A stretch of DNA of 64,000 nt from positions 2,402 to 66,401 of the forward strand of contig QPIL01000118.1 in NCBI GenBank assembly GCA_003666325.1, given 5' to 3'. Source of the stretch: Methylococcales symbiont of Iophon sp. n. MRB-2018. Lineage in GTDB: Bacteria; Pseudomonadota; Gammaproteobacteria; Methylococcales; Methylomonadaceae. Numbering within the stretch: the first letter of the stretch is position 1; each line of letters begins with the position of its first letter. Below are positions 1-64,000 of the stretch, piece after piece. The notes below the pieces were generated by a model. It was not told the DNA's origin. It saw nothing but the letters and a program-made list of their open reading frames with translations, and did no database searches. The position numbers and the translations under genes are program-made.

Positions 1-11
1 TTTATGATAAT

Positions 12-73
12 ACAGCCATTTTTATCACCAAAAACGAGAATAATGGATAAAAAAACTAGCCTGTCTCCATTAT
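12..73. repeat. 62-bp direct repeat, copy 1 (partner at 724..785)
   Basis: acagccatttttatcaccaaaaacgagaataatggataaaaaaactagcctgtctccattat recurs at 724..785 with 2 mismatches. It is followed by a partial re-iteration cctgtccccattat at 77..90. Confidence 0.85.
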
Positions 74-164
74 ATTCCTGTCCCCATTATATTCAAATAA
101 CATCGCAACACCTGCTGCAATACCTATCTCACTAAAGGTACTAATAGAGTGGACTATATGAGTA

Positions 165-647
165 TCATACATCTATCGACGCAGCCCAAAGATAATCGAA
201 CCTGACTTTTAATATACTAATAGCATCGCGATCATTAAAGTTCGCTACAGCCTTAGCCTTGCCGTGATCAATCTCTAGCCTAAAAGACTCTCCAGCCACA
301 AAAAAATGCGCTTCATCAGCTTTACTTGAATCCTTAAGTTTTATCTGGATATTCTTATCGTCCTTAAATTTTTCTTTTTCTTTAGTAGCAGCCTCTTTAT
401 CATCAAGAACGATGCGTACATTCTCACTTTTGGTTTTACTCAAGCCCAAACGGAAGCAAGATGGCAGTAAGCTCCCACTGTATATAATTACGTCATCATT
501 TATCTCGGCTATTCCTATCATTAGTGTTGCTAAAAGCTCAGCGTGAGCAATTGAGTCATTAAGGAATCTTTGATTCTGGTGATTATCAGAAAGCTTTATA
601 ATCGCTTCCTTGTATTCTGGAGTTACTTCAGCTGATACATCTGTCAT
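165..647 (-). CDS. hypothetical protein (160 aa), no family recognised
   Basis: Clean 160-codon ORF with no competing ORF. It is bracketed by the 62-bp direct repeats. No motif identified by eye. Confidence 0.5.
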   Translation of the reverse strand: MTDVSAEVTPEYKEAIIKLSDNHQNQRFLNDSIAHAELLATLMIGIAEINDDVIIYSGSLLPSCFRLGLSKTKSENVRIVLDDKEAATKEKEKFKDDKNIQIKLKDSSKADEAHFFVAGESFRLEIDHGKAKAVANFNDRDAISILKVRFDYLWAASIDV

Positions 648-723
648 ACCATATCCTTTTATTTATTATAAATTATTAGTTTTTCTCTATTCATATAGAG
701 ACTACCTAGAACTTAGCACAACC

Positions 724-785
724 ACAGCCATTTTTATCACCAAAAACGAGAATAATGGATAAAAAAACTAGTCTGTCCCCATTAT
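724..785. repeat. 62-bp direct repeat, copy 2
   Basis: 60/62 identical to 12..73, same orientation. Confidence 0.85.
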
Positions 786-796
786 CCCTAACAAAT

Positions 797-1513
797 CTAC
801 TCAGCAATGCCAAAATGATAAATAGTCGCAGTTATAACCGCAACGGGTGCAACAATCAAATTAATGACAGGAATTGACAATCCCAGCATAACAATCCCTC
901 CAAAACTCAGCATAGCCCATCGTTGGCTTTTTGCCTGCTGTTTTTGTTGTTCAAATAGCAAACCCTGATTTTCCAGAGGATAAGCCATAAATTCTAAAGC
1001 TATACCCCACGCTCCAAATAATCCCCATAATAAAGGTGCTATTAAATTTATCAGCGGAATAATAAACAAAATAAGGAGCGCTAACATTCTGCTGAGTAAA
1101 TAGGCTGCTCGTTTTATTTCTGCCAGTATAACTTGCCTAACAGCTTGTTCTTTAATGTTACTTTGTTGCGCAGAAATCAATTGCCATGTTTTTACAGATA
1201 ATTGGCTATAAAAAGGCGAAGCAATAATGTTTGCAAAAATAGTAAAGCTAAAAAAACCGATGACTAAAAAGCTAATAAAAAATATCGGCCAAATCAACCA
1301 TTCTAACCATAACAGCCAGCGAGGAATTATCTGATCAATTAAATCTGAAAGATATAAATAAGCTAAGGTAAATGCAATGCTATATAAAACCAGATTAATT
1401 AAAACAGGAATTAATAAATACTTTCGTAATTGCGGACTGCTTAATAGCTTTACTCCCCGAATAAAACAGTTGGCAATATAAACAGGATTATTTCCATTTT
1501 TAATTGAGACCAT
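797..1513 (-). CDS. cysZ: sulfate transporter CysZ
   Basis: 238-aa polytopic membrane protein. The N-terminus ..FIRGVKLLSSPQLRKYLLIPVLINLVLY.. parallels E. coli CysZ (..[28 protein letters not shown].., recalled). Confidence 0.8.
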   Translation of the reverse strand: MVSIKNGNNPVYIANCFIRGVKLLSSPQLRKYLLIPVLINLVLYSIAFTLAYLYLSDLIDQIIPRWLLWLEWLIWPIFFISFLVIGFFSFTIFANIIASPFYSQLSVKTWQLISAQQSNIKEQAVRQVILAEIKRAAYLLSRMLALLILFIIPLINLIAPLLWGLFGAWGIALEFMAYPLENQGLLFEQQKQQAKSQRWAMLSFGGIVMLGLSIPVINLIVAPVAVITATIYHFGIAE

Positions 1514-1720
1514 ATTGTTAAATTTCTCGCACTGATTAATGTACCCTCATTGATAAGGAAACTGGCAACAAATAACTCGACCAGCATAGGATTTTTTATA
1601 TTGAATATTGCTTTGTAGTGAAGCTTAAATCATCTTTAGCTAAAGCATTCCAGAATATTAAGGTAACTTGAGGAAGGTGTTGTTAGTAGTTCGTAGGCAC
1701 TTACTTAGTAGAATAGTGAT

Positions 1721-1753
1721 AAAAACCCAATAGCTAAGGCTATTGGGTTTTTT
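1721..1753 (-). terminator. rho-independent terminator downstream of the yccA-like gene
   Basis: aaaaacccaatagc-taag-gctattgggtttttt is a 10-bp GC-containing stem flanked by A and T runs, 13 nt past the stop at 1766. Confidence 0.7.
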
Positions 1754-1765
1754 AAACGTAATAAA

Positions 1766-2434
1766 TTAGTCTTCACCGCTAAATATAGCTAATAAATGTA
1801 AAAGACTTAAAAATAAATTGTAAATTGAAATATATAAGGAAACGGTTGCCATTATATAGTTAGTTTCACCGCCATTAATGATTGCACTGGTTTGATATAG
1901 AATCATGCCTGACATTAATAAAATAAAGAGGGCAGAAACAGTAAGAGACAAGGCTGGAATAGAAAAAAGCATGGCACCGATAGATGCTAAGAATGCAAGC
2001 AGAACACCTACCATTAAAAAACCGCCTAGAAAACTAAAGTCTTTACGGGTAGTTAATGCATAAGCAGATAGACCAAGAAAAATAACACCAGTACCGCCTA
2101 AAGCAGTGAGAACCAATTGATGTCCATTGCTAAAAGCTTGTACGTAGCTATTAATGATAGGCCCTAAGGTAAGCCCCATAAAACCAGTCAAAGCAAAGAC
2201 AAAAACCAAGCCTAAAGCACTATTACTATATTTATTGGTCAAAAAAAGCAGACCAAAGTATCCCACCATAGTAATAATAATACCTGGGTGAGGTAAATTA
2301 AAAACCATTGCTAAGCCAGCTGTTGCAGCACTAAATAGCAATGTTATAGATAAGAGGGTGTAAGTGTTTCTAAGCATTTTATTAGTAGACAAAATGCTGG
2401 CTTGTGAATGAGAAGCTACAGAGTTTAAGCGCAT
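1766..2434 (-). CDS. Bax inhibitor-1/YccA family membrane protein
   Basis: 222 aa with about 7 TM segments. N-terminus ..NKMLRNTYTLLSITLLFSAATA.. and C-terminal charged tail are typical of YccA/YbhL. Confidence 0.8.
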   Translation of the reverse strand: MRLNSVASHSQASILSTNKMLRNTYTLLSITLLFSAATAGLAMVFNLPHPGIIITMVGYFGLLFLTNKYSNSALGLVFVFALTGFMGLTLGPIINSYVQAFSNGHQLVLTALGGTGVIFLGLSAYALTTRKDFSFLGGFLMVGVLLAFLASIGAMLFSIPALSLTVSALFILLMSGMILYQTSAIINGGETNYIMATVSLYISIYNLFLSLLHLLAIFSGED

Positions 2435-2557
2435 GGTAATGTTTCCTTATTTAAAAAAATTGCTATAAATGAATCTATAATACTACAAGAATTGCATATA
2501 AGTGGTAAGTAATTTTAATCTATCATAATAGAGACCTCATATAGATAAAAAATGGCA

Positions 2558-2953
2558 TTATGTCACTATTACATCATTTACCAGTTGTATAGCTTCTTTA
2601 GTACGAGGGGTTGAAATAGCTACCAGTGCAAATTCTTTGTCGTGATTTATGAGGTGAATCCCCCGTAAACTAATTCCTGCATCAGTAAATCGTCGAGCTA
2701 TTTTTGCTAATGCCCCTGGTTCGTTATTGAGTTTTATCAAAATAGCATCTTCAGTTACGATTTTCATATTATTCATTTTATGAATAAGTTGTAATGCTTT
2801 ATCATATTGATCAACATCAAGGGTTACAACCACATTTTCTGCTGCAATGTCAGCATCTATATATTCAATATTAATATTTTCAGATGCTAGAGTTTCACTG
2901 ATTTCGGTAACAATACCTAAGCGATTTTTGGTAATAATTTTTAACTGTTTCAT
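2558..2953 (-). CDS. ACT-domain protein (tandem ACT-like halves)
   Basis: 131 aa. The pattern MKQLKIITKNRLGIVTEISETLA.. repeats at ..LIKLNNEPGALAKIARRFT... The start overlaps the hdc stop by 1 nt (TAATG). Confidence 0.6.
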   Translation of the reverse strand: MKQLKIITKNRLGIVTEISETLASENINIEYIDADIAAENVVVTLDVDQYDKALQLIHKMNNMKIVTEDAILIKLNNEPGALAKIARRFTDAGISLRGIHLINHDKEFALVAISTPRTKEAIQLVNDVIVT

Positions 2954-4107
2954 TATGTCACCTGCTGTTCAATATCTTGATTTAGGTCATCAATAAACTG
3001 GTCTATTTGATGTAAACTAACATGAGGCATGGCAACAATATGTGCGTATTCTTTCTGGGTGGCAATTTGCCATTTATCTAGGACATCCTCGGATTGCTTG
3101 GGGAAAACGACAGTAATAGAATGAGGATTTCGCCAAGCTTTAATATTAATCTCAGCAAATCGTTTAATAGCATAATCGGCTATAGAAAAACAATGTTGAC
3201 AGATTTTAGTAAACCCTTCTTTACCTTTGCAATGAATGGCATACCAGAGAAATAAAGGTGTTATGCCATTTCGTGAGCCAGTTACGGTGGTGTCAAGAGT
3301 ACCAATATATTCTACCGCACGGGCAATACGATCGACATGCGTTTTCTTGGCTAATACCAAACCACAGGGAATCGGCGATCCTATCATTTTATGTCCACTG
3401 ATAGAAATACTGTCTATTCCTGAAGCAAAATCAAAGTCGGGAGGATTATTGACAAAAGGCAAAATCATACCACTCAGTGCAGCATCGCAATGGATATAAT
3501 ATTTCTTTATACGCAGATCTTTGATTATTTTATTGATTTTTCTTATATCATCAATTGCACCTGTCATAGTGGTGCCAATATTGGCAAAAATAATAGCGGG
3601 AACATCAGCATGTATCCGCAGTGTTGCTGCTAAATCCTGATAATCCATTTCACCATTTGGCTGGCTTTTTATCATGATACTTCTAGCGTGTACCATGCGT
3701 AAGATCTTGGGAACACTATAATGCGTTGCTTCAGAATAATACAGCAAGCCATCAGGATGAATTTCTCTGGCTAAATAAATACCATACATATTTCCTTCGG
3801 TGCCTCCATTGGTGACATAGCCCCAAACAGCATTTTTTTTGGCATGTAATAACGTAGAAAAAAAAGCGATGACCTCGCGTTCATACTGATGAGTATTTGC
3901 ATGGTATCTACTATCTAAAAAAGGGTCACCTACGTTGTTTAGAGGGATATTAAGAAAAGGGTATAAGGGACTGTAGTCAAATTCACGAGAGATAGGATAG
4001 CCTAGAAAGTGGTTGGTCTCTTTTGATAAGAATTGTAAAAAGTCAGACAAACGATTTTGCTCTTTCTTTTTGAGTGATGAAGTAGAAAAATGAAGGCGAT
4101 GGGTCAT
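2953..4107 (-). CDS. hdc: pyridoxal-dependent histidine decarboxylase
   Basis: 384 aa. WGYVTNGGTEGNMYG, YYSEATHYSV, QPNGEMDY, IFANIGTT..GAIDD and the PLP-lysine motif SISGHKMIGSPIPCG match Gram-negative Hdc (Morganella type, recalled) nearly collinearly. Confidence 0.88.
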   Translation of the reverse strand: MTHRLHFSTSSLKKKEQNRLSDFLQFLSKETNHFLGYPISREFDYSPLYPFLNIPLNNVGDPFLDSRYHANTHQYEREVIAFFSTLLHAKKNAVWGYVTNGGTEGNMYGIYLAREIHPDGLLYYSEATHYSVPKILRMVHARSIMIKSQPNGEMDYQDLAATLRIHADVPAIIFANIGTTMTGAIDDIRKINKIIKDLRIKKYYIHCDAALSGMILPFVNNPPDFDFASGIDSISISGHKMIGSPIPCGLVLAKKTHVDRIARAVEYIGTLDTTVTGSRNGITPLFLWYAIHCKGKEGFTKICQHCFSIADYAIKRFAEINIKAWRNPHSITVVFPKQSEDVLDKWQIATQKEYAHIVAMPHVSLHQIDQFIDDLNQDIEQQVT

Positions 4108-4340
4108 TGTAATATCTTAAATTTCAAAAACTGTATATTAGTAAGTAATAGGGATTAATGGTTCAAAGTGGTATTATTTTTTTTGCTCAGCAACTCTATT
4201 TGAAACTAGAATATTGCTCTTAAATAGCTATACTCTGTGGGGTAATACTATTATCCTTAATTATTTTTGAATGAACACTATTTTTTCATTCTAAGTTTGA
4301 ACAGATTTGGTCTGTTTTTATCTCATACGGAGTTTAGAAA

Positions 4341-4724
4341 ATGAATCTTGAGAAAGTCGTTTTTGGTTTTTTTGTCGTACTTGCATTAACATTGAATTTT
4401 GGATTCTTTTTAGGCGATATGGATAATCCTGCGCATCACAATATCATGGAATTATTTGCTGTGATTGTGGTGAACCTGATTGCTACAGCACTAAAACTGG
4501 GAGACAGATCTCAAATTGGAGCTGTTTTGTTGGCCACCAGCCTAGTAGCTGATCTGGAGTTGCTGGCGGCGGCAACAACGTGGACTTTTGCCGTACATAT
4601 CACGGCAACAGGTCTTACTCCTGATGTCATGGCAAGTATTGTTTCTCTGGCTGGTGGTGCTTTATTGGCTAATGTTATCTCTACCGTTATTTTAGTATCT
4701 GAAACACTGATTAATCGTTTATAA
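4341..4724 (+). CDS. small integral membrane protein (4 TM), unknown family
   Basis: 127-aa hydrophobic ORF with GGAG 8 nt upstream of the ATG. It ends 26 nt before the channel gene. Confidence 0.5.
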   Translation: MNLEKVVFGFFVVLALTLNFGFFLGDMDNPAHHNIMELFAVIVVNLIATALKLGDRSQIGAVLLATSLVADLELLAAATTWTFAVHITATGLTPDVMASIVSLAGGALLANVISTVILVSETLINRL

Positions 4725-4750
4725 ACAAAACCGTCTGATTAGAGGTTTTT

Positions 4751-6490
4751 ATGGCAGCATCCGTTGATTTAAGCCGCGTTATTTTTATAGTAATGCGCGA
4801 AATGCGTGGTCCATTGATTGCTTTGATATGTGTTTATTCAATATCAATTCTAGGTATGGTTTTTATTCCTGGGATTGAATTGAATGGCGAAAAGCAATAT
4901 ATGAGTATTTTTTATGCATTTTACTTTATGACCTATACGGCCACCACCACTGGTTTTGGTGAAATCCCTATGGAGTTTAGTAACGCTCAGCGTTTCTGGG
5001 CGATTATCTGCTTGTATTTAAGTGTGATCACTTGGTTATATGCTATCAGCACGATTGTTGTTTTACTGAAAAACCCATTTTTACGTTCAGCCGTTTCTGA
5101 ATGGCAATTTTCAAGAGGTGTTCAAAGAATAACAGAACCTTTTGTTATTCTTTGTGGCTTTGGTGATACTGGTAGTGTATTGACGCGTGGATTGAGTGAT
5201 TATGGCTATCCTGCTGTTATTATTGATAGCAGTGAAGAACGAATTAAAGCGGTGAAGTTACGTGATTACTCTATGGCAGTTCCTGCCTTTTGTGGTGATG
5301 CCAGTGTTCCTAAACATTTATTAGAAGCGGGATTACGGCGTTCAAATTGTAGAGCTGTTATTGCCATAACAAATAGTGAAGAAGTCAATTTAAAAATTTC
5401 CGCTTTGGCGCGTGTATTAAATCCTGATATAGCCATTATCAGCATGTCTAAAGTTGAAGTGTTTGAAGAAACATTGTCAACCTTGGGTGGTGAGGTTCAT
5501 GTGGTTGACCCTTTTAAAACCTTTGCAAAAGTGCTAGCTTCAACCATGCGGAATCCTGGTTTTTATTCTTTTAATAACTGGTTGGTCAGAGATAAATCAG
5601 CCAATTTAGAAAGTTATATTACCCCACCTATCGGTAAATGGGTGATTTGTGGATATGGCAGGATGGGGCAGGAAGTGAATCGGGTTTTATGTCGTTATGG
5701 TATTAAAACAGCCGTTATTGATCCACATGATTGTGAAGAATCGACCTGTATTGACCGTTATATTATGGGTAGAACAACCACTATTACATTGAATGGGGCA
5801 GGCGTAGAAGATGCGGTAGGCATTCTCTCTGGAACCAATAACGACGGTCATAATTTAGGTATTTTATTGAATGCCAGTCGCTTAAATCGGAATTTGTTTA
5901 CTATCGTTCGTCAGAACAGACATGAGAATGAGATTGCTTTTCGGGCAACCAATGTGGATATGATCATGCAACCTACTTTGGTGGCTGCCAGAAAAATATT
6001 GTTTATTTTGATCGCACCTTTGTTAAAAACATTTTTTCGCTATTTGCTAGAAAACAAACTAGGACGAGAGGAAGAAATGGAGACCGTTATCAGAGAACTA
6101 TCCGATAAAGTCGGAAAGAAAGTTCCACATTTGGTGACAGTGGATTTTACTTGGCAAAAGAGTAAAGCGGTGATGTTATTATTGAAAAACGGTGAAAAAG
6201 TGTTATTAGGTGATTTAATTAAAGACCCTAGAGCACGCGATAAAAATCTGGACTTGGTAGTGTTTGTGATTAAAACAAGTGATATGGAAATAGTTTTACC
6301 ATCCAATCATTATCCAGTGAAAGAAAATGATCAGTTGTTATTTTGTGGAACAGCATTAGCGCATCGATTATTTAATGCAACGATTAACAGTGAATATAAA
6401 TTGCATTATGTTAGGAGCGGAGAGTATGTCCCAAGAAGTTATTTGATGAAATGGATTATACGCAAGCGGTTGCAAAAGGGCAGTATCTAG
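4751..6490 (+). CDS. 2-TM ion channel with two RCK/TrkA-N domains
   Basis: Pore region YTATTTGFGEIP (K-channel-like filter). Two Rossmann GxGxxG motifs are present, ILCGFGDTGS and VICGYGRMGQ. Confidence 0.75.
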   Translation: MAASVDLSRVIFIVMREMRGPLIALICVYSISILGMVFIPGIELNGEKQYMSIFYAFYFMTYTATTTGFGEIPMEFSNAQRFWAIICLYLSVITWLYAISTIVVLLKNPFLRSAVSEWQFSRGVQRITEPFVILCGFGDTGSVLTRGLSDYGYPAVIIDSSEERIKAVKLRDYSMAVPAFCGDASVPKHLLEAGLRRSNCRAVIAITNSEEVNLKISALARVLNPDIAIISMSKVEVFEETLSTLGGEVHVVDPFKTFAKVLASTMRNPGFYSFNNWLVRDKSANLESYITPPIGKWVICGYGRMGQEVNRVLCRYGIKTAVIDPHDCEESTCIDRYIMGRTTTITLNGAGVEDAVGILSGTNNDGHNLGILLNASRLNRNLFTIVRQNRHENEIAFRATNVDMIMQPTLVAARKILFILIAPLLKTFFRYLLENKLGREEEMETVIRELSDKVGKKVPHLVTVDFTWQKSKAVMLLLKNGEKVLLGDLIKDPRARDKNLDLVVFVIKTSDMEIVLPSNHYPVKENDQLLFCGTALAHRLFNATINSEYKLHYVRSGEYVPRSYLMKWIIRKRLQKGSI

Positions 6491-6571
6491 CGTAGAAAAG
6501 AGAGACACAGATCAATAAATGGATGCGGTTTTTGATTTAACTAACAACAATTCTTCTGCTATTAAGCCACC

Positions 6572-7513
6572 CTATATTTTAAGTTCTTTAGGCATAGAGA
6601 ACACGACTTTTTCTTCAATGCCCTGTATTTCTACAGCTGCCTCAGCACCCCATTGTTTGAGCTGATCAATAACCGCTTGCACTAAAATTTCTGGTGCTGA
6701 TGCCCCCGCTGTAACACCAACAACATCGACATTGTCAAACCAAGATTGATGCATATCCGCAGCGGTATCTATTAAGAAAGCTGTTTTACCTAATTGCTCT
6801 GCAATTTCACGTAAACGATTTGAGTTAGAGCTATTGGGCGATCCGACGACTAAAATAACATCGGCTGTTGCTGTCAATTCATGGATTGCATCTTGTCGGT
6901 TTTGCGTGGCATAACAAATATCGTCTTTTTTCTGCTCCTGAATATGAGGGAAAAAGGTATGCAAAACATCGACCATGATTTTTGTGTCTGTCATCGACAA
7001 AGTAGTTTGTGTGACATAGGCGAGATCTTTTGGGTTATTGACTTGAAGATGTTTAACATCGTCTGGAGTTTCTACTAGATACATACCACCTGTTGAATTA
7101 GCCAGTTTTTCATATTGCCCCATAGTGCCTTCTACTTCAGGATGTCCAGCATGACCTATTAACACGACTTCACGACCTGCTTTGGCATGTTTGGCAACTT
7201 GTATGTGAACTTTTGTGACTAAGGGGCAAGTGGCATCAAAAACTGTTAAATTTCGTTCTTTAGATTCATTTTGTACTTTTTTTGACACCCCATGTGCGCT
7301 AAAAATCAAATAAGAATTTTCAGGGACTTCACTGACATTTTCTATAAAAATAGCCCCTTTGCTTCTAAGTCCTTCTACAACTGTGCGGTTATGTACCACT
7401 TCATGGCGAACATAAATAGGAGCGCCAAATGATTCAATAGCTTGGTCAACAATTTCTATAGCACGGTCAACGCCAGCACAGAACCCACGGGGGTTAGCTA
7501 GTTTAATTCGCAT
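6572..7513 (-). CDS. ispH: 4-hydroxy-3-methylbut-2-enyl diphosphate reductase
   Basis: 313 aa. [19 protein letters not shown].., ..[11 protein letters not shown].., ..[13 protein letters not shown].. are canonical IspH/LytB motifs. Confidence 0.95.
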
Positions 7514-7669
7514 ATTTTGACTTCTTTACTTGGTTAATATTCACGTTATTTTAACGTATATGGGTTTTTTCGTTAGTATTTATTCTAAAAAGTGAGGCGA
7601 CAGACTGATTAACGATGTCCCTGTGTTAATGATATGTTAGCATTTTGTAGAAATTATTATGAGGTGTCT

Positions 7670-7813
7670 ATGGTTTTGTTTGCTTTTATACTACTTGCAG
7701 GCTGTCTTGTTTTTGGTAGCGTATTGGTGTTGCTCAGAACGGCAAAGAAACCAAAAGTCCCGAAAGATTTTAAAGCTAAAGAATATGATGAGGATGATTC
7801 CAGTGGCTGGTAA
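7670..7813 (+). CDS. small single-TM protein (47 aa)
   Basis: MVLFAFILLAGCLVFGSVLVLLRTAKKPKV..EDDSSGW. GAGGTG lies 4 nt upstream, and the ORF ends 3 nt before the cbiA-like start. It is below the ORF-track size cut-off. Confidence 0.4.
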   Translation: MVLFAFILLAGCLVFGSVLVLLRTAKKPKVPKDFKAKEYDEDDSSGW

Positions 7814-7816
7814 CAA

Positions 7817-9088
7817 TTGAAAATAGCATTATTAGCAGGTACCCAGTCAGGCTGTGGAAAAACCACTATTATGTTGGCTTTACTGCAATACCTTAAACAA
7901 CGAAAGCACCGTGTTCTTGCTTTTAAAGCAGGGCCAGACTTTCTTGATCCTTTATGGCATCAGGCCATTACCGAACAAAGTAGTTATAACCTAGATACAA
8001 GAATGATAGGTCTGGATATATCTCGGCAATTAATCAATAGCCAGGCTAATCAAGCAGAAATAGCATTAATTGAAGGTGTTATGGGTTTGTTTGATGGACG
8101 CACAGGTGTCGGTGAGGAAGGTTCCAGTGCCGATCTGGCAAAGGCTTTAAATTGCCCTGTTATATTAGTCATTAATGCCAAGGGGATCAGTGGTTCAATA
8201 GTGCCTTTGGTGGGTGGTTTTTGTCACTATGCTGAGAAAATGGGGGTCAAAATTGCCGGTATTATCGCTAATCATGTTGGCAGTCCTCATCATGCAAAGT
8301 TATTAACACAGTTTTTGCAGGACTATGGAATGCCACCGTTAGTGGCATGGATGGAAAAGCAAGCGCCTGTGCTTGCAGAACGACATTTAGGGCTAGTCAT
8401 GCCTGAGCAAATTAATATAGCCGATTTCCAAGCTTTTTTTCATGTGGATATTGATGTCTTATCGACTGTTTTTTCTAATTGGAGAAAACTAGATGAAGTG
8501 ACTAATAGCTTTGTTCCATTATTAGCAGGAAAACGCATAGCGATTGCTAAAGATGAGGTCTGTTGCTTTATCTATCAAGCTAATATTGACTGGCTAATTG
8601 AACAAGGTGCCGAGCTGTTTTACTTCTCAGTGATCAATGGCGAAGATGTACCTGTTAATGCAACGGCTTTGTGGTTACCTGGTGGCTACCCTGAGCTTTA
8701 TACAGAACTATTATCCAGCTCAAAAAGCTGGTCAAGCATTAGACGCTTTATTGAAAGTGATAAACCTGTATTGGCAGAGTGTGGAGGTGCTATGTTGTTA
8801 GGTCAAATGCTAATAGATATTAAGGGAAAAGCATGGGCAATGGCCAATATTTTACCGTATCGTTCGATCATGCAAAAAAAGTTAGCTGCTTTAGGTTATC
8901 GAGAAGATGCCAGTGGAATGAAAGGGCATGAATTTCATTATTCGATTCGCACATCTGAAACAGCAATAGAAACCTGTTTTGAATGTTCACGAGGAGATAA
9001 AGGCGTACGTTATAAAAATCTGCGAGCTTCTTATATTCACTGGTATTTTGCCAGTGCTCCTGAAGTTATGCTTGAATGGTTAGGTTAA
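7817..9088 (+). CDS. cbiA: cobyrinate (or related tetrapyrrole) a,c-diamide synthase
   Basis: 423 aa with a TTG start. P-loop GTQSGCGKTT, ..GPDFLDP.., and a C-terminal glutamine amidotransferase part ..AECGGAMLLG.. are present. Confidence 0.85.
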   Translation: MKIALLAGTQSGCGKTTIMLALLQYLKQRKHRVLAFKAGPDFLDPLWHQAITEQSSYNLDTRMIGLDISRQLINSQANQAEIALIEGVMGLFDGRTGVGEEGSSADLAKALNCPVILVINAKGISGSIVPLVGGFCHYAEKMGVKIAGIIANHVGSPHHAKLLTQFLQDYGMPPLVAWMEKQAPVLAERHLGLVMPEQINIADFQAFFHVDIDVLSTVFSNWRKLDEVTNSFVPLLAGKRIAIAKDEVCCFIYQANIDWLIEQGAELFYFSVINGEDVPVNATALWLPGGYPELYTELLSSSKSWSSIRRFIESDKPVLAECGGAMLLGQMLIDIKGKAWAMANILPYRSIMQKKLAALGYREDASGMKGHEFHYSIRTSETAIETCFECSRGDKGVRYKNLRASYIHWYFASAPEVMLEWLG

Positions 9089-9127
9089 GACTCAAGACTC
9101 AAGACTCAAGACTCAAGACTCAAGACC
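9088..9127 (+). repeat. heptanucleotide tandem tract T1, (AGACTCA)x5 plus partial
   Basis: Read directly. The first A is the last base of the cbiA TAA stop. Confidence 0.95.
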
Positions 9128-9314
9128 CCTTGATTTTTGGTGATTTCTTATGGGTGTTAAAGTCTGGGCGGGGTTGGTTTTGTTAGTATGTTTTATCAGC
9201 AAAACGACCAAGAAATAGCCGTTATTTCACCAAATACTGCTTGTTTTGTCTATGATTTTTGTTTAAATTATTGTTATAAATTAGATGGTTGTTGTGTTTT
9301 TAAGGGTTGGCTAA
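9128..9314 (+). repeat. partial copy (E1) of the heptamer-bearing composite element: 3' module and right TIR
   Basis: 9171..9314 aligns with 21774..21905 and 30344..30485 (ggggttggttttgttagtatgttttatcagcaaaacgaccaagaaatagccgttattt...). It ends in tttttaagggttggctaa at 9297..9314. Confidence 0.85.
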
Positions 9315-9540
9315 TTATTGACCTATAGCTGTGGAAACCTTAATTTGAGGCTGTATATAGGCTGAAATTTTCATCGTTAGCTAGTAATCTAAGTTTTGCC
9401 CATGCTTAGATCATTTATTCTTGAAAATGGTAGTAGTTCTGACACTTAATGCAGGCATAGCCAAAATTAATGTACTTGAATTCACATCATAAGTGCAACA
9501 TGCCTTACGCCTTAGTTGGTAAAAACAGTATAATGCTGGG

Positions 9541-10692
9541 ATGACCATTCCCTACTGGCGATTATCCAGCTTTTATTTCTTTTATTTTGCTACCCTTGGC
9601 GGTTTTTTGCCATATTGGAGTTTGTATTTAGAGCATCTTCATTTCAATGCTATGGAGATTGGGGAATTATCGGCTTTAATGGTGGCTACTAAAGTGGTTG
9701 CACCTAATTTATGGGGTTGGATTGCTGATCATACAGGCAAATGTCTTAGAGTAATAAGGATTGTTGCTTTTTTGGCTGCCGTTATTTTTGCTGGATTTTT
9801 TCATCATAATTCTTATCTCTGGATTGCAGTCATTACTATTGGCTTTAGTTTTTTTTGGAATGCAGCATTACCGCAATTTGAGGCAGTTACGTTATATCAC
9901 CTCAGAAAAGAGCCACAACGCTATAGTCAGGTTAGGTTGTGGGGTTCTATTGGTTTTATTGTTAGTGTATTAGCGATTGGTCGTTTTATTGACACGCATA
10001 GCATTGATTATTTACCCGAATGGATTATTGCTTTTTTAGCCATGATTTGGTTGGTGAGTTTAATGACACCTGAGGTCGATATTATCCCTAAAAAAGGCGT
10101 TAGTAGCTTATTTAAAATCATCAAACAGCCTGAAATTATTGCATTTTTTGCAGTGTATTCATTGTTACAGGTTTCTCATGGGCCTTATTACGTGTTTTAT
10201 TCCATTTATTTAAGTCAGTTTGACTACTCATCTTCAACCATTGGCTTATTATGGGCATTAGGTGTGGCTGCGGAAGTTTTATTATTTGTATTTATGAAGC
10301 AACTTTTAACATGGATTTCTTTGAGGCACATCTTGTTAATCAGTATTATTTTAGCTATCGGTCGCTGGCTATTGATTGCTTTTTTCGTGGATTGTTTTAG
10401 CTTGATGGTGATTGCTCAAATACTACATGCAGCTACTTTTGGGGCATCACATGTGGTGGCGATTCATTTGTTACATAAATACTTTGATCAACAACACCAA
10501 GGCAGAGGACAGGCACTATACAGTAGTTTAACCTTTGGTCTAGGCGGAATGATAGGCAGTTTTTGCAGTGGCTATTTCTGGGATATTTATGGATCGTCTT
10601 TAGTTTTTGTCATGGCTTCGATTTGTTGTGTTATCGCTTTTATGCTGGCTTTTATTTGGGTAGGACGAGAAAACCAAACGCTGAAGCTTTAA
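9541..10692 (+). CDS. MFS transporter (HcaT/PPP-family-like)
   Basis: 383 aa with about 12 TM. N-terminus ..YFFYFATLGGFLPYWSLYLEHL.. resembles the MFS_1_like/HcaT group. Confidence 0.75.
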   Translation: MTIPYWRLSSFYFFYFATLGGFLPYWSLYLEHLHFNAMEIGELSALMVATKVVAPNLWGWIADHTGKCLRVIRIVAFLAAVIFAGFFHHNSYLWIAVITIGFSFFWNAALPQFEAVTLYHLRKEPQRYSQVRLWGSIGFIVSVLAIGRFIDTHSIDYLPEWIIAFLAMIWLVSLMTPEVDIIPKKGVSSLFKIIKQPEIIAFFAVYSLLQVSHGPYYVFYSIYLSQFDYSSSTIGLLWALGVAAEVLLFVFMKQLLTWISLRHILLISIILAIGRWLLIAFFVDCFSLMVIAQILHAATFGASHVVAIHLLHKYFDQQHQGRGQALYSSLTFGLGGMIGSFCSGYFWDIYGSSLVFVMASICCVIAFMLAFIWVGRENQTLKL

Positions 10693-10790
10693 AAAAATCA
10701 GGTGCTAAAAATTATATTCTTTAAGGCTGGTTTCTTTATCGAGGAAAACCACCTAGAATATTACTAAATTATAATTACAGAGTATGTTAA

Positions 10791-11423
10791 GTGTTTGATT
10801 TGATAAAAGATGGTGGCTGGTTAATGCTACCGATTATATTGTGTTCAATTGGTGCCATGGGAATTGTGGCTGAACGTTTCTGGTCGTTACAACGGAAAAA
10901 AATTCTGCCCCCCAAATTAGTGGCACAAATATGGCGTATGGAAAAGGAGCAAAAATTAAATAAACAGTCACTAAGACGTATAAAATTAAACTCACCATTA
11001 GGTGTGATACTTGCAGCCGGTTTATTAAATCGACATCATGGTCGAGAAATGATGAAAACAAGTATTGAAGAAGCGGGTAGACAGGTTGTTCATGAGTTGG
11101 AACGATTTTTAAATCCATTAGGAACTATTGCCTCAATAACACCCTTGTTAGGGCTATTAGGCACCGTTGTGGGGATGATTAAAGTATTTACTGCGATCAT
11201 GTTTCATGGTGTTGGTGATCCAGGTATTTTAGCAGGAGGAATTTCAGAGGCATTGCTGACCACGGCCGCAGGATTGACAGTAGCTATTCCTAGTCTTATT
11301 TTTCATCGTTATTTTGACCGTCTGGTTGATGAGTATGTGTTGAATATGGAGGAAGATGCTTTAAAACTCATTGATGTAATGGCAGGGGATCGAGAGGAAG
11401 CTAATGAATTTTTCCAGAACTAA
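10791..11423 (+). CDS. exbB: MotA/TolQ/ExbB proton-channel protein
   Basis: 210 aa. ..LGLLGTVVGMIKVF.. and ..GISEALLTTAAGLTVAIP.. are family signatures. It overlaps the exbD start. Confidence 0.85.
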   Translation: MFDLIKDGGWLMLPIILCSIGAMGIVAERFWSLQRKKILPPKLVAQIWRMEKEQKLNKQSLRRIKLNSPLGVILAAGLLNRHHGREMMKTSIEEAGRQVVHELERFLNPLGTIASITPLLGLLGTVVGMIKVFTAIMFHGVGDPGILAGGISEALLTTAAGLTVAIPSLIFHRYFDRLVDEYVLNMEEDALKLIDVMAGDREEANEFFQN

Positions 11424-11838
11424 GAGACCACCTCTTGAAATTACCCTGACACCAATGATTGATGTGGTATTTTTGTTATTGATTTTTTTTATGGTGACAA
11501 CCACATTTAATCAGCAGACTGAGTTAAAAATAAACTTGCCAGAAGCCAAAGGCACACAGGCTGAAACGGCTGAAAAAATGATTGTTCTTACCATTAATGC
11601 AGAAGGTAGCTATTTTATTTCAGGTGATGACGGCCCTCCTCATCCATTGATTAACCAGAAAAAAGCAACCTTAATGCGGGCATTAATACAGATAGCAGGT
11701 GAATCTCGCAAAATTCCTTTTATTATTAGTGCTGATGGTAAAACACCACATCAAGCGGTGATAACTGTGCTAGATGTTGCCAGTAATTTAGGCTTTAGTC
11801 GTATTACTTTTGGTAGCAAAAATGTGATTGGGGAATAA
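11404..11838 (+). CDS. exbD: ExbD/TolR family protein
   Basis: 144 aa. ..ITLTPMIDVVFLLLIFFMVTT.. is the canonical ExbD TM motif. Confidence 0.85.
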   Translation: MNFSRTKRPPLEITLTPMIDVVFLLLIFFMVTTTFNQQTELKINLPEAKGTQAETAEKMIVLTINAEGSYFISGDDGPPHPLINQKKATLMRALIQIAGESRKIPFIISADGKTPHQAVITVLDVASNLGFSRITFGSKNVIGE

Positions 11839-11839
11839 T

Positions 11840-12838
11840 ATGAAAAAAAGTTTTTCACGCTGGTTACAGGATGAATGGTATAGAGAAATGTATATTTCAG
11901 CCTTTTTTATGCCTATATCCATGTTGTATGCTGATTTTATCCGTTTCAGGTCATTCCTTTACAATATTGGCATACGGAAAAAACACAAAATAGCTGTGCC
12001 TGTTATAGTCGTTGGTAATATTACCCTAGGAGGTACGGGTAAAACGCCATTAATTCTTTGGTTAGCGCGGTTTTTGAGAGAAGAAGGGTATAAACCAGGC
12101 ATCATCAGTCGAGGCTATGGTGGAGAGTCTGCAATATGGCCACAGTGGGTTGATGAACAAAGTAAAGCGGATCAAGTGGGTGATGAAGCAGTGCTGATAA
12201 AACAGCAAGCTGATTGTCCGGTAGTTGTAGGACCAAAACGTGTTAAAGCAGCTCAGTTATTATTGGATAAATCTGATTGTAATATCATTTTATCGGATGA
12301 TGGCTTGCAACATTATGCTTTAAAACGAGATATTGAAATTGCAGTGATTGATGGTGAAAGGCGTTTTGGCAATGGCTATATGTTACCTTGTGGGCCTTTA
12401 AGAGAGCCTATTGAAAGATTACAAAAGGTTGATTTGGTTATCGTTAATGGTATTGCAGAAGAAGAGAATGAATTTGCTATGGCTGTCGAAGGTGATTTAG
12501 CCGTTAATTTAGTCAATAAAGAAGAAAAATTATTAGATGAATTTAAAAAGCAGAATTGTCATGCGCTTGCAGGGATAGGCAACCCTAAACGGTTTTTTAA
12601 TTTACTTGAAAAGGAAGGGCTTTTGCTAGAATGTCATGCCTTTCCTGATCACCATCAATTCATTGCTGAAGATATCAGTTTTGAGGATGATAAGCCTGTT
12701 TTGATGACAGCAAAAGATGCGGTTAAATGTATGGACTTTGCCACAGATAAACATTGGTACGTCCCTATTAAAGTACAACCAGAGCAACTGTTTATAGATA
12801 AACTATTAAAATTGATAAAAGAGAAAATACGTGGATAA
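11840..12838 (+). CDS. lpxK: tetraacyldisaccharide 4'-kinase
   Basis: P-loop [13 protein letters not shown] and ..ILSDDGLQH.. are present. The ATG at 11840 (2 nt after the exbD stop) is preferred over the TTG at 11828. Confidence 0.9.
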
Positions 12839-13019
12839 AAAGTTATTGGATATTTTGGCTTGCCCCTTATGTAAAAGTGCTTTGATTTATAAGCAAGAGG
12901 AGCAAGAGTTAATATGTAAAGTGGATCGTTTAGCGTTTCCTATCAGAGATGAAATTCCGGTGATGTTGGAAGATGAAGCGCGAGAGCTATCGGTTGATGA
13001 AGTAGATGCTTTGGCATAA
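12831..13019 (+). CDS. Trm112/YcaR family zinc-ribbon protein
   Basis: 62 aa. ..[12 protein letters not shown].. and ..[11 protein letters not shown].. are present. It holds the conserved position between lpxK and kdsB. Confidence 0.8.
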
Positions 13020-13042
13020 GTTATACCAAGTTTAAAAAATAA

Positions 13043-13076
13043 GGACTCAGGACTCAGGACTCAGGACTCAGGACTA
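13043..13076 (+). repeat. heptanucleotide tandem tract T2, (GGACTCA)x4 plus GGACTA
   Basis: Read directly. It lies 23 nt after the ycaR-like stop, in sense orientation, inside the lpxK-kdsB cluster. Confidence 0.95.
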
Positions 13077-13157
13077 ATATATGTTTAACAAATAAATACA
13101 CCAATCTAGCACTTATTAGTATATTTATTTTTTGAAAATGGTATTAGCTAAAGCATT

Positions 13158-13937
13158 ATGAAAAAACCTTTTAAAGTGGTCATACCTGCTCGTTATGGAT
13201 CAACTCGTTTACCAGGTAAACCACTACTAAATATCGCAGGAAAACCAATGATTGCCCATGTTTGTCAGCGTGCTATAGAAGCAAATGCTGACGAAGTGGT
13301 TGTGGCAACTGATGATCAGCGGATTTTTGATAATGTTACAAAGCTAGGTATCAAAGTGGTGATGACGGACATTAATCATCAAAGCGGTACAGAACGGATT
13401 AATGAAGTGGCAAGCCAGATGGCTTGGCAAGATGATGATATTATCGTTAATGTACAAGGTGATGAACCACTTATTCCATCTGCCTATATTAAAGAGGTTG
13501 CTCATGCTTTAGCTAGTCAAACTCAGGCTGGTATCGCTACTTTGGCATCCAGAATATTGAATGGTACCGAATTATTTAATACCAATGCAGTAAAAGTCGT
13601 ATTAGACCGAGATGATTATGCCTTGTATTTTAGCCGAGCTGCAATCCCTTGGGATCGAGATAGCTTTACTGCAAACTCCGCTGAATTATCTGATGTAATG
13701 CCCTATCTTAGGCATATAGGAATGTATGCTTATACGGTTAAATTTTTAAAGAGCTATTGTTCATGGCAGCCATCGGTACTTGAAACCGTAGAATCTTTAG
13801 AACAATTAAGAATTTTATGGCAGGGTGAATCTATTCTGGTAAAAACAGTTGGTATTGCTCCTGAAGCGGGCGTTGATACGCAAGCCGATTTAGAGCGTGT
13901 TGAGAGAGTCGTATTGAATGCAACAACTAGACTATAG
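13158..13937 (+). CDS. kdsB: 3-deoxy-manno-octulosonate cytidylyltransferase
   Basis: 259 aa. ..VIPARYGSTRLPGKPL.. and ..VNVQGDEPLI.. are present. Confidence 0.92.
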   Translation: MKKPFKVVIPARYGSTRLPGKPLLNIAGKPMIAHVCQRAIEANADEVVVATDDQRIFDNVTKLGIKVVMTDINHQSGTERINEVASQMAWQDDDIIVNVQGDEPLIPSAYIKEVAHALASQTQAGIATLASRILNGTELFNTNAVKVVLDRDDYALYFSRAAIPWDRDSFTANSAELSDVMPYLRHIGMYAYTVKFLKSYCSWQPSVLETVESLEQLRILWQGESILVKTVGIAPEAGVDTQADLERVERVVLNATTRL

Positions 13938-13973
13938 CTTACAAAACTCAAAAATAATAAACTTCAAAAATTA

Positions 13974-14162
13974 ATGAATAATATTGTTCTCTATCTAATC
14001 GCTATTGCTTTAATTTCAGTCATCATTGCCTGGCTGATCAGTCAATCAAAGCCAGCAGAAAAAGTAGTTAAAGTAATGACTTTTATGATTTATTTCTGGT
14101 TAAGTGCATTTGTTCAATTGATTGTTTTTGCTTTGCTTTATCATTACAAAATATTAGCTTGA
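13974..14162 (+). CDS. small 2-TM hypothetical protein
   Basis: 62-aa hydrophobic ORF. Only ORF-level support. Confidence 0.35.
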   Translation: MNNIVLYLIAIALISVIIAWLISQSKPAEKVVKVMTFMIYFWLSAFVQLIVFALLYHYKILA

Positions 14163-14166
14163 GACC

Positions 14167-15228
14167 TCAGCTTAATTGTTTTAAAGCCCACTTTACATGC
14201 TCCTTGACAATATCTGAATAATGATTCTGTTTTTCTAATAACGCCTGTCTTGTAGACTCTGTTGATTTACTATTTCCCAGTGCAACTGCAATATTTCTAA
14301 GCCAGCTAATATAGCCAATACGTCTAATGGCAGAGCCTTCCATTTTTTTTAAAAATTCTGGCTTAGTCCAAGAGAAAAGTTCAGCTAATTGAATATTGTT
14401 TAAGTTATGGCGAGGACTATAATCAGTTTCTGTGGTTAGTCTGGCAAATCGGTTCCACGGACATATTAACTGACAATCATCGCATCCATAAATACGATTA
14501 CCCATAGCCGCTCTAAATTGTTCAGGAATAGAACCTTTTAATTCAATAGTGAGATAGGAAATACAACGGCGAGCATCGACTTGATAAGGAGCAACAATCG
14601 CTTGAGTAGGGCAAATATCTAAACAGGCTTTGCACTGACCACAATGTGCAGAAGATTTTGTGTCTATAGGAAGGTCAATGTCGGTATAAATTTCACCCAG
14701 AAAAAACCAAGATCCCGCTTTACGATTAATCAGATTAGAATGTTTACCAATCCATCCTAATCCAGCTTTTTCGGCAATCGCTTTTTCTAAAACAGGGGCA
14801 CTATCAACAAAGGCACGATAACCAAAACAGCCAATTTCAGATTCAATTTGACTAGCTAGTTTCTGTAAACGATGTCGTAAAATTTTATGGTAATCTCTGC
14901 CAAGTGCATAGCGAGAGATAAAAGCGTCAACAGGGCTGTCTAAGTTAGCAAACATTTTTTCTGCCGTTTCTGGCAGATAGTCCATACGAACTGAGATAAT
15001 ACGAGTTGTGCCTGATTCTAATAGAGCAGGGCGGCTACGTTTAAGACCATGCTTAAACATATAATCCATTTTCCCATGGAAACCTTTGTCAACCCAGTTT
15101 TGCAAATGCTTTTCAGCAAAATTCAAATCGGTATCACTAATACCTACTTGCTGAAAACCCAGATCTTCACCCCATTTTTTTATTTTTATCGCAAGATCTA
15201 TATTGGGGTGTTGTTGATTACCATCCAT
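14167..15228 (-). CDS. queG: tRNA epoxyqueuosine(34) reductase
   Basis: 353 aa. 4Fe-4S motifs CGQCKACLDICP and CDDCQLICPWN are present, with a QueG-like N-terminal domain. Confidence 0.9.
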   Translation of the reverse strand: MDGNQQHPNIDLAIKIKKWGEDLGFQQVGISDTDLNFAEKHLQNWVDKGFHGKMDYMFKHGLKRSRPALLESGTTRIISVRMDYLPETAEKMFANLDSPVDAFISRYALGRDYHKILRHRLQKLASQIESEIGCFGYRAFVDSAPVLEKAIAEKAGLGWIGKHSNLINRKAGSWFFLGEIYTDIDLPIDTKSSAHCGQCKACLDICPTQAIVAPYQVDARRCISYLTIELKGSIPEQFRAAMGNRIYGCDDCQLICPWNRFARLTTETDYSPRHNLNNIQLAELFSWTKPEFLKKMEGSAIRRIGYISWLRNIAVALGNSKSTESTRQALLEKQNHYSDIVKEHVKWALKQLS

Positions 15229-15453
15229 GAAATGTAGCTTAAAAAATAAAGGATTTATATTTTAAGCTACATAAGCACCCAAGCATAATTAATTTACTAT
15301 TTTTACTGGTCTTTTTTCTCATCTTCTGCGTCGCATAATTTGCTATGTGTTAAGTTCCATAAGTTCTCGCCGTGTAAAACATGCCTCAGAATACATTTAA
15401 TAAGAAAATCATGCTGTCAGAATTTTTGCAACGATTAATATAAAGGCAGAATT

Positions 15454-16830
15454 TTAAAGAACCCCGTATGCCAACATGGCATCAGCCACTTTAATAAACC
15501 CAGCAATATTAGAACCCTTTAAATAATTGACATAGTCATCACTTTCACGACCATACTCGACACAGTTATCATGAATTTTTTTCATGATGTCGCGTAACAA
15601 AACTTGTAACTCTTCTTCTTTCCAGGTGATACGGGCACTATTTTGACTCATTTCAAGACCTGAAACAGCTACCCCACCCGCATTTGCTGCCTTACTAGGC
15701 GCAAACATGATTTTAGCCTCTTGAAAAATGCGGATGCCATCCATTTCCGTTGGCATATTGGCACCTTCTGAAACAGCATAACAACCATTTTTAATTAAAG
15801 TTGCCGCTTCTTTACCATTAATCTCATTTTGGGTCGCACAAGGGAAGGCCAAATCACAAGGCACATCCCAAGGACGTTTACCTTGATGAAATTCAACACC
15901 ATATTCATCAGCATATTCTTTAATGCGGCCACGTTTATTGGTTTTTAAATCAACAATAAAAGTCAGTTTATCTGCATCTATACCGTCAGGGTCATAAATA
16001 AAACCAGAAGAGTCAGACATCGTTACAACTTTAGCACCTAATTGTGTAGCTTTTTCTACCGCATACTGAGCCACATTGCCAGAACCAGAGACCAAGCAAA
16101 TCTTTCCTTCTATCGTTTGTCCCTTAACATCAAGCATGTCATTCATCATATAAACGGTGCCATAACCCGTTGCCTCTGTGCGAATGGGGCTACCCCCAAA
16201 CTCCATACCCTTACCCGTTAAAATGCCAGTAAATTCATTAGATAGCCGTTTATGTTGTCCAAACATATAACCAATTTCTCTGGCACCTACGCCAATATCA
16301 CCAGCAGGGACATCTCTATGTGGGCCAATGTGCCTAGAAAGCTCAGTCATAAAAGACTGGCAAAAGCGCATGACTTCATTCGATGATTTGTCCTTAGGAT
16401 TAAAATCTGAACCTCCTTTACCTCCCCCCATAGGCAGCCCCGTTAAACTGTTTTTAAAGGTTTGTTCAAAAGCTAAAAATTTTAAGATACTAAGGGTAAC
16501 ATTAGGGTGAAAACGTAAACCGCCTTTGTAGGGGCCAATGGAATTATTATGTTGTACACGGTAACCACGTTGAGTACGAATATTACCTTTATCATCTTGC
16601 CAGCAAACTCTAAAGATGATGACTCGATCAGGTTCAGATAATCGTTCCAAGATCTGCATATCCTGATAAATGGGTTTATCAGCAATGTAGGGGATAATAG
16701 ATGATGCAACTTCGTAGACAGCTTGATGAAACTCTTGTTCACCAGGGTTTCTACGTTTTAAACCCGCAATAAAACTTTCAAGTTTTTGATTTGAGTCATT
16801 CATGTCATAATCCGCACGTTTTAAAATCAT
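15454..16830 (-). CDS. gdhA: NADP-specific glutamate dehydrogenase
   Basis: Collinear with E. coli GdhA (..GPYKGGLRFHP.., ..LPMGGGKGGSDF.., ..SGSGNVAQYA..). The true start may be the Met at 16803. Confidence 0.93.
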   Translation of the reverse strand: MILKRADYDMNDSNQKLESFIAGLKRRNPGEQEFHQAVYEVASSIIPYIADKPIYQDMQILERLSEPDRVIIFRVCWQDDKGNIRTQRGYRVQHNNSIGPYKGGLRFHPNVTLSILKFLAFEQTFKNSLTGLPMGGGKGGSDFNPKDKSSNEVMRFCQSFMTELSRHIGPHRDVPAGDIGVGAREIGYMFGQHKRLSNEFTGILTGKGMEFGGSPIRTEATGYGTVYMMNDMLDVKGQTIEGKICLVSGSGNVAQYAVEKATQLGAKVVTMSDSSGFIYDPDGIDADKLTFIVDLKTNKRGRIKEYADEYGVEFHQGKRPWDVPCDLAFPCATQNEINGKEAATLIKNGCYAVSEGANMPTEMDGIRIFQEAKIMFAPSKAANAGGVAVSGLEMSQNSARITWKEEELQVLLRDIMKKIHDNCVEYGRESDDYVNYLKGSNIAGFIKVADAMLAYGVL

Positions 16831-16980
16831 CCATAATATTTATAAGATAAAATCAAAGAATTAAAGATATTTTATTTTAACCAGGAGTAAAAATTATGAC
16901 TGGCTACACGATAAATAATATTGATTTTAAAGGGTTTTTTCCCCATTACTTTTCATCTAGCTTTTAAAAATTGCCAGCGG

Positions 16981-18591
16981 TTAAATCGAGCCTTTATATC
17001 CAGAGGTAATGGGGTAACGACGATCTCTGCCAAAAGCCCTAGGCGTAATTCTTATGCCTGGTGGTGCTTGTCTGCGTTTATATTCATTTTTATCCACTAA
17101 TGAAATAGCTCTATTAATATCTGCTAACTGAAAACCTGCGGCTTGTATTTCTTTGGCCGACTTATCTTGTTCCACATACATTTCCAGAATAGGATCTAAA
17201 ACGGAATAAGCAGGTAAGGAATCTTCATCCCTTTGATCTGGGGCTAATTCTGCTGAGGGAGGACGTGTAATAACACGTTGTGGAATCACGGGTGAAAGTG
17301 TATTTCTATATTTTGCTAATTGGTAAACCAATAATTTGGGAACATCTTTAATGGGGGCAAAACCACCCGCCATATCACCATATAATGTGGCATAACCGAC
17401 GCTCAGCTCACTTTTATTGCCGGTGGTGAGTAATAACTTTCCCTGTTTATTCGACATGGCCATTAATAATACACCACGGCAACGTGCCTGAATGTTTTCT
17501 TCTGTAGTATCTATTTCAGTATTAAAAAACAGATCACTCAGCATTCCAGTAAATGCAGTCACCGCAGGATCTATAGCAATAATGTGATGCTTAATTCCTA
17601 ATGTCTCGGCCTCTATAATAGCATCCTCATTACTCATATCTTGAGTATATTTAGAAGGCATTAAAACCGCTTCTACATGATCTGCACCTAATGCGTCAAC
17701 AGCAATGGCTAGAACCAATGCTGAATCTATACCTCCTGATAAGCCTAATAAAACACCCTGAAAATCATTTTTATGGACATAATCTCTAACCCCTAAAACT
17801 AGTGCTTTATATTCGCTGGACAACTTACTATACAACGTAGCACAACTATTTTGTATTGGGGTTTGATTATCAAAGCTGATGACTGAAACTTGTTCTTCAA
17901 ATTCTTCCGCTCTAAAAACAACATTACCTTTTGCATTGACTACAAAGGAGGCTCCATCAAAAATTAAATCATCTTGTCCACCCACAGCATTAACATAGAC
18001 TAAAGAAATCTCTGTTTCTTTAGCTTGCTGACAGACAATCGCTTCGCGTTGATGAATTTTACCAGCATGAAAAGGTGAGGCATTTAAGGTAACAATCAGA
18101 TCTGCACCTGCCACCTTATTTTTTTCAATAAGACCTTTTTTCCAGATGTCTTCACAGATAGTAATACCAATGGCAGTGTTTTTTACTGCAAAAACACAAC
18201 TTTGATCTCCCGCTTGAAAATAGCGTTGTTCATCAAATACTCCAAAATTAGGCAAGGCATTCTTTTGATAGTGTTTAATTATTTTTCCATTTCTTAAAAC
18301 AGCAGCACTGTTATATAAATAAGTTTCAATCTGTTCAGGAAAACCTAAAATAATATCAATACCTTGAACACTTTCGGCAATAGCTAATACGGCTTGTTTT
18401 GATTTTTTTATAAAATCGGCACGAAAAAGTAAGTCTTCAGGCGGATAACCGGTAATACTTAATTCAGGAAAAACAACAATATCGGCAGCAAGTTTATCGC
18501 GTGCATATTGTGCTATTTCAATAATTTTGTTTTGATTGGCATCAATTGCACCTACCAATAAATTTATCTGTGCTAACGCTATTTTTAACAT
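16981..18591 (-). CDS. nadE: glutamine-dependent NAD+ synthetase
   Basis: 536 aa. An N-terminal nitrilase-type CN-hydrolase domain (..FPELSITGYPPEDL.., ..ICEDIW..) precedes the PP-loop GLSGGIDSA. Confidence 0.9.
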   Translation of the reverse strand: MLKIALAQINLLVGAIDANQNKIIEIAQYARDKLAADIVVFPELSITGYPPEDLLFRADFIKKSKQAVLAIAESVQGIDIILGFPEQIETYLYNSAAVLRNGKIIKHYQKNALPNFGVFDEQRYFQAGDQSCVFAVKNTAIGITICEDIWKKGLIEKNKVAGADLIVTLNASPFHAGKIHQREAIVCQQAKETEISLVYVNAVGGQDDLIFDGASFVVNAKGNVVFRAEEFEEQVSVISFDNQTPIQNSCATLYSKLSSEYKALVLGVRDYVHKNDFQGVLLGLSGGIDSALVLAIAVDALGADHVEAVLMPSKYTQDMSNEDAIIEAETLGIKHHIIAIDPAVTAFTGMLSDLFFNTEIDTTEENIQARCRGVLLMAMSNKQGKLLLTTGNKSELSVGYATLYGDMAGGFAPIKDVPKLLVYQLAKYRNTLSPVIPQRVITRPPSAELAPDQRDEDSLPAYSVLDPILEMYVEQDKSAKEIQAAGFQLADINRAISLVDKNEYKRRQAPPGIRITPRAFGRDRRYPITSGYKGSI

Positions 18592-18659
18592 TTGACTGAG
18601 TTTTATTCTGAGAAGTACAGCCTCCCAGAATGATTTTTTAGAACAAAAAAAGAGAAGGG

Positions 18660-19526
18660 TTATAGACTAGCTTTCATTGCTACGCCTAATTGTGTCGGAG
18701 AATCAACGACCTCAACACCTGCTGCTTTAAGTGCAGCCACTTTACTCTCTGCTGTACCCTTACCACCCGTTACGATAGCACCCGCATGTCCCATTCTTTT
18801 TCCTGGGGGTGCTGTTCTTCCTGCTATATAAGAAACTACTGGCTTAGTCACATATTGCTTAATGTAGTCGGCAGCTTCTTCTTCTTCACTGCCACCAATT
18901 TCTCCGACCATGATAATACCTTTGGTATTGTCATCTGCTTGAAATCGACTAATGACATCGGTAAAAGTCATTCCATGAATTGGATCTCCACCTATACCGA
19001 CACAGCTACTCTGACCAAGCCCTTCTTGTGTGGTTTGATGCACAGCTTCATAAGTTAAGGTTCCTGATCTTGAAACAATACCTATTGAACCAGGTAAATG
19101 GATCATTCCTGGCATAATGCCAATTTTACATTCTCCTGGGGTGATAACACCTGGACAGTTAGGACCCACTAATAAAGCATCTGTCCCAGCCATAGCAGCT
19201 TTCACTTTTAACATTTGAAGTACAGGAATGCCTTCAGTGATACAGATAATTAAACCAATGCCAGCATCTACTGCTTCTAAAATAGCATCTGCAGCATAGA
19301 AGGGAGGTACATAAATCATGGAGGCTGTGGCAGCGGTTGCTTTAACTGCATCATCAACGGTATTAAAAACAGCTAAACCAAGGTGTGTTTGTCCCCCACG
19401 TCCTGGTGTTACACCACCGACTAATTGGGTACCATAAGCTAATGCTTGTTCTGAGTGAAATGTGCCTTGTTTTCCAGTAAAACCTTGACAGATTAATTTG
19501 GTTTGGCTATTAACTAAAATACTCAC
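18660..19526 (-). CDS. sucD: succinyl-CoA ligase subunit alpha
   Basis: 288 aa. ..[13 protein letters not shown].. and ..SRSGTLTYE.. are present, with the phosphohistidine region ..MGHAGAI... Confidence 0.95.
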
Positions 19527-20692
19527 GCTACCACCTTCGCTAAAGTAACTACCTGTTCTGCCGCACTGGCGAGATTATCAGCAGCAACTATCCCAAAATC
19601 AGAATTATTGAGTAATTCTCTTCCTTTTTCTGCATTTGTACCTTCTAGTCTAACTACCACTGGAATGGTGACGTGGACTTCGTCTACGGCGGTTAAAATA
19701 CCTTTGGCAATAATATCGCAATGCACAATACCACCAAAAATATTCACTAAAACTGCTTTTACATTGCTATCAGACAGAATTAATTTGAATGCTTCACAGA
19801 CTTTTTCAGTATTAGTACCACCACCTACATCCAAAAAGTTAGCGGGGGCACCACCTTTAAGCTTAACCAGATCCATAGTCGCCATCGCTAAGCCAGCACC
19901 ATTAACCATACAGCCAATAGAACCATCTAGGGTAATGTAATTTAAGTCATATAGCTGTGCTTTGTTTTCTTTTTCATCTTCCTGACCTTCATCTCTGAGT
20001 TGCAGAATGTCAGGATGCAAAGCCACCGCATTATCATCAAAATTAATCTTGGCATCCAGAGCAATAATGTCACCTTCTTCTGTTTCAATTAATGGATTGA
20101 TTTCAATTTGACTGGCATCTTTTTCCAGTAAGAGTTGGTACATCCCTTTCATGACTTTTTCTAACGCCCTAACTTGAGTACCCTGTAAAGACCAAGAAAA
20201 AGCCACTTGGCGACACTGATAGGACTGCACGCCAGCAGATGGGTCAATAAGAATTGAAATTATTTTCTCTGGGCTATCTTTGGCAACAGCCTCAATATCC
20301 ATCCCTCCAGCAATGGAAGATACAAACATGACACGTTCACTGCCACGGTCAACTAAAACACTTAAATAAAATTCGCGTTTAATGGCTGAAGTTGCTTCTA
20401 TTAAAACGGATTCTATCGGTAATCCCTCTTCACCTGTTTGTTTGGTGACTAGGCGACTTCCTATCATCTCAGTGGCAAATTGTTTTACTTCATCAGTATT
20501 TTGGGCTACTTTTACACCACCCACTTTGCCACGTCCGCCAGCATGTACCTGTGCTTTAACAACCCAAGCGTTGCCTGCTATTTCATTAGTGGCTAGAACA
20601 GCAGCGGCTGCCGTTGTTACTTGTTTGCTTTGTGGTGAAGGAATGCCATAGGCTTGAAACAGTTGTTTAGCCTGATACTCGTGAATATTCAT
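19523..20692 (-). CDS. sucC: succinyl-CoA ligase subunit beta
   Basis: 389 aa. [12 protein letters not shown].., ..[12 protein letters not shown].. and ..[15 protein letters not shown].. are present. There is a 4-nt overlap with sucD. Confidence 0.95.
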
Positions 20693-20905
20693 TGGTTCTC
20701 CAGCTGCACTGTTAATAAACAGTGTTAAGGTTATAGTTAATAGTTTGGGAATTAAAGTATATTCTAACCAATTTTAAAGAAACCCATATACTTTATGGCT
20801 CCGAGTGCTCTGTCAAGCGTGTAGGTATTTTGATTTTTTCTGCTTTAAAACGGGTCTGACTGATACTTGATTTAAACGTATAGTTTTTATCTCAATTATC
20901 TTACT

Positions 20906-20982
20906 GAGACCTCGGCATAACGCATGAACGGATAAAAAAGGCTAGAATTTTTCCATCTTTCAGCCAAAATAACGAGCAATAG
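20906..20982 (+). mobile_element. left half of a GAGACCTC-type MITE (no right terminus)
   Basis: gagacctcggcataacgcatgaacggataaaaaaggctagaatttttccatctttcagccaaaataacgagcaatag aligns with 35418..35494. No inverted terminus follows. Confidence 0.75.
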
Positions 20983-21119
20983 GACTCAATTTATCAATAG
21001 GACTTTTAGTGTTGAATTAATAAGTTGAGTAGTTACTAAAAATAAGGATTGTTTATTACAATGAGTATATAATCAGCGGTTTTATATTGTTTTAGGTTTA
21101 ATTTTTCAGGGATTTTCAA

Positions 21120-21449
21120 ATGATGAATAAAATTAATATTGCTCTGGTAAGGCTTTTTCAATTTGTTGTATTTGTTTTTTTTACATTTATGGTTTTAGCC
21201 TATTTTGGAGCAATGATTCTAGTGCCTTTGGATTTGGTGGTATTGATTATTAAAGTCATGGATGTTGTTGGTCTAGGGGGTATGATAGGTGCGGCAGTAG
21301 CAATACCGATAGTTGCTTATCTAGGCATGATCGTATACAAAACCCCAAGTTTAGTTGACATGATTGTAGGAATTGGTCTGGATTTAATCAAGCACGGTAA
21401 AGAACGTGTTGAGGCTTTTAACGCAATTGCTGAAAGCATAAAAGTTTAA
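21120..21449 (+). CDS. hypothetical membrane protein (109 aa)
   Basis: Three predicted TM helices. No family recognised. Confidence 0.5.
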   Translation: MMNKINIALVRLFQFVVFVFFTFMVLAYFGAMILVPLDLVVLIIKVMDVVGLGGMIGAAVAIPIVAYLGMIVYKTPSLVDMIVGIGLDLIKHGKERVEAFNAIAESIKV

Positions 21450-21453
21450 AAAA

Positions 21454-21600
21454 GACTAAGGACTAAGGACTCAAGACTCAAGACTCAAGACTCAAGACTC
21501 AAGACTCAAGACTCAAGACTCAAGACTCAAGACTCAAGACTCAAGACTCAAGACTCAAGACTCAAGACTCAAGACTCAAGACTCAAGACTCAAGACTAAA
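21454..21600 (+). repeat. heptanucleotide tandem tract T3, 21 units (GACTAAG x2, GACTCAA x18, GACTAAA)
   Basis: 147 nt read directly. It starts 4 nt after the stop of 21120..21449. Confidence 0.97.
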
Positions 21601-21905
21601 GTAACTGAAACCTTTGTTACCATACGTCATTCCCGAAGTCTGTTATCGGGAATCTAGTTTTAAACACCTGGATTTCTGCTTAGAACATGCAGGAATGACG
21701 GAGGGAGTGACGCGGATTTTATACCCTATTCAACAAATAACTCTGAATGAAAGAGCTTTAGTTGCTCTGTGTTTGGGGTTGGTTTTGTTAGTATGTTTTA
21801 TCAGCAAAACGACCAAGAAATAGCCGTTATTTACCAAATACTGCTTTTTTTGTCTAATTTATTGTTATAAATCAGAGGGTTGTTGTGTTTTTAAGGGTTG
21901 ACTAA
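21601..21905 (+). mobile_element. body of composite element copy E2 (hairpin module, 3' module, right TIR)
   Basis: 21601..21773 matches 44291..44478 in reverse complement. 21774..21905 matches 9171..9314 and 30344..30485. It ends tttttaagggttgactaa (21888..21905). Confidence 0.85.
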
Positions 21906-21946
21906 TTAAATGCGAATTTATTCAAAGTTTAAGAATAAATTCAAAC

Positions 21947-22627
21947 TTATATCGTACCCAGTGTCACTACGTTATTTCTCAAACTAATAACAGACCAGCC
22001 ATTCTTACGGGCATACTCCCGTAATTTATCATCAGGGTCTACGGCAACAGGGTTATCTACTCGTTGTAATAATGGCAAGTCATTATGAGAATCAGTGTAA
22101 AACCAACTGTCTTCTAATGTTTCTGATGAAGATTCTAGCCATTCTTCCAGCAATGTGACTTTACCCTCTTGATAACAGGGAGTACCAAGGAAATTTCCAC
22201 TATATTGACCATCAATAAATTCTGGCTTGGTTGCAAGCAGATTATCTATACCAAATAATTTTACAATAGGTTCGGTAATAAATCGGTTGGTGGCGGTAAT
22301 CACCATGACAGTATCACCTTTAAAGCGATGTTTATTGACCAAACGAATAGCAGGTTTTAGCAGAATAGGTTTAATCACTTCGGTGATAAATTGTTCTCGC
22401 CACTGATGCATTTTTTCAGCCTTGTGGAGAGCTAATGGTGCTAATGAAAAATGTAAAAATGCGCTAATATCCAGTTTCCCTTCTTTATAATCCTGATAAA
22501 ATTTGGCATTGGCTTCTTCATATTGCTCTTTATCAACAATACCTTGGTCAACAAGAAATTGTCCCCATAAATAATCGCTATCATCTGAAATAAGAGTGTT
22601 ATCAAGATCAAATATCGCTAAACTCAT
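21947..22627 (-). CDS. HAD-IB family hydrolase (SerB-like)
   Basis: 226 aa. HAD motif I is AIFDLDNTL, motif II is VITATN, and motif IV is ..YTDSHNDLPLL... Confidence 0.75.
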   Translation of the reverse strand: MSLAIFDLDNTLISDDSDYLWGQFLVDQGIVDKEQYEEANAKFYQDYKEGKLDISAFLHFSLAPLALHKAEKMHQWREQFITEVIKPILLKPAIRLVNKHRFKGDTVMVITATNRFITEPIVKLFGIDNLLATKPEFIDGQYSGNFLGTPCYQEGKVTLLEEWLESSSETLEDSWFYTDSHNDLPLLQRVDNPVAVDPDDKLREYARKNGWSVISLRNNVVTLGTI

Positions 22628-22780
22628 TTTTAAATTCTTTTTTTATTTGGTGAATTTGACTCATAAACGCACTCGCCTGAGCATAAAAGGTGTAAACATA
22701 GGTAGCTATTGAGTTGAAATATAAATGGATACCAATGTTGACATTGAATTTTTAAAAATATCGGCGCAAGGGTGATTCTT

Positions 22781-23494
22781 TTACAAAAAAACAGCGATTA
22801 ACGCGATAAATTGCTTTGTACCCAAGACATCTCTGAGTTTTGAGCTAAACAAATATGACTTCAAAAACGTAATCAGTTTGTTTAGCGGGGTCTTTGGAAG
22901 GATGAATGGATAGCGTCTAAACATTTCTTCCCTATCAGCACAGATTGCACTCATCTGTGCTGATATTTCATCTGAGAGAATGACAGGATTTTGCACAGCG
23001 TATAAATTAATATATTTATCATTGTTCATAAAATGATCTATTGGGCGCGATATTGCTTGCAAATACGGTATTAATTTTCTAGCACCACGGTTATTTAAAC
23101 AATAGCCATGCGTTCCATAGGTGGTTTCAGCGAATATCCTTACCCTGTGTGCTTGGTTTAACTTTTTGCTAAACCAAAAACTGTGTTTTGCTGGAATATA
23201 CCCTACAGGACTACGACACCCTAAAAGCATTAGCTCCCAGTTTTTGGGAAATTATCAATTTCTGCCAAACAATTTAGCAACGCATTGTCAAATTGGACAT
23301 TGTATTCAAGAATCAATGCTGTCTCAATATCATCACCATCTTTTGATAAATCAATTTATGACTCAAAGCACAATCGATTTTACCCTGACCATCGGTCTTT
23401 GAATACTTTTTATAGCTTGTTTTTCCGAATAAACGCTATTTATTTTCGTTGCACTGAGTAATTGCCCATTTACAGCATCAATAAATTCCACGTC
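22781..23494 (-). pseudogene. glycosyltransferase family 25 (LPS biosynthesis) pseudogene: 5'-truncated with at least 2 frameshifts
   Basis: GT25-like segments lie in three frames on the minus strand: DVEFIDAVNG.. (23494 downward), ..GKIDCALSHKLIYQKMV.. then DDIETALILE.., and the 149-aa ORF ..GTHGYCLNNRGARKL... No start or first ~35 residues are present. Confidence 0.7.
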
Positions 23495-23526
23495 TAAAAT
23501 ATATTTTTAGCAAAACAGCCCTAAGC

Positions 23527-23689
23527 CTTTAGTCTTTAGTCTTTAGTCTTTAGTCTTTAGTCTTTAGTCTTTAGTCTTTAGTCTTTAGTCTTGAGTCTTG
23601 AGTCTTGAGTCTTGAGTCTTGAGTCTTGAGTCTTGAGTCTTGAGTCCTTTTTATATATTTTTTAGTTTGGGTTTTTAAGGATTGACTAA
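23527..23689 (-). mobile_element. truncated inverted copy E4: left TIR plus heptamer tract T4 ((CTTTAGT)x9 (CTTGAGT)x8 on the + strand)
   Basis: The tract is 23527..23645. tttttaaggattgactaa at 23672..23689 matches the element TIR. On the minus strand it reads TIR - (ACTCAAG)n - (ACTAAAG)n, then abuts the truncated GT25 gene. Confidence 0.85.
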
Positions 23690-23750
23690 TTAGCGTACAA
23701 TTCAACACATAAGCCATTCTTTCACATCATTAAATAACGGAGTCACTTTA

Positions 23751-25379
23751 ATGTCATCACTCATAAAATCAGCCATTTGGCATGATCTTCAAAATCATTT
23801 TCATGACATCTCTAATTTACACATGAGAGACATGTTTGCTGATGATATTCATCGTTTTGATAAATTCTCTTTATGCTTCAACGATATTCTTTTCGATTAT
23901 TCTAAAAATAGAATAACTGATAAAACGCTACCGTTATTACTGGAACTTGCCAAACAAAGACAATTAGATAAAAAAATCAAAGCCATGTTTGCAGGTGAAA
24001 AAATCAACCAAAGTGAAGATAGAGCTGTTTTGCATATCGCATTGAGGAATCGCAGTAACCGCCCTATCTTAGTGGATGGTCGAGATATTAATGCCGATGT
24101 AAGGCGGGTTTTAAAAAAAATGCGGCGTTTTTGTGATGCTGTTCATTCGGGTAGCTGGCGTGGGTTTACCGGTAAAGTGATGACTGATGTGGTTAATATT
24201 GGTATAGGGGGTTCTGATTCAGGGCCAAGAATGGTTGTTAGGGCTTTACAGCCTTACTCGATAAATAAAATTCAAACACACTTTGTCTCTAATGTTGCAC
24301 AAGCCGACTTACTTAGCACGCTAAACAAATTGAACCCAGAGACCACTCTGTTTTTAATCGCATCAAAAACATTTACTACCCAAGAAACCATAACCAATGC
24401 CATTTCAGCTCGTAGCTGGCTGGTCAATGCATTATCAGACCAAAATGCAGTCGATAAACACTTCGTGGCTATTTCAACGAATACGGAAAAAGTCGTTGAA
24501 TTTGGTATTGCTCCAGAAAATACATTTGAATTTTGGGATTGGGTTGGTGGTCGTTTTTCTCTTTGGTCAGCCATCGGCTTATCCATCCCTTTAGCCATTG
24601 GCATGGATAACTTTGAAAAACTATTAGACGGTGCTCATGATGTTGATGAACACTTTAGGCTAACACCTTTCAAACAGAATATCCCCGTTATTATGGCGCT
24701 ACTAGGTGTTTGGTATAACAATTTTTTTAAAACCGAATGCCAGGCTATTTTACCGTATGGTCATTATCTACGGTATTTTCCTGCCTTTATGCAACAAGGG
24801 GATATGGAAAGTAATGGTAAAAGCGTTGATGTTGAAGGAAATGCAGTAGATTATCAGACTGGCCCTATTATATGGGGTCAAACAGGCACTAATGGACAAC
24901 ATGCCTTTTACCAACTTATCCATCAGGGTACAAAATTGATCCCCTGCGACTTTTTAGTACCAGCAACAAGTTATCATGACCTGCCAGACCATCACAATAT
25001 GTTGATTTCTAACTTTCTGGCTCAACCCCAAGCCTTGATGCAGGGAAAAACGGCAGAACAGGTCATCAGCGAACTTGACCTGTCCGAACACGATAGTATT
25101 CGGGTTAATGCCAAAGTTTTCCCTGGAAACATACCCACTAATTCATTTTTATTTAAACAATTAACAGCAAAAACACTGGGTTCATTAATTGCTCTATATG
25201 AACATAAAGTGTTTGTCCAAGGGGCAATATGGAATATCAACTCATTTGACCAGATGGGTGTTGAATTAGGAAAAGTTTTGGCTGGCGTTATTTTTCCAGA
25301 ACTGCAGAATAAAGATAAAGCCAGTAGTCATGATAGCTCAACCAATGGTTTAATTAATCATTTAAAAAAAATTCGCTGA
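23751..25379 (+). CDS. pgi: glucose-6-phosphate isomerase
   Basis: 542 aa. ..[12 protein letters not shown].., ..[12 protein letters not shown].. and ..[15 protein letters not shown].. are present. Confidence 0.95.
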
Positions 25380-25427
25380 CGTGGTGGAAAACTAAAATTT
25401 AATGGCTCCTCTATTCAACATAGACCT

Positions 25428-28400
25428 ATGAAAATACTCAATATTTATTTTAAGAATATTAATTCACTGGAAGGCGAAAATCGCATTCATTTTGATCAGC
25501 TACCCTTGTCTGAGTCGGGTGTTTTTGCCATTACAGGCCCTAATGGTTCAGGTAAATCGAGTATTTTAGATGTCATCACTTTAGCCTTATATGGAGAAAC
25601 ATTTCGTTTTGATCGCCCAGCTGATCATGTAATGACTAAAGCCACGACGGAAAGTTTTGCAGAGGTTGAGTTTGAATTAGCGGGTAATAGCTATCGTTCA
25701 AGCTGGTATGTTAAGAGAGATAGAAACAAAGCTCAGGGGGATTTATTGGCACCAGAAATGACATTACATCATTTGAATGACAGTGCGCAACTTATAGAGC
25801 AAAGTACGCAAAAAGTAAGAAGTCGTGTGGCTGAAATAACAGGGATGGATTTCCATAAGTTTAGTAAATCCATGATTTTGGCTCAAGGCGATTTTTCTGC
25901 TTATCTAAATGCACTTGATAGTGAGCGGATGGATATTCTGGAGAAAATCAGTGGTTCTGATATTTATCATACCCTTAAGAATCAGGCAGAAGAAAAAAAC
26001 AAAGTCGCTCAAACGCAATTACAGATATTACAACAAGATCTTAATGCCATCCCCATTGTAGATGCTGTGAGTAGAGAAGCCAACGAACTGGATTTAGCTG
26101 ATTTTCAACAACAGTATCTTGAGCTAAAACAAGAATATCAGGAAATACATCAGCAGTTAGTTTCTGTACAGAAAGTGAGTAATTTGCAAAGTCAGTCTAA
26201 AACTTTGACGCATCAGCAAAAACTATTAGATACACAGTTAGAAGAAAACCAGAGAAAACTGGATAAAATTGAATCCATGCAAGTGGTCAAGCGATTTGAA
26301 GATGATTTAAAAATACTTGATAATAAGCTTTCTGATACAGAACAAAGTCGGAAAACACTGGATTCTTATCGTAGTGAACTGGATTTATTGCAAAAACAAC
26401 TGAATGAGCACGAGTTTGATGTTAATACAGCCAGCACCCACAACACATCCTTATCAGAACAAAAAGCTAGTATAGAAAAAATTAAGTTGAAATTGAATGC
26501 CTTGAACTTAGCATTAGTACAAGAAAATGCTTTAATTCAATCAATGAACCAGCAAGCTGTTGAATATAAAACCACCCTAGAAGAGGGCGAGGTCTGGTTG
26601 CAAGAACATGCAGTGGATCAACATTTACTCAATGAATTTCCTGAATTTACTCGTTTATCACTTCTTAAACAGACACTGGCTGAAGCGACAGAAAAGCAGC
26701 AAGTATTTTTAAATTGGTCAAAAAACACCTCAAAAGGATTAAAACAATCTAAAGAACATAGTGAATCCTTGACTAAAAAAAGTGTAGATTTAGAGGCTCA
26801 GATTAAAGCAGATGAACAACTGTTAGAAACAATGAGTGAGGGTTATTCATTGCAACAGTTATATGAAATAAAACTGCAACAACAAGAAAGACTTGAACAA
26901 TTTCAAGAGTTAAGCGATCTTGCTAATGTCAATTCCAAAATGGGTAACAAAGGATTTTTAGAAAGCTTATTTCAATCTAAAGGTGCTGATAGAGAAGCAT
27001 ACGAATTAAAGCAGGAAGCTGAGCAATTGCAACTGGAAATCGGTAAAGAGCAAAGAATCATCATCATCTTGGAAGCCGCTGTCTTTAATGAAGCATTGTT
27101 ATCAAAAATGGAGGGAGATAGACAGCATTTAAAAGAGGATAAAGCGTGTTCTTTATGTGGCGCTCTGGATCACCCCTATCTAAAGTATCCGCCCGCTGTT
27201 TCAAATTCAAAACAAATATTGCTTGAACAACGCAAAAAACTTAAATATCTGAATACAGAGGCAAGCAGTTTGGTTAAACAAATTGCAATTTCTAAAAACC
27301 AAGTAAAAATCGATAAGGAAAAAGCGGGTAAATTAGAAGTCATTTGTTCTCAGTGGAATAGTCTAGCAAACAAGTTAAATGTTGCTGGTATGGGTTTAGA
27401 TATTGAAAAAGTTTCAGCTATTAAAGAATTAGTTAAGGAAAAAAAATCTGAATTATCTATTTTGAATACGCTGATTAAGAAATATTCCAAGCAGCAAGCA
27501 GTGATGGTTGAAGCAAAGGAAACGATTGAGCTTAACAAAAATAACTTAGCTCGTTTGAGTAAAGAGATTAAAGTTTTAACTTCTGAAATAAATACTCGCC
27601 CGGATGAGTCTGCTGAGTTAGAGCAAAAGGTTTCCAGCATTCAGCAAGATGTAAAAACTTTAGAAACAAAAATTACTGAACAACTTAATGTATTAGGTGA
27701 AAAAAAACCGAGTAAAAAAATTAAAGAAGATGAATTGATTCGACACTTAAATGCACGCAAACAAGCCTATAATTCAAGAAAAGTACATGCAAAAACCTTA
27801 TTAGAACAACTGCAAAGTTTAGAAACAAAAACAGCGGAATCGCTGTTTAAGATTGAACAACTAACAAAAGATATTGAAAAAAATACAGCATTGGATCAAC
27901 AACAAGAGTTAGCTGGTTTGCATTTGTCGCTACTAGAAAAACAAAGATTAATTGCCGATAAAGAAGTTATTTATGGGCAACAAGAAAAAGATTCAGCGGC
28001 CTTAAAACAAAATCTGCTAGAAAGCAGTCAAGATCTGGCTCAAGGTGATTTGAATATGTTGAGAGAGGGTGTTGAATTAGTTAAAGACAAAGGGTATGTG
28101 TTACAGACACGCTTAGAATTGACCCAACGAGTTAATAAAATAGGGAAAGGCATAGAGCAATCTCAAACAGAACTGGATAAAGAAAAAGCGATGCTTTTAA
28201 CGGATAAAAAAGAAGATGGGTTGTTACCTTTAGATAAATCCATGAAAGAAAAATTACATATTACAAAACAGGAAATAGATACATTACAGAACAAATTAAA
28301 ACAACAAAATATCATGCAAGAAAAGTATGATGCACTTTTGCAAAAAGTGACCCAGCAAAAAGAAAAAGTCAAAGCCAGTGAGAAAGAAATTAAATTTATC

Positions 28401-28877
28401 TCGGAAGATAATGGCATACACTTTCGTCATAAAGTGCTGGAAGGGATGGCAGATAAATTATTATCCGAATCCAATCAGGTGTTAGAGAAAATTAGTGGAC
28501 GCTATTTTTTGCGAAAAGCTGAGAGTGAACATGGTCTGGCACTGGAAATAGAAGATAGCAAACAAAAAAATGTCAGGCGTTTACCTAAAACATTATCTGG
28601 TGGGGAGAGTTTTATCGTTAGCTTGGCGTTAGCAATGGGCTTAGCAGAAATGGCTAGTAATGGCCATGCTTTGGATTCTTTATTTCTGGATGAGGGTTTT
28701 GGTAATTTAGATGCCGAAGCACTTTATGTGGCTATGACAACGCTGGAAAGTTTAAAAATACACGGAAAAACAGTGGGCGTTATTTCCCACGTTGAAAGTG
28801 TACGTAAGCGGATTAAAACACAGATAAAAATGATTAAAAAACCAAATGGCATGAGTGCTTTAAAGGTGATTTCTTGA
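25428..28877 (+). CDS. sbcC: SbcC-type SMC-like ATPase (exonuclease subunit C)
   Basis: 1149 aa. The N-terminus MKILNIYFKNINSLEGE..FAITGPNGSGKSSILDVITLALYGET parallels E. coli SbcC. It has a long coiled coil, a zinc hook CSLCG, and a C-terminal signature LSGGESF plus Walker B LFLDEGFG. Confidence 0.88.
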   Translation: MKILNIYFKNINSLEGENRIHFDQLPLSESGVFAITGPNGSGKSSILDVITLALYGETFRFDRPADHVMTKATTESFAEVEFELAGNSYRSSWYVKRDRNKAQGDLLAPEMTLHHLNDSAQLIEQSTQKVRSRVAEITGMDFHKFSKSMILAQGDFSAYLNALDSERMDILEKISGSDIYHTLKNQAEEKNKVAQTQLQILQQDLNAIPIVDAVSREANELDLADFQQQYLELKQEYQEIHQQLVSVQKVSNLQSQSKTLTHQQKLLDTQLEENQRKLDKIESMQVVKRFEDDLKILDNKLSDTEQSRKTLDSYRSELDLLQKQLNEHEFDVNTASTHNTSLSEQKASIEKIKLKLNALNLALVQENALIQSMNQQAVEYKTTLEEGEVWLQEHAVDQHLLNEFPEFTRLSLLKQTLAEATEKQQVFLNWSKNTSKGLKQSKEHSESLTKKSVDLEAQIKADEQLLETMSEGYSLQQLYEIKLQQQERLEQFQELSDLANVNSKMGNKGFLESLFQSKGADREAYELKQEAEQLQLEIGKEQRIIIILEAAVFNEALLSKMEGDRQHLKEDKACSLCGALDHPYLKYPPAVSNSKQILLEQRKKLKYLNTEASSLVKQIAISKNQVKIDKEKAGKLEVICSQWNSLANKLNVAGMGLDIEKVSAIKELVKEKKSELSILNTLIKKYSKQQAVMVEAKETIELNKNNLARLSKEIKVLTSEINTRPDESAELEQKVSSIQQDVKTLETKITEQLNVLGEKKPSKKIKEDELIRHLNARKQAYNSRKVHAKTLLEQLQSLETKTAESLFKIEQLTKDIEKNTALDQQQELAGLHLSLLEKQRLIADKEVIYGQQEKDSAALKQNLLESSQDLAQGDLNMLREGVELVKDKGYVLQTRLELTQRVNKIGKGIEQSQTELDKEKAMLLTDKKEDGLLPLDKSMKEKLHITKQEIDTLQNKLKQQNIMQEKYDALLQKVTQQKEKVKASEKEIKFISEDNGIHFRHKVLEGMADKLLSESNQVLEKISGRYFLRKAESEHGLALEIEDSKQKNVRRLPKTLSGGESFIVSLALAMGLAEMASNGHALDSLFLDEGFGNLDAEALYVAMTTLESLKIHGKTVGVISHVESVRKRIKTQIKMIKKPNGMSALKVIS

Positions 28878-29144
28878 TTTTTATATTCGATATAAAACTA
28901 TAAAACTATAAAAATTTCTAATTAGCTATCAAGTGTTTTTTTATGCTGAGGTCTCCTTAATACAATGGTTAAAAACAACACTGGCGAATTTAACCCATAA
29001 GTGCAACACTTCCATTCAAAAAATAGTACTTGAAAAGTTTTACCAGCGTGGTACCTTTAGCGATTCAATAATAATAATAATAAATAACCCTATCAATACC
29101 TTGTTTTTCATAGGGTTAAAAAATTTCATATAGAGAGGAAAAAA

Positions 29145-29627
29145 ATGAGTGATGATAAGAGTTCTAATAAAGCAAAAGCAGTGTCTAATGCAATTTCTAA
29201 TGCAGTTTCAAAAGTATTGGAATTAAAAGAGTCGAACCCCAAGGTTTTATTTGGTGCTATTGGTGTTTTGGTCGTAGTTATACTTGCCTTAATGATGAGC
29301 GGTGGTAGCAGTGTCAAAAAGAGTCTTACCGAATTTAAAATAGGTAACATTTCTATAGGACAAACTTATGAGTTAAGAGGGGTTAATAATCGTTATGATG
29401 TAAAAGCAACGATTAGATTAGTTTCTGTTCCTGGTTCTTTGGCTGCTTATGATGATACTGAGGCTGAAGATCGTGAGGGTGGATGTAAACATATGCCACA
29501 AGGAACTAAAGTTAAAGTGATACAAATACAAAAAGCTTTTAAAACAACTAAATTTGCTGAAGTGGAAATGTTGGCAGGTGAATGTGTAGGTCAAAAAGGT
29601 TGGACGCTTATTAATAATCTAAAATAG
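29145..29627 (+). CDS. hypothetical single-pass membrane protein with a small C-terminal beta domain
   Basis: 160 aa with TM helix ..VLFGAIGVLVVVILALMM... The C-terminus ..GQKGWTLINNLK is SH3b-like (weak). GAGAGGA lies upstream. Confidence 0.55.
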   Translation: MSDDKSSNKAKAVSNAISNAVSKVLELKESNPKVLFGAIGVLVVVILALMMSGGSSVKKSLTEFKIGNISIGQTYELRGVNNRYDVKATIRLVSVPGSLAAYDDTEAEDREGGCKHMPQGTKVKVIQIQKAFKTTKFAEVEMLAGECVGQKGWTLINNLK

Positions 29628-29677
29628 AGTATTGACAAGGTATATAAATAAATTATAATGCTCTGATAAGTTGATTT

Positions 29678-29753
29678 GCGGGAATAGCTCAGCTGGTAGA
29701 GCACAACCTTGCCAAGGTTGGGGTCGCGAGTTCGAATCTCGTTTCCCGCTCCA
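29678..29753 (+). tRNA. tRNA-Gly (anticodon GCC)
   Basis: The cloverleaf folds by hand: acceptor GCGGGAA/TTCCCGC, D arm GCTC/GAGC, anticodon stem CAACC/GGTTG with loop TTGCCAA, T arm GCGAG-TTCGAAT-CTCGT, and an encoded CCA. Confidence 0.95.
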
Positions 29754-29763
29754 ATAAACTCTG

Positions 29764-29790
29764 AAAAGCCGCGTTTATCGCGGCTTTTTT
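29764..29790 (+). terminator. rho-independent terminator-like hairpin between the two tRNAs
   Basis: aaaagccgcg-ttta-tcgcggctttttt is a GC-rich 7-bp stem followed by T6. Confidence 0.7.
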
Positions 29791-29814
29791 ATTGTTATCA
29801 ATTTACCATTCTAA

Positions 29815-29888
29815 GGCTGCGTAGCAAAGTGGTTATGCAGTGGCCTGCAAAGCCATCTACGCCGGTTCGACTCCGGCCGCAGCCTCCA
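29815..29888 (+). tRNA. tRNA-Cys (anticodon GCA)
   Basis: Acceptor GGCTGCG/CGCAGCC, anticodon loop CTGCAAA, T arm GCCGG-TTCGACT-CCGGC, and an encoded CCA. It is collinear with E. coli tRNA-Cys. Confidence 0.93.
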
Positions 29889-30060
29889 TAATTACTTTGT
29901 AATTCAGATGATTATAGTTATTTTATTGTTTCCAATTAAGCAATTTGTAGCCAACAGAAAAATGGCACAATATATCAAAATGCAAGAATATATTTAACAA
30001 CTAAATTCCCCCTCAAGCTATCAATAATCCCCATAAAAATAGGATCAACACATTGATTAT

Positions 30061-30086
30061 CCGTTCATGAGTTATGCTGAGGTCTC
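30061..30086 (-). mobile_element. solo right terminus of the GAGACCTC-type MITE
   Basis: ccgttcatgagttatgctgaggtctc is the reverse complement of the first 26 nt of the 35418 element. Confidence 0.75.
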
Positions 30087-30089
30087 TTA

Positions 30090-30488
30090 TAGTTAGTCAA
30101 GCCTTAAAAAGACTCAGGACTAAAGACTAAAGACTCCTTGATTTTTTATTAGAAGTAGGGTGCGTTTGCCCGCCAAGGATGGTGGAAATGCAGTAAGATT
30201 GTCTGGAACAATCTTTGCCCACGCACCAGTTAAGACAGTATCTGGATTCCTGCTTAGAACATGCAGGACGGGGAGTGAAGCGGCTCTTATACCATGCTCA
30301 ACAAATAACTCTGAATGAAAGAGGTTTAGTTGCTCTGTGTTTGGGGTTGATTTTATTAGTATGTTTTATCAGCAAAACGACCAAGAAATAGCCGTTATTT
30401 TACTAAACGCTGCTTTTTTTCTATGGTTTTTGTTTAAATTATTGTTATAAATCAGATGATTGTTGTATTTTTAAGGGTTGACTAAGTA
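30090..30488 (+). mobile_element. complete MITE-like composite element E3 (TIRs plus internal heptamer tract T5)
   Basis: The left end tagTTAGTCAAGCCTTAAAAA (30090..30110) and right end TTTTTAAGGGTTGACTAAgta (30468..30488) are inverted repeats, 17/18 over the core. The internal tract is GACTCAG GACTAAA GACTAAA (30111..30131). No ORF of transposase size is present. Confidence 0.8.
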
Positions 30489-30635
30489 AACTCCCTAAGT
30501 TGCAACGCCTGACATAGATAAAAAAAAGCACCAGACGGGTAAGATATTTGTTGCAAATTGCCTTAGCATAGTGAATTACCCTTGATTGAGTTGTTCAGAT
30601 CTAGATTAAGATTTTACTCTATGCTATAGTCATAT

Positions 30636-30654
30636 CTAAATGAGAATTATTACC
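30636..30654. promoter_or_regulatory. possible weak Fur box upstream of feoA
   Basis: ctaaatgagaattattacc matches 13/19 positions of GATAATGATAATCATTATC. Confidence 0.35.
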
Positions 30655-30713
30655 ACTTACATTATTTTTAATTTTTACTTTATTTTTCAACTTGAAAAGG
30701 GTTGTATTTAACC

Positions 30714-30947
30714 ATGTCAGTAAGTTTAAAAACATTGATTGTCGGTGACAAAGCTAAAGTCATCGGCTTTAATAAAATGGCTAAGGCGTATCGCAAACGT
30801 CTGTTAGCTATGGGTTTGACACCAGGTACTGAATTTGATGTTATTCGCCATGCCCCTTTAGGTGACCCGATTGAAATTAAGATACGTGGGTTTTCCCTTA
30901 CTTTGCGAAAAAATGAAACAGAAGTGTTATTGATTGAGAAAATATGA
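30714..30947 (+). CDS. feoA: ferrous iron transport protein A
   Basis: SH3-like FeoA, ..LKTLIVGDKAKVIGF.. and ..LLAMGLTPGTEFDVI... The ATG at 30714 is preferred over the TTG at 30702. Confidence 0.85.
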   Translation: MSVSLKTLIVGDKAKVIGFNKMAKAYRKRLLAMGLTPGTEFDVIRHAPLGDPIEIKIRGFSLTLRKNETEVLLIEKI

Positions 30948-33277
30948 CTGATTTTAGTATCGCCGTTGTAGGTAATCCCAATTGCGGTAAAACCACATTA
31001 TTTAATGCTCTAACAGGTTCTAGACAACAGGTTGGGAACTGGTCAGGAGTGACCGTTGAAAAGAAAACGGGAGAATATAGTTATAGCAAAAAGCAGATAG
31101 CAGTTGTTGATTTACCAGGTACCTATTCATTAGAATCTACAGATGATGATGTTTCTCTGGATGAAAAATTAGCTAGAGATTATGTCGCATCAAATCAGTC
31201 TGACTTGATTATTAATATTATTGACGCATCTAACTTAGAAAGAAATTTATATTTGACATCACAACTTATTGAAATGCGTGTACCAATGATATTGGTATTC
31301 AATATGATGGATGAGGTTAAGCGGCGTGGAATTAAAATTGACCTAGATTGTATTGCAAAACAATTAGCATGTCCTGTTGTTCCAATTATAGCTTCAACGG
31401 GCATGGGGTTGGAGCAATTGCAGATTGAAATTAACAAAGCGGTTGACAATATTTCGGTTCCAGAAATACAAATTCAGTACTGTAATGCCATCGAAAAAGC
31501 AATTTCCAGTTTATCTTTGCAGTTAATGGATCAGGCTGAGAACAGTCGATGTGATTTAAGATGGTTAGCCTTACGTTTATTGGAAGAGGATACCTTAGCT
31601 AAAGGTATTGCTGGCGAACAAGTGACATCTGATGTAAAAGCATTACAGTTATCAATTGAGCAAGAAACAGAAGATGAAATTGATATTTTAGCAGCCGATG
31701 CACGTTATGGTTTCGTTAATGCGTTAACACGGAAAAGTGTTTGCCGTTTAAATGAAGTATCGCGACATATATCAGATAAAATTGACAGAATTGTATTAAA
31801 TAAATTCCTTGGCATCCCTATCTTTTTATTAGTCATGTATGCCATGTTTATGCTTACCATTAACGTTGGTAGTGCTTTTATAGATTTCTTTGATCTTGCC
31901 GTAGGTGCAATTACGGTAGATGGTCTTAGTGTTGTATTAACGCATCTAAGTTTTCCTGAATGGTTGGTAGTATTAATTGCTAATGGTTTAGGTGGTGGTG
32001 TTCAGGTTGTGGCTACCTTTATACCTATTGTCGGTTTTTTATTTATCTTTTTATCAGCGTTAGAAGATTCGGGCTATATGTCCAGAGCGGCTTTTGTGAT
32101 GGATCGGTTTATGGTGATGATAGGTTTGCCGGGCAAAGCCTTTGTACCGATGATTGTAGGGTTTGGTTGTAATGTCCCCGCCATTATGGCAACACGTACA
32201 TTAGATAAACAAAGTGATCGTATATTGACTAATTTAATGAACCCTTTTATGTCATGTGGCGCTAGATTACCGGTATATGCTTTATTTGCTGCTGCATTTT
32301 TTCCAGTAGGTGGGCAGAACCTAGTTTTTGGACTGTATTTACTAGGTATTATTGTTGCCGTTATTACTGGATTGATTATGAGACATACTCTTTTTAAAAC
32401 GGATGTAACAGCGTTTATTATGGAGTTACCCACTTATCATATGCCCACGATTAAAGGTGTTTCTATTAAAACTTGGGATCGGCTTAAAGCCTTTATTTTT
32501 AGCGCAGGAAAAGTAATTGTGCCAATGGTTCTGGTTTTAAATTTTTTAAACTCATGGGGTGTAGATGGTAGTTTTGGTCAGGAAAATAGTCAAACATCGG
32601 TACTCAGCGAAATTGGTAGATCTTTAACCCCTGCATTTAAACCGATGGGTATTGAGAAAGACAATTGGCCGGCAACGGTCGGTATTTTTACTGGTGTTTT
32701 AGCTAAGGAGGCCGTGGTTGGTACTTTAGATGCGTTGTATAGTCAAATGGCTACAGTTGAAGGTGATAAAGAGGAACAGGTGTTTAGCTTATCTGCTGCA
32801 CTATTAGAAGCTTTTGCCACGATTCCTGAGAATATTACTGCCGTTGCTGGTAACCTTCTTGATCCTTTAGGATTGAATATAGGCGATGTATCGTCCCTAG
32901 ATATGGCTGCTGCAGATCAGGATGTTGATACCGGTACTTTTTCGGCAATGAAAGCCAGTTTTGATGGTCAGGCAGGTGCTTTTGCCTATCTATTGTTTAT
33001 CTTACTTTATGCACCGTGTGTTGCCGCAACGACTGCAATATATCGGGAAACAAACGCTAGTTGGGCATTGTTTGTGCTTTTTTGGACCACGGGATTGGCC
33101 TATATGTCAGCTACTATTTTTTATCAAGTAGCAACTTTCTCACAACACCCTGCTTATTCTACACAATGGATAGTAGGGCTTATTATTGCATTTATCGTCG
33201 TCTTGTTTGCTTTGTGGTGTTACGGAAAATCTTTTCAAATTGCAGAAATAGAACAGAAAAGTAATGATTTTATCTGA
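30944..33277 (+). CDS. feoB: ferrous iron transporter FeoB
   Basis: 777 aa. The G domain has VVGNPNCGKTTLFNALTG and DLPGTYSL, followed by the polytopic gate domains. Confidence 0.96.
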   Translation: MTDFSIAVVGNPNCGKTTLFNALTGSRQQVGNWSGVTVEKKTGEYSYSKKQIAVVDLPGTYSLESTDDDVSLDEKLARDYVASNQSDLIINIIDASNLERNLYLTSQLIEMRVPMILVFNMMDEVKRRGIKIDLDCIAKQLACPVVPIIASTGMGLEQLQIEINKAVDNISVPEIQIQYCNAIEKAISSLSLQLMDQAENSRCDLRWLALRLLEEDTLAKGIAGEQVTSDVKALQLSIEQETEDEIDILAADARYGFVNALTRKSVCRLNEVSRHISDKIDRIVLNKFLGIPIFLLVMYAMFMLTINVGSAFIDFFDLAVGAITVDGLSVVLTHLSFPEWLVVLIANGLGGGVQVVATFIPIVGFLFIFLSALEDSGYMSRAAFVMDRFMVMIGLPGKAFVPMIVGFGCNVPAIMATRTLDKQSDRILTNLMNPFMSCGARLPVYALFAAAFFPVGGQNLVFGLYLLGIIVAVITGLIMRHTLFKTDVTAFIMELPTYHMPTIKGVSIKTWDRLKAFIFSAGKVIVPMVLVLNFLNSWGVDGSFGQENSQTSVLSEIGRSLTPAFKPMGIEKDNWPATVGIFTGVLAKEAVVGTLDALYSQMATVEGDKEEQVFSLSAALLEAFATIPENITAVAGNLLDPLGLNIGDVSSLDMAAADQDVDTGTFSAMKASFDGQAGAFAYLLFILLYAPCVAATTAIYRETNASWALFVLFWTTGLAYMSATIFYQVATFSQHPAYSTQWIVGLIIAFIVVLFALWCYGKSFQIAEIEQKSNDFI

Positions 33278-33491
33278 GCTAAGAAATTATCTTAAAGAAA
33301 AAAAAAGAGTGACCTTAAATGAATTAGTGATTCATTTTGATGTAGATGCTGATGCGCTCAGAGGCATGTTAGCCCAATGGATGAAGAAAGGTAAAGTGCG
33401 TCAATTGCCCATAGGTTCTGGTTGTGGTTCAACATGTATTAAATGCGATCCTACTCTGACTGAGTTTTATGAGTGGGTAGTCAGGGACTAA
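33264..33491 (+). CDS. feoC: FeoC-like winged-helix protein
   Basis: 75 aa. ..LSELRNYLKEKKRVTLNELV.. is followed by a Cys cluster GCGSTCIKCDP. The stop TAA lies inside a GGACTAA repeat unit. Confidence 0.8.
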   Translation: MILSELRNYLKEKKRVTLNELVIHFDVDADALRGMLAQWMKKGKVRQLPIGSGCGSTCIKCDPTLTEFYEWVVRD

Positions 33492-33505
33492 GAACTAAGG
33501 ACTAA
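33485..33505 (+). repeat. heptamer tract T6a (GGACTAA GAACTAA GGACTAA)
   Basis: Read directly. It contains the feoC stop codon. Confidence 0.9.
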
Positions 33506-33514
33506 GTCCTGATT

Positions 33515-33633
33515 CTTTAGTCTTTAGTCTTTAGTCTTTAGTCTTTAGTCTTGAGTCTTGAGTCTTGAGTCTTGAGTCTTGAGTCTTGAGTCTTGAGTCT
33601 TGAGTCTTGAGTCTTGAGTCTTGAATCTTGAGT
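33515..33633 (-). repeat. heptamer tract T6b, 17 units ((CTTTAGT)x5 (CTTGAGT)x12 on the + strand, one unit CTTGAAT)
   Basis: Read directly. On the minus strand it reads (ACTCAAG)n then (ACTAAAG)n, in sense with proS. Confidence 0.97.
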
Positions 33634-35340
33634 CCCCATTTTTTCTGTTAAAAATTCAATAATTCCATTAAGCGCAATGTCCTCGCTGTCTTTATCTGTT
33701 CTGGCTTTATATTCAATAGTACCAGCATCCAAGGATCTTTCACCCAAGACTAGGCGATGCGGAATGCCAATGAGTTCCATATCTGAGAACATAAAACCTG
33801 CACGTACTTTACGATCATCGAGTAATACTTCAAAGCCTGCGTTAAGCAGTTGTTGGTAGAGGCTATCAACAGCTACTTTTAAGCGCTCCGATTTATGCAT
33901 ATTCATCGGGCATAAAGCAATTTGAAATGGGGCTAAATTAGCCGACCAGATGATCCCTTTATCATCATGGCTTTGTTCGATAGCAGCAGCTACAATTCTG
34001 GAAATGCCTATACCGTAGCAACCCATAATCATGGTTTGGTTTTTGCCTGCTTCATTGATAACACAGGCTTTCATTGCTTTGCTGTATTTATCACCTAATT
34101 GAAAAATATGACCTACTTCAATACCACGGGCAAGGGTGATTAAGCCTTTTCCATCGGGACTTGGGTCACCTTCAACTACCATACGAATATCTTCAATTTG
34201 TTGAGGTAAGGGCAGGTCTTTTCCCCAATTTACGCCTGTGTAGTGCTTTTCATTTTGATTGGCACCACAAACAAAATCAGACAGTAGGCTAGCGCTACGG
34301 TCTACAATTACAGTGATATTCAACCCAATAGGGCCAATTGAACCAGGTTTACATTGGCAACTGGCAAGAATTTGTTCATCACTGGCAAACTCTAAAGGTG
34401 AAAGTACCGCTTCTAATTTTTCTGCTTTAAGTTCGTTAAGTTCATGGTCTCCACGTAATAATAATGCAATTAATTGATCATTCTCACCCTTAACAATTAA
34501 GGTTTTTAAGCATTGTTGAGCCTTTATGTTAAAAAATTGACTGACCTCTTCAATGCTATGTTGTTTAGCGGTATCAACTAGCGTTAGTTCTGCTATGGCA
34601 GAAGAGCGTGAAGCAGAGGGCATAATGGCCTCTGTTTTTTGTATATTTGCGGCATAGTCACTTTCAGTAGAAAAGGCTATGGCATCTTCGCCCGAATCTG
34701 CCAGTACATGAAACTCATGCGATATTGCACCACCTATAGAACCGGAATCTGCGATAACAGCACAAAACTTTAATCCTAATTGATTAAATATATTACTGTA
34801 TGCCTGATACATGACATCATAGGTTGCTTGTAAAGACTTTTGATCTAAATGAAATGAGTAAGCATCTTTCATGATAAATTCACGAGAGCGCATAATACCA
34901 AAGCGAGGACGAATCTCATCACGTACTTTGGTTTGAATTTGATAATAGTTGATCGGTAATTGTTTGTAGCTTTTTAACTCGTTTCTAGCCAGATCAGTAA
35001 TGATTTCTTCATGCGTTGGACCTAGGCAAAAATCACGATCATGACGGTCTTTTAAACGTGCTAATTCTGGGCCGTATTGCTCCCAGCGTCCTGTTTCTTG
35101 CCAGAGTTCAGCAGGCTGCAAAACAGGCATTAATACCTCTAAAGCACCTGCTTTTTCCATTTCCGCTCGAGTGATTTTTTCTACTTTACGCAACACTCTT
35201 AATCCTAAAGGCAACCAGGTATACAAACCCGCTGCTAGTTTACGAATTAAACCTGCTCGAATCATTAGTTTATGGCTGGAAATTTCAGCATCCGCAGGAA
35301 TTTCTTTGACAGTGCTAAGAGGAAATTGAGAAGTACGCAT
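33538..35340 (-). CDS. proS: prolyl-tRNA synthetase with a repeat-encoded C-terminal tail
   Basis: 600 aa. Bacterial-type ProRS with an insertion (editing) domain. ..[17 protein letters not shown].. is class II motif 2 and ..GCYGIGISR.. is motif 3. The last 31 residues GTQDSRLK(TQDSRLK)x3TKD are translated from tract T6b. Confidence 0.95.
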
Positions 35341-35417
35341 GGTGTATAAATGTATTCGATAAAAAATCAGCTATTCTACCGATTTAACAGCAAGTCGGGT
35401 AAGTATCTTAGCAAAAA

Positions 35418-35576
35418 GAGACCTCAGCATAACTCATGAACGGATAAAAAAGGCTAGAAGTTTTTCATCTTTCAGCCAAAATAACGTGCAATAGCTTACT
35501 ATTACACTTGTATTTTGACTAAAACCTGAAAAATTATATCGTTTTTTTCTCATCGCCAGAGTTATGCTGAGGTCTC
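35418..35576. mobile_element. 159-bp MITE with perfect 18-bp terminal inverted repeats
   Basis: gagacctcagcataactc (35418..35435) is the exact reverse complement of gagttatgctgaggtctc (35559..35576). There is no coding capacity. Related half and solo copies are at 20906, 30061, 28941, 2531, 14161 and 61377. Confidence 0.85.
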
Positions 35577-35706
35577 AAAAATCAATAACCGTAGTTTGTA
35601 CTACAGAGCCATCAACACCCTTGACTCCAAACTTGCTATACCCCTACAACATTAACTTGCTTGCAAGATGGACACTGTTTTGCCACTTTTCATAATTATC
35701 TCCTCA

Positions 35707-36000
35707 TTACGCCTTTGTTACTGATAATTGGATAACATGCAGTTCTTTACGATGCTGCTCAAACTGCCAAAGATCGTATTGGGATTGCTGGTTTAACCAA
35801 CTCTCAGATGAGGTATTAAATGCAATGGATAAGCGCACAGCCATTTCGGGACTTATCCCCGATTTACCGTTAAGAATGGTTGATAATGTTTTGCGGCTAA
35901 CACCAAGTCCTTTAGCTGCCTCAGTTACAGTTAAGCCTAAAGGCTCGATGCAAAGTTCTTTTAAAACTTTGCCGGGGTGTGTGGGATTGTGCATTAACAT
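35707..36000 (-). CDS. higA: HigA-family antitoxin (XRE HTH)
   Basis: 97 aa. ..[50 protein letters not shown].. is the canonical HigA/VapI HTH. Confidence 0.87.
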
Positions 36001-36009
36001 AAGATAGCC

Positions 36010-36288
36010 TCAATGATAGTTTTCATAATCTACAATTTCAGCGTGAGATCCATTAAAACAAAATGTCACACGCCAGTTTTCACTTACACGTACAGACCAA
36101 ATTTTTGCTCGATTACCTGTGAGTTGGTGCAGGAACAGGTCTGGTAAATCCATATCACTAGGTGATGAAGCAGCATTAAGACGACCAAGAATTAATTGGA
36201 GCCGCTTTATATGCTTTGCTTGTATGGCTGATTTGCGACCAGTTTTAAAGAATAATTCTAGACCCTTATGCTTAAAGTTCTGTATCAT
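36010..36288 (-). CDS. higB: HigB-type (RelE/ParE superfamily) toxin
   Basis: 92 aa. MIQNFKHKGLELFF..G....I........RL..L.. matches the plasmid-maintenance-killer HigB pattern. The toxin-first order, 9 nt upstream of higA, also fits. Confidence 0.85.
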   Translation of the reverse strand: MIQNFKHKGLELFFKTGRKSAIQAKHIKRLQLILGRLNAASSPSDMDLPDLFLHQLTGNRAKIWSVRVSENWRVTFCFNGSHAEIVDYENYH

Positions 36289-36518
36289 TTATTAAATGCA
36301 ACCAATAACGTAACAGGTGTCAATTGAGTTTGGCACATACGCCAAAATCAGATGCCGTTGCCAAGTGTTCGATGAACTCTGACAAAGCACTGAACTTTGA
36401 TATAAACTGACCTTTGAATCGGCTGGAACTTCAATCGACCCCTTTGATTCTTTTATCTCGATATTTTTTAAGGTTTTGATTCATTGCAAAAACCACTTAA
36501 TACGGTAATAATTCAATT

Positions 36519-37483
36519 TTATCCAGTGACATGACAGTCTCCCGATAATTTATTCGCCAACTTATCCAGCATATCTTTTACCATAGCTGACAATGTATAT
36601 TGGGGATGCCATCCCCACTCATTCTGAGCACAACTATCATCTATATGTTTTGGCCATGAGTCTGCAATGGCTGGCCTGATTGGGTCAACTTGATAGCTTA
36701 TTTTAAATTCAGGGATATACTGCTTTATTTCAGCCGCTAATTGTTTAGGTGTAATGCTCATCGCTGTGATATTAAAAGCATTATGATGAGTTAAATGCTT
36801 GCTATCCGTTTGCATAAGACTGATTGAAGCATTTACAGCATCTGGCATATACATCATATCTAATTGCGTATCTGCTTTAAGAAAGCAGCAGTAAGACTGG
36901 CATTGTAAGGCGGCATAAAATATGTCTACTGCATAATCGGTTGTACTGCCTCCTGCTTGTGTTTTATATGAAATTAAACCAGGATAGCGTAAACCCCTGA
37001 CATCAACTGCATAATGTTTTTGATAGTAATCACAAAGCAATTCACCTGAGACTTTGGTTACACCATACATAGTAGGCCTTTGAATAGTATCTTGCGGGGT
37101 GTTGCTGGCGTTTTTGGACCAAATGCACCAATGGAGCTAGGGAAAAAGACAGCACATTGGTTTAAACGAGCTACTTCCAGTACATTGAACAGACCAGTCA
37201 TATTAATATCCCAGGCTTCTTGTGGTCGCTCTTCGGCAACGGCTGATAACAGTGATGCTAAATGGAATATGGTGTCAATATGGTATTTTGGGACAACTTT
37301 GTTTAATGTTGCCCGATCTCTTATATCAAAGGCAATATCAGTGCTGGCTTCTGTTGCTTCTATATTGTCTTTCTGACTATAACCCGCAGCAATAACACTG
37401 CTAAACCGAAGGCTTTGGCGTAAAGCCAGAGTAAGTTCTGAACCTATTTGTCCTGTTGCACCCGTGACTAACACTTTTTTCAT
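36519..37483 (-). pseudogene. SDR-type L-threonine 3-dehydrogenase / NAD-epimerase family gene split by one frameshift
   Basis: The N-terminal ORF (MKKVLVTGATGQIGSEL..SSIGAFGPKTP) and C-terminal ORF (..MYGVTKVSGELLCDYY..YPGLISYKT..GGSTTDYAVDIF..ADSWP..) are collinear with one ~318-aa protein. The frame switches near the GCGGGG run at ~37095..37105. Confidence 0.7.
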
Positions 37484-37965
37484 AAAAAAATCTCCTGCAC
37501 AAAGCTGATTATTTGAATACTTTATTCAGAAAGTTTTACTACCGTTACTCCATAATAACGATCTTAAAATAAAACATTCAAAACAATTAATATTTTAATA
37601 ACTGTATCAATTTTGTTAGCTATTGAGTGAATTTTGAATGCTTTAAATGGTTTTATATAAATTATCCCGTCCTATAATTAAGACAGCTTTCTTAGCTTTT
37701 TTATCAATCTGGAATATTCAGCAAAAAAAACAAGTCAGGGGAGGTGGTAACGTAAATAGAAGACAATATTGAGCATAGCAGTACAAAATATTGGAAATAA
37801 ATTTTGGAGTGTTCAACCCCCCCAAAAATGTAGAGGCATAGTAAATGTTACATAACAAATGCTTGCATCTGACCATTAAAAGCGTCACAATTTTTGCTGT
37901 TAATTATTTTGCCGTTAACCATGCAAAATAATCACCTGCTAATAGCAAAAAAACCAACAGAGAAT

Positions 37966-38166
37966 ATGATGGCAAAGAATAAACAAGCAGTAGAATCGCT
38001 AGAAAAACAACTTTGGAAATCGGCAGATAAACTTAGAAAAAACATAGACGCTGCCGAATACAAACATATTGTTTTGGGCTTGATTTTTCTCAAATATATC
38101 TCTGATGCTTTCGAGGAGTTGTACACCAAACTAAAAGCAGGTGAGGGCGAGTTTATTGATGACTAA
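37966..38166 (+). pseudogene. hsdM: type I restriction-modification methylase (HsdM) N-terminal stub
   Basis: [51 protein letters not shown].. is the HsdM_N signature. The ORF stops after ~66 residues, and no methyltransferase domain, hsdS or hsdR follows. Confidence 0.8.
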
Positions 38167-38262
38167 GCTAATCATGGAGAGTTTGCCACAATTAAAGCAT
38201 TTGAATTCGTTTGATTTTAAAAACAACAGGTCGAATTCAACCTGCTCAAAATGGACGTTAAT

Positions 38263-38667
38263 ATGAGCAAAAAGAATGCGCTTATTGAGGTAAAAGGAAT
38301 TCTTGTCTCAACTTTTCAAAGCAACAAAGAAGATTTTATATCATTAACAGATATTGCAAAATCAAAAGATGGCGACTCCAGAGCCGCAGATATCATTAAA
38401 AATTGGATTCGCAACAGAGGAACTATTGAATTTATAGGCACTTGGGAACAAATACATAATTCAAATTTTAAAGTGGTCGAATTCGACCACTTTAGAATGA
38501 ATGCAGGTTTAACAAGTTTTGTTCTTAGTCCTGGGAAATGGATAGAAAAGACAGATGCGATTGGCATAGTTGTAAAAGGTGGAAGATACGGTGGTCGGCC
38601 CCCGTGGTCGCCCTCCCCGTGGTCACCCAAATTACAATCACCCAAAAAACGAGGTATGGATGTATGA
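38263..38667 (+). pseudogene. KilA-N domain protein, C-terminally truncated
   Basis: MSKKNALIEVKG..DFISLTDIAK..NWIRNRGTIEFIGTWEQ..KWIEKTDAIGIVVKGGRYGG follows the KilA-N pattern. After GRYGG it runs into unrelated GC-rich sequence (RPPWSPSPWSP..). Confidence 0.7.
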
Positions 38668-39686
38668 GCAAAATCGCAGAAAACAAACAAGCTTATTCGC
38701 CGCCTTTTGAAATCACCCCAGCCATTTTAAATCAGGTCAGCTTGATTAGTGAAAAAATTGGTGAGCTATCCCTCCAGAAAAACTGGCTTTCTCCGCAGCT
38801 ACGCAAAAGCAATCAAATAAAAACCATTACCGGAACATTGCAGATTGAAGGCAATACCCTAACCGAAGAACAGGTATCAGCCTTGTTTGATGGTAAAAGA
38901 GTATTAGGCTCATCTCGTGAATTAGCAGAGGTACAGGGTGCGATTGTTGCCTACCAACAGTTAAACCAGCTTGACCCGCTCAGGGTAGAGGATTTACTTA
39001 ATGCGCATACTTTATTAATGGCGGATGTGTTAAAAAACGAAGGGCATTTTAGAAAACAATCCGTAGGCATACATAAGGGCGATAAAGTCATTCATGTTGC
39101 TCCGCCTGCCCATAAGGTATCAGGTTTAATGGCTGATTTATTAACATGGCTTAAAAACAGTGAACATCACCCACTGATTACTAGCTCAGTTTTTCATTAT
39201 GAGTTTGAGTTTATCCACCCGTTTATGGATGGAAATGGTCGCATGGGTCGTTTATGGCAAACCTTGATCTTGTCTCGCTGGAACCCTCTGTTCCAATATT
39301 TGCCACTGGAAAGCGTTGTCCGCGACCATCAGCAATCCTATTATCAAGCATTGGCACAAGCCGACAGTGAAGCCAATGCAACAGTATTTATTGCCTTTAT
39401 GCTGAATGCAATTTTACAAACAATAGAGAAAAACGCCACTGTAAACGCCCCTGCAAACGCCCCTGTAAACGCCCCTGTAAACGCCCCTGTAAATTTGCAA
39501 GAGATGAAAACCATCGAGGCAATACTTGTGTTGGTTTCACAAAACACCCAGATCACACGGCAACAGATGGCAAAACAGCTTGGCAAGGATATACGCACCA
39601 TTGCCAGAGCGATTAAGCAATTGCAGCAGAACAACCAACTAAAACGAGTGGGATCAGATAAAACTGGATATTGGGAACTATTATGA
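38664..39686 (+). CDS. fic: Fic/DOC family protein with C-terminal winged-helix domain
   Basis: Fic motif HPFMDGNGRMGRLW. The start at ATG 38664 (GAGG upstream) is preferred over the 38538 extension. The C-terminus ..ITRQQMAKQLGKDIRTIARAIKQLQ.. is a wHTH. Confidence 0.87.
   Translation: MSKIAENKQAYSPPFEITPAILNQVSLISEKIGELSLQKNWLSPQLRKSNQIKTITGTLQIEGNTLTEEQVSALFDGKRVLGSSRELAEVQGAIVAYQQLNQLDPLRVEDLLNAHTLLMADVLKNEGHFRKQSVGIHKGDKVIHVAPPAHKVSGLMADLLTWLKNSEHHPLITSSVFHYEFEFIHPFMDGNGRMGRLWQTLILSRWNPLFQYLPLESVVRDHQQSYYQALAQADSEANATVFIAFMLNAILQTIEKNATVNAPANAPVNAPVNAPVNLQEMKTIEAILVLVSQNTQITRQQMAKQLGKDIRTIARAIKQLQQNNQLKRVGSDKTGYWELL
39432..39491 (+). repeat. in-frame 12-nt tandem repeat x5 inside fic
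   Basis: aacgcc(a/c)ctg(t/c)a is iterated five times, encoding NATV-NAPA-NAPV-NAPV-NAPV between the Fic core and the wHTH. Confidence 0.9.
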
Positions 39687-39750
39687 ACAAAACCACCAAA
39701 AACAAACAATTCTATATCAACGAACACAAGGTGTTTGCGGAGGTTGAGGT

Positions 39751-41493
39751 ATGAGCATTTTAATTAAATCGATTCGTATTGCAGGGTTTCGAGGTCTTGA
39801 AAATATAGAAGTTGAGCTTGAGAAAACAACGGTATTAACAGGCATGAACAATACGGGTAAAACCTCGTTTTTAAAGGCTATACAACTGGCACTTGGGAGT
39901 CGTCAGTTTATAAGTCAGGATGATTTCTTTATACGGGGTAATGATACTGCAAGTAAGATTATTATTGATGTATTAATAATCCCAACTGGTAAAGACGGCG
40001 AGCGGGTTGAAGCTTTTACCGATGGTTGGGAGAGGCTTTTTACGACTAATAGAATACAAGATGATGGTGTTAACAGTTTTGTTCCTCTTCGGACGATCGT
40101 CTCTTTTGACAAAATTAAAAACAGCTATAAAGCAGAGCAAAGCATCTTAAAAACATGGGGTGACTTTTTGCAAAATAACAAAAACTGGTTTGATTCTGAT
40201 AATGGCATAAAAATAGCATTTAATTTTGACGAACTGCCATTTTTTTATATGGATGCACAACGGGATATTTTAGAAGATACCAAACTTAGAAACTCTTATC
40301 TTGGAAAAATGCTATCAAAAATCGAGTATTCACCTAAGGATATAAAAGAGTTAGAGGAGCAGATAAGCGGTTTGAATGAAAAAGCCGTAAGCAGTAGCGA
40401 TATTTTAACCACTATAAAATCTACGCTAAAAGGTTTGGATTCAGCAATGGGTACAAGCAGTGACGGAATAGAGATAACACCATTCACCAAGAAAATAAGA
40501 GATTTAAACAAGGGATTAACTATCTATTACAGCGATAATCAAGATAGTTTTTCCATGGAATATCACGGAATGGGTACAAGAAGCTGGTCATCACTGCTTA
40601 CTTTAAAGGCCTTTATATCTTTATTAACAACAAATGCAAAAAAAGAAAATTCGGTATTCTATCCAATATTAGCGATTGAAGAGCCAGAAGCACATCTGCA
40701 CCCTAATGCACAGAAAAAATTGTATGGTCAAATTAATAGCATTGCTGGGCAAAAGATCATTTCTACTCACTCACCCTACATTGCTGCAACAGCAGAACTC
40801 AAGCAGATCCGCAGTTTTTATAAAGATACACAAGTGCGTTGTGGAAAAATTGATATTGAAAAATTAAAGTCAGAAGAGCTTAGAAAGATTAATCGACAGG
40901 TTATTAACAGTCGAGGTGAAATCTTTTTTTCAAAGTTGATTGTGTTTTTTGAAGGCGAAACAGAAGAGCAGGCACTCCCTATTTTTGCTGAGGAATATTT
41001 TGCTAAAACACCCGTGGAAATGGGGCTGGATTTTGTGGGTGTGGGAGGATATGGAAATTACCTACCATTTTTACGTTTTGCTAAATCGTTGAATATTCCA
41101 TGGCTTATATTGAGTGATGCTGAATACGATGTTGTTAAAAGTGTAAACAAACAGCTTAATGACAGTGGCGCATCAAATGAAGGTAAATCAATCGTATTTC
41201 TTGATAATGGAAATAACTTTGAGAAACAGCTAATGGCTGATGGCTATTCAGATGAAATTAAACAAGCTATTATTTCATCTGAAAATTATCGCAATGACCA
41301 GCATAGACAAGCAAAACAAGATGAGATAGCAGGGTATGATGGTGCCGAACTCTATAAAATTATTACAGAGAATAAAACCCAATTTGGCCCAGCGATAGCA
41401 GAGCAAATCACAAAAAGTGCACAACCCCTGCCGCTAAAAATTGTAGCGTTGTTTGTTAAAATAAAGTCAATATTGGAGATAAGTGGAGATTGA
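39751..41493 (+). CDS. gajA: OLD-family ATPase/Toprim nuclease (GajA-like)
   Basis: 580 aa. N-terminal ABC-type ATPase (..VLTGMNNTGKTSFL.., ..ILAIEEPEAHLHPNAQ.., ..ISTHSPY..) and C-terminal Toprim (..LIVFFEGETEEQALP.., ..LILSDAEYD..). Confidence 0.82.
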   Translation: MSILIKSIRIAGFRGLENIEVELEKTTVLTGMNNTGKTSFLKAIQLALGSRQFISQDDFFIRGNDTASKIIIDVLIIPTGKDGERVEAFTDGWERLFTTNRIQDDGVNSFVPLRTIVSFDKIKNSYKAEQSILKTWGDFLQNNKNWFDSDNGIKIAFNFDELPFFYMDAQRDILEDTKLRNSYLGKMLSKIEYSPKDIKELEEQISGLNEKAVSSSDILTTIKSTLKGLDSAMGTSSDGIEITPFTKKIRDLNKGLTIYYSDNQDSFSMEYHGMGTRSWSSLLTLKAFISLLTTNAKKENSVFYPILAIEEPEAHLHPNAQKKLYGQINSIAGQKIISTHSPYIAATAELKQIRSFYKDTQVRCGKIDIEKLKSEELRKINRQVINSRGEIFFSKLIVFFEGETEEQALPIFAEEYFAKTPVEMGLDFVGVGGYGNYLPFLRFAKSLNIPWLILSDAEYDVVKSVNKQLNDSGASNEGKSIVFLDNGNNFEKQLMADGYSDEIKQAIISSENYRNDQHRQAKQDEIAGYDGAELYKIITENKTQFGPAIAEQITKSAQPLPLKIVALFVKIKSILEISGD

Positions 41494-41496
41494 ATC

Positions 41497-43362
41497 ATGA
41501 GTTCAGCTATTGAATTATCAAGCAAACAGAAATCCATTGTTGATGCAGATGCTGGTGCTATTTATGTAAAAGCCAGTGCTGGTAGCGGTAAAACCAGAGT
41601 GCTTACAGAAAGAGTCCGCTATTTACTTTCTCAAACAGATAAAAAAATATTAGCTTTAACCTTTACCAATAAAGCAGGTGAGGAGATAAAAGAACGGTTG
41701 GAGGATGTTGAAAATATAAGCGCAAGAACATTTATCGGCACATTTCATAGTTTTTGCCAATCAATATTGGAGATGCGGATTCATCTATTGGGGTACGATG
41801 AAATGCCACATATTTTTGAAAATGAAAGTGACAGGCTTGAACTTATTGAAAAATCCATCCATCAAATCCCCTCTTATTCCGCTACTTACAATAAAAAAAA
41901 CACGAAAGAAAAAAGAAGTTTCAGTTACCGTGCATTGAATTTTATTGCAGGTGTTAAACGACAACTCATTAGTGAAAGTGATATTGAGAATCATACGGAA
42001 GATAAAAACATCGTTTTATTGTATCGCACCTATCAAGATACTCTAAGGGCTCAAAATGCCATTGATTATGATGATTTGTTATTACTTGCTTATAATATTT
42101 TTATAGAATTTCCAAAGGTAGCCGCTTTATATCGTAGAAGTTTTTACGCTATTTGTATTGATGAAGCACAGGACATGAATAATGCTCAATATCAATTTCT
42201 AAAGTATTTAACTAATGGGGAGTTAACTAATGTGATGATGGTTGGTGATCCAAATCAGGCAATCTACCATTTTAATGGTTCATCGTCTGACTATATGAAT
42301 AAAGAGTTTGTTAAGGATTTTTCACCGAAAACTATTGAATTGACTGAAAACTTTCGCTCTTCAAGAGCTGTTTTGCAAGCGGCAAATAAACTTATACCAG
42401 AGATGGAAAATATAGAAGGATTAGTTAAAGAGGGTGTTTTTAAACGGTATAAAGCTGAAAATGAGGAAAAAGAAGCGGAGTGGGTCGTCAGTAAAATCCA
42501 GAAGTTTATATGCTTGAAAAATCATAGTGATATTGAAGGCGATATAACACTTGAAAAAATAGCGGTACTGGCAAGAAATAAATATTTGTTTAAAACTATT
42601 GAGAAAATCCTTAAACAATTAAATATTCCCTATTGTTATAAAATGACCCCAGGTGCTTTACAGTTTGAATCAAAAATAATGCAAATATTTGATCTGGCTT
42701 TAAAGGTTAAATTAAACCAAGATGATGACCTACATTTACAGCGTTTATTAAAACTTCTTTCTTTGAGTACAGATAATAAAATAGATTTACCAACTATTAT
42801 TGAGCGACTTAAAAATGAATCACACAAGAAAATCATTGTCTTGGTAAATTCCCTAAATGAGAGCGGTGATAATTTTTTTAAACAAATGTCAGATTTTAAA
42901 GAACAAATCATGGAAACTGATGACGAAGAAAAAAGGATGCTTTGGGCTGATATTGAGGAACTCTTAAAGCATTGGCAGATATACGCAAAAAATACCGACA
43001 ATAAATCCCTTCATCAATTTAAAAATGCGATGGCTCTTGGAAAAATACATCCTTTATCAGAACACAACGGCTTAACCCTAAGCACCGTGCATACAATGAA
43101 AGGGCAAGAGTTTGAAATTGTTTTTATTATTGGTTTAGACGATGAGACATTTCCTGACTATAGAGCGGTAAAAAGTGGCGGAGTTGATTTAATTCAGGAA
43201 AAAAACAATCTTTATGTTGCATTTACACGCTCAAAAAGATGGCTTTATATTAGTTACCCAAGGGAGCGAACAATGCCTTGGGGAGGTACTAAAACTAGGG
43301 AAATATCAAGGTTCTTGACAGGCTTTGATTGTAAAATAATCAAGGAAAATAAAGGTGAATAG
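41497..43362 (+). CDS. gajB: UvrD/Rep-family SF1 helicase (GajB-like)
   Basis: 621 aa. Motif I ASAGSGKTRVL, II ICIDEAQDMN, III VGDPNQAIY, IV ENFRSS, V/VI LSTVHTMKGQEFEIVF and VAFTRSKRWLYISY. It starts 3 nt after the gajA stop. Confidence 0.82.
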   Translation: MSSAIELSSKQKSIVDADAGAIYVKASAGSGKTRVLTERVRYLLSQTDKKILALTFTNKAGEEIKERLEDVENISARTFIGTFHSFCQSILEMRIHLLGYDEMPHIFENESDRLELIEKSIHQIPSYSATYNKKNTKEKRSFSYRALNFIAGVKRQLISESDIENHTEDKNIVLLYRTYQDTLRAQNAIDYDDLLLLAYNIFIEFPKVAALYRRSFYAICIDEAQDMNNAQYQFLKYLTNGELTNVMMVGDPNQAIYHFNGSSSDYMNKEFVKDFSPKTIELTENFRSSRAVLQAANKLIPEMENIEGLVKEGVFKRYKAENEEKEAEWVVSKIQKFICLKNHSDIEGDITLEKIAVLARNKYLFKTIEKILKQLNIPYCYKMTPGALQFESKIMQIFDLALKVKLNQDDDLHLQRLLKLLSLSTDNKIDLPTIIERLKNESHKKIIVLVNSLNESGDNFFKQMSDFKEQIMETDDEEKRMLWADIEELLKHWQIYAKNTDNKSLHQFKNAMALGKIHPLSEHNGLTLSTVHTMKGQEFEIVFIIGLDDETFPDYRAVKSGGVDLIQEKNNLYVAFTRSKRWLYISYPRERTMPWGGTKTREISRFLTGFDCKIIKENKGE

Positions 43363-43498
43363 CAAAATCACCGATAAAGGGGACGCTACCTTTATTAAGC
43401 TGTGCCACTTCGTTCTGCATCTTTATTTTTCTGGTGATGTAAGGCATTATGTAGCAAAACAATTTTCAACAAAACACAATAGGGTAAAGGAGAAATAA

Positions 43499-44287
43499 AT
43501 GAGTACAATTGCATCATTATGGCGGTATCCAGTTAAATCTATGATGGGAGAAGAATTGCGTTCTACGAAAGTAACTGAAAAAGGCATATATGGAGATCGT
43601 GCATTTGCTTTAGTTGATATGGAAACAGGGAAAATAGTGAGTGCAAAAAACCCCAGAAGGTGGGCAAACATGTTTTCCTTTCGCTCGCGTTATGACGATT
43701 TGGGTAGTTCTAACAATATTCGTATTACGTTACCTGATGGAACAACTGTTAATAGCAATGATGACAGTGCTAATTCCATGCTGTCAAAAGCACTTGGTAA
43801 AGAAGTAAAATTTATCTCACAAGTGCCAGATAACCCACAACTGGAAGAGTATTGGCCAGATATTGCGGAACTTGACAACAGGAATATGGTAACGGATGAG
43901 AACATGCCAAAAGGAACGTTTTATGACTTGGCAATTATTCATTTATTGACCACATCAACACTCAATGAACTCAGTCGTTTATACCCAGAGGGTCGTTTTG
44001 AAGCAAGAAGGTTTCGTCCAAATATTATCGTAAACACAGATCAGGATGGTTTTGTAGAAAGTGGTTGGATTGGAAAAACGGTTGCTATTGGAGATGAGGT
44101 GAAATTAAAAATTACAGACCATTGCCCAAGGTGTGTCATGACTACACTTGAACAAGGTGATCTACCCAAAGATACTAAAATACTCAGAATAGCAGCAGAG
44201 CATAATAAAGCCCATGTTGGTGTGTATGCGGAAGTAATTAAAGGCGGAACTATCAAATGCGCAGATGCAGTGCGTGTAATGGTGTAG
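43499..44287 (+). CDS. MOSC domain-containing protein
   Basis: 262 aa. N-terminal beta-barrel ..LWRYPVKSMMGEEL.. and MOSC core ..FRPNIIV.., with the conserved Cys in ..DHCPRCVMTT... Confidence 0.8.
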   Translation: MSTIASLWRYPVKSMMGEELRSTKVTEKGIYGDRAFALVDMETGKIVSAKNPRRWANMFSFRSRYDDLGSSNNIRITLPDGTTVNSNDDSANSMLSKALGKEVKFISQVPDNPQLEEYWPDIAELDNRNMVTDENMPKGTFYDLAIIHLLTTSTLNELSRLYPEGRFEARRFRPNIIVNTDQDGFVESGWIGKTVAIGDEVKLKITDHCPRCVMTTLEQGDLPKDTKILRIAAEHNKAHVGVYAEVIKGGTIKCADAVRVMV

Positions 44288-44290
44288 CTT

Positions 44291-44478
44291 AACAAAATCA
44301 ACCCAAACACAGGGCAACTAAAACGCTTTCATTCAGAGTTATTTGTTGAATAGGGTATAAGATCCGCTTAAACTCCCTCCGTCATTCCTGCATGTTCTAA
44401 GCAGCAATCCAGATGTTTAAAACTAGATTCCCGATAACAAACTTCGGGAATGACGTGTAGTAACAGAGGTTCCAGTTA
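44291..44478 (-). mobile_element. truncated inverted copy E5 of the composite element (hairpin module only)
   Basis: Reverse complement aligns with 21601..21790. It is cut off at the MOSC gene stop (44287). Confidence 0.85.
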
Positions 44479-44555
44479 CTTTAGTCTTTAGTCTTTAGTC
44501 TTTAGTCTTTAGTCTTTAGTCTTTAGTCTTTAGTCTTTAGTCTTTAGTCTTGAGT
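44479..44555 (-). repeat. heptamer tract T7 ((CTTTAGT)x10 (CTTGAGT)x1 on the + strand)
   Basis: Read directly. It contributes the last codons (..TQD) and the TAA stop of the RND pump gene. Confidence 0.95.
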
Positions 44556-47500
44556 ATTCCCCCTTATAACTTTTTTAAATTGAAAGCGGTAGTCTTCCAG
44601 AATTACACAAAAAGTAGGTATCAAAACCAGGGTCACTAAAGTAGTAAATAAAATACCAAAACCTAAAGATACAGCCATAGGAATTAGAAATTGTGCTTGG
44701 GTGTTTTGTTCAAGAATTAATGGCATTAAGCCAAAAAAGGTGGTGAGAGAGGTTAACAAGATAGCTCTAAAACGACTGCAACCAGCGTTTATTATTGCCT
44801 CTGACACGGTTTGATCTTGTTGCCGCAAATTATTGAAACGGTCGATCAGTACTAGGCTGTCGTTAACGACTACACCCGACAAAGCTAACATACCTAATAT
44901 GCTATTAATGGTTAGATTCATTCCCATGATTACGTGTCCCAGAATGGCACCGACTAAACCGAAGGGGATGACTGACATTACGATAAAAGGCTGTAGATAA
45001 GATGCAAATGGGATGGCTAATAAGGCATAGATAACGACCAACATAAATAAAACACCCATGAGTAGACTGCTAAAGGATTCATCTTGTTCTTTGGCTTCAC
45101 CGATGAAGCTGAAATGAACATCAGGGTAAAGGGATGAAATATCATTTAAGAAATTATTCACTGCATATTTTATGGCGTTGGTATTGCCCTTGGATTTATC
45201 AACATCGGCAGTAATAGTAAAGGCACGGTTTCGATCAATACGGCGGATGACAGATGAGCCTTTAATTGATTTTAATGTGGCAACATCTGCAAACGGTACT
45301 TCTACGCCATCTGGCGTGCGAATCATCATGGTTTCAAGATTGTTGAGCGAATGACGCTCTGATAAGGGATAACGCAACATCACTTTTAATTCTTCGCGGT
45401 TGCGTTGAATACGTTGTACTTCTAGGCCATAAAAAGCTTGTCGAACTTGATATGCCAAATCCGATAAGGTAAGCCCAAGAAACTCCGCTTGTGGTTTTAT
45501 ATTGAGCCTTAATTCTTGTTTACCACCCTCAAAATTATCATTCACATCAAAAACTTCTGCCAAAGTAAGCATACGTTGTTTTATATCATTGGCAAAGTCT
45601 TCCAGTTGTTGCAGGTTATTGGACTGTAATTGAATATCTATAGGGCTACCACCATGACCAATTTCAGCTCTGAAATTTAAGTCTTCGACACCTGGAATGA
45701 TCCCAATTTGTTCTCGCCATTCTTTAACCAAACGACTAACAGGAATATTGGGTATGCGATTTTCTGGCGGTTCCACCTCAAACATCACACGACCTTCTTG
45801 TGGTTGAGGATTACCACTACGATCAGATTGTCCTGTGACTGAGTACACAGCTTTAATAATACTTTTGCCATCAACTTCATTGATATACCGTTGTTGCAGA
45901 ACATGAGCAGCATCAGCAATTTGTCGGGTATAACGGTCAGTTAGTAGATAAGGGGTGCCGACAGGCATTGTTAATTTTGCTCTAGCCACTTCACTTTCTA
46001 TTCTAGGAAAAAAGGTGTAACCAATGTGTCCGCCTGCAACTAGGCTTAAAATAATCATACCTCCAGCTATAAAAATAGAGGCAGTTAAATAGCGTTGCTG
46101 GACTACCTTAACCATAAAGGGTTGATAATATTTTGTGATAATATTTTGTAAAAAATCACTACAGACATCTTGTATTCTTTCTAAGCAGTTATTGTTTGAG
46201 GTTTTTATTATAGGTTTACAATGTTTTAAATGGGCAGGGAGTACTAATTTAGTTTCTATTAGAGAAAATAGCAGGGCAGGGATGACGACTAAAGCGATAT
46301 AAGCAAACATTTGTCCTCGCCGTCCATCAATGCTTAGCATAGGTACGAAGGCTGCCACCGTTGTTAATACGCCAAAGGTAACTGGTGTTGCAACTTCCTG
46401 AACCCCAGCAATTGTCGCTTCAACACTATCGCCAATTTTTTGTTGTAAATGATGGTAAATGCTTTCTCCTGTTACTATGGCATCATCGACCACAATGCCC
46501 AACACCATAATAAAGGCAAAAGTCGTGCTTGTATTTAAGGTGACACCTAATAATGGCATGGTGGCGAGCACTCCTAAAAAGCTGACTGGAATACCAATAC
46601 ATACCCATATAGCGACAGATAAGCGTAAAAAAATAGTCAATAAAATAAAGACCAGTATGCCGCCTTGTAGTGCGCTTTTTAATAAGGTGCTAATACGACC
46701 TTCGATGATTTTAGAACGGTCTCGCCAATAGCTGATTTTTATAGTAGGCGGAAAACCTGCCTCAGCTTGTTTAATATAGTGTTTGACTTTATCTGCGATG
46801 GCAATAGCATTTTCATCACCTACACGGGTAATGTCTATCATTACTGCTGATTTACCTTGGTAAACTGAAGCTAGATTACCTTCCATAAAGCCATCAGTAA
46901 TTGTTGCAATATCACTGAGTTTGAGTCGTATACCTTTTTCACCACCGCGAATAATAATTTTTTCAAAATCTTCCTGATGATAAGCCTGTCCACGAGAAGA
47001 TAACAATATATCTCCACCTTTACCTTTAATAGTTCCGGCAGAAACATTGAGTGAACTGCGGTTAATTGCACGGGAAATTTCTTCAAAGGTCAGTCCATAT
47101 CGTTTTAATTGTTGTTCAGACACTTCAATAGCAATTTCATAAGGTCTAACTCCTGTGAGTGCTACTTGAGAAATGCCATTAAGGGCAACAATATCATCAC
47201 GTATTTTTTCACCAATACGGCGTAAATCCCTCTCTGCCATGTCTGCGGATATAACAACACTAATCACATCATAATTGTGCTGTACAATTTTTATATCAGG
47301 ACGTTCAATTTCTTCTGGAAAGCTATTGATGGCATCAATACGTGTTTTTAAATCATCCATAATGTCACGGGTATTGTAGCCGCGTGCGATCTCGACATCG
47401 ACAGTCGAAGTACCCTCCATCGCCGTTGAAACGATTTCTTTTATACCTTGCAGATCATGGATAGCCTCTTCAATCCGTATGACCACATCATGTTCCATTT

Positions 47501-47675
47501 CTTCGGGAGTGGCACCCGGGTTAGCAATACGAATATTGACTACGTCATATTCATACTGTGGCAATATTTCCATAGGAATTTTTGGCAAGGCAAAAAGACC
47601 TGCCAGCACAATAAGCACCATTAATAGATTAGCGGCAACATCATTGTAGGTAAACCAGCGTATTATTGCAGACAT
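44544..47675 (-). CDS. RND efflux transporter, inner-membrane permease
   Basis: 1043 aa with 12-TM AcrB-like topology. The N-terminus MSAIIRWFTYNDVAANLLMVLIVLAG and two large periplasmic loops are present. Confidence 0.92.
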   Translation of the reverse strand: MSAIIRWFTYNDVAANLLMVLIVLAGLFALPKIPMEILPQYEYDVVNIRIANPGATPEEMEHDVVIRIEEAIHDLQGIKEIVSTAMEGTSTVDVEIARGYNTRDIMDDLKTRIDAINSFPEEIERPDIKIVQHNYDVISVVISADMAERDLRRIGEKIRDDIVALNGISQVALTGVRPYEIAIEVSEQQLKRYGLTFEEISRAINRSSLNVSAGTIKGKGGDILLSSRGQAYHQEDFEKIIIRGGEKGIRLKLSDIATITDGFMEGNLASVYQGKSAVMIDITRVGDENAIAIADKVKHYIKQAEAGFPPTIKISYWRDRSKIIEGRISTLLKSALQGGILVFILLTIFLRLSVAIWVCIGIPVSFLGVLATMPLLGVTLNTSTTFAFIMVLGIVVDDAIVTGESIYHHLQQKIGDSVEATIAGVQEVATPVTFGVLTTVAAFVPMLSIDGRRGQMFAYIALVVIPALLFSLIETKLVLPAHLKHCKPIIKTSNNNCLERIQDVCSDFLQNIITKYYQPFMVKVVQQRYLTASIFIAGGMIILSLVAGGHIGYTFFPRIESEVARAKLTMPVGTPYLLTDRYTRQIADAAHVLQQRYINEVDGKSIIKAVYSVTGQSDRSGNPQPQEGRVMFEVEPPENRIPNIPVSRLVKEWREQIGIIPGVEDLNFRAEIGHGGSPIDIQLQSNNLQQLEDFANDIKQRMLTLAEVFDVNDNFEGGKQELRLNIKPQAEFLGLTLSDLAYQVRQAFYGLEVQRIQRNREELKVMLRYPLSERHSLNNLETMMIRTPDGVEVPFADVATLKSIKGSSVIRRIDRNRAFTITADVDKSKGNTNAIKYAVNNFLNDISSLYPDVHFSFIGEAKEQDESFSSLLMGVLFMLVVIYALLAIPFASYLQPFIVMSVIPFGLVGAILGHVIMGMNLTINSILGMLALSGVVVNDSLVLIDRFNNLRQQDQTVSEAIINAGCSRFRAILLTSLTTFFGLMPLILEQNTQAQFLIPMAVSLGFGILFTTLVTLVLIPTFCVILEDYRFQFKKVIRGNTQD

Positions 47676-47690
47676 TCCTAATCGCCTTTT

Positions 47691-48875
47691 TTAGTAGTGA
47701 ATAATGCTTATACCCTGATGTAATGCTTTTACAGATAGGCCATTGACAGCGTATTGAATAGGGGTTATGGAAAGCCATTCACCTTCTTGTAAGCCATTTT
47801 GTATTACTACATAATCAGCATCACGCCAGATAATCTCAACCTGTCGTATAGTGAGTTGGCTTTGTTGGTTGACGATCATCAGCTGATTTGAATCTTTAAT
47901 GGCATTGCGGGGAATAACAAAGACATTTTGTAGCAATTTACCCTTTATATTTGCTTCAACAAATTGACCGACTTTTAGCGCGGGTTTGTTATCGCTAGTT
48001 TTAGCATAAGGGTCATCTACTTGTGCGACTAAAGACAATCTTCTGCTGCGTGTATCGTAGGCACCTTCAGCACGCACGATTCGACCCTGCCATTGATGGA
48101 CTTGCAAACCCATAGTAGCGATAAGCGTTACTTCTGGCATGTTTAGACTTTGTTGATCTTGACCTCGATATAAATCAGGTATATCAATAAACTGTAATTG
48201 CTCGTTACTTAAAGGTAAGCGAATTTCTGCATAATCGACTGCATATATTTTAGCCAATATAGTCCCAGGCGATACAAATTGTCCGACATCAACTTGCTGT
48301 TCTAAAACACGTCCAGCATAGGGTGCTACGATGCGTGTTCTTTGTTGATCAAGTCTCGCTTGTTTTAATAGTGCTTCAGCGGCTGCAAGTGATGCTTTAG
48401 CACTGGCTAATTGGGGCTTTCTCAATACCAGCTCCGAAGGTTGTTGACCTTGACCTAAGCGCTGCCAGTTTTTTGCAGCTTGTCTGGCTTTCGCCTGTTC
48501 TTCTGCTACAGCAAGCTGCATTTGTGCAACTTGGCTTTGGGCAACGGTGATAGCCAAACGATAATTGCTGGGGTCAACTTGCAATAACTGCTGACCTGCC
48601 TCAAAAAAAGCACCTTCTCGAAAAGCAGGGGATATGCTACTAATACGACCAGAAATTTCAGCAATTAAAGTGCTTTCGGTACGTGGAGAAACAGTACCTT
48701 GAGACTTGACCCAAACCTGAAAGTCGTTTTTCTCTAGCTTGATCACTTCGACCGATGTAGCGGTGGGAGCATGTTGTTTATAATGCGGTTTGCTGTCACT
48801 TTTAACTAGAACAATACTAATAATTACAGCCGATATTAAGACCGCAATAGGCAAAATAATTTTAAAACGATTCAC
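47691..48875 (-). CDS. RND efflux periplasmic adaptor (MFP)
   Basis: 394 aa with an N-terminal TM anchor, a coiled-coil hairpin (..AQSQVAQMQLAVAEEQAKAR..) and barrel-sandwich motifs ..IVAPYAGRV... Confidence 0.88.
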   Translation of the reverse strand: MNRFKIILPIAVLISAVIISIVLVKSDSKPHYKQHAPTATSVEVIKLEKNDFQVWVKSQGTVSPRTESTLIAEISGRISSISPAFREGAFFEAGQQLLQVDPSNYRLAITVAQSQVAQMQLAVAEEQAKARQAAKNWQRLGQGQQPSELVLRKPQLASAKASLAAAEALLKQARLDQQRTRIVAPYAGRVLEQQVDVGQFVSPGTILAKIYAVDYAEIRLPLSNEQLQFIDIPDLYRGQDQQSLNMPEVTLIATMGLQVHQWQGRIVRAEGAYDTRSRRLSLVAQVDDPYAKTSDNKPALKVGQFVEANIKGKLLQNVFVIPRNAIKDSNQLMIVNQQSQLTIRQVEIIWRDADYVVIQNGLQEGEWLSITPIQYAVNGLSVKALHQGISIIHY

Positions 48876-48890
48876 GGCAAGAGTCCTGGT

Positions 48891-50345
48891 TTAGTTAAAA
48901 AGGCTAAAGAAAAAAGATTCATTAATAGCAGGCGTTGCAACTACGGGGACACTTTGCAGATTACCACCCAATGCTAAATATAAAGTAATACGATTTAACA
49001 AACGCTGGCTTGAAACTTGTAATAAACTACTTTGTACTTGGTAAGATCGCCTTTGTGATTCTAGCAAAGTAATCATATCAATCAGTCCTGAGCTATATTC
49101 TTCCAGTGCTAATTGTTCAGCTTCTATGGATTCATCTGCTGCTAATTGGAGTGATTTTTGTTGGCTATTGAGCAGGCGTTCTGCTGTTAAGCTTGTTTCT
49201 ACTTCAAAATAGGATCGAAGTATAACTTGAGCATAATTAGCCGCAGCCTCCATTGATTGTGCATTCGCTTGATCTTTTTCAGCAATTAAACGACCGCCTT
49301 GAAAAATAGGCTGGGTGAGGTTTCCCATGATATTCCATATTAATGTTTGGTAATTAAAAATATCCCTTAGCTGGGCAGCATTAGTGCCTCCGCTAGTAGC
49401 AAAGCTAAAAGTAGGTAACAGGTTTTTCCATGCCGATGTAAAGCGTAAATCAGCCGCAAGTAAGCGTTGCTCAGCAGCGAGCACATCGGGTCTTTTTCGC
49501 AATATAGATTCAGGAAAACCTACTGCAGTTTGTGCTTTTAACTCAGGCAGTGTATTGCTAGTTATTAATTGAGCAGCAGGATAGCGACCTAATAATATTT
49601 CCAGACTGCGTAATACATTATCATCTGTTGCTTGCCATGCATCTCGTTGACTTGTGGCAGTCGCAACATTAGCACGAGCCAGCCGCAGATCGAGTGCACT
49701 GTTAATACCGTTAACAAAACCGTCCTGAATGATTTCCCGGGTCTCATCAAAGGCTTTAACTTTTTTATTAGCTAGTTGTAATTGTTGTTTGCTTTCGATA
49801 GCTTTAAACCAGAAAGAGGCGACATTGGCAGCTAATGATAATCGTGCTGCTCTAAAGTCCATTTGAGCAGCGGAAAAATCCTGCTCAGCAGCCTCTGCAC
49901 GATTTTTTAATTTACCCCAAACATCCAATTCCCAACTTAAAATAAAATCTATTCCAAACTTATTACTCCGTGGATTACTAACGCTAAAGCCACCGGTCGA
50001 ATTGCGTTGTGACCGTGCGCCTCTTATTTCAGTTGAAAGTTGAGGTAAACGATCCGCACCATTAATTCTGGATAATGCTTTGGCACTAGAAATTCGAGCG
50101 GCGGCAGCCTTAAGATCATAGTTGTATTCAAGTGCCTCATTAATTAAATTATCTAACTGTGGATCATTAAATTCATCTAACCAAGGTTGTGGCTGTGCTG
50201 TGGATTTACTGTTTATGCTATTCCACGATGATGGCGTTTTAATAGAGTGTTTGGGAGAACGGTAATCTGCAATGGTTGTGCAGGAGGATAAATAAATAAG
50301 GCATAAAAAAGTAAGAAGAAAACGCATTTTTGTTTTAATTAACAA
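48891..50345 (-). CDS. efflux outer-membrane factor lipoprotein (NodT family)
   Basis: 484 aa with lipobox ..YLSSC.. and duplicated OEP repeats. Confidence 0.88.
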   Translation of the reverse strand: MLIKTKMRFLLTFLCLIYLSSCTTIADYRSPKHSIKTPSSWNSINSKSTAQPQPWLDEFNDPQLDNLINEALEYNYDLKAAAARISSAKALSRINGADRLPQLSTEIRGARSQRNSTGGFSVSNPRSNKFGIDFILSWELDVWGKLKNRAEAAEQDFSAAQMDFRAARLSLAANVASFWFKAIESKQQLQLANKKVKAFDETREIIQDGFVNGINSALDLRLARANVATATSQRDAWQATDDNVLRSLEILLGRYPAAQLITSNTLPELKAQTAVGFPESILRKRPDVLAAEQRLLAADLRFTSAWKNLLPTFSFATSGGTNAAQLRDIFNYQTLIWNIMGNLTQPIFQGGRLIAEKDQANAQSMEAAANYAQVILRSYFEVETSLTAERLLNSQQKSLQLAADESIEAEQLALEEYSSGLIDMITLLESQRRSYQVQSSLLQVSSQRLLNRITLYLALGGNLQSVPVVATPAINESFFFSLFN

Positions 50346-50728
50346 TGGATACTAACGGTTATCCAAATAAAATCTGTCGATCTAAAATAGTAATAACAGC
50401 ATTTTGGACATTATATAGTGTGTCGGTAGGGTGAGTATCACTTGATTTATTCATCGGCAACAAAGAATATTTGTTTATTCTTACCCCTTTGAATCATAAG
50501 ATGGAGTTGGTCTTTGATGATTAGCCTTGGTTGTCTTGGCATCGTTACTTGGGTTTTGGTGCAATAAAGGTATTGTACACAAAATCAAGTTACTCTTGTA
50601 TCTTGCCCAACTGTACAAAAACTGACCTCTCTGATTTAACCCCTTTTATTTTTATTGTTTAAAACGATCAAATACTTTGTATTATGAGAATAGGGCATTT
50701 ATTACAAATTATAGTTGACAATAGAAGT

Positions 50729-50747
50729 GATAATGATTATCATTATC
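50729..50747. promoter_or_regulatory. Fur box overlapping a sigma70-like promoter
   Basis: GATAATGATTATCATTATC matches 18/19 positions of the Fur consensus GATAATGATAATCATTATC. TTGACA is at 50715..50720, and the site lies 35 nt upstream of the first ORF of the iron locus. Confidence 0.8.
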
Positions 50748-50781
50748 ATTTGTATTAAATAAAATAATTAGGATTTAATTT

Positions 50782-51018
50782 ATGAAATCAACACCGTGCC
50801 AGACAGAAATATTATTAAACGCATCGACATGTGAAATTCAATACTGCCCTGATTGTGAAATGATTTATTTAATGATGGGTTCAATGACGCTACGGATCCC
50901 AACAGAGAATTTTAAAGAGCTAACTAAAGATTTAGGGAAAGGGCTTAACCAATTAAATGCTTATAAACGATCAGCAATCTATTTATCTGAACGACCTTTC
51001 TTCACGTTACATAGTTGA
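50782..51018 (+). CDS. small Cys-rich hypothetical protein (78 aa)
   Basis: Cys pattern C6, C17, C22-x2-C25. It is the first ORF behind the Fur box. No family recognised. Confidence 0.5.
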   Translation: MKSTPCQTEILLNASTCEIQYCPDCEMIYLMMGSMTLRIPTENFKELTKDLGKGLNQLNAYKRSAIYLSERPFFTLHS

Positions 51019-51024
51019 TATGCT

Positions 51025-51204
51025 ATGGCTGAAAAAACAATATCAAATGCGATTGTCTATCGCTTGCCTACTAAATCGACTAGACAAATAAACTATCAGT
51101 CTGGTGCTTTATTCCAAGGTGAGAAGTCAATCATTATTGAACACCAAAACGAGCATTATTTTTTGCGGATCACTAAAAGCGAAAAGCTAATTTTAACCAA
51201 ATAA
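51025..51204 (+). CDS. hemP: HemP/HmuP-type hemin uptake protein
   Basis: 59-aa ORF not in the supplied track. The C-terminus ..IIIEHQNEHYFLRITKSEKLILTK matches the HemP signature (I.H.G..Y.LR.T..GKLILTK). Confidence 0.7.
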   Translation: MAEKTISNAIVYRLPTKSTRQINYQSGALFQGEKSIIIEHQNEHYFLRITKSEKLILTK

Positions 51205-51302
51205 TTTTATAAACATATTACATTTTCCAAAGCCAGCCAAGACATTTTAATATGTCACTAGCAAGTCATGGAGTGTAGTTTCAAACTTTAAGGCGAAACT
51301 TC

Positions 51303-53462
51303 ATGCACAAAACAAAACTTTCAATTTTACTCCTTAGTACATTAAACCTACCTTTAGCAAATGCTAATGATGATATTTTAATGGTAAAACTCGACACAAT
51401 GGTCGTGTCTGGATCTAGAACAGAAAAAATATTATTGGACGTGCCAGTCAGTATATCGGTGATTACCCAAGAAGACATTCAACGTAGTGGTGCTGAGCAA
51501 GTCGGCGAGTTATTACGCGATATTCCAGGTGTAACAATTACCGATACTTCTGTCGCTGGTGCAAAACGAGTGCGTATTCGGGGTGAAGTTGGCTCAAACG
51601 TTTTAATTCTTATTGATGGTCAAGAAATCTCAGAACAGCGTTCGTCTCATGGTGCTGCTCCCTTATTGGTTGACTACAATATTATCGAACGGATTGAAGT
51701 TGTAAAAGGACCAGCATCAGTGTTGTATGGTTCTAAAGCGATTGGCGGTGTGGTTAATATATTCACTAAAAAAGGTGGGGATCGTGCTATCCAAGCTGCA
51801 TTAAATGCTTCTTACAATAGCTCCACTAATGGCTTTGACACTAATGCTCAGCTTTATGGGTCGGCTAATAATTTTGATTATAGGCTTTCGGTTAGCCGAG
51901 CAGAACATGGTGATAGAAAAGTGCCTGATGGCACGGATGACAACATTGCTTATAACAATAAGGATGGGGTATTAGAAAACTCTTCTTTTGATAATAGCAA
52001 TGTTAATGCTTATCTAGCTTATAACATGGATAAGCTCACTATTGGTGGTCGATTAGAGAGTTACAAAGCTGATACAGAATCACATACTTATAACGGCATT
52101 ATTGAAGACGGTTTAGAGGGTTTTCAGCTTGATTTACCAAAACGGGATCGTAAAAAGGCAAGTGTTTTTCTTGAGGCTAATGAGGTAACTGAAAACTTGG
52201 TAAAAATGCGCTTAGATGCATTTCATCAGGTAAGAGATCGTGATTTTTTACAAGATTTATTAGTGAATGTGCCTAATTTTGCAGGCCCTGGTTCTAATTT
52301 GTCGATAGATCTAGATTTGAATACCGTGTTTAAACAGAAAAACTCGGGTTTGCAAGCTCAATTTGATTTGGTATTTCATCCCGATCATTACATCGTCTCT
52401 GGTTTTGACTACAGCTATGACAAGATGAAATCCAATGTGATGACGGTAAACAAAACGACGTTTACAGGTGTACCCTTCCCATCACCACCGCTTTCTGTAA
52501 CAGACACAACGGTAGAATCTCATCAAGAAACAAAGGCGATTTATCTGCAAGATGAATGGTCGTTAAATGATGATATGACAATCACAGCAGGTATACGCCA
52601 AACATGGGTAGATACAGAGTTAGATAAAGAAAATAGTAGTGTTCTAAATAAGATAGACACAAGCGAGTCGCGTGCAGTAGGCAGTTTAGCTTTTGTCTAT
52701 TCAGGCATAGAAAATACGGCGATTAGAGCAGGCTGGTCACAAGGGTTTCGTGTACCGGCATTGCTAGAGCTGTTAGAAGGCACACCGCACGGTGGCTCAG
52801 GTGTATTACATGCTAATCCAGGCCTTGACCCTGAAACATCAAATAGTTATGAAATAGGTTTACGGTTCGATAAGCAACAATTTACCTTTGATGGCGCAGT
52901 TTTCTATACCAAGGCTAAAGATTATATTGCCACGATAAGTTGTTCATCAACAGTTTCGTGTCCAGCTAATTTTGGAAACAGAGATACACAATATACCAAT
53001 GTCAACGGTGCTAATACCTTTGGTATAGAGCTATTCAGTGCTTATCAATTCACTGATTCAATCTTTTCCATTTACAGCAATCTGACTTATTTGAGACGAA
53101 AGTTTGAGTTCACTGAATTTTCGACCTACCAAACAGGACATCCAGATTTTGAAGGTCGGATAGGCTTAGAAATGGCAACAACATATAACAATATAGATTA
53201 TTGGAGTGATCTATATATGCGTGGTGCGATTGATGCGGATAATGAATCACCAGACAGTAGCGCGCCATCAGGTAAAGACACTGAACATTATGACGGCTGG
53301 GCAACATTGAATTTATCAATGGGTGCAGATATTAATGCAAAAAACCCACTTAATATCTCCTTATACCTCAATAATATCTTTGATAAAACCTACACACCAT
53401 CACAAGAGAGTCTGATCGCACCAGGACGACACTTTATTGTGAAGGCAGGTATTAAGTTTTAA
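51303..53462 (+). CDS. TonB-dependent outer-membrane receptor (haem/siderophore class)
   Basis: 719 aa with a signal peptide, TonB box region ..DTMVVSGSR.. and plug ..VEVVKGPASVLYGS.AIGGVVNI... The C-terminal beta-barrel ends ..FIVKAGIKF. Confidence 0.9.
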   Translation: MHKTKLSILLLSTLNLPLANANDDILMVKLDTMVVSGSRTEKILLDVPVSISVITQEDIQRSGAEQVGELLRDIPGVTITDTSVAGAKRVRIRGEVGSNVLILIDGQEISEQRSSHGAAPLLVDYNIIERIEVVKGPASVLYGSKAIGGVVNIFTKKGGDRAIQAALNASYNSSTNGFDTNAQLYGSANNFDYRLSVSRAEHGDRKVPDGTDDNIAYNNKDGVLENSSFDNSNVNAYLAYNMDKLTIGGRLESYKADTESHTYNGIIEDGLEGFQLDLPKRDRKKASVFLEANEVTENLVKMRLDAFHQVRDRDFLQDLLVNVPNFAGPGSNLSIDLDLNTVFKQKNSGLQAQFDLVFHPDHYIVSGFDYSYDKMKSNVMTVNKTTFTGVPFPSPPLSVTDTTVESHQETKAIYLQDEWSLNDDMTITAGIRQTWVDTELDKENSSVLNKIDTSESRAVGSLAFVYSGIENTAIRAGWSQGFRVPALLELLEGTPHGGSGVLHANPGLDPETSNSYEIGLRFDKQQFTFDGAVFYTKAKDYIATISCSSTVSCPANFGNRDTQYTNVNGANTFGIELFSAYQFTDSIFSIYSNLTYLRRKFEFTEFSTYQTGHPDFEGRIGLEMATTYNNIDYWSDLYMRGAIDADNESPDSSAPSGKDTEHYDGWATLNLSMGADINAKNPLNISLYLNNIFDKTYTPSQESLIAPGRHFIVKAGIKF

Positions 53463-53504
53463 AGAGGATTGAAGGAGAAATTAGCACTAAAGGGTCGGAG
53501 TGAC

Positions 53505-53648
53505 GTGTATTGCACAACATCGACACAACAAATAATAAGAGATGAAAAATAATGAATAAATCAGTTTTAAAACAAGTTCTTTCGACATTGATATTTTTGC
53601 TAGCGTTAGCAGGGTGTTCAGACTCCGACAAAGTAGCTGTAGAACAAG
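53505..53648 (+). repeat. 144-bp duplicate (B1) of the leader plus first 32 codons of the 54281 lipoprotein gene
   Basis: 143/144 identical to 54234..54377. It generates a 44-codon chimeric ORF, 53552..53686. Confidence 0.9.
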
Positions 53649-53649
53649 T

Positions 53650-53735
53650 ACCTACACACCATCACAAGAGAGCTTGTTCGTACTAAGCCGACACTTTGTT
53701 GTGAAGGGCAGTATTAAGTTTTAAAGAAGATTGAA
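53650..53735 (+). pseudogene. 86-bp diverged duplicate (A') of the TonB-receptor 3' end
   Basis: Aligns with 53388..53473 (..tacacaccatcacaagagag..gtgaagg.cagtattaagttttaaaga.gattgaa) with about 10 mismatches. Confidence 0.85.
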
Positions 53736-53902
53736 TGATGCGTCAATTAATACCATTAGACATTTCTGATAATCCTCAGAAACAGCGACAAAAAGGTGGA
53801 AGTATAAGCAAATATTTCCACCAGAAGATATTGGTAGCAAAATAGCCACGCTTTAGTGCAATCTTTAGCGCATAAACCACGATTTGTTGGAGGTTTATAA
53901 AG

Positions 53903-54232
53903 GTGAATACAGCTTTTCTTTTAGTCCTGCTCACCTTGGGTGATGTGGGACAAATAAATGCCGCTTTTGTGAATACTAAAAGCCTTATTGCTTGCCAGAC
54001 TAAAGGAAAAATGCTGGGTGTGGTTATTTCTGCATCAGGCACCGAGATAGTAAAAAATAGCTGTTTTAAAAGTGACCTAATGCTTTCTAAATTTTCCCAT
54101 AGTCAAGCAGAGAAAAAAAAGGCGCGTACTAGCTATCTTATTGTAATGGAGGAGCAAGATATTGAAATAAGAGAATCCAAAAACAGAATGTATTGTTATC
54201 AAAGAAAAGATGGCATTAAATGGCAAAGATGA
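53903..54232 (+). CDS. hypothetical ORF within the inserted segment (109 aa, GTG start)
   Basis: ORF-level support only. It overlaps an antisense ORF (53776..54042) of similar size. The N-terminus is signal-peptide-like. Confidence 0.3.
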   Translation: MNTAFLLVLLTLGDVGQINAAFVNTKSLIACQTKGKMLGVVISASGTEIVKNSCFKSDLMLSKFSHSQAEKKKARTSYLIVMEEQDIEIRESKNRMYCYQRKDGIKWQR

Positions 54233-54280
54233 GGTGTATTGCACAACATCGACACAACAAATAATAAGAGATGAAAAATA

Positions 54281-55204
54281 ATGAATAAATCAGTTTTAAA
54301 ACAAGTTCTTTCGACATTGATATTTTTGCTAGCGTTAGCAGGGTGTTCAGACTCCGATAAAGTAGCTGTAGAACAAGCAGAAAATGGTGTAAAAAAAATA
54401 GGCATACTATTGGTCAATCACGGTTCAGTATCTGAAAAATGGCGAGATATGCTGACCGATGTTGATAGTGCTGTGCGAGATGAATTATTGGCTAATCCAA
54501 AAATTGGTGATGTTAAAACCGCCTTTATGGAATATACCGAGCCTTCTATTGCCACACAAATGAAAGCCTTTGATAAGGCTGGTTATGATGAAGTGGTGCT
54601 GGTGCCGCTTTTTCTAACGGTGAGCAGCCATTCTTTGACAGATATTCCTACTATTTTAGGAATAAATGCAGACCCAAAAGTGATTGCAACATTGGCTAAA
54701 GAAAAAATTGAAGTCTATCGGGCAAAAGCACGGGTAACGATTACACCTAATTTAGATTTTACAACCTTGCTTAAAAAGAATGTGCTGCGTCGAGTAAAAG
54801 CATTAAGTGATGGTTCAGGCAATGAGGGACTTGTTCTAGTTGCCTATGGAGACAAGGATTACAACCAGCAGTGGGAAGAAATGATGGATGAAATTGGTCG
54901 GTTCTTAAAGATAAAATTAGATATGGATACGGTTGCTTATGCTTGGTGTGGTCACTTGGTTAATTATTCAACAGAGCCGACTGAAAAGGCGATTGAGCAA
55001 GTTTTTGAATTGGAAGATAAAGTGTTGGTTGTGCCACTATTAGTCGCTTTTGACCCTTATTTTCAGATAGAAATAATCGAAACAGCAACCAAAAATGTTA
55101 AAAACTCACAAAATGTAATTTATAAACCTGACGCTATTCTGCCCGATGATAATTTAAACGACTGGGTAGTAGATATTACCAATCAAGTGGTATCGACTAT
55201 TTAA
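54281..55204 (+). CDS. lipoprotein with class II (CbiX/CbiK/SirB-type) chelatase fold
   Basis: Lipobox LLALAGC. ..GILLVNHGS.. and ..EVVLVPLFLTVSSHSLTDIP.., then ..LVLVAYGD.. and ..VLVVPLLVAF.., mirror the two-lobed CbiX/CbiK pattern. Confidence 0.65.
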   Translation: MNKSVLKQVLSTLIFLLALAGCSDSDKVAVEQAENGVKKIGILLVNHGSVSEKWRDMLTDVDSAVRDELLANPKIGDVKTAFMEYTEPSIATQMKAFDKAGYDEVVLVPLFLTVSSHSLTDIPTILGINADPKVIATLAKEKIEVYRAKARVTITPNLDFTTLLKKNVLRRVKALSDGSGNEGLVLVAYGDKDYNQQWEEMMDEIGRFLKIKLDMDTVAYAWCGHLVNYSTEPTEKAIEQVFELEDKVLVVPLLVAFDPYFQIEIIETATKNVKNSQNVIYKPDAILPDDNLNDWVVDITNQVVSTI

Positions 55205-55214
55205 GACGCTCAGC

Positions 55215-56693
55215 ATGATTACTCCTCTTAATGCTAATAAGCAGTGGAAACGGTTTGCCGTCACATTGCTTGTTGGTATTATTTTTTTCTGGTTTTGGTC
55301 ACAAGGACCTTTCAATAAACCCGTGCAGTTAATCAATTTAGTAGAAAATAAATCAGAATTTCTGACCCCTATTTTTATTCAAGATAATACTGAGATCCCG
55401 CAAAAAACATTTGCCTTACTTTCATCGAATAAAACGGAAAATACAGGTATCAGCCCCTATAAATTGGTCGGTCAGAAAAACATGACAAAATCTTATGGTT
55501 TGATTGCCGACCCCCATTACCAACCGTCAATGTTTGCAGAAGTCGGTGAGGCAATACATCAACGTGCAAAACTATTTAATTCATCACTTACAGCAATATT
55601 AAAACCAGCTTTGGATATGTTCTATATAGAGCAAGGTAATGTTGAAGGCAAGTTTTCAGGTTTATATATAGAAAGCACAGGATTAACTGAGCATATAAAA
55701 GGCTATGCCGGTGCAATTACACTAGGGATAAGTATTTCACCACAAGGTAAAATCAATAAAGTTCATTATATTGCTTCACAAGAAACTAGCAGTTATCTAC
55801 GTCAAATAGAGAATGCAGGATTTTATCAACAGTTTTCAGGAGTAGACCTTGATGGTAATACTCATCAAATAGATGCAGTATCAGGGGCAACGATTAGCAC
55901 TCAGGCAATGGCCAAAACGGTGACGGAGCTGTTAGATAAAGCAGCAGAATCACCTTTGTCTCTTTATATGGATGAGGATACAGAAAACACACGTATTGAT
56001 GCTCTACTCACTAATGAGTGGATTATTCAAATAGTTGTTATTACACTGATATTTAGTTATTTTTGGCAACCTTGGATAACAAGAACACGTAGCAGAACAA
56101 CAGTTGTAATGTTGCTTTCGGCTTTGTATATTGGCTTCTATCTGAATAATTCCTTTACCTATATCTCGTTATTACATCCATTTTTAGGTGTTACAGTTTC
56201 TCTATTAGTAGGTTTTTATTGTGCTTTAGTCTTACTCGCTGCAATTTGGAATAATAATACCTACTGTAAATTCGTTTGTCCTTATGGCAATGTACAGCGC
56301 TTGATAACACGTATGATGCCGAATTTACGGCAGTCATTTTTTGTTTCATCACGCTGGGTAAAGCGGGTAAGAACAGTGTTAACTTTAGTGATTGTAATAG
56401 CTGTCATTATTGGGAAAACCCAATGGGCTAGTTATGAATTATTTCCGGATCTATTTGGCTTGGAAGTACTCTCTTTCTGGTTTTATATTGCGCTTGCAAC
56501 TATTCTGATAGCAAGTATTTACCCAATGATTTGGTGTCGATTACTTTGCCCAACGGGAGAAGTTTTAGATTGGCTTAGTGAACTTGCTTCACCAACACGG
56601 ATTAAAAATAAACCTCAACCCAAGAAGTATTCAATTAGTTGTATAAAGTGTGCATCTAGTGAGTGTATCAGTAATAGGATAGATAATTTATGA
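55215..56693 (+). CDS. membrane redox protein: periplasmic FMN-binding domain plus NapH/NosR-like CX3CP polytopic domain
   Basis: The FMN_bind signature ..IDAVSGATISTQAM.. is followed by about 5 TM segments with CKFVCPYG and WCRLLCPTGE (CX3CP motifs as in NapH/NosR). Confidence 0.7.
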   Translation: MITPLNANKQWKRFAVTLLVGIIFFWFWSQGPFNKPVQLINLVENKSEFLTPIFIQDNTEIPQKTFALLSSNKTENTGISPYKLVGQKNMTKSYGLIADPHYQPSMFAEVGEAIHQRAKLFNSSLTAILKPALDMFYIEQGNVEGKFSGLYIESTGLTEHIKGYAGAITLGISISPQGKINKVHYIASQETSSYLRQIENAGFYQQFSGVDLDGNTHQIDAVSGATISTQAMAKTVTELLDKAAESPLSLYMDEDTENTRIDALLTNEWIIQIVVITLIFSYFWQPWITRTRSRTTVVMLLSALYIGFYLNNSFTYISLLHPFLGVTVSLLVGFYCALVLLAAIWNNNTYCKFVCPYGNVQRLITRMMPNLRQSFFVSSRWVKRVRTVLTLVIVIAVIIGKTQWASYELFPDLFGLEVLSFWFYIALATILIASIYPMIWCRLLCPTGEVLDWLSELASPTRIKNKPQPKKYSISCIKCASSECISNRIDNL

Positions 56694-56873
56694 CAAAATC
56701 AAAGGGGCGAGCATTACTTGATTTTTTAGACAAACTTAGCGTTAAAAATATTGCAAGTAACGAGCATTAAGCAACCAGGATCTGTTACAGCAAGAGCATT
56801 TGAAAGTATCACGCCGTTTTACTGGTCGGATGATTTGCGACCTTAGCCACAAAAAACTAGAATAGCTTCTGTT

Positions 56874-56891
56874 CATTAATGTACATTAATG
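56874..56891. promoter_or_regulatory. putative operator: tandem palindromes CATTAATG-ta-CATTAATG
   Basis: Two identical self-complementary octamers 10 bp apart lie immediately upstream of the antitoxin start. Confidence 0.5.
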
Positions 56892-56900
56892 GTGAGAATC

Positions 56901-57134
56901 ATGAGAAGCGTGACCTTCACAGAGTTCAGAAAAAATGCGTCAGCATTATTATCTGCCGTAGAAGAGGGTGAAATAATACAAGTTATCAGACATGGTAAGC
57001 CGATAGCAGAAATATCACCTTGCAAAGACACTACCAATCAATTTCCCTCTTGGAAGAAAAAAAGAATAAAGAAATCTATTAAGGGAGAAGAATTATCATC
57101 AATGATACTCAATGAAAGAGAATCTGCACAATGA
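56901..57134 (+). CDS. Phd/YefM-family antitoxin
   Basis: MRSVTFTEFRKNASALLSAVEEGEIIQVIRHGKPIAEISP is the typical Phd/YefM N-terminus. There is a 4-nt ATGA overlap with the PIN gene. An alternative start is at 56889. Confidence 0.8.
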   Translation: MRSVTFTEFRKNASALLSAVEEGEIIQVIRHGKPIAEISPCKDTTNQFPSWKKKRIKKSIKGEELSSMILNERESAQ

Positions 57135-57579
57135 GAGTGTTTTTTGACACATCTTCATTTGTAAAAAGATTTGTAGAAGAAGTGGGCAGCAAACAAGCTG
57201 ATGATATTACACAAAAATCATCAGCAATAGGTTTAAGTATTATCTGTTTTCCTGAGATAATATCAGCACTCAATAGAAAATTAAGGTCAGAATTTATAAC
57301 GGAAGAAACATATTTGGATCTAAAAAGTAATATTTTAGAGGATATAGAAGATGCCGATATAATTAACTTAACGCCAAGTGTATTAAAAAAACAACAGAAC
57401 TACTCGAAGTAAATATCTTGCGGTCATTAGATGCTATTCATATAGCCTGTGCCTTAGAATGGCAATCAGAGTTGTTTGTATCATCGGATAAAAGGCAAGT
57501 AACAGCTGCAATTAAATCTGGATTAAAAGTTGAATTTATAGAAGGATTTAAACCAAAAAGACAAAAAAGTATAAATTAG
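57131..57579 (+). pseudogene. vapC: VapC (PIN-domain) toxin gene interrupted by a frameshift in an A7 run
   Basis: The N-terminal part MRVFFDTSSFVKRF.. has the PIN Asp. The C-terminal part ..LRSLDAIHIACAL..FVSSDKRQ.. continues in the +2 frame after A7 at 57385..57391. An A8 run would give an intact 149-aa ORF. Confidence 0.75.
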
Positions 57580-57609
57580 TGTCCAGTTTATGGGGGGAGC
57601 TTTAGCTTA

Positions 57610-57695
57610 CTTTTTTCTTGTTGGATTAAAGAGTGGTTAATATACTTTTTTTATCGACTAACGAGTGCTGTACTTATGATGTAAATCCAAGGTTT
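57610..57695 (+). repeat. ~86-bp direct repeat, copy A (upstream of mnmA)
   Basis: c(t)nctt..ggattaaagagtggttaatatac..tttt.cgacta.cgagtg.tg.acttatgatgtaaat.caagg.tt recurs at 61341..61437. Confidence 0.8.
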
Positions 57696-57831
57696 AAAAA
57701 TTCATTTTAACCATCTAACTATCCATCTTTAAGCTGAATAATGGCTGGGTTATTTTTTCCAATTGCCGTAGTATTGATGCCTACTTGGCAAATGAACACA
57801 CTCTTATCTGCTTTAAAATCGTATCTGTATT

Positions 57832-58923
57832 ATGAGTAAACATATTATTGTGGGGATGTCTGGCGGGGTTGACTCATCGGTCACTGCTCTAAAACTAATA
57901 GAACAAGGTCATCAAGTTACTGGTTTATTTATGAAAAACTGGGAAGAAGATGATGGAACGGATTATTGCACAGCAATAGAAGACTTGGCTGACGCACAAC
58001 AAGTTTGCGACAAATTAAACATTGAATTAAAAACAGTCAATTTCGCCAGTGAATACTGGGATGAAGTATTTGCAGTTTTTCTATCGGAATTTAACAAAGG
58101 ACGCACACCCAACCCAGATATACTCTGTAATAAGCATATTAAATTTAAAGCTTTCTTAAACTATGCCATTGAAGACTTGGGGGCTGAATATATTGCCACC
58201 GGTCATTATGCCCAAGTCAAAGAAATCAAGGGTGAATATCAACTACTCAAAGGTCTGGATCGCAATAAAGAGCAAAGTTATTTTCTTTATACTATGGCAC
58301 AAAAGGCCTTATCCAAAACCCTGTTTCCCATTGGTAAACTAAACAAAGGTGAATTGAGAGCCATAGCTAAAAAAGCAGGCTTTAATAACCATAAAAAGAA
58401 AGACAGCGTTGGCATTTGTTTTATCGGAGAACGTAAGTTTACTGAGTTCTTACAGCGTTATTTACCCACACAACCAGGCGAAATGCGTACACCAGAGGGG
58501 CAATATATAGCGCAGCACCAAGGTCTGATGTATTACACTTTAGGACAAAGACAGGGCTTGGGGATTGGAGGTGTAAAAAACACCCCTGATGAACCTTGGT
58601 ATGTATTGGAAAAAGACTTAAATAATAATATCTTGATTGTTGGACAAGGACATGACCATCCATTAATACTACACAATACGCTAGAAGCTGGACAACTGGA
58701 CTGGTGTAGCAATAAGCCTTTATCTGACAGTATTCACTGCAAAGCGAAAACACGTTATCGCCAAAGTGATCAAGCCTGTTTTTTACAACCTTTGGAAAAT
58801 GATCGTTGTAAAGCAATTTTTGACAAGCCCCAAAGAGCAATTACACCCGGTCAATCTGTTGTTTTTTACGAGGGTGAAATTTGTTTAGGTGGAGGTATTA
58901 TTGAAGCTAAATATAATGAATAA
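57832..58923 (+). CDS. mnmA: tRNA 2-thiouridine(34) synthase
   Basis: 363 aa. PP-loop [11 protein letters not shown], ..[11 protein letters not shown].. and ..ATGHYA.. are present. Confidence 0.95.
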
Positions 58924-59109
58924 GTGTAATTACTTGCCAAGGGTAATAAACCAAAATTCACCTAAAAAATAGGGAGCAGGAAAACTTTAATGGATAGGAA
59001 TTTAACCGAGATAACTTATAAAGTGGCATGGACTTTGATTGAAAAACTTAATCATATAGCTTTTGATGAAATTAAAAAACCTAAAATAGCCATTAATAAA
59101 TAATAAATT

Positions 59110-60474
59110 ATGCAAACAAAGATAAAAATTAAAAACTTAGGGAAATTAACGCAGGGCGAAATTAAAATTCGCCCTTTAACTATTTTGACTGGAGAAAATG
59201 GGGCAGGTAAAAGTTTTTTTACCAAATCACTCTATTCAATTCTGAGTGTTTTTAATAAAAATGCCCTGCATATTGACATAGTGAAAAATATCAAACAAAT
59301 TGAAGTCTTATTATTTGCTTTTATTGAAAATATAAATCAAATTAGTGAAACAGATAGAGTTAGTGTTCAAAATCTGCAAATCAAATTGCAAGAGTTGGGA
59401 GAAAAATTAAATAGTGTTAGCGAAGAGAATATAGACATTTATCTTGCTTTTTCTTCATCTTGCTTTGAAGAAGTTGATGGGTTCTTGAGTACATTTGATG
59501 AATATTTAAAAGAAATAATTAAGAAGCCTACCAAACAAAGATCTGTTGCCAGAATTATTGATACCTTAAGCAAACTGTTTAAATCACTATGGGATAGTCT
59601 TGCAGATAGTAATGGTAGTTATGTGCGATTGTTAGGAGTTAATTTAGATGTAGAGATAAAAGAAAATTTCCAAATAGCAGATTTGTCAGAGTTAGTATCA
59701 TTTGAAGCAAATAAGTGTGAAATATCCTCTGACCTATTTACTATAAAATTAGGAAAAAATGGAATCGAATTTAATCTAAAACATAAATTTATAAATGAAG
59801 TGACAGGTTTGTCAAGAGTCGTATTCTTTGAGTCACCAGCCTATTGGAAAGTTCGTAATGCATTGATAGAAGCAAAACAGTTGAGCAGAAAATCAGATTT
59901 AACAGGAGTGCCTAAATATTTCTATGACTTAGATCAAACACTAACAACAAAATCCACTGAAAATATACCTGAAATTTCAAAATTAGCTGACAAATTGCAA
60001 CAAGCACTTGGAGGAAAATTCTCCTTTAAAAATGGAAGTTTCACTTTTAAAGATGACTTAGGAAATGAGCTCTCTAAGAATTTAGTTTCTTTTGGAATGA
60101 CAAACTTGGGTATGGTGCAAACATTACTAACAAATAATGTGATTACTAAAGGCTCGTTTGTATTTTTTGATGAGCCAGAAACTAACTTGCATCCCCAATG
60201 GCAAGTATTATTAATGCAAACTTTAATTAAACTAGCTGATCATGATATTAATGTTGTGATAGCGACACATAGTATTGATATGATCAAAGCTTTAGAGGTT
60301 GGTTTAAAAAATAAAGATAATTTAAACGATACTGTGTCTATAAACTATTTTAATGCAGAAGGCACATTAACTAAGTTTGAAGCTGAAAATAAGATTGATC
60401 AATTAATTGAATCTAGAGAAATACTTAGCGCATCTTATGAAAAGTTGTATTTTGAGGATGCACTGAGTGACTGA
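59110..60474 (+). CDS. ABC/SMC-like P-loop ATPase (AAA_15/AAA_21 type), function unknown
   Basis: 454 aa. Walker A GENGAGKS (28-35), signature-like VSFGMTNLG, Walker B/D-loop FVFFDEPETNLHP and H-loop VIATHS are present, with a ~250-aa insertion between the N- and C-terminal ATPase lobes. Confidence 0.8.
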   Translation: MQTKIKIKNLGKLTQGEIKIRPLTILTGENGAGKSFFTKSLYSILSVFNKNALHIDIVKNIKQIEVLLFAFIENINQISETDRVSVQNLQIKLQELGEKLNSVSEENIDIYLAFSSSCFEEVDGFLSTFDEYLKEIIKKPTKQRSVARIIDTLSKLFKSLWDSLADSNGSYVRLLGVNLDVEIKENFQIADLSELVSFEANKCEISSDLFTIKLGKNGIEFNLKHKFINEVTGLSRVVFFESPAYWKVRNALIEAKQLSRKSDLTGVPKYFYDLDQTLTTKSTENIPEISKLADKLQQALGGKFSFKNGSFTFKDDLGNELSKNLVSFGMTNLGMVQTLLTNNVITKGSFVFFDEPETNLHPQWQVLLMQTLIKLADHDINVVIATHSIDMIKALEVGLKNKDNLNDTVSINYFNAEGTLTKFEAENKIDQLIESREILSASYEKLYFEDALSD

Positions 60475-61042
60475 AATCAATACGGATGATTTTCTTAAAA
60501 CTATTCAGCATGCAAAAGATAGCAATAATCAAATTGAAAAAGCTACCTGCCAAGCTATTGCAATAGATGGTATTAATGGATTAGCTTGTTTTCTAGGATT
60601 TCAGGATGGGGAAATATCAAAAGTAGATTATTGTGATATAAAAAACCATAAGATACAATTTATAGAAGCATCAGATCTTGGTAAGACTATTGGTGATTTA
60701 TTAAGTGATATTAGTAGGGAAATAGTAAAAGCGAAGCAACAAGAAAACCCTACGAAAGACCTTGAAAAAAGAATTAGGAAAGCACGTTGGAAGCCAATAA
60801 AAATGGAGTTTCAATTGAAATTTCAGGGCTCCATAAATGTTATTGAAAGGTTGTATAGAAAAAATAGAATTAACAAAGACCCTACCTATCAATTGTTAAT
60901 TGTATGTACGAATAATACAGATATTCGGATATTGGATATATTAAGAAACGATTTAAAAATCTTCCTTGAAGGAATGATTAGAAAAGGTGTTGGTGTTTGT
61001 ACGACTAGAACTGTTTGCCAGGAACTTATATCTGCGAAATAA
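60467..61042 (+). CDS. 191-aa protein of unknown family, translationally coupled to the ATPase
   Basis: The GTG start has GAGGA 8 nt upstream and an 8-nt overlap (GTGACTGA) with the ATPase stop. No recognisable catalytic signature. Confidence 0.6.
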   Translation: MTEINTDDFLKTIQHAKDSNNQIEKATCQAIAIDGINGLACFLGFQDGEISKVDYCDIKNHKIQFIEASDLGKTIGDLLSDISREIVKAKQQENPTKDLEKRIRKARWKPIKMEFQLKFQGSINVIERLYRKNRINKDPTYQLLIVCTNNTDIRILDILRNDLKIFLEGMIRKGVGVCTTRTVCQELISAK

Positions 61043-61340
61043 GTGATCAGAAATAGCAGACAGATACTGTCTTAAAAATAAAGCCCTTACCCCTATTTTT
61101 AGGTTTAACTTTCAAGACCGCTTAGATTGCCCTTTATTTTGTTCACAAGAGCCAAGGCGAAAGTGAGGAGTTTACAGCTGTAAATAAGCACTTTCAACGC
61201 GGCTATTGGAGAAAGTAGAGGGTAACCGACATGATCATTGTTTTGGCGATGAAGCTAAGACTAAACCCTTGCTTTTTCATTAGCTAATGGGCATATCTTT
61301 GTGTTTCGGTCAAATGGCTATACATTTTCATCTTTCACTG

Positions 61341-61437
61341 CTTTTTCTTAGCGGATTAAAGAGTGGTTAATATACTGAGACCTCATACTCTTTTTACCGA
61401 CTACGAGTGTTGCACTTATGATGTAAATTCAAGGGTT
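61341..61437 (+). repeat. ~86-bp direct repeat, copy B (upstream of purB), with a 13-15-nt GAGACCTCA insertion
   Basis: Aligns with 57610..57695. The extra tgagacctcatactc is at 61376..61390. Confidence 0.8.
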
Positions 61438-61495
61438 ACGAAGTACGTTGAATAGTTACCAATAAGCTATAATCCCCATCTTAAAAAAAACATAA

Positions 61496-62887
<1,392 letters not shown>

Positions 62888-63183
62888 CATCAATCGTAGA
62901 TAATTGCTTTTACCTAGCCAACCCTCATTTTTTTAGCACATCTTTGAGATAATCTATTCTAGGGTTGTTATGCCATTTTCAAGAATAAATGATGTGATAT
63001 AGTGCCTGTTTTTGTGCCTTGTGTTTATAAAAAGTCTAAGCTTACTTGTCAAACTTATTTTCTTCCTCGAGACTATAAACAACCCACTTCATTTAAGGAT
63101 CTGTCTTTTGACACAGCCTTTTTTGCCTAATCTATTTCAAAACACTAAAATAGAAACCCTTTTACCTCATTACCCTTTAGTTT

Positions 63184-64000
63184 GTGCTTAATTTTATTTG
63201 GATTTTTTTCTTTATTAGTGCTTTTGTTACTGCCCTGTTTAAATTATTAGTTTTGGGTGATCAGCAAATTTTCTCGCAAATTATGACTGCCATGTTCGCT
63301 CTGTCAAAAACAGCCTTTGAAATTTCACTAGGCTTAACTGGCATTTTATCCTTATGGCTGGGTATTATGCGTATCGGAGAACGCAGTGGTTTTATTCAAT
63401 TATTAACGCAAGCGCTCACCCCGCTTTTTAGCCGTTTATTTCCAGAGATACCTAAAAATCACCCAGCATTAGGTGCAATGGTGATGAATATTTCGGCCAA
63501 TGCATTAGGTCTGGATAATGCCGCTACACCATTGGGCATTAAGGCCATGAAGGAGTTACAAACCTTAAATGTATCAGCCGATACAGCAAGTAATGCACAG
63601 ATATTATTTCTAGTTATTAATACCTCAGCAGTCACCTTATTTCCTATCACTATTTTCACATATCGCGCACAAATGGGGGCTGCCAGCCCAACTGATGTTT
63701 TTATCCCTATTTTGATTGCCACTTATATATCCACCCTTATGGGCTTATTGGCTGTTGCAAGCGTACAAAAAATAAATCTTTTGGATAAAGTAATATTTTC
63801 TTATTTAGCAGGGTTTACTGCTTTTATTGTCGGCATACTGTATTACTTTGCACAATTAAACCAAGACGCTATGCTGGTTCAATCAGCACTCATTAGTAAC
63901 GTTATTCTGTTTAGCCTTGTCATTACCTTTATCGTAGCTGCGATTTATAAACGGGTTAATGCTTATGATGTTTTTATAAAAGGGGCTAAAGAAGGCTTTG
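63184..64000 (+). CDS. nucleoside-recognition (SpmA/SpmB-like) membrane protein, 3' end outside the window
   Basis: An ORF open from GTG 63184 to the window edge (absent from the track). It reads (M)LNFIWIFFFISAF..AFEISLGLTGILSLWLGIMRIGE..MNISANALGLDNAATPLGIKAM.. Confidence 0.7.
   Translation, partial: MLNFIWIFFFISAFVTALFKLLVLGDQQIFSQIMTAMFALSKTAFEISLGLTGILSLWLGIMRIGERSGFIQLLTQALTPLFSRLFPEIPKNHPALGAMVMNISANALGLDNAATPLGIKAMKELQTLNVSADTASNAQILFLVINTSAVTLFPITIFTYRAQMGAASPTDVFIPILIATYISTLMGLLAVASVQKINLLDKVIFSYLAGFTAFIVGILYYFAQLNQDAMLVQSALISNVILFSLVITFIVAAIYKRVNAYDVFIKGAKEGF

Follow-up and report, generated by a model that had tools for sequence, protein, structure and literature searches.

The stretch of DNA analysed here, 64 kb from the genome of the methanotrophic symbiont (Methylococcales) of the sponge Iophon and referred to below as the window, carries eight tandem heptanucleotide tracts at seven loci. 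It was compared with about 68 kb from the genome of a sister symbiont, that of the sponge Hymedesmia. The tracts had been listed in a preliminary description of the sequence, and each was recovered by TRF at the position given there, with period 7, 2.9–21.4 copies, 80–100% matches and perfect repeat runs of 18–130 nt. Throughout the 64 kb, the tracts are either intergenic or overlap merely the final codons of genes:

9087..9127, plus strand: T1, (AAGACTC)x5.7, starting from the last bases of the TAA stop of a cbiA-like gene (TRF, pattern)
13042..13076, plus strand: T2, (AGGACTC)x4 then AGGACTA, 4.9 copies, 22 nt past the stop of trm112/ycaR
21452..21601, plus strand: T3, two AA-type units, about 18 CA units and one AA unit, 21.4 copies
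23527..23646, minus strand: T4, (GACTCAA)x8.5 then (GACTAAA)x9 read on the minus strand, 17.1 copies
30108..30135, plus strand: T5, GACTCAG GACTAAA GACTAAA GACT, 4.0 copies, immediately inside the left inverted end of an element
33485..33506, plus strand: T6a, GGACTAA GAACTAA GGACTAA G, 2.9 copies, with the feoC stop within it
33507..33634, minus strand: T6b, (GACTCAA)x12 then (GACTAAA)x5 read on the minus strand, 18.6 copies (TRF, 33505-33634)
44479..44555, minus strand: T7, ACTCAA then (GACTAAA)x10 on the minus strand, 11.0 copies, with the acrB stop within it

These eight period-7 arrays are the only tandem arrays of period 4–11 nt found in the window (8 versus 0 for periods 4–6 and 8–11), and all 71 window matches to GACTMARGACTMARGACT, with at most one mismatch, fall within them, while 100 shuffles gave none. 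The family unit is GACT(C/A)A(A/G), seen as GACTCAA, GACTAAA, GACTCAG and GACTAAG, and CA units precede AA units (5' to 3') in T4, T5, T6b and T7, as they do at the closing unit of both T2 and T3. The earlier view that the tracts form one family is borne out, and the shared polarity may be counted for a common descent of the arrays. The codon arithmetic proposed in the preliminary description is likewise right: none of the three sense frames is closed by the CA variant, the AA variant places TAA in all of them, and the antisense strand of the CA variant carries TGA in every frame. Its claim that CA blocks lie gene-proximal and AA blocks distal is meaningless for T4, which lies between divergent genes. 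Repeats can be synthesized in vitro by a nickase together with a polymerase, and GAGTC occurs once per CA unit; a nickase-driven origin was nevertheless set aside, as GAGTC is missing from the AA units and a nickase of this kind was not seen.

The protein genes beside the tracts are as follows:

7817-9088: CbiA/CobQ-type amidotransferase (Pfam); its stop overlaps T1
12831-13019: Trm112/YcaR (Pfam); T2 lies 22 nt after its stop
21120-21449: ORF without a Pfam match, conserved in the sister genome; T3 begins 2 nt past its stop
22781..23515, minus strand: remnant of a GT25 glycosyltransferase gene, its 5' end cut off by T4 (Pfam, sister comparison)
33264-33491: FeoC (Pfam); its stop lies inside T6a
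33538..35340, minus strand: proS, 600 aa (Pfam); its stop lies in the AA block of T6b
44544..47675, minus strand: acrB-type RND pump gene (Pfam); its stop lies inside T7

Exact sequence look-up of the ORF at 21120 and of ProS returned no record. For six of the eight tracts (T1, T2, T3, T6a, T6b and T7), the stop of a gene in the same orientation lies inside the tract or next to it, as had been reported; the stop codon lies within the repeat for feoC (T6a), proS (T6b) and the RND pump (T7), and the overlap of the cbiA TAA with the start of T1 was confirmed. The assignment to gene 3' ends fails for T4, which is located 104 nt upstream of pgi, and T5 lies about 220 nt downstream of a tRNA-Cys gene rather than at a protein-gene end. 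No tract in the window is found directly upstream of a start codon. All six stop-flush tracts are in sense orientation (one-sided p ~0.016), and seven of the eight overall are co-oriented with the upstream gene, suggestive of a sense bias within the window that is real but small. Replication direction was discarded as the determinant of tract orientation, since cumulative GC skew rises monotonically while tract orientations alternate.

At the RNA level, each of 200 shuffled versions folds better than T3 (z = +2.6), and between feoC and proS, which are convergent, the head-to-head junction of T6a and T6b forms a predicted hairpin of −31 kcal/mol. Intrinsic termination was rejected as a function of the family, given that no terminator-like site was called at T1–T5 or T7 and that tract RNA is less structured than shuffles; at the T6a/T6b junction the terminator search called a weak 5-bp palindrome. 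The CA blocks have a C-rich, G-poor composition compatible with a rut site of about 70–80 nt (28% C, 14% G and one YC per 7 nt), and their C-minus-G value lies at the 94th percentile among all 78-nt segments, whereas the AA blocks and T2 show no C-over-G skew, the AA blocks contain no YC, and the rut composition is absent from both. The only known RNA families detected in the window at the Rfam gathering threshold are two tRNAs, and an Rfam E-value search around T3 returned spurious microRNA matches on the repeat.

Element modules beside the tracts and the sister symbiont

T5 is part of a short element bounded by 15-nt inverted ends, GTCAASCCTTAAAAA ... TTTTTAAGGSTTGAC, which is flanked by TA and carries the array just inside its left end. 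In the complete copy, GTCAAGCCTTAAAAA at the left end and TTTTTAAGGGTTGAC at the right form an inverted pair that has one mismatch, and TA is present on both sides, at 30094-30095 and 30483-30484. Modules of this composite element were located at four tract loci, in addition to a copy of the end motif beside T4:

30096..30482, plus strand: complete 387-nt element, consisting of GTCAAGCCTTAAAAA, T5, a spacer, M2, M3, M4 and TTTTTAAGGGTTGAC
21602..21708, plus strand: M1 and M2 downstream of T3, structured, with the hairpin TTCCCGA..TCGGGAA
21703..21908, plus strand: end of M2, M3, and M4 closed by the right inverted end, likewise downstream of T3
44372..44478, minus strand: M1 and M2 downstream of T7, sharing 91% identity with those at T3, fold z = −3.4
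9170..9317, plus strand: M4 and right inverted end, downstream of T1
23672..23689, plus strand: left-end motif copy beside T4 (TTTTTAAGGATTGAC|TA), joined at the TA to native pgi upstream sequence

The end motif occurs five times in the window, where 0.79 copies are expected, and each copy adjoins a tract. In every case the modules are found on the downstream side of a tract and share its orientation (M1 2/2, M2 3/3, M4 3/3). That all copies of the four modules and of the end motif adjoin tracts points to carriage on a mobile element. Parts are also shared between loci, CCTTGATTTTT following both T1 and T5, and M1 both T3 and T7. At T3 as at T4, the right junction coincides with a TA that the sister sequence has natively, and TA flanks the T5 element and every end copy, although a duplicated TA is indistinguishable here from a conserved terminal one. 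The 64-kb window contains one complete copy, and for T2 and T6, which have neither module nor inverted end, an origin from the element is suggested by unit type and polarity alone.

The T5 element thus has the terminal inverted repeats of a short, non-coding MITE, and the family shows the corresponding multiple copies with presence or absence at orthologous sites, the T3 site being empty in the sister. A transposase or autonomous partner was not found among the window ORFs scanned. Bacterial MITEs of the IS630/Tc1-mariner type, such as the Correia elements of Neisseria, use a TA target site, and the ends and TA of the present element resemble theirs. As in such MITEs, the T5 element is short, non-coding, intergenic and multicopy, has inverted ends with TA, and differs in presence between relatives; unlike them, it has no partner transposase among the window ORFs scanned, and one complete copy was seen. 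We know of no IS630/Tc1-mariner-type MITE for which a heptamer array of this kind, long and hypervariable, has been described close behind one of the ends. A DDE_3 (IS630-type) fragment in the sister has no matching end motif nearby, and an end copy present in one Hymedesmia-symbiont assembly (L121, 60-77) is missing at that place in the other (L120). Further M4 copies were not found in JGI metagenomes, and five matches of the 17-nt end motif in viral contigs, which are compatible with chance, were set aside.

The genes flanking the tracts are about 94–96% identical between the two symbionts, and orthologous sister sites were examined for T2, T3, T4, T6 and T7. None of the five carries a tract. 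Instead, the sister has ordinary unique spacers, native stops and a whole glycosyltransferase gene, and the tracts are therefore recent gains rather than conserved gene-end modules. Relative to the sister, they stand in the Iophon symbiont where native spacer, stop codons and the final codons of genes used to be. The T3 site corresponds to a 36-nt spacer, and T4 stands in place of about 520 nt that include the first ~25 codons of the GT25 glycosyltransferase gene, whose intact sister homologue encodes 279 aa. The last seven codons of acrB are altered, giving ..KKVIRGNTQD* as opposed to ..KKIVLPTDF* in the sister; the C-terminus of FeoC has been rewritten by T6a; and ProS ends in a tail of 31 residues, (TQDSRLK)n, translated from 97 nt of T6b, so that it measures 600 aa against 567–578 aa in all 119 other homologues listed. 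T1, T5 and T7 lie at synteny breakpoints relative to the sister genome, in which the block corresponding to 30500-37768 is inverted. The sister has a heptamer array of its own, built of the different units TTTTCAG/TTTTTAG (L126, 6290-6362).

These comparisons bear on the earlier suggestion that the stop-codon content of the units constitutes a design tolerant of copy-number slippage, for which we find no support. The stops of T1, T2 and T3 precede the tract, making slippage tolerance irrelevant for those three, and the argument concerns ProS alone, where its outcome is the junk tail; simulated gain or loss of 1–7 units leaves ProS at 586–614 aa.

Heptanucleotide arrays in other genomes

Loci carrying GACT(C/A)A(A/G) units were collected across phyla, yielding a sample of at least 118, and the distribution of the unit among the matches listed is phylogenetically scattered. 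By crude ORF-based gene calls, the same units at gene 3' ends are antisense in 32 cases and sense in 17 among the matches listed, which contradicts a general rule of sense placement at 3' ends; the antisense excess has the same direction in low-GC loci and in GC3-filtered high-GC loci among these matches. Some same-unit arrays listed sit immediately 5' of start codons (L128-L130). Other perfect arrays in the 118 loci listed are overwhelmingly heptameric, with 89 of period 7 against 2, 8 and 3 of periods 6, 8 and 9.

Heptamers are an over-represented class of long simple sequence repeats (SSRs), often lying 0–50 bp from a stop codon or overlapping it (PMC4692102; PMC4679880). The tracts conform to this class, and to STRR-like repeats, in consisting of head-to-tail 7-nt units in at least three copies and in forming a dispersed, mainly noncoding family; searches of the accessible literature did not turn up the unit GACT(C/A)A(A/G) itself. 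As in the heptanucleotide long SSRs of Mrazek and co-workers (2007, as summarized in PMC4679880 and PMC4692102), arrays are numerous and mostly intergenic, period 7 prevails over all others and the phylogenetic distribution is scattered; the present case differs in that the host is a reduced sponge symbiont and the arrays are associated with an element bounded by inverted ends.

The placement of T1–T3, T6 and T7 is the same as that of the G-rich heptamers GGGAATC of Xanthomonas and GGGGA(C/T)T of Nostoc, whose mean distance from the upstream ORF is 28 nt (PMC4692102, Rehm et al. 2015). Those repeats are G-quadruplex-capable and usually comprise about four units, their genomic locations are better conserved between two Xanthomonas species than control regions are, and no link to mobile elements was reported (PMC4692102). 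The present tracts, in contrast, are A-rich and unstructured, reach at least 21 units, are absent from the sister and are tied to a MITE-like element.

Heterocystous cyanobacteria carry STRR units such as CCCCAGT, TTGGTCA and CAACAGT, and the likeness drawn earlier between STRR sequences and the tracts is apt, both being families of tandem heptanucleotides dispersed in intergenic DNA. STRR in the strict sense was rejected, because the units differ and the host belongs to the Methylococcales and not to the heterocystous cyanobacteria. The reverse complements GACTGGG and GACTGTT of two STRR units begin with GACT, as do the tract units; this common core is probably a coincidence, since it occurs in 6 of 84 co-occurring arrays listed versus 5.4% expected by chance, and a universal GACT/AGTC core linking heptamers (STRR1, STRR3) was discarded on the same count. 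The cyanobacterial repeats are the subject of a report on Calothrix cited in PMC4692102.

The preliminary description also mentioned heptamer repeats of large sulfur bacteria. Such arrays exist, as TAACTGA repeats of marine Beggiatoaceae, some Cyanobacteria and Bacteroidetes (MacGregor 2015, PMC4679880), but their unit differs, and those of Orange Guaymas, with 2–6 copies per set, lie mostly a few nucleotides upstream of start codons, where a role in translational regulation has been suggested (PMC4679880). Certain genomes contain other heptamers intermingled with them, and they are frequent sites of assembly breaks (PMC4679880). Common to these repeats and the tracts are a patchy spread across phyla and forward-reading stop codons, and assignment to the TAACTGA type was rejected on the unit and on the lack of any window tract directly upstream of a start codon. 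In Haemophilus influenzae, 13–38 copies of a 7-nt unit lie ~100 bp upstream of hmw1A and hmw2A, in the promoters of surface adhesins, where they tune expression (PMC2651432). T4, with 17 units 104 nt upstream of pgi, is comparable, and could possibly be the one exception among the tracts in acting as a contingency locus; unlike the hmw tracts, most tracts here lie at 3' ends of housekeeping genes. For the others, a contingency locus was rejected on that position and because ±1–7 units merely shifts the length of the ProS tail.

Origin of the tracts

We favor, as the probable though not secure explanation, that the tracts are heptanucleotide long SSRs of STRR-like type that occupy a subterminal position in a small, non-autonomous, TA-flanked, MITE-like element. 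According to this model, copies of the element would have inserted into intergenic spacers once the two symbiont lineages had separated, and replication slippage would have lengthened and shortened the arrays while preserving the polarity of CA units 5' and AA units 3'. Short deletions or recombination at or near the arrays may then have removed adjoining parts of the element together with native spacer, of which the left junction of T3, with its TTAA microhomology, could be an example, and in a reduced, deletion-prone genome this process would leave arrays flush with gene 3' ends or a few codons inside them. Fusions between array and gene would survive only if translation stops, which the AA variant would secure in sense orientation and both variants in antisense. 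The stop-codon properties would then represent a survival filter and not a design. Random MITE insertion does not account for the orientation of the tracts (6/6 flush, 7/8 overall), which counts against the model, as do the single complete copy, the ambiguous TA, the bare T2 and T6 loci and the negative transposase search in the window.

A rival reading takes the arrays to be selected 3'-end modules, whose unstructured, C-over-G RNA would load Rho or an RNA-binding protein of the S1/Csp/CsrA type, terminating or stabilizing the upstream transcript, while the AA block secures a stop at any copy number. The sense orientation of all six stop-flush tracts, the poor folding of T3, the C-over-G skew of the CA blocks with their YC dinucleotides, and the T6a/T6b hairpin between convergent genes are all consistent with such a role, as is the finding that, in Xanthomonas, heptamer repeats exceed control repeats in how often a transcript starts or stops there (PMC4692102). 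However, the same genes function with ordinary spacers at all five sister sites examined, T4 and T5 lie away from protein-gene ends, and the skew, absent from the AA blocks and T2, is not a property of the family. Among the matches listed elsewhere, antisense placement prevails and some arrays precede start codons, and in the window the tracts have damaged genes, by truncating the glycosyltransferase and extending ProS. We therefore regard selection for a 3'-end role as improbable, if worth keeping in mind, and the functional placement advanced in the preliminary description finds no support in view of the empty sister sites, the antisense excess and the association of every module and end with a tract. 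Alternatively, the arrays might be local microsatellites that grew by slippage from chance GACTNAN seeds without any mobile element or transfer of copies among loci, the flanking repeats being unrelated. Single GACTAAA words are indeed common on the plus strand of the window (11 versus 7 expected), the sister has a heptamer array of its own, and the 118 loci listed contain 84 other heptamer arrays, six with a GACT core. Yet a seed is absent from the orthologous spacers of the sister, and native spacer has been replaced and not expanded; the same two variants recur in the same order at different loci; T1 shares a flank with T5 and T3 with T7; and every module and inverted-end copy is tract-associated. 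Purely local growth is thus an unlikely source.

That the tracts were created or distorted by short-read assembly is highly improbable. Assembly of the Iophon-symbiont MAG used SPAdes with k up to 127 (PMC6474228), and the longest perfect run of T3, 130 nt, equals k+3, as would be produced by a collapsed cycle in the assembly graph; in addition, an independent Logan contig of 5.4 kb, found via PGI (L119), ends 13 nt from the edge of T4. But seven of the eight tracts have perfect runs of 18–78 nt, shorter than k, with unique flanks and internal variants, the break of the Logan contig at T4 is what a genuine repeat would give, more than 118 independent assemblies contain similar arrays, and the sister genome, assembled in the same way, lacks the tracts. 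For T3, the copy number of 21 units is probably a collapsed lower bound because of this run, and array copy numbers close to the k-mer size of the assembler are in general unreliable.

A union of element and function is also conceivable, although we rate it as doubtful: the element could be a mobile "gene-end cassette," a TA-inserting MITE whose sense-oriented array supplies stops in all frames together with an unstructured, C-rich pad for Rho or an RNA-binding protein. If so, it could replace native stops and terminators in a shrinking symbiont genome, which would explain why all flush tracts are in sense orientation, and would provide a testable molecular role for the heptamer arrays over-represented in many bacteria. 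The two symbiont species, about 94% identical, one with arrays and one without, form a clean before-and-after pair, and their comparison shows that arrays of this kind can be recent arrivals, accompanied by a small inverted-repeat element, and can wipe out entire intergenic spacers. The stops and C-termini of essential genes (ProS, AcrB, FeoC) were overwritten without destroying the genes, and repeat-encoded tails such as that of the 600-aa ProS are passed on silently by annotation.

Tandem heptamers and their relatives

The eight tracts of the unit GACT(C/A)A(A/G) noted at seven loci in the preliminary description were recovered with Tandem Repeats Finder, each with a period of 7.

Heptanucleotide tracts in the window
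T1, 9087-9126
T2, 13042-13075
T3, 21452-21601, 21.4 copies
T4, 23527-23646
T5, 30108-30135
T6a, 33487-33506
T6b, 33505-33634
T7, 44479-44555

Allowing at most one mismatch, GACTMARGACTMARGACT matched the window (37% G+C) 71 times, always within the eight tracts, and had no match in 100 shuffles; no further tandem array of period 4-11 nt was found in the 64 kb. The sole non-heptamer tandem array is a 12-nt repeat, AAACGCCCCTGT (39431-39493, 5.2 copies), lying in frame inside a Fic-domain ORF, where it yields a 4-residue repeat.

For reassembly of the bins, SPAdes was run with k-mers of up to 127 (PMC6474228), and the perfect run in T3 measures 130 nt, or k+3, as a collapsed repeat cycle yields, so that its 21 units are probably a lower bound on copy number; as the source of the tracts themselves, an assembly artefact is highly improbable. 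Logan contig ERR15286148_18681, assembled independently from short reads, matches window 23659-29026 at 100% identity across 5368 nt, placing the same strain in another public run, and begins 13 nt past T4, indicating that k=31 assemblies are broken by the arrays.

The tracts belong to a known phenomenon, heptanucleotide long SSRs. Heptamers were the most abundant long SSR class in an earlier survey, as recounted by MacGregor (PMC4679880); TAACTGA arrays lie mostly just upstream of start codons (MacGregor, PMC4679880). Rehm et al. described two such repeats, GGGAATC of Xanthomonas and GGGGA(C/T)T of Nostoc, at an average of 28 nt from the upstream ORF (PMC4692102), the same placement as the one noted here. 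The unit GACT(C/A)A(A/G) was not found in the searchable literature. The kind is known; new are its unit, its host, its association with an element and the direct evidence that stop codons were replaced.

One genome per species was scanned for 3.5 units of GACTMAR, giving at least 118 loci in Acidobacteriota, Planctomycetota, Bacteroidota, Cyanobacteria, Gemmatimonadota, Chloroflexota, Methylococcales and others, with several MAGs supplying multiple loci among the matches listed. Other perfect tandem arrays at these loci had period 7 in 89 cases, and periods 6, 8 and 9 in 2, 8 and 3; among the matches listed, the units of co-occurring heptamer arrays were diverse, 6 of 84 having a GACT core.

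Gene ends and the sister genome

Pfam confirmed the neighbouring genes as first named: a CbiA/CobQ-type amidotransferase, Trm112/YcaR, FeoC, ProS and an AcrB-type pump; ORF 21120-21449 had no Pfam match. T1 starts on the cbiA TAA, T2 lies 22 nt past the trm112 stop and T3 2 nt past that of ORF 21120, while the stops of feoC, proS and acrB fall inside T6a, T6b and T7, respectively. T5 is about 220 nt 3' of tRNA-Cys. T4 is not a gene 3'-end tract: two divergent genes flank it, and it is 104 nt upstream of one of them, pgi. The codon properties earlier read as a slippage-tolerant design hold: AGACTCA is open in all sense frames, AGACTAA places TAA in every frame, and every frame of the antisense strands contains TGA or TAG. 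Adding or removing 1-7 units in silico left ProS at 586-614 aa.

The tracts flush with a stop in the window are all in sense orientation (6/6, one-sided p ~0.016), as originally described, but this part of the claim did not extend further. With crude, ORF-based gene calls (and a GC3 filter for high-GC loci), 49 tracts among the matches listed from the at least 118 loci were no more than 30 nt from the 3' end of a gene and 27 from a 5' end, and those at 3' ends were antisense in 32 cases versus sense in 17. Four metagenome contigs with a CA-to-AA junction (AGACTCA followed by AGACTAA units) carry arrays mixed with other heptamers, directly upstream of ATG in three (L128-L130) and after a stop in one (L131). 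Closeness to gene ends therefore recurs across genomes; sense orientation does not. Replication direction was rejected as the cause of the sense bias: cumulative GC skew rises monotonically and tract orientation alternates.

The window's 600-aa ProS has an identical counterpart at NCBI, from the Methylococcales symbiont of Iophon sp. n. MRB-2018; the next-best match (569 aa, 96%) belongs to the methanotrophic symbiont of Hymedesmia, here the sister. The two symbionts share 93.6% ANI, have genomes of 2.0-2.2 Mb and are probably vertically transmitted (PMC6474228). About 68 kb of the sister genome was aligned to the window, and none of the five orthologous sites examined (T2, T3, T4, T6, T7) holds a tract there. 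At T6, the sister proS ends ...GAAAAAATCGGGTGA, followed by a unique 230-nt spacer and convergent feoC; in the window, 153 nt of heptamers replace the spacer and both stop codons. ProS thereby gains a C-terminal stretch closing ...TKD*, where 119 of 119 other listed homologues have 567-578 aa, and FeoC ends ..EWVVRD* versus ..QWGDE* in the sister. At T7, the final seven residues of AcrB differ (..KKVIRGNTQD* versus ..KKIVLPTDF*), and the genes downstream are unlike those in the sister. The spacer between the same two convergent genes at T3 is ~497 nt versus 36 nt in the sister. T4 replaces ~520 nt present in the sister, a loss that removes some 25 codons from the start of a GT25 glycosyltransferase gene (intact there, 279 aa), and T2 replaces a 60-nt spacer that carries a different small repeat. 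Synteny breaks at T1, T5 and T7, and the segment 30500-37768 has the opposite orientation on the sister contig. Judged by these alignments, the tracts are recent gains of the Iophon-symbiont lineage, since all five sister sites lack them, rather than conserved parts of the adjoining genes, and they damaged or rewrote gene ends.

The sister has repeats of its own. A ~45-nt dispersed repeat, GAGGGCAATCTRAGYAGTTACGGAGTANGCTGAGTAGTTAC (L126 ~13490-13545; L027 5990-6025 and 6421-6453), fills with one copy the spacer corresponding to T2's. A heptamer array of different unit, (TTTTCAG)4.5(TTTTTAG)5(TTTTCAA) (L126 6290-6362), lies between divergent genes and stops 12 nt short of a start codon. Upstream of proS (L120 3276-8864), HigB/HigA in the sister is surrounded by putA (1035 aa) and a gene for a 411-aa aminotransferase; both genes are missing from window 35340-36520, and the epimerase gene of the window (36519-37070) seems to be truncated, with 183 aa versus 323 aa.

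A composite element and rival explanations

Sequence 3' of the tracts is repeated between loci as modules M1-M4. M1+M2 (107 nt) directly follows T3 and T7, with 91% identity; M2-M3-M4 is common to T3 and T5, and M4 (~150 nt) to T1, T3 and T5. All window copies of M1 (2/2), M2 (3/3) and M4 (3/3) stand 3' of a tract and share its orientation. M4 terminates in TTTTTAAGGNTTGAC followed by TA; this end motif occurs five times in the window (0.79 expected), each time adjoining a tract, and at T5 it stands on both sides in inverted orientation, delimiting an element whose 15-nt inverted ends are each flanked by TA.

The composite element and parts of it at other loci
T5, 30096-30482, 387 nt, complete: TA-GTCAAGCCTTAAAAA, array, M2-M4, TTTTTAAGGGTTGAC-TA
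T4: left end, 26-nt spacer and array
T1 and T3: array, modules and right end
T7: array and M1+M2
T2 and T6: arrays only

M1 after T3 begins with a single TAACTGA (21603-21609), the Beggiatoaceae heptamer, probably by coincidence, as the T7 copy reads TAACTGG.

The TA beside the element end is already present in the sister's uninterrupted sequence at T3 (GTA-TA-ATTAAG) and T4 (AA-TA-ATTAGCG), so both junctions are consistent with insertion at TA. T3 lacks the left end. Its array is fused to the TTTAA stop of the gene, with TTAA at the end of both partners, which would fit a deletion by microhomology. An end copy stands at L121 60-77 in one Hymedesmia-symbiont assembly and is absent from that place in the other (L120), suggesting that the family is polymorphic among near-identical strains.

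We favor, as the probable explanation, a lineage-specific family of arrays borne by a MITE-like element with TA flanks, immediately inside one of the element's ends. Slippage would lengthen the arrays, deletion in the reduced symbiont genome would trim them and fuse them to gene ends, and stop-codon properties would decide which fusions survive. Arrays born by slippage purely at each locus are improbable: CA precedes AA (5' to 3') in T4, T5, T6b and T7 and at the final unit of T2 and T3, a shared polarity that favors descent from one ancestor over separate origins.

The main rival, a selected 3'-end function, seems unlikely, if less so than local slippage. It could draw on the uniform sense orientation of the flush tracts and on the CA blocks, which resemble a Rho loading site in being rich in C and poor in G (94th percentile) and in having a YC dinucleotide in each unit. 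Neither the AA blocks nor T2 share this composition, and the sister manages without such tracts at the sites examined; a Rho or RNA-binding role is thus possible for some blocks, not as a property of the whole family. The T3 array RNA is less structured than 200 of 200 shuffles (z = +2.6), M1+M2 RNA is structured (z = -3.4) and the head-to-head T6a/T6b junction folds into a -31 kcal/mol hairpin. Prediction of intrinsic terminators gave none at the tracts.

Other features of the window

A second, unrelated MITE-like family (~165 nt, inverted ends GAGACCTCAGCATAAC...GTTATGCTGAGGTCTC) occurs in both symbiont genomes and at synteny breakpoints at window ~20989 and beside T5.

Copies of the second family
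Window: 20906-20982; 35415-35581; ~30040-30090 (reverse complement)
Sister: L120 1947-2091; L121 210-354; L027 5437-5585

A defence island spans 38538-43362.

Genes of the defence island
38538-39686, SoFic-like Fic protein (PADLOC, 1.3e-50)
39751-41493, GajA of Gabija (1.6e-220)
41497-43362, GajB of Gabija (5e-233)

Between TonB-dependent receptor and CbiX-like genes, 53388-54377 contains direct repeats of 177 nt (92% identical) and 89 nt (85% identical). Similar ~35-nt segments (89-91% identical) at 57612-57696 and 61342-61438, upstream of mnmA (57832) and purB (61523), may represent a promoter or leader common to the two genes, or else a small repeat.

Follow-up and report, generated by a model that had tools for sequence, protein, structure and literature searches.

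The window analysed here, the whole 64,000-nt stretch of DNA from the Methylococcales symbiont of Iophon sp. n. MRB-2018, carries within its 64 kb five dispersed copies or fragments of one repeat family (E1 to E5) together with a further element, E7. The E family is probably an IS630-type MITE in which a heptamer tract is both an internal part and a breakage point, whose modules form a mosaic and which spread after the lineage split. The first-pass annotation had proposed a non-autonomous element with terminal inverted repeats (TIRs), copies of which share subsets of modules and carry the heptamer tract as cargo or product; empty sites in a sister genome, matching termini outside the window and a consensus of the ends all agree with that proposal.

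E3 is a two-ended element with a heptamer tract inside its left end

E3 occupies positions 30096-30482, 387 bp between flanking TA dinucleotides, and is non-coding, its only ORFs (52 and 58 aa) being mechanically called. The left-flank TA (30094-30095) is a candidate target-site duplication; TA is also found after every right end and at the empty sites of the sister genome. The left TIR (GTCAAGCCTTAAAAA, 30096-30110, + strand) matches the right TIR (30468-30482, − strand, reading TTTTTAAGGGTTGAC on the + strand and followed by TA at 30483-30484) at 14 of 15 positions. When the ends are drawn longer, as TTAGTCAAGCCTTAAAAA (30093-30110) and TTTTTAAGGGTTGACTAA (30468-30485), the inverted match is 17/18; the annotation had described TIRs of 18-21 bp. 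The ANTA lying beyond the TA is symmetric at E3, so that the exact end of the element is uncertain by a few bases, but the empty sites described below put the end at ...TTGAC and make TA(ANTA) the target. The repeat core is therefore only 15 bp (14/15) and the remainder of the longer repeat is target sequence. TA is present on both sides of E3 and of E7, 2 bp being a weak duplication signal at 37% GC (the GC content of the window is ~37%).

The ends recur across the window. Allowing at most one mismatch, the motif TTAGTCAANCCTTAAAAA occurs five times (9297−, 21888−, 23672−, 30093+ and 30468−); at three mismatches there are six matches against ~1.06 expected, a number reached by 0 of 100 shuffles. 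Likeness between the TIRs survives the building of a consensus, in that TTTTTAAGG..TG.CTA is unchanged in 7/7 aligned ends, and in each of the seven ends examined the next bases are TA and then ANTA or GTTA.

Directly inside the left TIR, where the annotation had placed it, lies a tract of four heptamers (AAGACTC AGGACTA AAGACTA AAGACTC; 30108-30136, + strand; 4.0 copies at 30108-30135 according to TRF), which starts within the A-run of the left repeat. It is followed on the same strand by a 103-nt module unique to E3 (module X, 30137-30239; fold z-score −1.4) with the nested stems GGTGCGT/ACGCACC and AAGATTGT/ACAATCTT. The first 10 nt of module X (CTTGATTTTT, 30137-30146) are common to E1, and 9101-9138 is 89% identical to 30109-30146. 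Next comes a middle module (30240-30342, +) that is common to E2 (21668-21774) and E5, with 85-90% identity among the three (85.5% between 21668-21910 and 30242-30490; 85.7% between 30240-30358 and 44414-44290). The last internal part is a 3′ module (30343-30467, +) common to E1 and E2, which is unstructured (fold z-scores 0.04 and −1.0). It had been described as a conserved module of ~140 bp, and three copies of ~145 nt are indeed found in the window (9170-9317, 21775-21908 and 30343-30488), with 87-90% identity.

The other copies are subsets of the same parts

Only one of the five E copies, E3, is two-ended, and the truncated or one-ended E1, E2, E4 and E5 contain just those subsets of parts that the annotation had listed. 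E1 (9087-9313, +) consists of a 5.7-unit tract, the linker CCCTTGATTTTT, the 3′ module, the right TIR and TA, without a left TIR; its tract starts inside the stop codon of a cobQ-like gene. E2 (21450-21904, +) begins immediately 3′ of a stop codon with a 21-unit tract and continues with a hairpin module (H), the middle and 3′ modules, the right TIR and TA, likewise without a left TIR. E4 (23516-23688, −) contains the left TIR, a 26-nt spacer, a 17-unit tract and nothing else. E5 (44288-44558, −) is made up of an 11-unit tract, which overlaps the stop codon of an RND pump gene, followed by H and the middle module; it breaks off 17 nt into the 3′ module and has no TIRs. Its sequence from 44558 to 44290 is 90.4% identical to 21522-21790 of E2. 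The position and orientation of the tract relative to the other parts are identical in 5/5 copies, while its length varies from 4 to 21 units.

Module H folds better than its shuffles (z = −3.7 for the E2 copy and −2.7 for that of E5). In the window the sequence CGTCATTCC is confined to four sites, which form two inverted pairs bounding 76-bp palindromic units at 21625-21700 and 44380-44455. This unit, nested in E2 and E5, resembles a CGTC-tagged REP doublet.

E7 (13024-13143, +) is a complete 120-bp MITE of a sister family. It reads TA/CCAAGTTTAAAAAATAA, (AGGACTC)5, ..., TTATTTTTTGAAAATGG/TA (slashes mark junctions here and below), with TIRs matching at 17/19 positions, and its tract, which starts at 13042 directly inside the left repeat, is built from a heptamer different from that of the E tract.

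Exact 22-24-mers taken from the core of the 3′ module had no match in 185,579 reference genomes and a metagenome collection. Two sets of short-read contigs (ERR15286148 and SRR7464867) encode identical proteins and represent the same strain with the same insertions and no polymorphism; these contigs stop inside the repeats, as is expected of multi-copy DNA.

E2, E4 and E7 are missing from collinear loci of a sister genome

A scan based on FeoB assigns the window to Methylococcales. Orthologous loci were fetched through protein searches from MAGs of the Methylococcales symbiont of Hymedesmia sp. (L086, L087 and L088), which is the closest relative (FeoB identity 95%; flanks 94-97% identical in nucleotide sequence) and is referred to as the sister genome. 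Contig L086 is collinear with window positions 20989-28890 at 94-95% identity, but lacks both E2 and E4, tracts included. At the E2 site, between the stop codon of a 109-aa gene and TTTATTCAAAG, it has 24 nt (TTCTTAAGTATAATTAAGTTCTAA) as against ~455 nt in the window, and across the right junction the window has TTGAC/TAATTAAATG where L086 has AAGTA/TAATTAAGTT. E4 (23516-23686 in this comparison) stands in place of 520 nt of L086, with a right junction of GGATTGAC/TAATTAGCG versus CCCAA/TAATTAGCG. At both elements the divergence between window and sister starts exactly at TTGAC/TAATTA, and TA is present at both empty sites. E7 is missing from L088, which has 60 nt of non-homologous sequence there (L088 13487-13546). 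All three elements are thus absent from collinear sister loci, yet none of the three sites represents a clean insertion: the sister sequence replaced amounts to ~13 nt at E2, 60 nt at E7 and 520 nt at E4. The E3 locus itself is rearranged in the sister genome, and the comparison of orthologous sites rests on E2, E4 and E7. We also considered whether a local inversion had split a single element into E2 and E4, and rejected this because the genes between them are oriented alike in the two genomes.

At E4 a GT25 gene, which encodes 279 aa in L086, has lost its first 75 nt, and a 149-aa ORF is what remains in the window. The remnant (22781-23515) is only 87% identical to its sister counterpart, compared with 94-96% elsewhere, and is therefore probably a pseudogene. 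The E copies are 85-90% identical to one another, close to the 87% of this pseudogene between the genomes, from which we infer that the burst of E elements dates to around the lineage split.

The ends point to an IS630-type element

The annotation had stated that the window holds no transposase, and we found none: no transposase domain was detected in 27 window ORFs scanned against Pfam, and when an IS630 DDE fragment was compared with the entire window by tblastn, the best E value was 0.62. Among the related sequences examined, no autonomous partner with ends identical to those of E (TA/GTCAANCCTTAAAAA) was found. Directly upstream of the sister MFS gene, at the position that E1 has in the window, there is a truncated PF13358 (DDE_3) transposase. 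Full-length IS630-family relatives on metagenome contigs consist of an HTH ORF overlapping a DDE_3 ORF, between ends of the form TA/CAAAATTCAAAAAATAAC ... TTTTTTGAATTTGG/TA. The ends of E7 align closely with those of IS-A, an IS630-family element from L092 and L095. The ends of E follow the layout of IS-A (TA, a CAA core and, at a fixed distance, an A5 run); they exceed those of IS-A by 2 nt and differ from them in sequence.

The same termini also occur outside this genome, with E-like right ends on two unrelated metagenome contigs, L117 and L121. In L117 the similarity covers the last ~50 nt of E1-E3, at 80-85% identity (E = 1.6e-8). In L121 an IS630 transposase gene is interrupted towards its 3′ end, at or beside a TA and with one extra A at the junction, by a diverged E-like copy that lacks a tract. 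Taken together, the alignment of E7 with IS-A, the layout of the E ends and the E-like ends of L117 and L121 make an IS630-type MITE the best-supported classification of the E family, as judged from its sequence. We also asked whether the 3′ module is a recognisable transposase remnant; tblastn with the C-terminus of an IS630 transposase gave a collinear but non-significant match (E 0.26-11), and such an origin is no more than possible.

Truncation occurs at the tract, which supplies stop codons to neighbouring genes

In every truncated copy the truncation point is the tract: E1 and E2 run from the tract to the right end, E4 from the left end to the tract, and E5 from the tract to the middle module. 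Native DNA gives way to tract at native strings rich in A and similar to the inner TIR (CCTTAAAAA): GTTTAA/ for E2, CAATTTAAAAAA/ for the RND gene and CAGAAAAAAT/ for a proS-like gene. In the RND pump (44544-44568) the last 7-8 residues are replaced and the stop codon lies inside the tract. Two convergent tracts without E modules (33480-33634), absent from the sister genome, follow feoC (+ strand, 3 units) and the proS-like gene (− strand, 18.6 units). The feoC stop codon is within the first heptamer (33480-33490), and the proS-like ORF (33538-33640, − strand) extends 32 codons into its tract (TQDSRLK repeated four times), the sister protein ending in ...EFLTEKIG. The annotation had read the positions of the elements as a tendency to land at gene ends, which is instead largely a by-product: it is the tract-bearing end, stripped of its TIR, that abuts stop codons, and not the opposite one.

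No tract is present in the sister genome at the E2, E4, E7 or feoC/proS sites, which indicates that the tract is cargo of these elements in this lineage, and no tract of the E or E7 kind was found in ~58 kb of sister sequence examined. The sister does have a different array of its own, (TTTTCAG)4(TTTTTAG)4, in a divergent intergenic region (L088 6290-6345). In three other genera (FeoB identity 72-79%), tracts follow the feoC stop codon without E-type TIRs, at L007 12549-12597 (AGACTAA)7, L032 12559-12579 (AGGCTAA)3 and L037 11861-11888 (AGGTGAA)4, so that in Methylococcaceae tracts are not exclusively MITE cargo. The E-like element without a tract in L121 shows the ends to be independent of the tract. 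Further related heptamer tracts were seen in Methylococcaceae, including Crenothrix MAGs (L067 and L070 too), with AAAGGCT among the units listed.

Alternative explanations

The tracts after feoC raise the possibility that the tract came first, that is, that heptamer arrays at gene 3′ ends are old and possibly functional (in a 3′-UTR or termination-like role) and that TIRs and modules gathered beside them with the tract as target. The TIR-less tracts of L007, L032 and L037, the lack of E modules at the feoC/proS tracts of the window, and the derivation of the stop codons of feoC, the RND gene and the proS-like gene from tracts would all be accommodated by such an order of events. However, the tracts of E3 and E7 sit between both inverted ends and so are inside the element, that of E4 follows its left end in the same orientation, the sister genome lacks tract and modules alike at the E2, E4, E7 and feoC/proS sites, and the E-like element of L121 has no tract. 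We consider this order of events unlikely. Less likely still is that E3 arose by chance or recombinational joining of two inverted one-ended fragments, an E4-like stub and an E1-like right end, which might be solo IS ends. Four of the five copies are one-ended, E3 lies exactly at a synteny breakpoint with flanks that are not adjacent in the sister, and its 103-nt module is unique, all of which would fit a juxtaposition. Against it, the order of parts in E3 (left end, tract, CTTGATTTTT linker, middle module, 3′ module, right end) is the order found piecewise in E1, E2 and E5, and in E7 the same genome has a complete element with both ends and the tract inside; recombination between two full copies would look alike and would still imply a MITE.

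It is also conceivable, though barely so, that the modules work as RNAs or as regulators (for instance as small RNAs, terminators or promoters) and are kept for their effect on neighbouring genes and not for mobility. Module H does fold better than shuffled sequence (the z values of −3.7 and −2.7 given above), three right ends face gene starts (MFS, feoA and pgi), and the terminal TTGAC of the TIR resembles a −35 box. These points are outweighed by the absence of structure in the 3′ module, by promoter and terminator scans over E2-E4 that returned no more than chance, and by the absence of the modules from the orthologous sister sites and from 80 related Methylococcales loci; E2, moreover, faces the 3′ end of a convergent gene. 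A search against Rfam points the same way, since two tRNAs alone passed the gathering thresholds and nothing credible was matched even at E ≤ 10.

Proposed explanation

According to the IS630-type MITE model that we favour, a DDE transposase encoded elsewhere would presumably have moved the ~387-bp E3 in trans into a TA target. The (AAGACTN)n microsatellite would be part of the element, lengthened and shortened by slippage. Illegitimate or tract-to-tract recombination would then delete the left end and the adjacent DNA up to a coding sequence, and the outcome would be either a one-ended copy whose tract abuts or supplies a stop codon (E1, E2 and E5) or a left-end stub (E4). Deletion limited by selection on the neighbouring gene would account for the tracts that abut or overlap stop codons, and the geometry of deletion would explain the coupling between the orientation of tract and gene. 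The inner modules would be a patchwork of a nested 76-bp palindromic hairpin unit (E2 and E5), an insert specific to E3 and the 3′ module, which may be the decayed 3′ end of a parent insertion sequence. The family would have spread after the split from the lineage of the Hymedesmia sponge symbiont, and it now appears to be largely immobile.

The model gives at least some heptamer microsatellites of bacteria a concrete source that can be checked, as cargo of small TA-inserting transposons. In a compact symbiont genome the effects include the loss of transposon ends, the truncation of a glycosyltransferase and three proteins with tract-encoded C-termini or stop codons, and synteny breakpoints, possibly with a 35-kb inversion, coincide with tracts. 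For annotation, such repeats break short-read assemblies at predictable places and can lengthen ORFs artificially. A much broader version, which we regard as doubtful, would have bacterial heptamer arrays (cyanobacterial STRR-like, Beggiatoaceae and Methylococcaceae) born in and spread by IS630-type MITEs and outliving the ends as recombination hot spots that rewrite gene 3′ ends (stop codons and C-termini) and drive inversions; the TIR-less feoC tracts would then be old relics.

Comparison with known systems

Nezha of Anabaena/Nostoc is reportedly a bacterial MITE derived from IS630/Tc1-mariner. By description, E is like MITEs of this type in being short and non-coding, in having TIRs with TA at both ends and in its many partial copies, and IS630-family transposases (HTH + DDE_3) with similar TA-flanked ends occur in its lineage. 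What E adds to them is a heptanucleotide microsatellite just inside one end.

BrickBuilt of Porphyromonas gingivalis is a MITE in which a spacer-less tandem array lies between a 'leader' and a 'tail' with small inverted ends, and it is intergenic with variable copies (PMC4596501). E has an architecture of this type, a tandem array between parts with inverted ends, and the likeness is by architecture alone: the BrickBuilt unit is 23 nt versus 7 nt in E, the host belongs to another phylum, and its description claims neither a superfamily nor a TA target (PMC4596501). A bacterial MITE with an internal tandem array is therefore already known, and what is worth notice here is that a microsatellite sits just inside one end of the transposon and appears to take part in truncation and rearrangement. 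Families of the Chunjie and QMITE type are described as having few full-length copies and many partial ones without TIRs or duplications (PMC10969869). Copies of E are likewise mostly truncated, but its truncations all fall at the internal microsatellite and are not scattered.

Bacterial heptanucleotide arrays, such as the cyanobacterial STRR and the TAACTGA repeats of Beggiatoaceae, are intergenic, lie near gene ends, have a patchy phylogeny and have no accepted origin (PMC4679880). Sets of TAACTGA sit just upstream of start codons (PMC4679880), whereas the tracts described here lie within TIR elements flanked by TA and at 3′ ends. REP and REPIN sequences (PMC3116915, PMC3733652) are similar to the nested 76-bp unit of E2 and E5, with its two inverted, CGTCATTCC-tagged hairpin halves; unlike them, E as a whole has TIRs and TA ends, the REP-like part being a nested sub-module only. 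No RAYT-like ORF was present among the window ORFs scanned. Our search of the literature turned up no paper that ties heptamer arrays to elements with TIRs, nor any that describes such tracts in Methylococcales. AAGACTC is also the heptamer of the phase-variable repeat in the prophage gene neuO of E. coli K1 (PMC3046976), and its identity with the tract unit (e.g. 21473-21597) is almost certainly a coincidence.

Neighbourhood of E3 and rearrangements relative to the sister genome

E3 starts 205 nt beyond the 3′ end of tRNA-Cys (29888), and its neighbours include an SbcC-like gene (assigned by synteny with L086), a 160-aa ORF, feoA and feoB. The annotation had given a distance of about 200 nt from the tRNA, which is right, and had taken this for a classic integration neighbourhood, which has no diagnostic value here: tRNA genes are relevant to integrase-driven elements and not to a TA-flanked TIR type such as E3, and in the sister genome it is a member of a different MITE family, M2, that is found there. 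E3 was also considered as a tRNA-linked integrative element and rejected, since the ORFs scanned contain no integrase domain and the ends are inverted and not direct, besides the presence of M2 at the sister locus. The link between E3 and tRNA-Cys is probably coincidental.

M2 in its full form is 159 bp (35418-35576) and ends in 18-bp repeats (GAGACCTCAGCATAACTC); its 5-bp duplications read AAAAA in the window and TTAAT in the sister. Its terminal 32 nt are found at 30057-30088 (− strand; 100% identical to 35416-35447), 5 nt to the left of the TA that flanks E3. Further M2 sequence occurs at 20906-20982 of the window and at L004 15506-15650, and an M2-like terminus lies beside IS5-like transposase remnants at ~8384 of L088.

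Synteny with the sister genome breaks within ~15 nt of the right end of E3 (30500), at E5 (44568) and near E1 (9475), and also at M2 ends (35418 and 20989). The left flank of E3 is orthologous to the tRNA-Cys/M2 locus and its right flank passes after 15 nt into the upstream region of feoA, two places that do not adjoin each other in the sister. There, 5.3 kb separate the RND operon from the MFS gene and both point the same way; in the window the two are 35 kb apart and inverted, with E5 and E1 at the junctions. A single inversion between two inverted tracts would account for this arrangement, and two such tracts may have mediated an inversion of ~35 kb; in that event the MOSC and cobQ-like genes would be convergent neighbours in the sister genome. 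A search for the MOSC ortholog yielded short contigs from an organism other than the sister.

Several other repeats and gene clusters were observed in the window. A ~50-nt repeat is found at 9475-9531, 57641-57691 and 61385-61433, as well as upstream of the sister MFS gene (L088 9942-9992). Defence and toxin-antitoxin genes cluster at 35707-43362 and 59110-61042 and encode a HigB-like toxin with an HTH partner, KilA-N and Fic proteins, an OLD-like ATPase with a UvrD helicase (Gabija-like) and an AAA_15/AAA_21 ATPase (59110-60474). The Fic-domain ORF (38538-39686) contains an in-frame 12-nt tandem repeat (AAACGCCCCTGT, 5.2 copies, 39431-39493). Finally, the region downstream of a TonB-dependent receptor gene (53388-54377) contains direct repeats of 89 nt at 85% identity and of 148-177 nt at 92-99%.

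Follow-up and report, generated by a model that had tools for sequence, protein, structure and literature searches.

Tandem repeats built from a seven-nucleotide unit have been described in two bacterial settings that come closest to the locus analysed here. TAACTGA heptamer direct repeats occur in marine Beggiatoaceae, cyanobacteria, and Bacteroidetes as lineage-restricted, abundant and mostly intergenic arrays (MacGregor 2015, PMC4679880). In one orientation they carry stops in all frames and overlap the stop codons of 13 ORFs, and in the open orientation they are translated at protein edges, for example at the C-terminal end of MurG, as a 7-residue repeat (PMC4679880). G-rich heptamers, GGGAATC in Xanthomonas and GGGGA(T/C)T in Nostoc, form the second group (Rehm et al. 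2015, PMC4692102). These are over-represented in intergenic DNA, occasionally occur as inverted pairs and accompany different genes in sister species; the GGGAATC heptamers show no conservation between species and lie on the sense strand at most 50 bp from stop codons (PMC4692102).

The AAGACTM arrays of a Methylococcales symbiont of Iophon sp. n. MRB-2018 (genome of 2.09 Mb, GC 37.7%, assembled in 123 contigs) share such traits with each group; an orientation closed in all frames, and an open one that would be translated at protein ends, are traits in common with the TAACTGA arrays. Like other prokaryotic heptanucleotide simple-sequence repeats, among them TAACTGA, GGGAATC and cyanobacterial STRR, they are found at many loci, mostly intergenic and not at orthologous sites. 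Their units match neither TAACTGA nor GGGAATC/GGGGAYT, so that, with close precedents known (PMC4679880, PMC4692102), the unit sequence itself appears new relative to both. TAACTGA arrays have another unit, 2-6 copies and a position mostly directly upstream of start codons (PMC4679880), whereas AAGACTM arrays reach up to ~44 copies, stand directly after stop codons and are carried on a MITE. The G-rich heptamers form G-quadruplexes and favour four units (PMC4692102), in contrast to AAGACTM, which has one G per unit and no G-runs. A tail on an aminoacyl-tRNA synthetase is not reported for the TAACTGA repeats (PMC4679880), and protein tails are not described for the GGGAATC/GGGGA(T/C)T repeats (PMC4692102). 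A literature search for heptanucleotide repeats in methanotrophic symbionts returned nothing relevant, and the main text of the study on the genomes of methane-oxidising symbionts of Campeche sponges does not mention the repeat family (Rubin-Blum et al. 2019, PMC6474228).

The window, that is, the whole stretch of 64,000 nucleotides analysed, contains the prolyl-tRNA synthetase gene proS and the convergent gene feoC, with arrays in the spacer between them. The features of this region are as follows.

33264..33491, plus strand: feoC, 75 aa, convergent to proS (ORF and Pfam).
33487..33513, plus strand: short feoC-sense array GGACTAA GAACTAA GGACTAA GT, then CCTGATT (TRF and sequence).
33498..33510, no strand assigned: small hairpin AGGACTAAGTCCT at the head-to-head junction of the feoC and proS arrays (terminator-like scan and folds).
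33508..33633, minus strand: proS-sense heptanucleotide array (TRF and unit parse).
33538..33540, minus strand: TAA stop in use, inside the second ACTAAAG unit (sequence).
33541..33633, minus strand: array-encoded tail of 31 codons, residues 570-600, (TQDSRLK)x4 plus TKD.
33538..35340, minus strand: proS ORF, 600 aa (ORF call).
33634..35340, minus strand: proS body, ProRS residues 1-569 (ORF, Pfam domains and 5UCM alignment).

Judged by its domains and alignments, the proS product is a bacterial-type class II (class IIa) prolyl-tRNA synthetase with an INS editing domain. Pfam places the class II core (tRNA-synt_2b, PF00587) at residues 96-456 (E 2e-35), the INS editing domain (PF04073) at residues 260-372 (E 4e-23) and the anticodon-binding domain (PF03129) at residues 473-566. 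The P. aeruginosa ProRS 5UCM aligns to residues 1-568 (E 3e-244) and ends two residues beyond the aligned body, without a tail (closest solved ProRS, 5UCM/8W8J). The family architecture, in which the protein ends at ~570 with the anticodon-binding domain, is not kept here, as 31 residues lie beyond; by this comparison the body is a full family member and the tail is an addition outside the family architecture. A single ProRS gene was found in the genome, the other class II match being 25% identical. A HigB-like toxin and HTH antitoxin pair lies directly upstream of proS (~35710-36290 of the window).

The conserved body ends ...IEFLTEKMG (Gly569), and the frame then enters a period-7 array (33505-33634, 18.6 copies by TRF). 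Read on the coding strand, its units are ACTCAAG (33633-33627), ATTCAAG (33626-33620), ten ACTCAAG (33619-33550), five ACTAAAG (33549-33515) and AATCAGG. The proS-sense array is thus composed of 12 CAAGACT-type units open in all frames, 5 AAAGACT units with TAA in every frame and one degenerate unit. As no frame of (CAAGACT)n on the proS coding strand contains a stop codon, read-through follows directly from the sequence. Since 7 and 3 share no factor, CAAGACT-type units yield TQDSRLK with a period of 7 residues whichever frame is used. The ORF coordinates and the tail peptide given by the original prediction were recovered exactly by the ORF and unit parse, and on this reading frame the tail would be translated as part of ProRS. 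No MITE body or terminal inverted repeat (TIR) lies within 60 nt of the proS-sense array.

How the tail arose can be read from the sister species (G002), whose ProRS is 96% identical. There, proS ends ATT GAA TTT TTA ACA GAA AAA ATC GGG TGA and is followed by ~240 nt of ordinary spacer and then by convergent feoC. The proS gene studied here matches that of the sister species up to GGG and then runs on as ACTCAAGATTCAAGACTC...; across the lost stop the sister species reads ...GAAAAAATCGGGTGA and this genome reads ...GAAAAAATGGGGACTCAAGATTCAAGACTC. Since the sequence past GGG is array, the native TGA (directly after Gly569) and the entire ordinary spacer are gone, and the comparison makes stop loss almost certainly the origin of the tail. 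It also bears out the proposal that the tail derives from a microsatellite, and it marks the tail as a recent addition, the sister species ending ...IEFLTEKIG-TGA at the same place. In the genomes of ~30 relatives, homology ends at ProRS query residues 566-576, apart from two alignments that continue past a stop codon into spacer DNA. The alignment of proS 3' ends in relatives, suggested earlier as a check, therefore finds the tail in none of the ~30 searched, and it is likewise absent from solved ProRS structures.

An RNA run of the sister symbiont has the ordinary spacer and no array at the proS locus. When this metatranscriptome was compared with positions 33516-33553 of the window, AAAGACT tracts turned up within long transcript contigs of 3.2 and 4.6 kb or at their termini, which indicates that such arrays are transcribed in the sister species. 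A second relative of the genus (G011, ProRS 80% identical) carries different arrays in its proS-feoC spacer (L012, G011:C18, 1930-2060), so this spacer seems to have been hit independently. Its proS stop TAA lies within degenerate sense units (GACGAAA GGCTAAA), and its feoC reads into (AAAGACT)7, that is, (CTTTAGT)x7, ending ..KEVKGRLKTKD before the stop.

On the feoC side of the spacer, the last residues of FeoC have been rewritten, to ..FYEWVVRD before the stop as compared with ..FYQWGDE in the sister species, and the feoC TAA stop is supplied by the short feoC-sense array (33487-33506). The CCTGATT that follows this array falls short by a single base of CCTTGATT, the canonical junction between array and MITE body, for which reason the feoC-sense array together with CCTGATT is probably, by its sequence, the remnant of a MITE left end. 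The MITE origin of the proS array may be argued by analogy with other arrays of the genome and from this 7-nt remnant. The two arrays face each other, and a longer inverted pairing between them surrounds the AGGACTAAGTCCT hairpin. The scan for terminator-like structures found a hairpin of only 5 bp at the array junction and no canonical or U-tract intrinsic terminator in the array; an intrinsic terminator inside the array was therefore ruled out.

Period-7 repeats dominate this genome. Perfect period-7 tracts of at least three copies number 340, whereas the other periods between 4 and 12 yield 2-78 each. TRF reports 378 period-7 arrays covering 22.3 kb, or 343 arrays and 21.7 kb when merged, with lengths of 15 to 309 nt and the units AAAGACT, AAGACTC, AAAGACG, and ACTCAGG. 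AAGACTM three-unit windows occur 1081 times here, as compared with 23, 16, 14, 8, 6, and 1 in six relatives of the genus and zero in 54 of the 60 relatives searched (genus, family and order). With no relative exceeding 23, the expansion is a lineage-specific burst. Mismatch-repair loss was considered as its cause and rejected, because MutS (an 858-aa open frame) and MutL (606 aa) are intact here and in relatives. One heptamer array (C45:10483-10587) lies close downstream of the MutS domain V region (C45:9714-10277; whole span C45:9714-10587). At C22:2921-3286 and C105:41446-41754, ORFs of 100-120 aa consist almost wholly of translated array; these are likely spurious gene calls from stop-free CAAGACT/AAGACGA units.

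The genome contains 193 AAGACT-type arrays, of which 109 lie at most 60 nt from the body of a MITE of ~390 bp present at ~208 loci; the other 84, the proS array among them, are solo. The element resembles MITEs of the IS630/Tc1-mariner type with a TA target in its ends, GTCAA(G/C)CCTTAAAAA flanked by TA, and in its ~200 non-coding copies, a likeness drawn from the TIR sequences and the TA flank. Unlike such MITEs, it holds an expandable heptamer array inside one end, beginning directly after the left end, and the proS locus keeps arrays only. Intact left ends number 36 as against 166 other ends, and the array-bearing end is usually eroded. The CCTTGATT junction follows 55 of 181 arrays exactly and a further 27 with one edit. 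A second array-to-body junction type, AAGTAACTG, was seen 55 times, a frequency equal to that of the 55 exact CCTTGATT junctions, which suggests two MITE subfamilies sharing the array-bearing end.

The proS tail is not special to proS, as the original prediction had treated it, since ~28 ORFs end in arrays across the genome. Counts of this kind are approximate, as the gene set behind them is crude and takes in every ORF that reaches 100 aa (1698 genes, 78% coding). In 28 cases the 3' end of a gene enters an array that has AAGACT on the gene's coding strand; in 2 further cases AAGACT is on the opposite strand. Ends of the form ...KTKD or ...KTQD before the stop, encoded by the array, are found on multiple unrelated proteins, and among these ~28 C-terminal tails that of ProRS is the longest. 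The tail of HemB is absent from 21 of 21 relatives of the genus. The RND pump gene starting at 44544, singled out earlier as ending ..NTQD-stop in an array, does so. The array-tailed proteins identified are listed below.

C80:2378-3475: HemB, porphobilinogen synthase, 28 residues.
C81:3870-5006: MbnH/MauG-like di-haem protein, ~25 residues.
C123:2129-4294: peptide ABC-transporter binding protein, 21 residues.
C115:68318-69532: Pgk, phosphoglycerate kinase, 11 residues.
C81:2292-2594: TusA, ~25 residues from AAAGACG-type units, ..KDERRKTKDERRKTKDGRLKTEY.
44544..47675 of the window, minus strand: RND pump ACR_tran, ending ..RGNTQD before the stop, inside an array.
Others: LpxD, AroE, GltD, MazG, ATP-dependent DNA ligase, RdgC, peroxiredoxin (bcp), and AI-2E transporter.

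A graded series of junctions is seen at gene ends. In 12 genes the working stop is a TAG made of the TA target and the first G of the TIR (TA|GTCAAGC...), with array-bearing left ends accounting for six of them and other ends for six (e.g., C6:10957, C18:1, C63:1, C115:22753). In others, the stop is fused to the first unit (T-AAGACTC, T-AGGACTA), and in a third group ORFs without a stop of their own read into the array. This series, from TIR TAG through fused stop to lost stop, suggests an origin by insertion, expansion and deletion. In a first step, a MITE would insert at a TA at or near a stop codon, where TA plus the first G of the element would often form a working TAG stop. The array inside the left TIR would then expand, and deletions from the unstable array would finally take the TIR together with the MITE body and, in some genes, the native stop as well.

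We therefore regard the proS tail as, in all likelihood, a tolerated stop-loss extension produced when a MITE-associated array overwrote the proS-feoC spacer. As the comparison with the sister species shows, a lineage-specific AAGACT(C/A) array has replaced the whole convergent spacer, with deletion of the native proS TGA. Ribosomes would read on through the 12 CAAGACT-type units and halt at the first in-frame TAA of the AAAGACT units, and the predicted product is a normal ProRS carrying a 31-residue charged, low-complexity appendage. The case resembles known stop-loss (non-stop) extensions in that the native stop is lost, former 3' non-coding DNA is read to the next in-frame stop and the catalytic body is unchanged. 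It departs from ordinary stop-loss in that the repeat guarantees an open frame and then a stop, the added peptide is periodic and length-quantised, and the event recurs in ~28 genes.

Placement of the arrays at gene ends invites another explanation, namely that they are purpose-built gene-end elements, acting as a 3'-UTR RNA or DNA signal (for termination, mRNA stability or protein binding) or as the target of directed insertion, that their role would require a position at the stop codon, and that the ProRS tail is the price of their placement. Of the 193 arrays, 160 are intergenic. Those overlapping or following an ORF stop within 30 nt number 71 in sense and 5 in antisense, where random placement gives 15.7 +/- 3.5 (~16) per orientation (binomial probability 5e-16), and this sense bias is common to MITE-linked and solo arrays. 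Convergent spacers are enriched for arrays, and the GGGAATC heptamers of Xanthomonas are similarly placed after stop codons (PMC4692102). The two strands also fold differently, the proS-sense array RNA being unstructured, no more folded than shuffled sequence (z +0.5), and the antisense array RNA folding strongly (-68 kcal/mol, z -6.4), and the head-to-head feoC and proS arrays form a hairpin. A signal kept for its function is hard to reconcile with orthologous sites that are empty in the sister species, a family nearly absent from 60 relatives, array lengths that range from 15 to 309 nt and a search for a canonical terminator that found none. Insertion at the TA in stops, by a MITE whose array lies inside its left end, would by its geometry produce such a bias; MITE right ends also abut stops, and the 12 TIR-derived stops are the element's own TAG. 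Insertion geometry and tolerance account for most of the sense bias at stop codons, which leaves a true gene-end function a slim possibility, and the purpose-built element an unlikely account of the tail. A broader form of the idea, in which AAGACTM arrays are a lineage-specific gene-end module or the footprint of a stop-codon-targeting mobile element tagging ~28 genes, has in our view a small chance of being correct. If it were, proS, hemB, lpxD, pgk, and others would carry a common charged (TQDSRLK)n tag, tunable by slippage in 7-residue steps, and a vertically transmitted symbiont would have gained either a C-terminal appendage able to evolve across its proteome or a 3'-UTR control element common to many genes.

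The tolerated stop-loss extension, our preferred reading, also agrees with the properties of the tail itself. The MSA-based AlphaFold model of the 600-residue protein (mean pLDDT 83.4, pTM 0.78), used in place of a single-sequence model with a mean pLDDT of 31.6, gives pLDDT 88-97 for residues 470-570 as against 38-42 for residues 572-600 and draws the tail as a continuation of the last helix without confident packing. At the end of the anticodon-binding domain the tail would, on this model, probably be either unstructured or a free helix. Its codons are atypical, CTC, which makes up 4% of Leu codons genome-wide, and AAG, 17% of Lys codons, each being used four times.

Changes in unit number were simulated with 0-24 perfect units at proS. 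Total lengths ran 579, 579, 579, 586, 586, 586, 593..., each unit gained or lost altering the length by either 0 or 7 residues, with the register always starting TQDSRLK and only the last three residues varying between TKD and TQD. The earlier expectation that each unit would change the tail by 2-3 residues gives way to 7 residues per three units, and the register, predicted to permute, is fixed. The further expectation that a unit change creates no premature upstream stop holds at all 0-24 units, which give the full body plus tail, and a phase-variation switch was rejected on the same result. The locus recalls the contingency loci of Haemophilus and Neisseria in having a slippage-prone repeat, with a unit that is not a multiple of three, overlapping a coding sequence. 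Unlike those loci, the proS repeat stands at the extreme 3' end and encodes the same peptide in all frames; as unit changes never switch the protein off, an on/off switch is impossible.

That the tail is instead an adaptive, length-variable charged appendage of ProRS, serving as a solubility, localisation, or interaction module and tuned by slippage, seems very unlikely to us. The tail is fixed in three samples from two studies, it is the longest in the genome and stands on an essential single-copy enzyme, and the array design guarantees an intact body at any unit number, all of which would suit such a role. The same peptide is, however, attached to unrelated enzymes, to transporters and to a periplasmic binding protein, and the tail is absent in every relative examined. 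Model confidence is low, the codon use is non-native, and the two assemblies compared show no difference in array length, which also gives no support to the variability that the original prediction considered for the tail. The shared peptide, the absence in relatives, the low pLDDT and the atypical codons argue together for a tolerated by-product. Of the two readings first offered for the tail, a tolerated parasitic extension is accordingly the one that fits best, given unrelated proteins that share the peptide and relatives that do without it. The tail is fixed in all samples seen, and its carrier is an essential enzyme encoded by one gene copy; the evidence fits a neutral or slightly advantageous role no less than pure tolerance.

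The sequence of the locus was compared with three metagenome runs, two labelled ‘sponge metagenome’ (2019) and one ‘symbiont metagenome’ (2025), and it is present in all three at 99% of sampled words. Logan contigs from these runs, with depths of 944, 608, and 232, match the locus without a mismatch; those entering from feoC extend to 33539/33541 and those entering from proS to 33603/33605. At k=31 they collapse the middle of the array and thus confirm the junctions and not the unit number. A joint in one run (X3) that appeared to skip 52 was attributed to alignment ambiguity of a collapsed repeat contig and not to an allele. The same 600-aa protein and the same array recur unchanged in a second NCBI assembly (GCA_003666345.1, QPIK01000124.1; 99.98% identical over 4.8 kb), and the 600-aa ProRS forms a singleton protein cluster on two contigs with identical arrays. 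Both array junctions are real, appearing in the three metagenomes and again in the second assembly. For the published symbiont genomes SPAdes was run with k up to 127 (Rubin-Blum et al. 2019, PMC6474228); as the ambiguous stretch measures 105 nt, this k was long enough for the unit number to be resolvable.

An assembly artefact, with the array mis-joined or collapsed and the real stop elsewhere or the tail of another length, is barely credible, for although 42 arrays lie at contig ends and the part of the proS array from 33541 to 33603 is where the Logan contigs break, the proS side is stop-free through at least four units in three runs, two assemblies have an identical array, k=127 spans the ambiguous stretch, and (CAAGACT)n cannot supply a stop, so that the tail exists whatever the unit number.

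The arrays at contig ends (e.g., C12:1-50, C18:1-70) point to heptamer arrays as a main cause of assembly fragmentation in this genome, a matter of relevance to the assembly of symbiont genomes. In annotation, array tails are to be taken as real ORF ends and not as errors, and in the interpretation of symbiont proteomes they would count as ‘new’ C-terminal extensions. No new biochemical function of ProRS is indicated. On this evidence, a microsatellite carried by a mobile element can remodel the 3' ends of numerous housekeeping genes, a single-copy aminoacyl-tRNA synthetase among them, in a symbiont with a reduced genome without destroying these genes. Stop loss is survivable because no frame is closed in one unit variant and all frames are closed in the variant that follows.

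Follow-up and report, generated by a model that had tools for sequence, protein, structure and literature searches.

An ABC-type ATPase and a putative PD-(D/E)xK nuclease inserted between mnmA and purB of a sponge symbiont: a candidate abortive-infection module

Related ATPase-nuclease systems

The combination of an ABC ATPase with a small PD-(D/E)xK nuclease is known from WonAB, HEC-02 and PD-T4-4. WonAB, located on the WASA-1 prophage of Vibrio cholerae, is an experimentally validated anti-phage system in which both genes are needed (Adams et al., Nat Microbiol 2025, PMC12137116). The K71A mutation of WonB abolishes activity, and RNA of the translation apparatus has been proposed as the target. 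As WonB toxicity needs active WonA, a plain sequestration model of the toxin-antitoxin type was tested and rejected (PMC12137116). HEC-02, a PADLOC system that has likewise been validated by experiment and in which both genes are also required for defence (Payne et al., bioRxiv 10.1101/2024.01.29.577857), consists of an ABC ATPase and a NERD-like PD-(D/E)xK protein of approximately 170-185 aa, encoded in an adjacent, co-oriented two-gene operon. This architecture is also that of the 'OLD-ABC ATPase + novel REase' operons (Krishnan et al. 2020, cited and modelled in PMC12137116) and of PD-T4-4, whose ATPases fall in the same broad group. In Septu PtuAB and the PtuAB of type I-A retrons, an ATPase with a helical insert is joined by a small nuclease, PtuB, which is an HNH enzyme. 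The ATPases of PARIS (AriA-AriB), Gabija (GajA) and OLD belong to the same ABC super-group, but here the effectors are Toprim nucleases, either separate (AriB) or fused (GajA, OLD).

The mnmA-purB insertion

The window, i.e. the whole stretch of 64,000 nucleotides analyzed from the Methylococcales symbiont of Iophon sp. n. MRB-2018, contains a two-gene cassette at the following positions:

57832-58923: mnmA (ORF list), left neighbour of the cassette
58935..61448, unstranded: lineage-specific segment, comprising the cassette and its non-coding flanks, by comparison with the sister symbiont genome L089
59110-60474, plus strand: ABC-type ATPase gene, 454 aa
60467-61042, plus strand: partner gene, 191 aa, GTG start
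61523-62887: purB (ORF list), right neighbour of the cassette

A sequence-only reading had described these reading frames, the ATPase motifs, the GTG start, an 8-nt overlap of the two genes (GTGACTGA) and a GAGGA located 8 nt before the GTG, all of which were recovered when the sequence was read again. The NCBI annotation holds the same 191-aa product (P0001). The cassette is a real insertion at a conserved junction, as had been proposed, because mnmA lies next to purB without it in the sister genome, whose MnmA is 95% identical (blastn). Positions 57746-58934 of the window match L089 5904-7103 and positions 61449-62970 match L089 7351-8858, and just 247 nt separate the two blocks in L089. The GC content of the cassette is 0.27-0.34 vs 0.35-0.41 in the flanks. 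The suggestion that the cassette had displaced hflD was dropped, since mnmA and purB are directly adjacent, without hflD, in three related Methylococcales loci. The ATPase-partner pair is no chance arrangement of reading frames either, because it recurs in about 40 genomes.

The ATPase

Read from the sequence, the ATPase carries the Walker A motif GENGAGKS with K34, the signature VSFGMTNLG, the Walker B motif FVFFDEPETNLHP and the H-loop VIATHS. Together with the Q-loop these elements are all present and conserved: residues G28, G33, K34, S35, Q188, S327, G329, D354, E355 and H387 do not vary among 27 homologues (43-83% identity). Pfam matches were obtained to AAA_21 (1.2e-16) and AAA_15 (4.8e-16). 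The top PADLOC match was HEC-02A (3e-31), besides PD-T4-4_A (6e-25), AriA (5e-19), Old (5e-14) and GajA (5e-10), and the best matches in defence libraries also included NsnB and ATPase models labelled HEC-02B. A full-length match to phrog_14430 reached 3.5e-88. The AF2 model (pLDDT 87.3, pTM 0.87) shows an ATPase head into which an all-helical stretch of about 150 aa (residues ~34-195) is inserted; the chain terminates in a single helix (428-453), past which it has no C-terminal domain. Its best structural matches in Foldseek were PtuA proteins of Septu and retrons, with E of about 1e-8 and probability 1.0 at a TM of about 0.4 and 11-14% identity; matches to PtuA profiles were partial in PADLOC (1e-10 to 1e-12) and scored 24.8 bits in NCBIfam, where the cut-off is 500. 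The ATPase thus belongs to the defence-associated AAA_15/AAA_21 ABC-type group, and the Pfam, PADLOC and Foldseek results agree with the sequence-only reading on this point.

The ATPase differs from its closest described relatives. The HEC-02A profile (PDLC04213, 337 positions) is matched in two stretches, the better one aligning ATPase residues 269-448 with profile positions 151-327; the ATPase exceeds this profile by more than 100 aa and has the large helical insert. WonA shares the Walker A K34, and hhalign matches it at 98.5% (E 4e-15), though over no more than 138 C-terminal columns. WonA has SSGQQ as its signature and an arginine at the Q-loop position, whereas the ATPase described here contains SFGMTN and Gln188.

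The partner protein

The sequence-only reading could not place the partner in a family by eye and took the two genes to be very likely translated together; profile searches likewise gave no family, and the partner is tightly coupled to the ATPase. Neither its single sequence nor its profile gave a meaningful match in Pfam, NCBIfam, PADLOC or the PDB. In PADLOC there was no HEC-02B match at E<=1 and none to the PD-T4-4_B model, which sets the pair apart from PD-T4-4. HNH models of Pfam and PADLOC were not matched and the partner lacks an HNH motif, unlike PtuB; a retron reverse transcriptase and ncRNA are likewise absent. Toprim and DUF4435 were without a match for either protein in Pfam and PADLOC, so that no Toprim effector as in PARIS, Gabija or OLD is detectable. 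The Toprim-like reading of IQFIEASD ... LLIVCTNNTD was rejected, as LLIVCTNNTD corresponds in the model to the hydrophobic strand 140-147 and the N149 after it.

The AF2 model of the partner is confident (pLDDT 90.6, pTM 0.87), but Foldseek against the PDB and BFVD returned nothing significant (best E 0.2-0.3, TM <0.3). The weak matches were often PD-(D/E)xK nucleases, among them the hantavirus L endonuclease, HamA and phage endonucleases, which is a hint only. The PD-(D/E)xK superfamily is marked by a beta-hairpin that bears D...(D/E)xK and leads into a helix and then a hydrophobic strand. In the model, D54 is located just before strand 55-59 and E67 ends strand 62-68; helices follow, and then the strand 140-147. 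Residues 72-132 form a helical hairpin insert of about 60 aa.

Among 140 partner homologues D54 is invariant, and 139 have D34, with the same count for E67 and for K118. These residues, and not those of the D-x9-D-x-K motif that had been put forward, constitute the candidate active site. Position 69, a serine in this protein, is occupied by Ser in 84, Thr in 43 and Lys in 12 homologues (S/T in 127 of 139). The lysine is kept only in a SUP05-symbiont clade and in the outgroups, i.e. HEC-02B, WonB and a Haemophilus/Lachnospiraceae group. A lysine two or three positions before D54 is common (K52 in 62 sequences, K51 in 34).

Profile comparisons with hhalign connected the partner core to the Inter group at 98%, and core, Inter and SUP05 combined to the Haemophilus/Lachnospiraceae group at 84% (E 8e-6). 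WonB was matched by the Inter group at 81% (E 1.2e-5) and by core, Inter and SUP05 at 50%. Against six true HEC-02B proteins the family scored 8.7% (E 0.004) in the same motif register. In a joint alignment with true HEC-02B proteins, exactly D, E and K remain invariant. The PD and ExK motifs of HEC-02B/WonB-type nucleases are the aligned counterparts of D54 and E67, and their conserved helix lysine is that of K118. Weak Pfam matches among partner-type proteins were to SduA_C (5), NERD (2) and Cap4_nuclease (1). Based on these alignments the partner is a putative divergent PD-(D/E)xK nuclease of the restriction-enzyme fold, with moderate or weak profile links to WonB and HEC-02B.

As in WonAB, the ATPase gene precedes that of a small protein, which is a variant PD-(D/E)xK nuclease in WonAB and putatively one here, and both systems are phage-borne. 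The correspondence of WonB with the partner core extends to YKIDG with D34, KCD with K52-D54 and ELK with E67-x-S69, where the essential K71 of WonB is replaced by Ser69. WonB comprises 105-170 aa vs 191 aa in the partner, which has the additional hairpin. HEC-02 resembles the cassette in its adjacent, co-oriented genes, which here overlap, but its signature (D/E/Q)xK corresponds to E67-A-S69 (ExS) in the partner. The pair is a divergent, remote relative of WonAB, HEC-02 and PD-T4-4 and not a wholly new kind of system. The earlier claim of an undescribed anti-phage module holds in that defence is the best reading of the cassette; its architecture is already known.

Distribution and genomic context

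In 185,579 species genomes, close homologues of the ATPase are almost always followed immediately by a partner homologue, with the two genes overlapping or no more than about 10 nt apart; homologous pairs thus do co-occur, a point that the sequence-only reading had proposed to check. The pair is rare (approximately 40-45 of these genomes), and among 1.84 billion representative proteins the partner accounts for about 100 clusters. ATPase and partner have diverged together, their pairwise identities being correlated at r = 0.89, a value reached in none of 500 permutations. Three distant relatives of the ATPase (L061, L072 and L073) have a true HEC-02B next downstream (PADLOC 1e-51, 1e-71 and 2e-32).

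The pair moves between unrelated sites, which differ by lineage: between mnmA and purB, between rnr and rlmB, between efp-epmA and dctM, or between hemE and trpA, with cysS or asnS nearby elsewhere. The hemE-trpA site is that of the Bathymodiolus thermophilus symbiont (CP024634), for which the published model of OLD-ABC ATPase and REase operons lists a different locus, MS2017_RS00600/00605, and not this pair. The chromosome of Photobacterium damselae (CP046752) also carries the pair; the species is absent from the WonAB hits and from the rest of the supplementary tables searched for that study, Table 4 included, so the published WonAB model would not detect the pair, assuming that CP046752 was in their data set. 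Within Methylococcales the pair occupies one site, between rnr and rlmB, in several genera, and this residence looks more stable than is usual for defence genes. The immediate neighbours are overwhelmingly housekeeping genes with sporadic defence genes, and the neighbour families seen most often include neither integrases nor transposases. A test for location in defence islands was negative, contrary to the idea that homologous pairs sit in such islands as a rule. Four phage or prophage contigs of IMG/VR, found via the ATPase, carry the pair, which in real phage contigs is placed between the replication and packaging modules. A search of IMG/VR for the partner by peptide patterns found nothing, tblastn against the GenBank phage collection gave weak partial matches only, and wonA, sought by its qPCR primer, was not found in viral contigs.

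Proposed function

We consider it fairly probable, by analogy with the related systems, that the cassette is a horizontally acquired operon in which an ABC ATPase sensor and regulator is combined with a PD-(D/E)xK-fold nuclease effector that aborts phage infection, which makes it a candidate abortive-infection module. Complex formation, nuclease activity, trigger, target and the defence phenotype are what we infer for this pair. The ATPase, likely an ATP-sandwich dimer, would probably have the sensing and regulating role and, by analogy with WonAB, HEC-02 and PD-T4-4, bind and control the nuclease, the probable effector. A phage cue, via ATP binding or hydrolysis, would license the nuclease, which would then cut nucleic acid and abort the infection. 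Its substrate could be either DNA or, as has been suggested for WonAB, RNA belonging to the translation apparatus.

A selfish addiction-type module, in which the ATPase restrains a nuclease toxin and the pair is kept because its loss is harmful, with no real protection against phages, would also account for a solitary two-gene unit placed tightly inside housekeeping operons with no integrase or transposase genes among its commonest neighbours. The unit common to the cassette copies ends exactly at a stop codon, the pair is retained for a long time at one Methylococcales site, and the Pfam label of AAA_21 is 'putative AbiEii toxin, Type IV TA system'. However, phage genomes carry the pair in their accessory region, its closest characterised relatives protect against phages, and the sequestration model was rejected for WonAB, where WonB depends on active WonA for toxicity (PMC12137116); we regard this explanation as unlikely. 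A housekeeping pair for nucleic-acid maintenance, e.g. an RNA quality-control or DNA-repair nuclease with its ABC ATPase, and not a conflict system, would fit the several independent contexts with RNA or translation genes, the stable location over several Methylococcales genera and the absent defence-island signal. This is contradicted by the very patchy distribution (~45 of 185,579 species genomes, ~100 partner clusters), the absence from so close a sister genome, the low GC content, the presence on phage contigs and the fact that all detectable relatives are defence families; moreover, independent insertion events are too few to show an enrichment of neighbours. Such a role appears very improbable.

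It is quite unlikely that the partner of the Ser/Thr clade is no longer a nuclease and serves the ATPase as a non-catalytic adaptor or sensor. The prevalence of Ser or Thr at position 69, with Lys restricted to the SUP05-symbiont clade and outgroups, the inactive WonB K71A mutant (PMC12137116) and a model lacking a significant structural match to any nuclease are consistent with this. On the other hand, D34, D54, E67 and K118 show little or no variation within the Ser/Thr clade, which speaks for an active site that still binds metal, and the lysine before D54 is common. Active PD-(D/E)xK enzymes in which the catalytic lysine has been replaced or has changed its position are well known. A further reading, which we consider possible but doubtful as a whole, also regards the pair as a conflict system, and assigns it to a separate, unnamed clade of ABC-ATPase/nuclease systems that replaced the lysine essential in WonB by Ser/Thr, retained D34, D54, E67 and K118, and gained the 60-aa hairpin. 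These changes would imply a different catalytic arrangement or target. The repeated, tight insertion into RNA and translation operons, between rnr and rlmB, between mnmA and purB and at efp-epmA, could then reflect a functional tie to the translation apparatus rather than chance, and the pair would be a bare two-gene unit moving without a recognisable recombinase.

Returning to the favoured reading of phage defence, an active family would enlarge the WonAB/HEC-02/PD-T4-4 group, in which ABC-ATPase sensors are paired with small nucleases of the restriction-enzyme fold. The added clade would be one that escapes current detection tools, as neither PADLOC nor Pfam nor NCBIfam contains a model of the partner. 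A search guided by defence islands would overlook the pair as well, since it usually sits alone inside housekeeping operons. With Ser or Thr in place of a lysine that is indispensable in WonB, the family also offers a natural experiment on how the active site is built. Its hosts are methanotrophic and sulfur-oxidising symbionts of sponges and mussels, in which phage defence is little known.

Flanking sequences

The flanks of the two genes contain the following features:

58979..59109, plus strand: conserved upstream leader, with DNA homology to other cassette copies; contains the 37-codon ORF
58990-59103: 37-codon ORF within the leader; reading frame not conserved
61043..61448, unstranded: non-coding tail of the lineage-specific segment, not common to other cassette copies

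DNA homology of the leader begins at 58979 with L001, the closest cassette copy, and at 59018 with L101, and is absent upstream of the genes in L100. The 37-codon ORF exists, but it was rejected as a gene and hence as the third component it had been thought to be: indels of 2 nt and 7 nt break the frame in L001, where 16 codons are left, in-frame stops occur in L101, L100 has no homology, and tblastn with the 37-aa peptide gave an E of 1.3. The leader is probably the promoter and 5' UTR. Promoter and terminator scans gave no excess over shuffled expectation, and Rfam and tRNA scans of the region returned nothing relevant.

Downstream, homology to L001, L100 and L101 stops at the stop codon of the partner gene. 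An inverted repeat (I2, 58953-58974 / 61091-61112) was rejected as the end of an element because it lies outside the unit common to the other cassette copies. The tail has no ORF of at least 60 aa and no Rfam match, and its RNA fold has a z-score of -3.0. Its last ~95 nt (61342-61438) are a short dispersed repeat, with further copies at 57612-57696 and, on the minus strand, at 9474-9531.

Insertion at the mnmA-purB junction

An ORF scan of the junction yielded the following features:

57832-58923, mnmA
58990-59103, 37-codon ORF
59110-60474, ATPase gene (454 aa)
60467-61042, partner gene (191 aa, GTG start)
61523-62887, purB

These ORFs coincide exactly with the coordinates of the sequence-only reading, and the ATPase motifs it quoted, including the Walker A lysine K34, are present. 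The 8-nt overlap of the two cassette genes and the GAGGA 8 nt upstream of the partner GTG were likewise read in the sequence, and the 191-aa product agrees with that in the NCBI annotation.

The nearest genome for comparison was that of the Methylococcales symbiont of Hymedesmia, whose MnmA is 95% identical. There, purB follows 334 nt after mnmA with nothing in between, so that the proposed comparison of this interval found the cassette absent from the sister genome. Window positions 57746-58934 and 61449-62970 flank a 247-nt spacer of the sister genome in blastn alignments, and the window-specific segment is therefore 58935-61448. The GC content is lower in the cassette (0.27-0.34) than in the flanks (0.35-0.41). 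The cassette is an insertion at this junction. It was earlier assumed to have displaced hflD; the mnmA-purB gap measures 65 and 32 nt in two further Methylococcales loci, and hflD is absent from the junction in these and in the Hymedesmia symbiont, i.e. in all three loci compared. The empty site of the sister genome (L089, 7180-7330) contains a hairpin-like inverted repeat and a long 7-nt tandem array (CCTTTAG/TCTTTAG), both absent from the window.

The closest cassette copies (L001, L100 and L101; 78-85% nucleotide identity) all adjoin dctM in other organisms. The window is homologous to them from 58979 (L001), 59109 (L100) and 59018 (L101) onwards, in all three cases as far as the partner stop codon; thus the shared unit comprises a leader of ~90-130 nt and the two genes. 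The 37-codon ORF, previously suggested as a third component, was rejected as a gene: its frame is disrupted by 2-nt and 7-nt indels in L001, where 16 codons remain, and by in-frame stops in L101, and L100 shares no sequence with the window upstream of the ATPase. A tblastn search with the peptide gave E = 1.3. As it is conserved as DNA, this region is best read as a putative leader or promoter.

The ATPase and its partner

The ATPase matched AAA_21 (1.2e-16) and AAA_15 (4.8e-16) in Pfam, and its best PADLOC matches were HEC-02A (3e-31), an ATPase model labelled HEC-02B (8e-26), PD-T4-4_A (6e-25), NsnB (2e-24) and AriA (5e-19), with Old, PtuA and GajA ranking next. A full-length match to phrog_14430 was obtained in PHROGs (3.5e-88). 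Walker A, Q188, S327/G329, D354/E355 and H387 are invariant in 27/27 homologues. In the AF2 model (pLDDT 87.3, pTM 0.87) a predicted all-helical insert of ~150 aa splits the ABC head, and a long helix lies at the C-terminus. The closest structures were PtuA of Septu and type I-A retrons (E ~1e-8, probability 1.0, TM ~0.4). The suggested profile searches placed the protein in the defence-associated AAA_15/AAA_21 group of ABC-type ATPases.

The partner had not been assignable to a family by eye, and searches of Pfam, NCBIfam, PADLOC and PDB likewise gave no meaningful match; the sole signal was a weak one to phrog_34018 (3.4e-5). Its family is rare: a word-index search across 5.8 billion proteins yielded 19 members, and 100 clusters emerged when 1.84 billion representatives were searched exhaustively with a profile. 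In the confident AF2 model (pLDDT 90.6, pTM 0.87), four predicted strands precede a long helical hairpin (residues 72-132), which leads into a strand-helix-strand unit; Foldseek found no significant match in PDB or BFVD. Among 140 homologues D54 is conserved in 140 and D34, E67 and K118 in 139 each, residues other than those of the D-x9-D-x-K motif put forward earlier. Position 69 is occupied by S (84), T (43) or K (12), the lysine being kept only in the SUP05-type symbiont clade.

The partner could be tied to known families because of the gene context of more distant ATPase relatives. These are followed by ORFs of ~170-205 aa with classic PD...E-x-K motifs, three of which are true HEC-02B (PADLOC 1e-51, 1e-71 and 2e-32). 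Profile-profile comparison of partner-type sequence groups gave a chain of matches, namely between the core family and Inter (98%, E 6e-15), between Inter and the Haemophilus group (82%, E 1e-5) and between the Haemophilus and Lachnospiraceae groups (96%, E 2e-9). The merged family (core, Inter and SUP05) matched the merged Haemophilus/Lachnospiraceae group at 84% (E 8e-6) and HEC-02B at just 9%, although the motif register was identical. In these alignments D54 corresponds to the 'PD' aspartate, E67-x-S69 to 'E-F-K' and K118 to a conserved helix lysine. When 46 partner-type proteins of all groups were aligned jointly, the invariant residues were exactly D, E and K. Sub-threshold Pfam matches among these proteins were recurrently to nuclease families (SduA_C 5, NERD 2, Cap4_nuclease 1).

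Relationship to HEC-02 and WonAB

HEC-02 consists of an ABC ATPase and a NERD-like PD-(D/E)xK protein and is a validated defence system that needs both genes (bioRxiv 10.1101/2024.01.29.577857). WonAB of the V. cholerae WASA-1 prophage combines an ABC ATPase with a variant PD-(D/E)xK nuclease, and its relatives include 'OLD-ABC ATPase + novel REase' operons and PD-T4-4 (PMC12137116). For an hhalign comparison with the pair, Supplementary Table 4 of that study supplied nine sequences of WonB and seven of WonA. WonB matched the Inter group (81%, E 1.2e-5) and the merged family (50%, E 1.6e-4), with D34 aligned to YKIDG, K52-D54 to KCD and E67-x-S69 to ELK. The ATPase matched WonA at 98.5% (E 4e-15), limited to the C-terminal 138 columns. 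The pair most likely represents a divergent clade in which the active-site motif has changed and the partner is larger.

The pair is present on chromosome CP046752 of Photobacterium damselae, a species that does not appear among the listed WonAB matches (PMC12137116). For the Bathymodiolus thermophilus symbiont, the matches listed for the OLD-ABC+REase model include another locus and not the pair at hemE/trpA. Judged by these listed matches, the published WonAB and OLD-ABC+REase models appear to miss the family. In the genome of the B. thermophilus symbiont (CP024634) a published OLD-ABC ATPase + novel REase system (MS2017_RS00600/00605) coexists with the pair, which lies elsewhere. The cassette had been proposed as an undescribed kind of module; its architecture is already known from HEC-02 and WonAB, so it is no categorical novelty. 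The sources checked contain no description of the subfamily, and current models appear to miss it.

Distribution and function

Across the 185,579 species genomes scanned, nearly every locus with a close ATPase homologue had a partner homologue directly downstream, except at contig ends and at two loci that are disrupted or odd. The identities of both proteins are correlated (r = 0.89, reached by 0/500 permutations). Hosts are mainly aquatic Gammaproteobacteria (Methylococcales, SUP05/Thioglobaceae symbionts, Vibrio, Aeromonas, Photobacterium, Alteromonadaceae, Acinetobacter), besides Bdellovibrionales and a few other groups. The pair occupies these sites:

rnr/rlmB, several Methylococcales genera
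hemE/trpA-accD, SUP05 symbionts
epmA/dctM, L001
lpx genes, and others

The pair was also found on four contigs of IMG/VR. Two of these are clearly phages and have it between replication and terminase genes; another contains a gene for a P2 gpA-like nickase.

The cassette is probably an anti-phage abortive-infection module, in which an ABC ATPase would act as sensor and a small restriction-enzyme-fold nuclease as its partner. WonAB defence is lost with WonA Walker A K34A and likewise with WonB K71A, and infection is aborted via translation shutdown without DNA degradation (PMC12137116). WonB has an essential lysine (K71), whereas the partner has a serine at the aligned position: as ELK aligns with E67-x-S69, Ser69 sits at the essential position. 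A non-catalytic partner is a rather unlikely alternative.

A selfish module of the addiction type is an unlikely alternative to the anti-phage module. WonAB is not a simple toxin-antitoxin pair (PMC12137116). A housekeeping role is improbable for a pair that the sister genome lacks. The pair usually stands alone with housekeeping genes on both sides. In a census of 146 immediate neighbours, none of the 25 commonest families is an integrase or transposase and defence matches are sporadic; a location in defence islands is not the rule.

Housekeeping operons of other lineages accommodate the cassette with near-zero spacers (L087, 10001-11959; L102, 5001-6846; L005, L011, L016, L021, L022, L026, L028). 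The ATPase starts 36 nt past rnr and the partner overlaps the rlmB start by 4 nt in L087; in L102, from the B. thermophilus symbiont, the partner overlaps the trpA start by 10 nt. RNA or translation genes occur at several insertion sites, with too few independent events to call an enrichment.

Surrounding DNA

Just upstream of mnmA there is a further lineage-specific block (50430-57745; 7.3 kb) that is missing in the sister genome, where an outer-membrane efflux gene is located ~260 nt from mnmA; thus mnmA is bracketed by two insertions. The block encodes a TonB-dependent receptor, a CbiX-domain protein, an FMN_bind/Fer4_5 membrane protein and a Phd/YefM antitoxin (Pfam 2.7e-8). The antitoxin gene is followed by ORFs of 93 and 53 aa (56889-57579 in all) that resemble, by eye, a PIN/VapC toxin cut by a stop codon and have no Pfam match at E <= 0.001. 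A Phd/YoeB toxin-antitoxin pair (L100, 317-878) likewise lies ~0.9 kb upstream of the L100 cassette copy.

The 406-nt non-coding tail downstream of the cassette (61043-61448) has a fold z of -3.0, with 0/100 shuffles as stable; it matches nothing in Rfam and is not homologous to any other cassette copy. Copies of a short dispersed repeat (core GTGTTGCACTTATGATGTAAATTCAAGG) occur at 61342-61438, 57612-57696, 9474-9531 (minus strand) and 28986-29010 (minus strand), and none was found in the related loci searched. Both blocks around mnmA have one copy near the right end, and the repeat may represent a promoter, a recombination scar or an element of the REP type.
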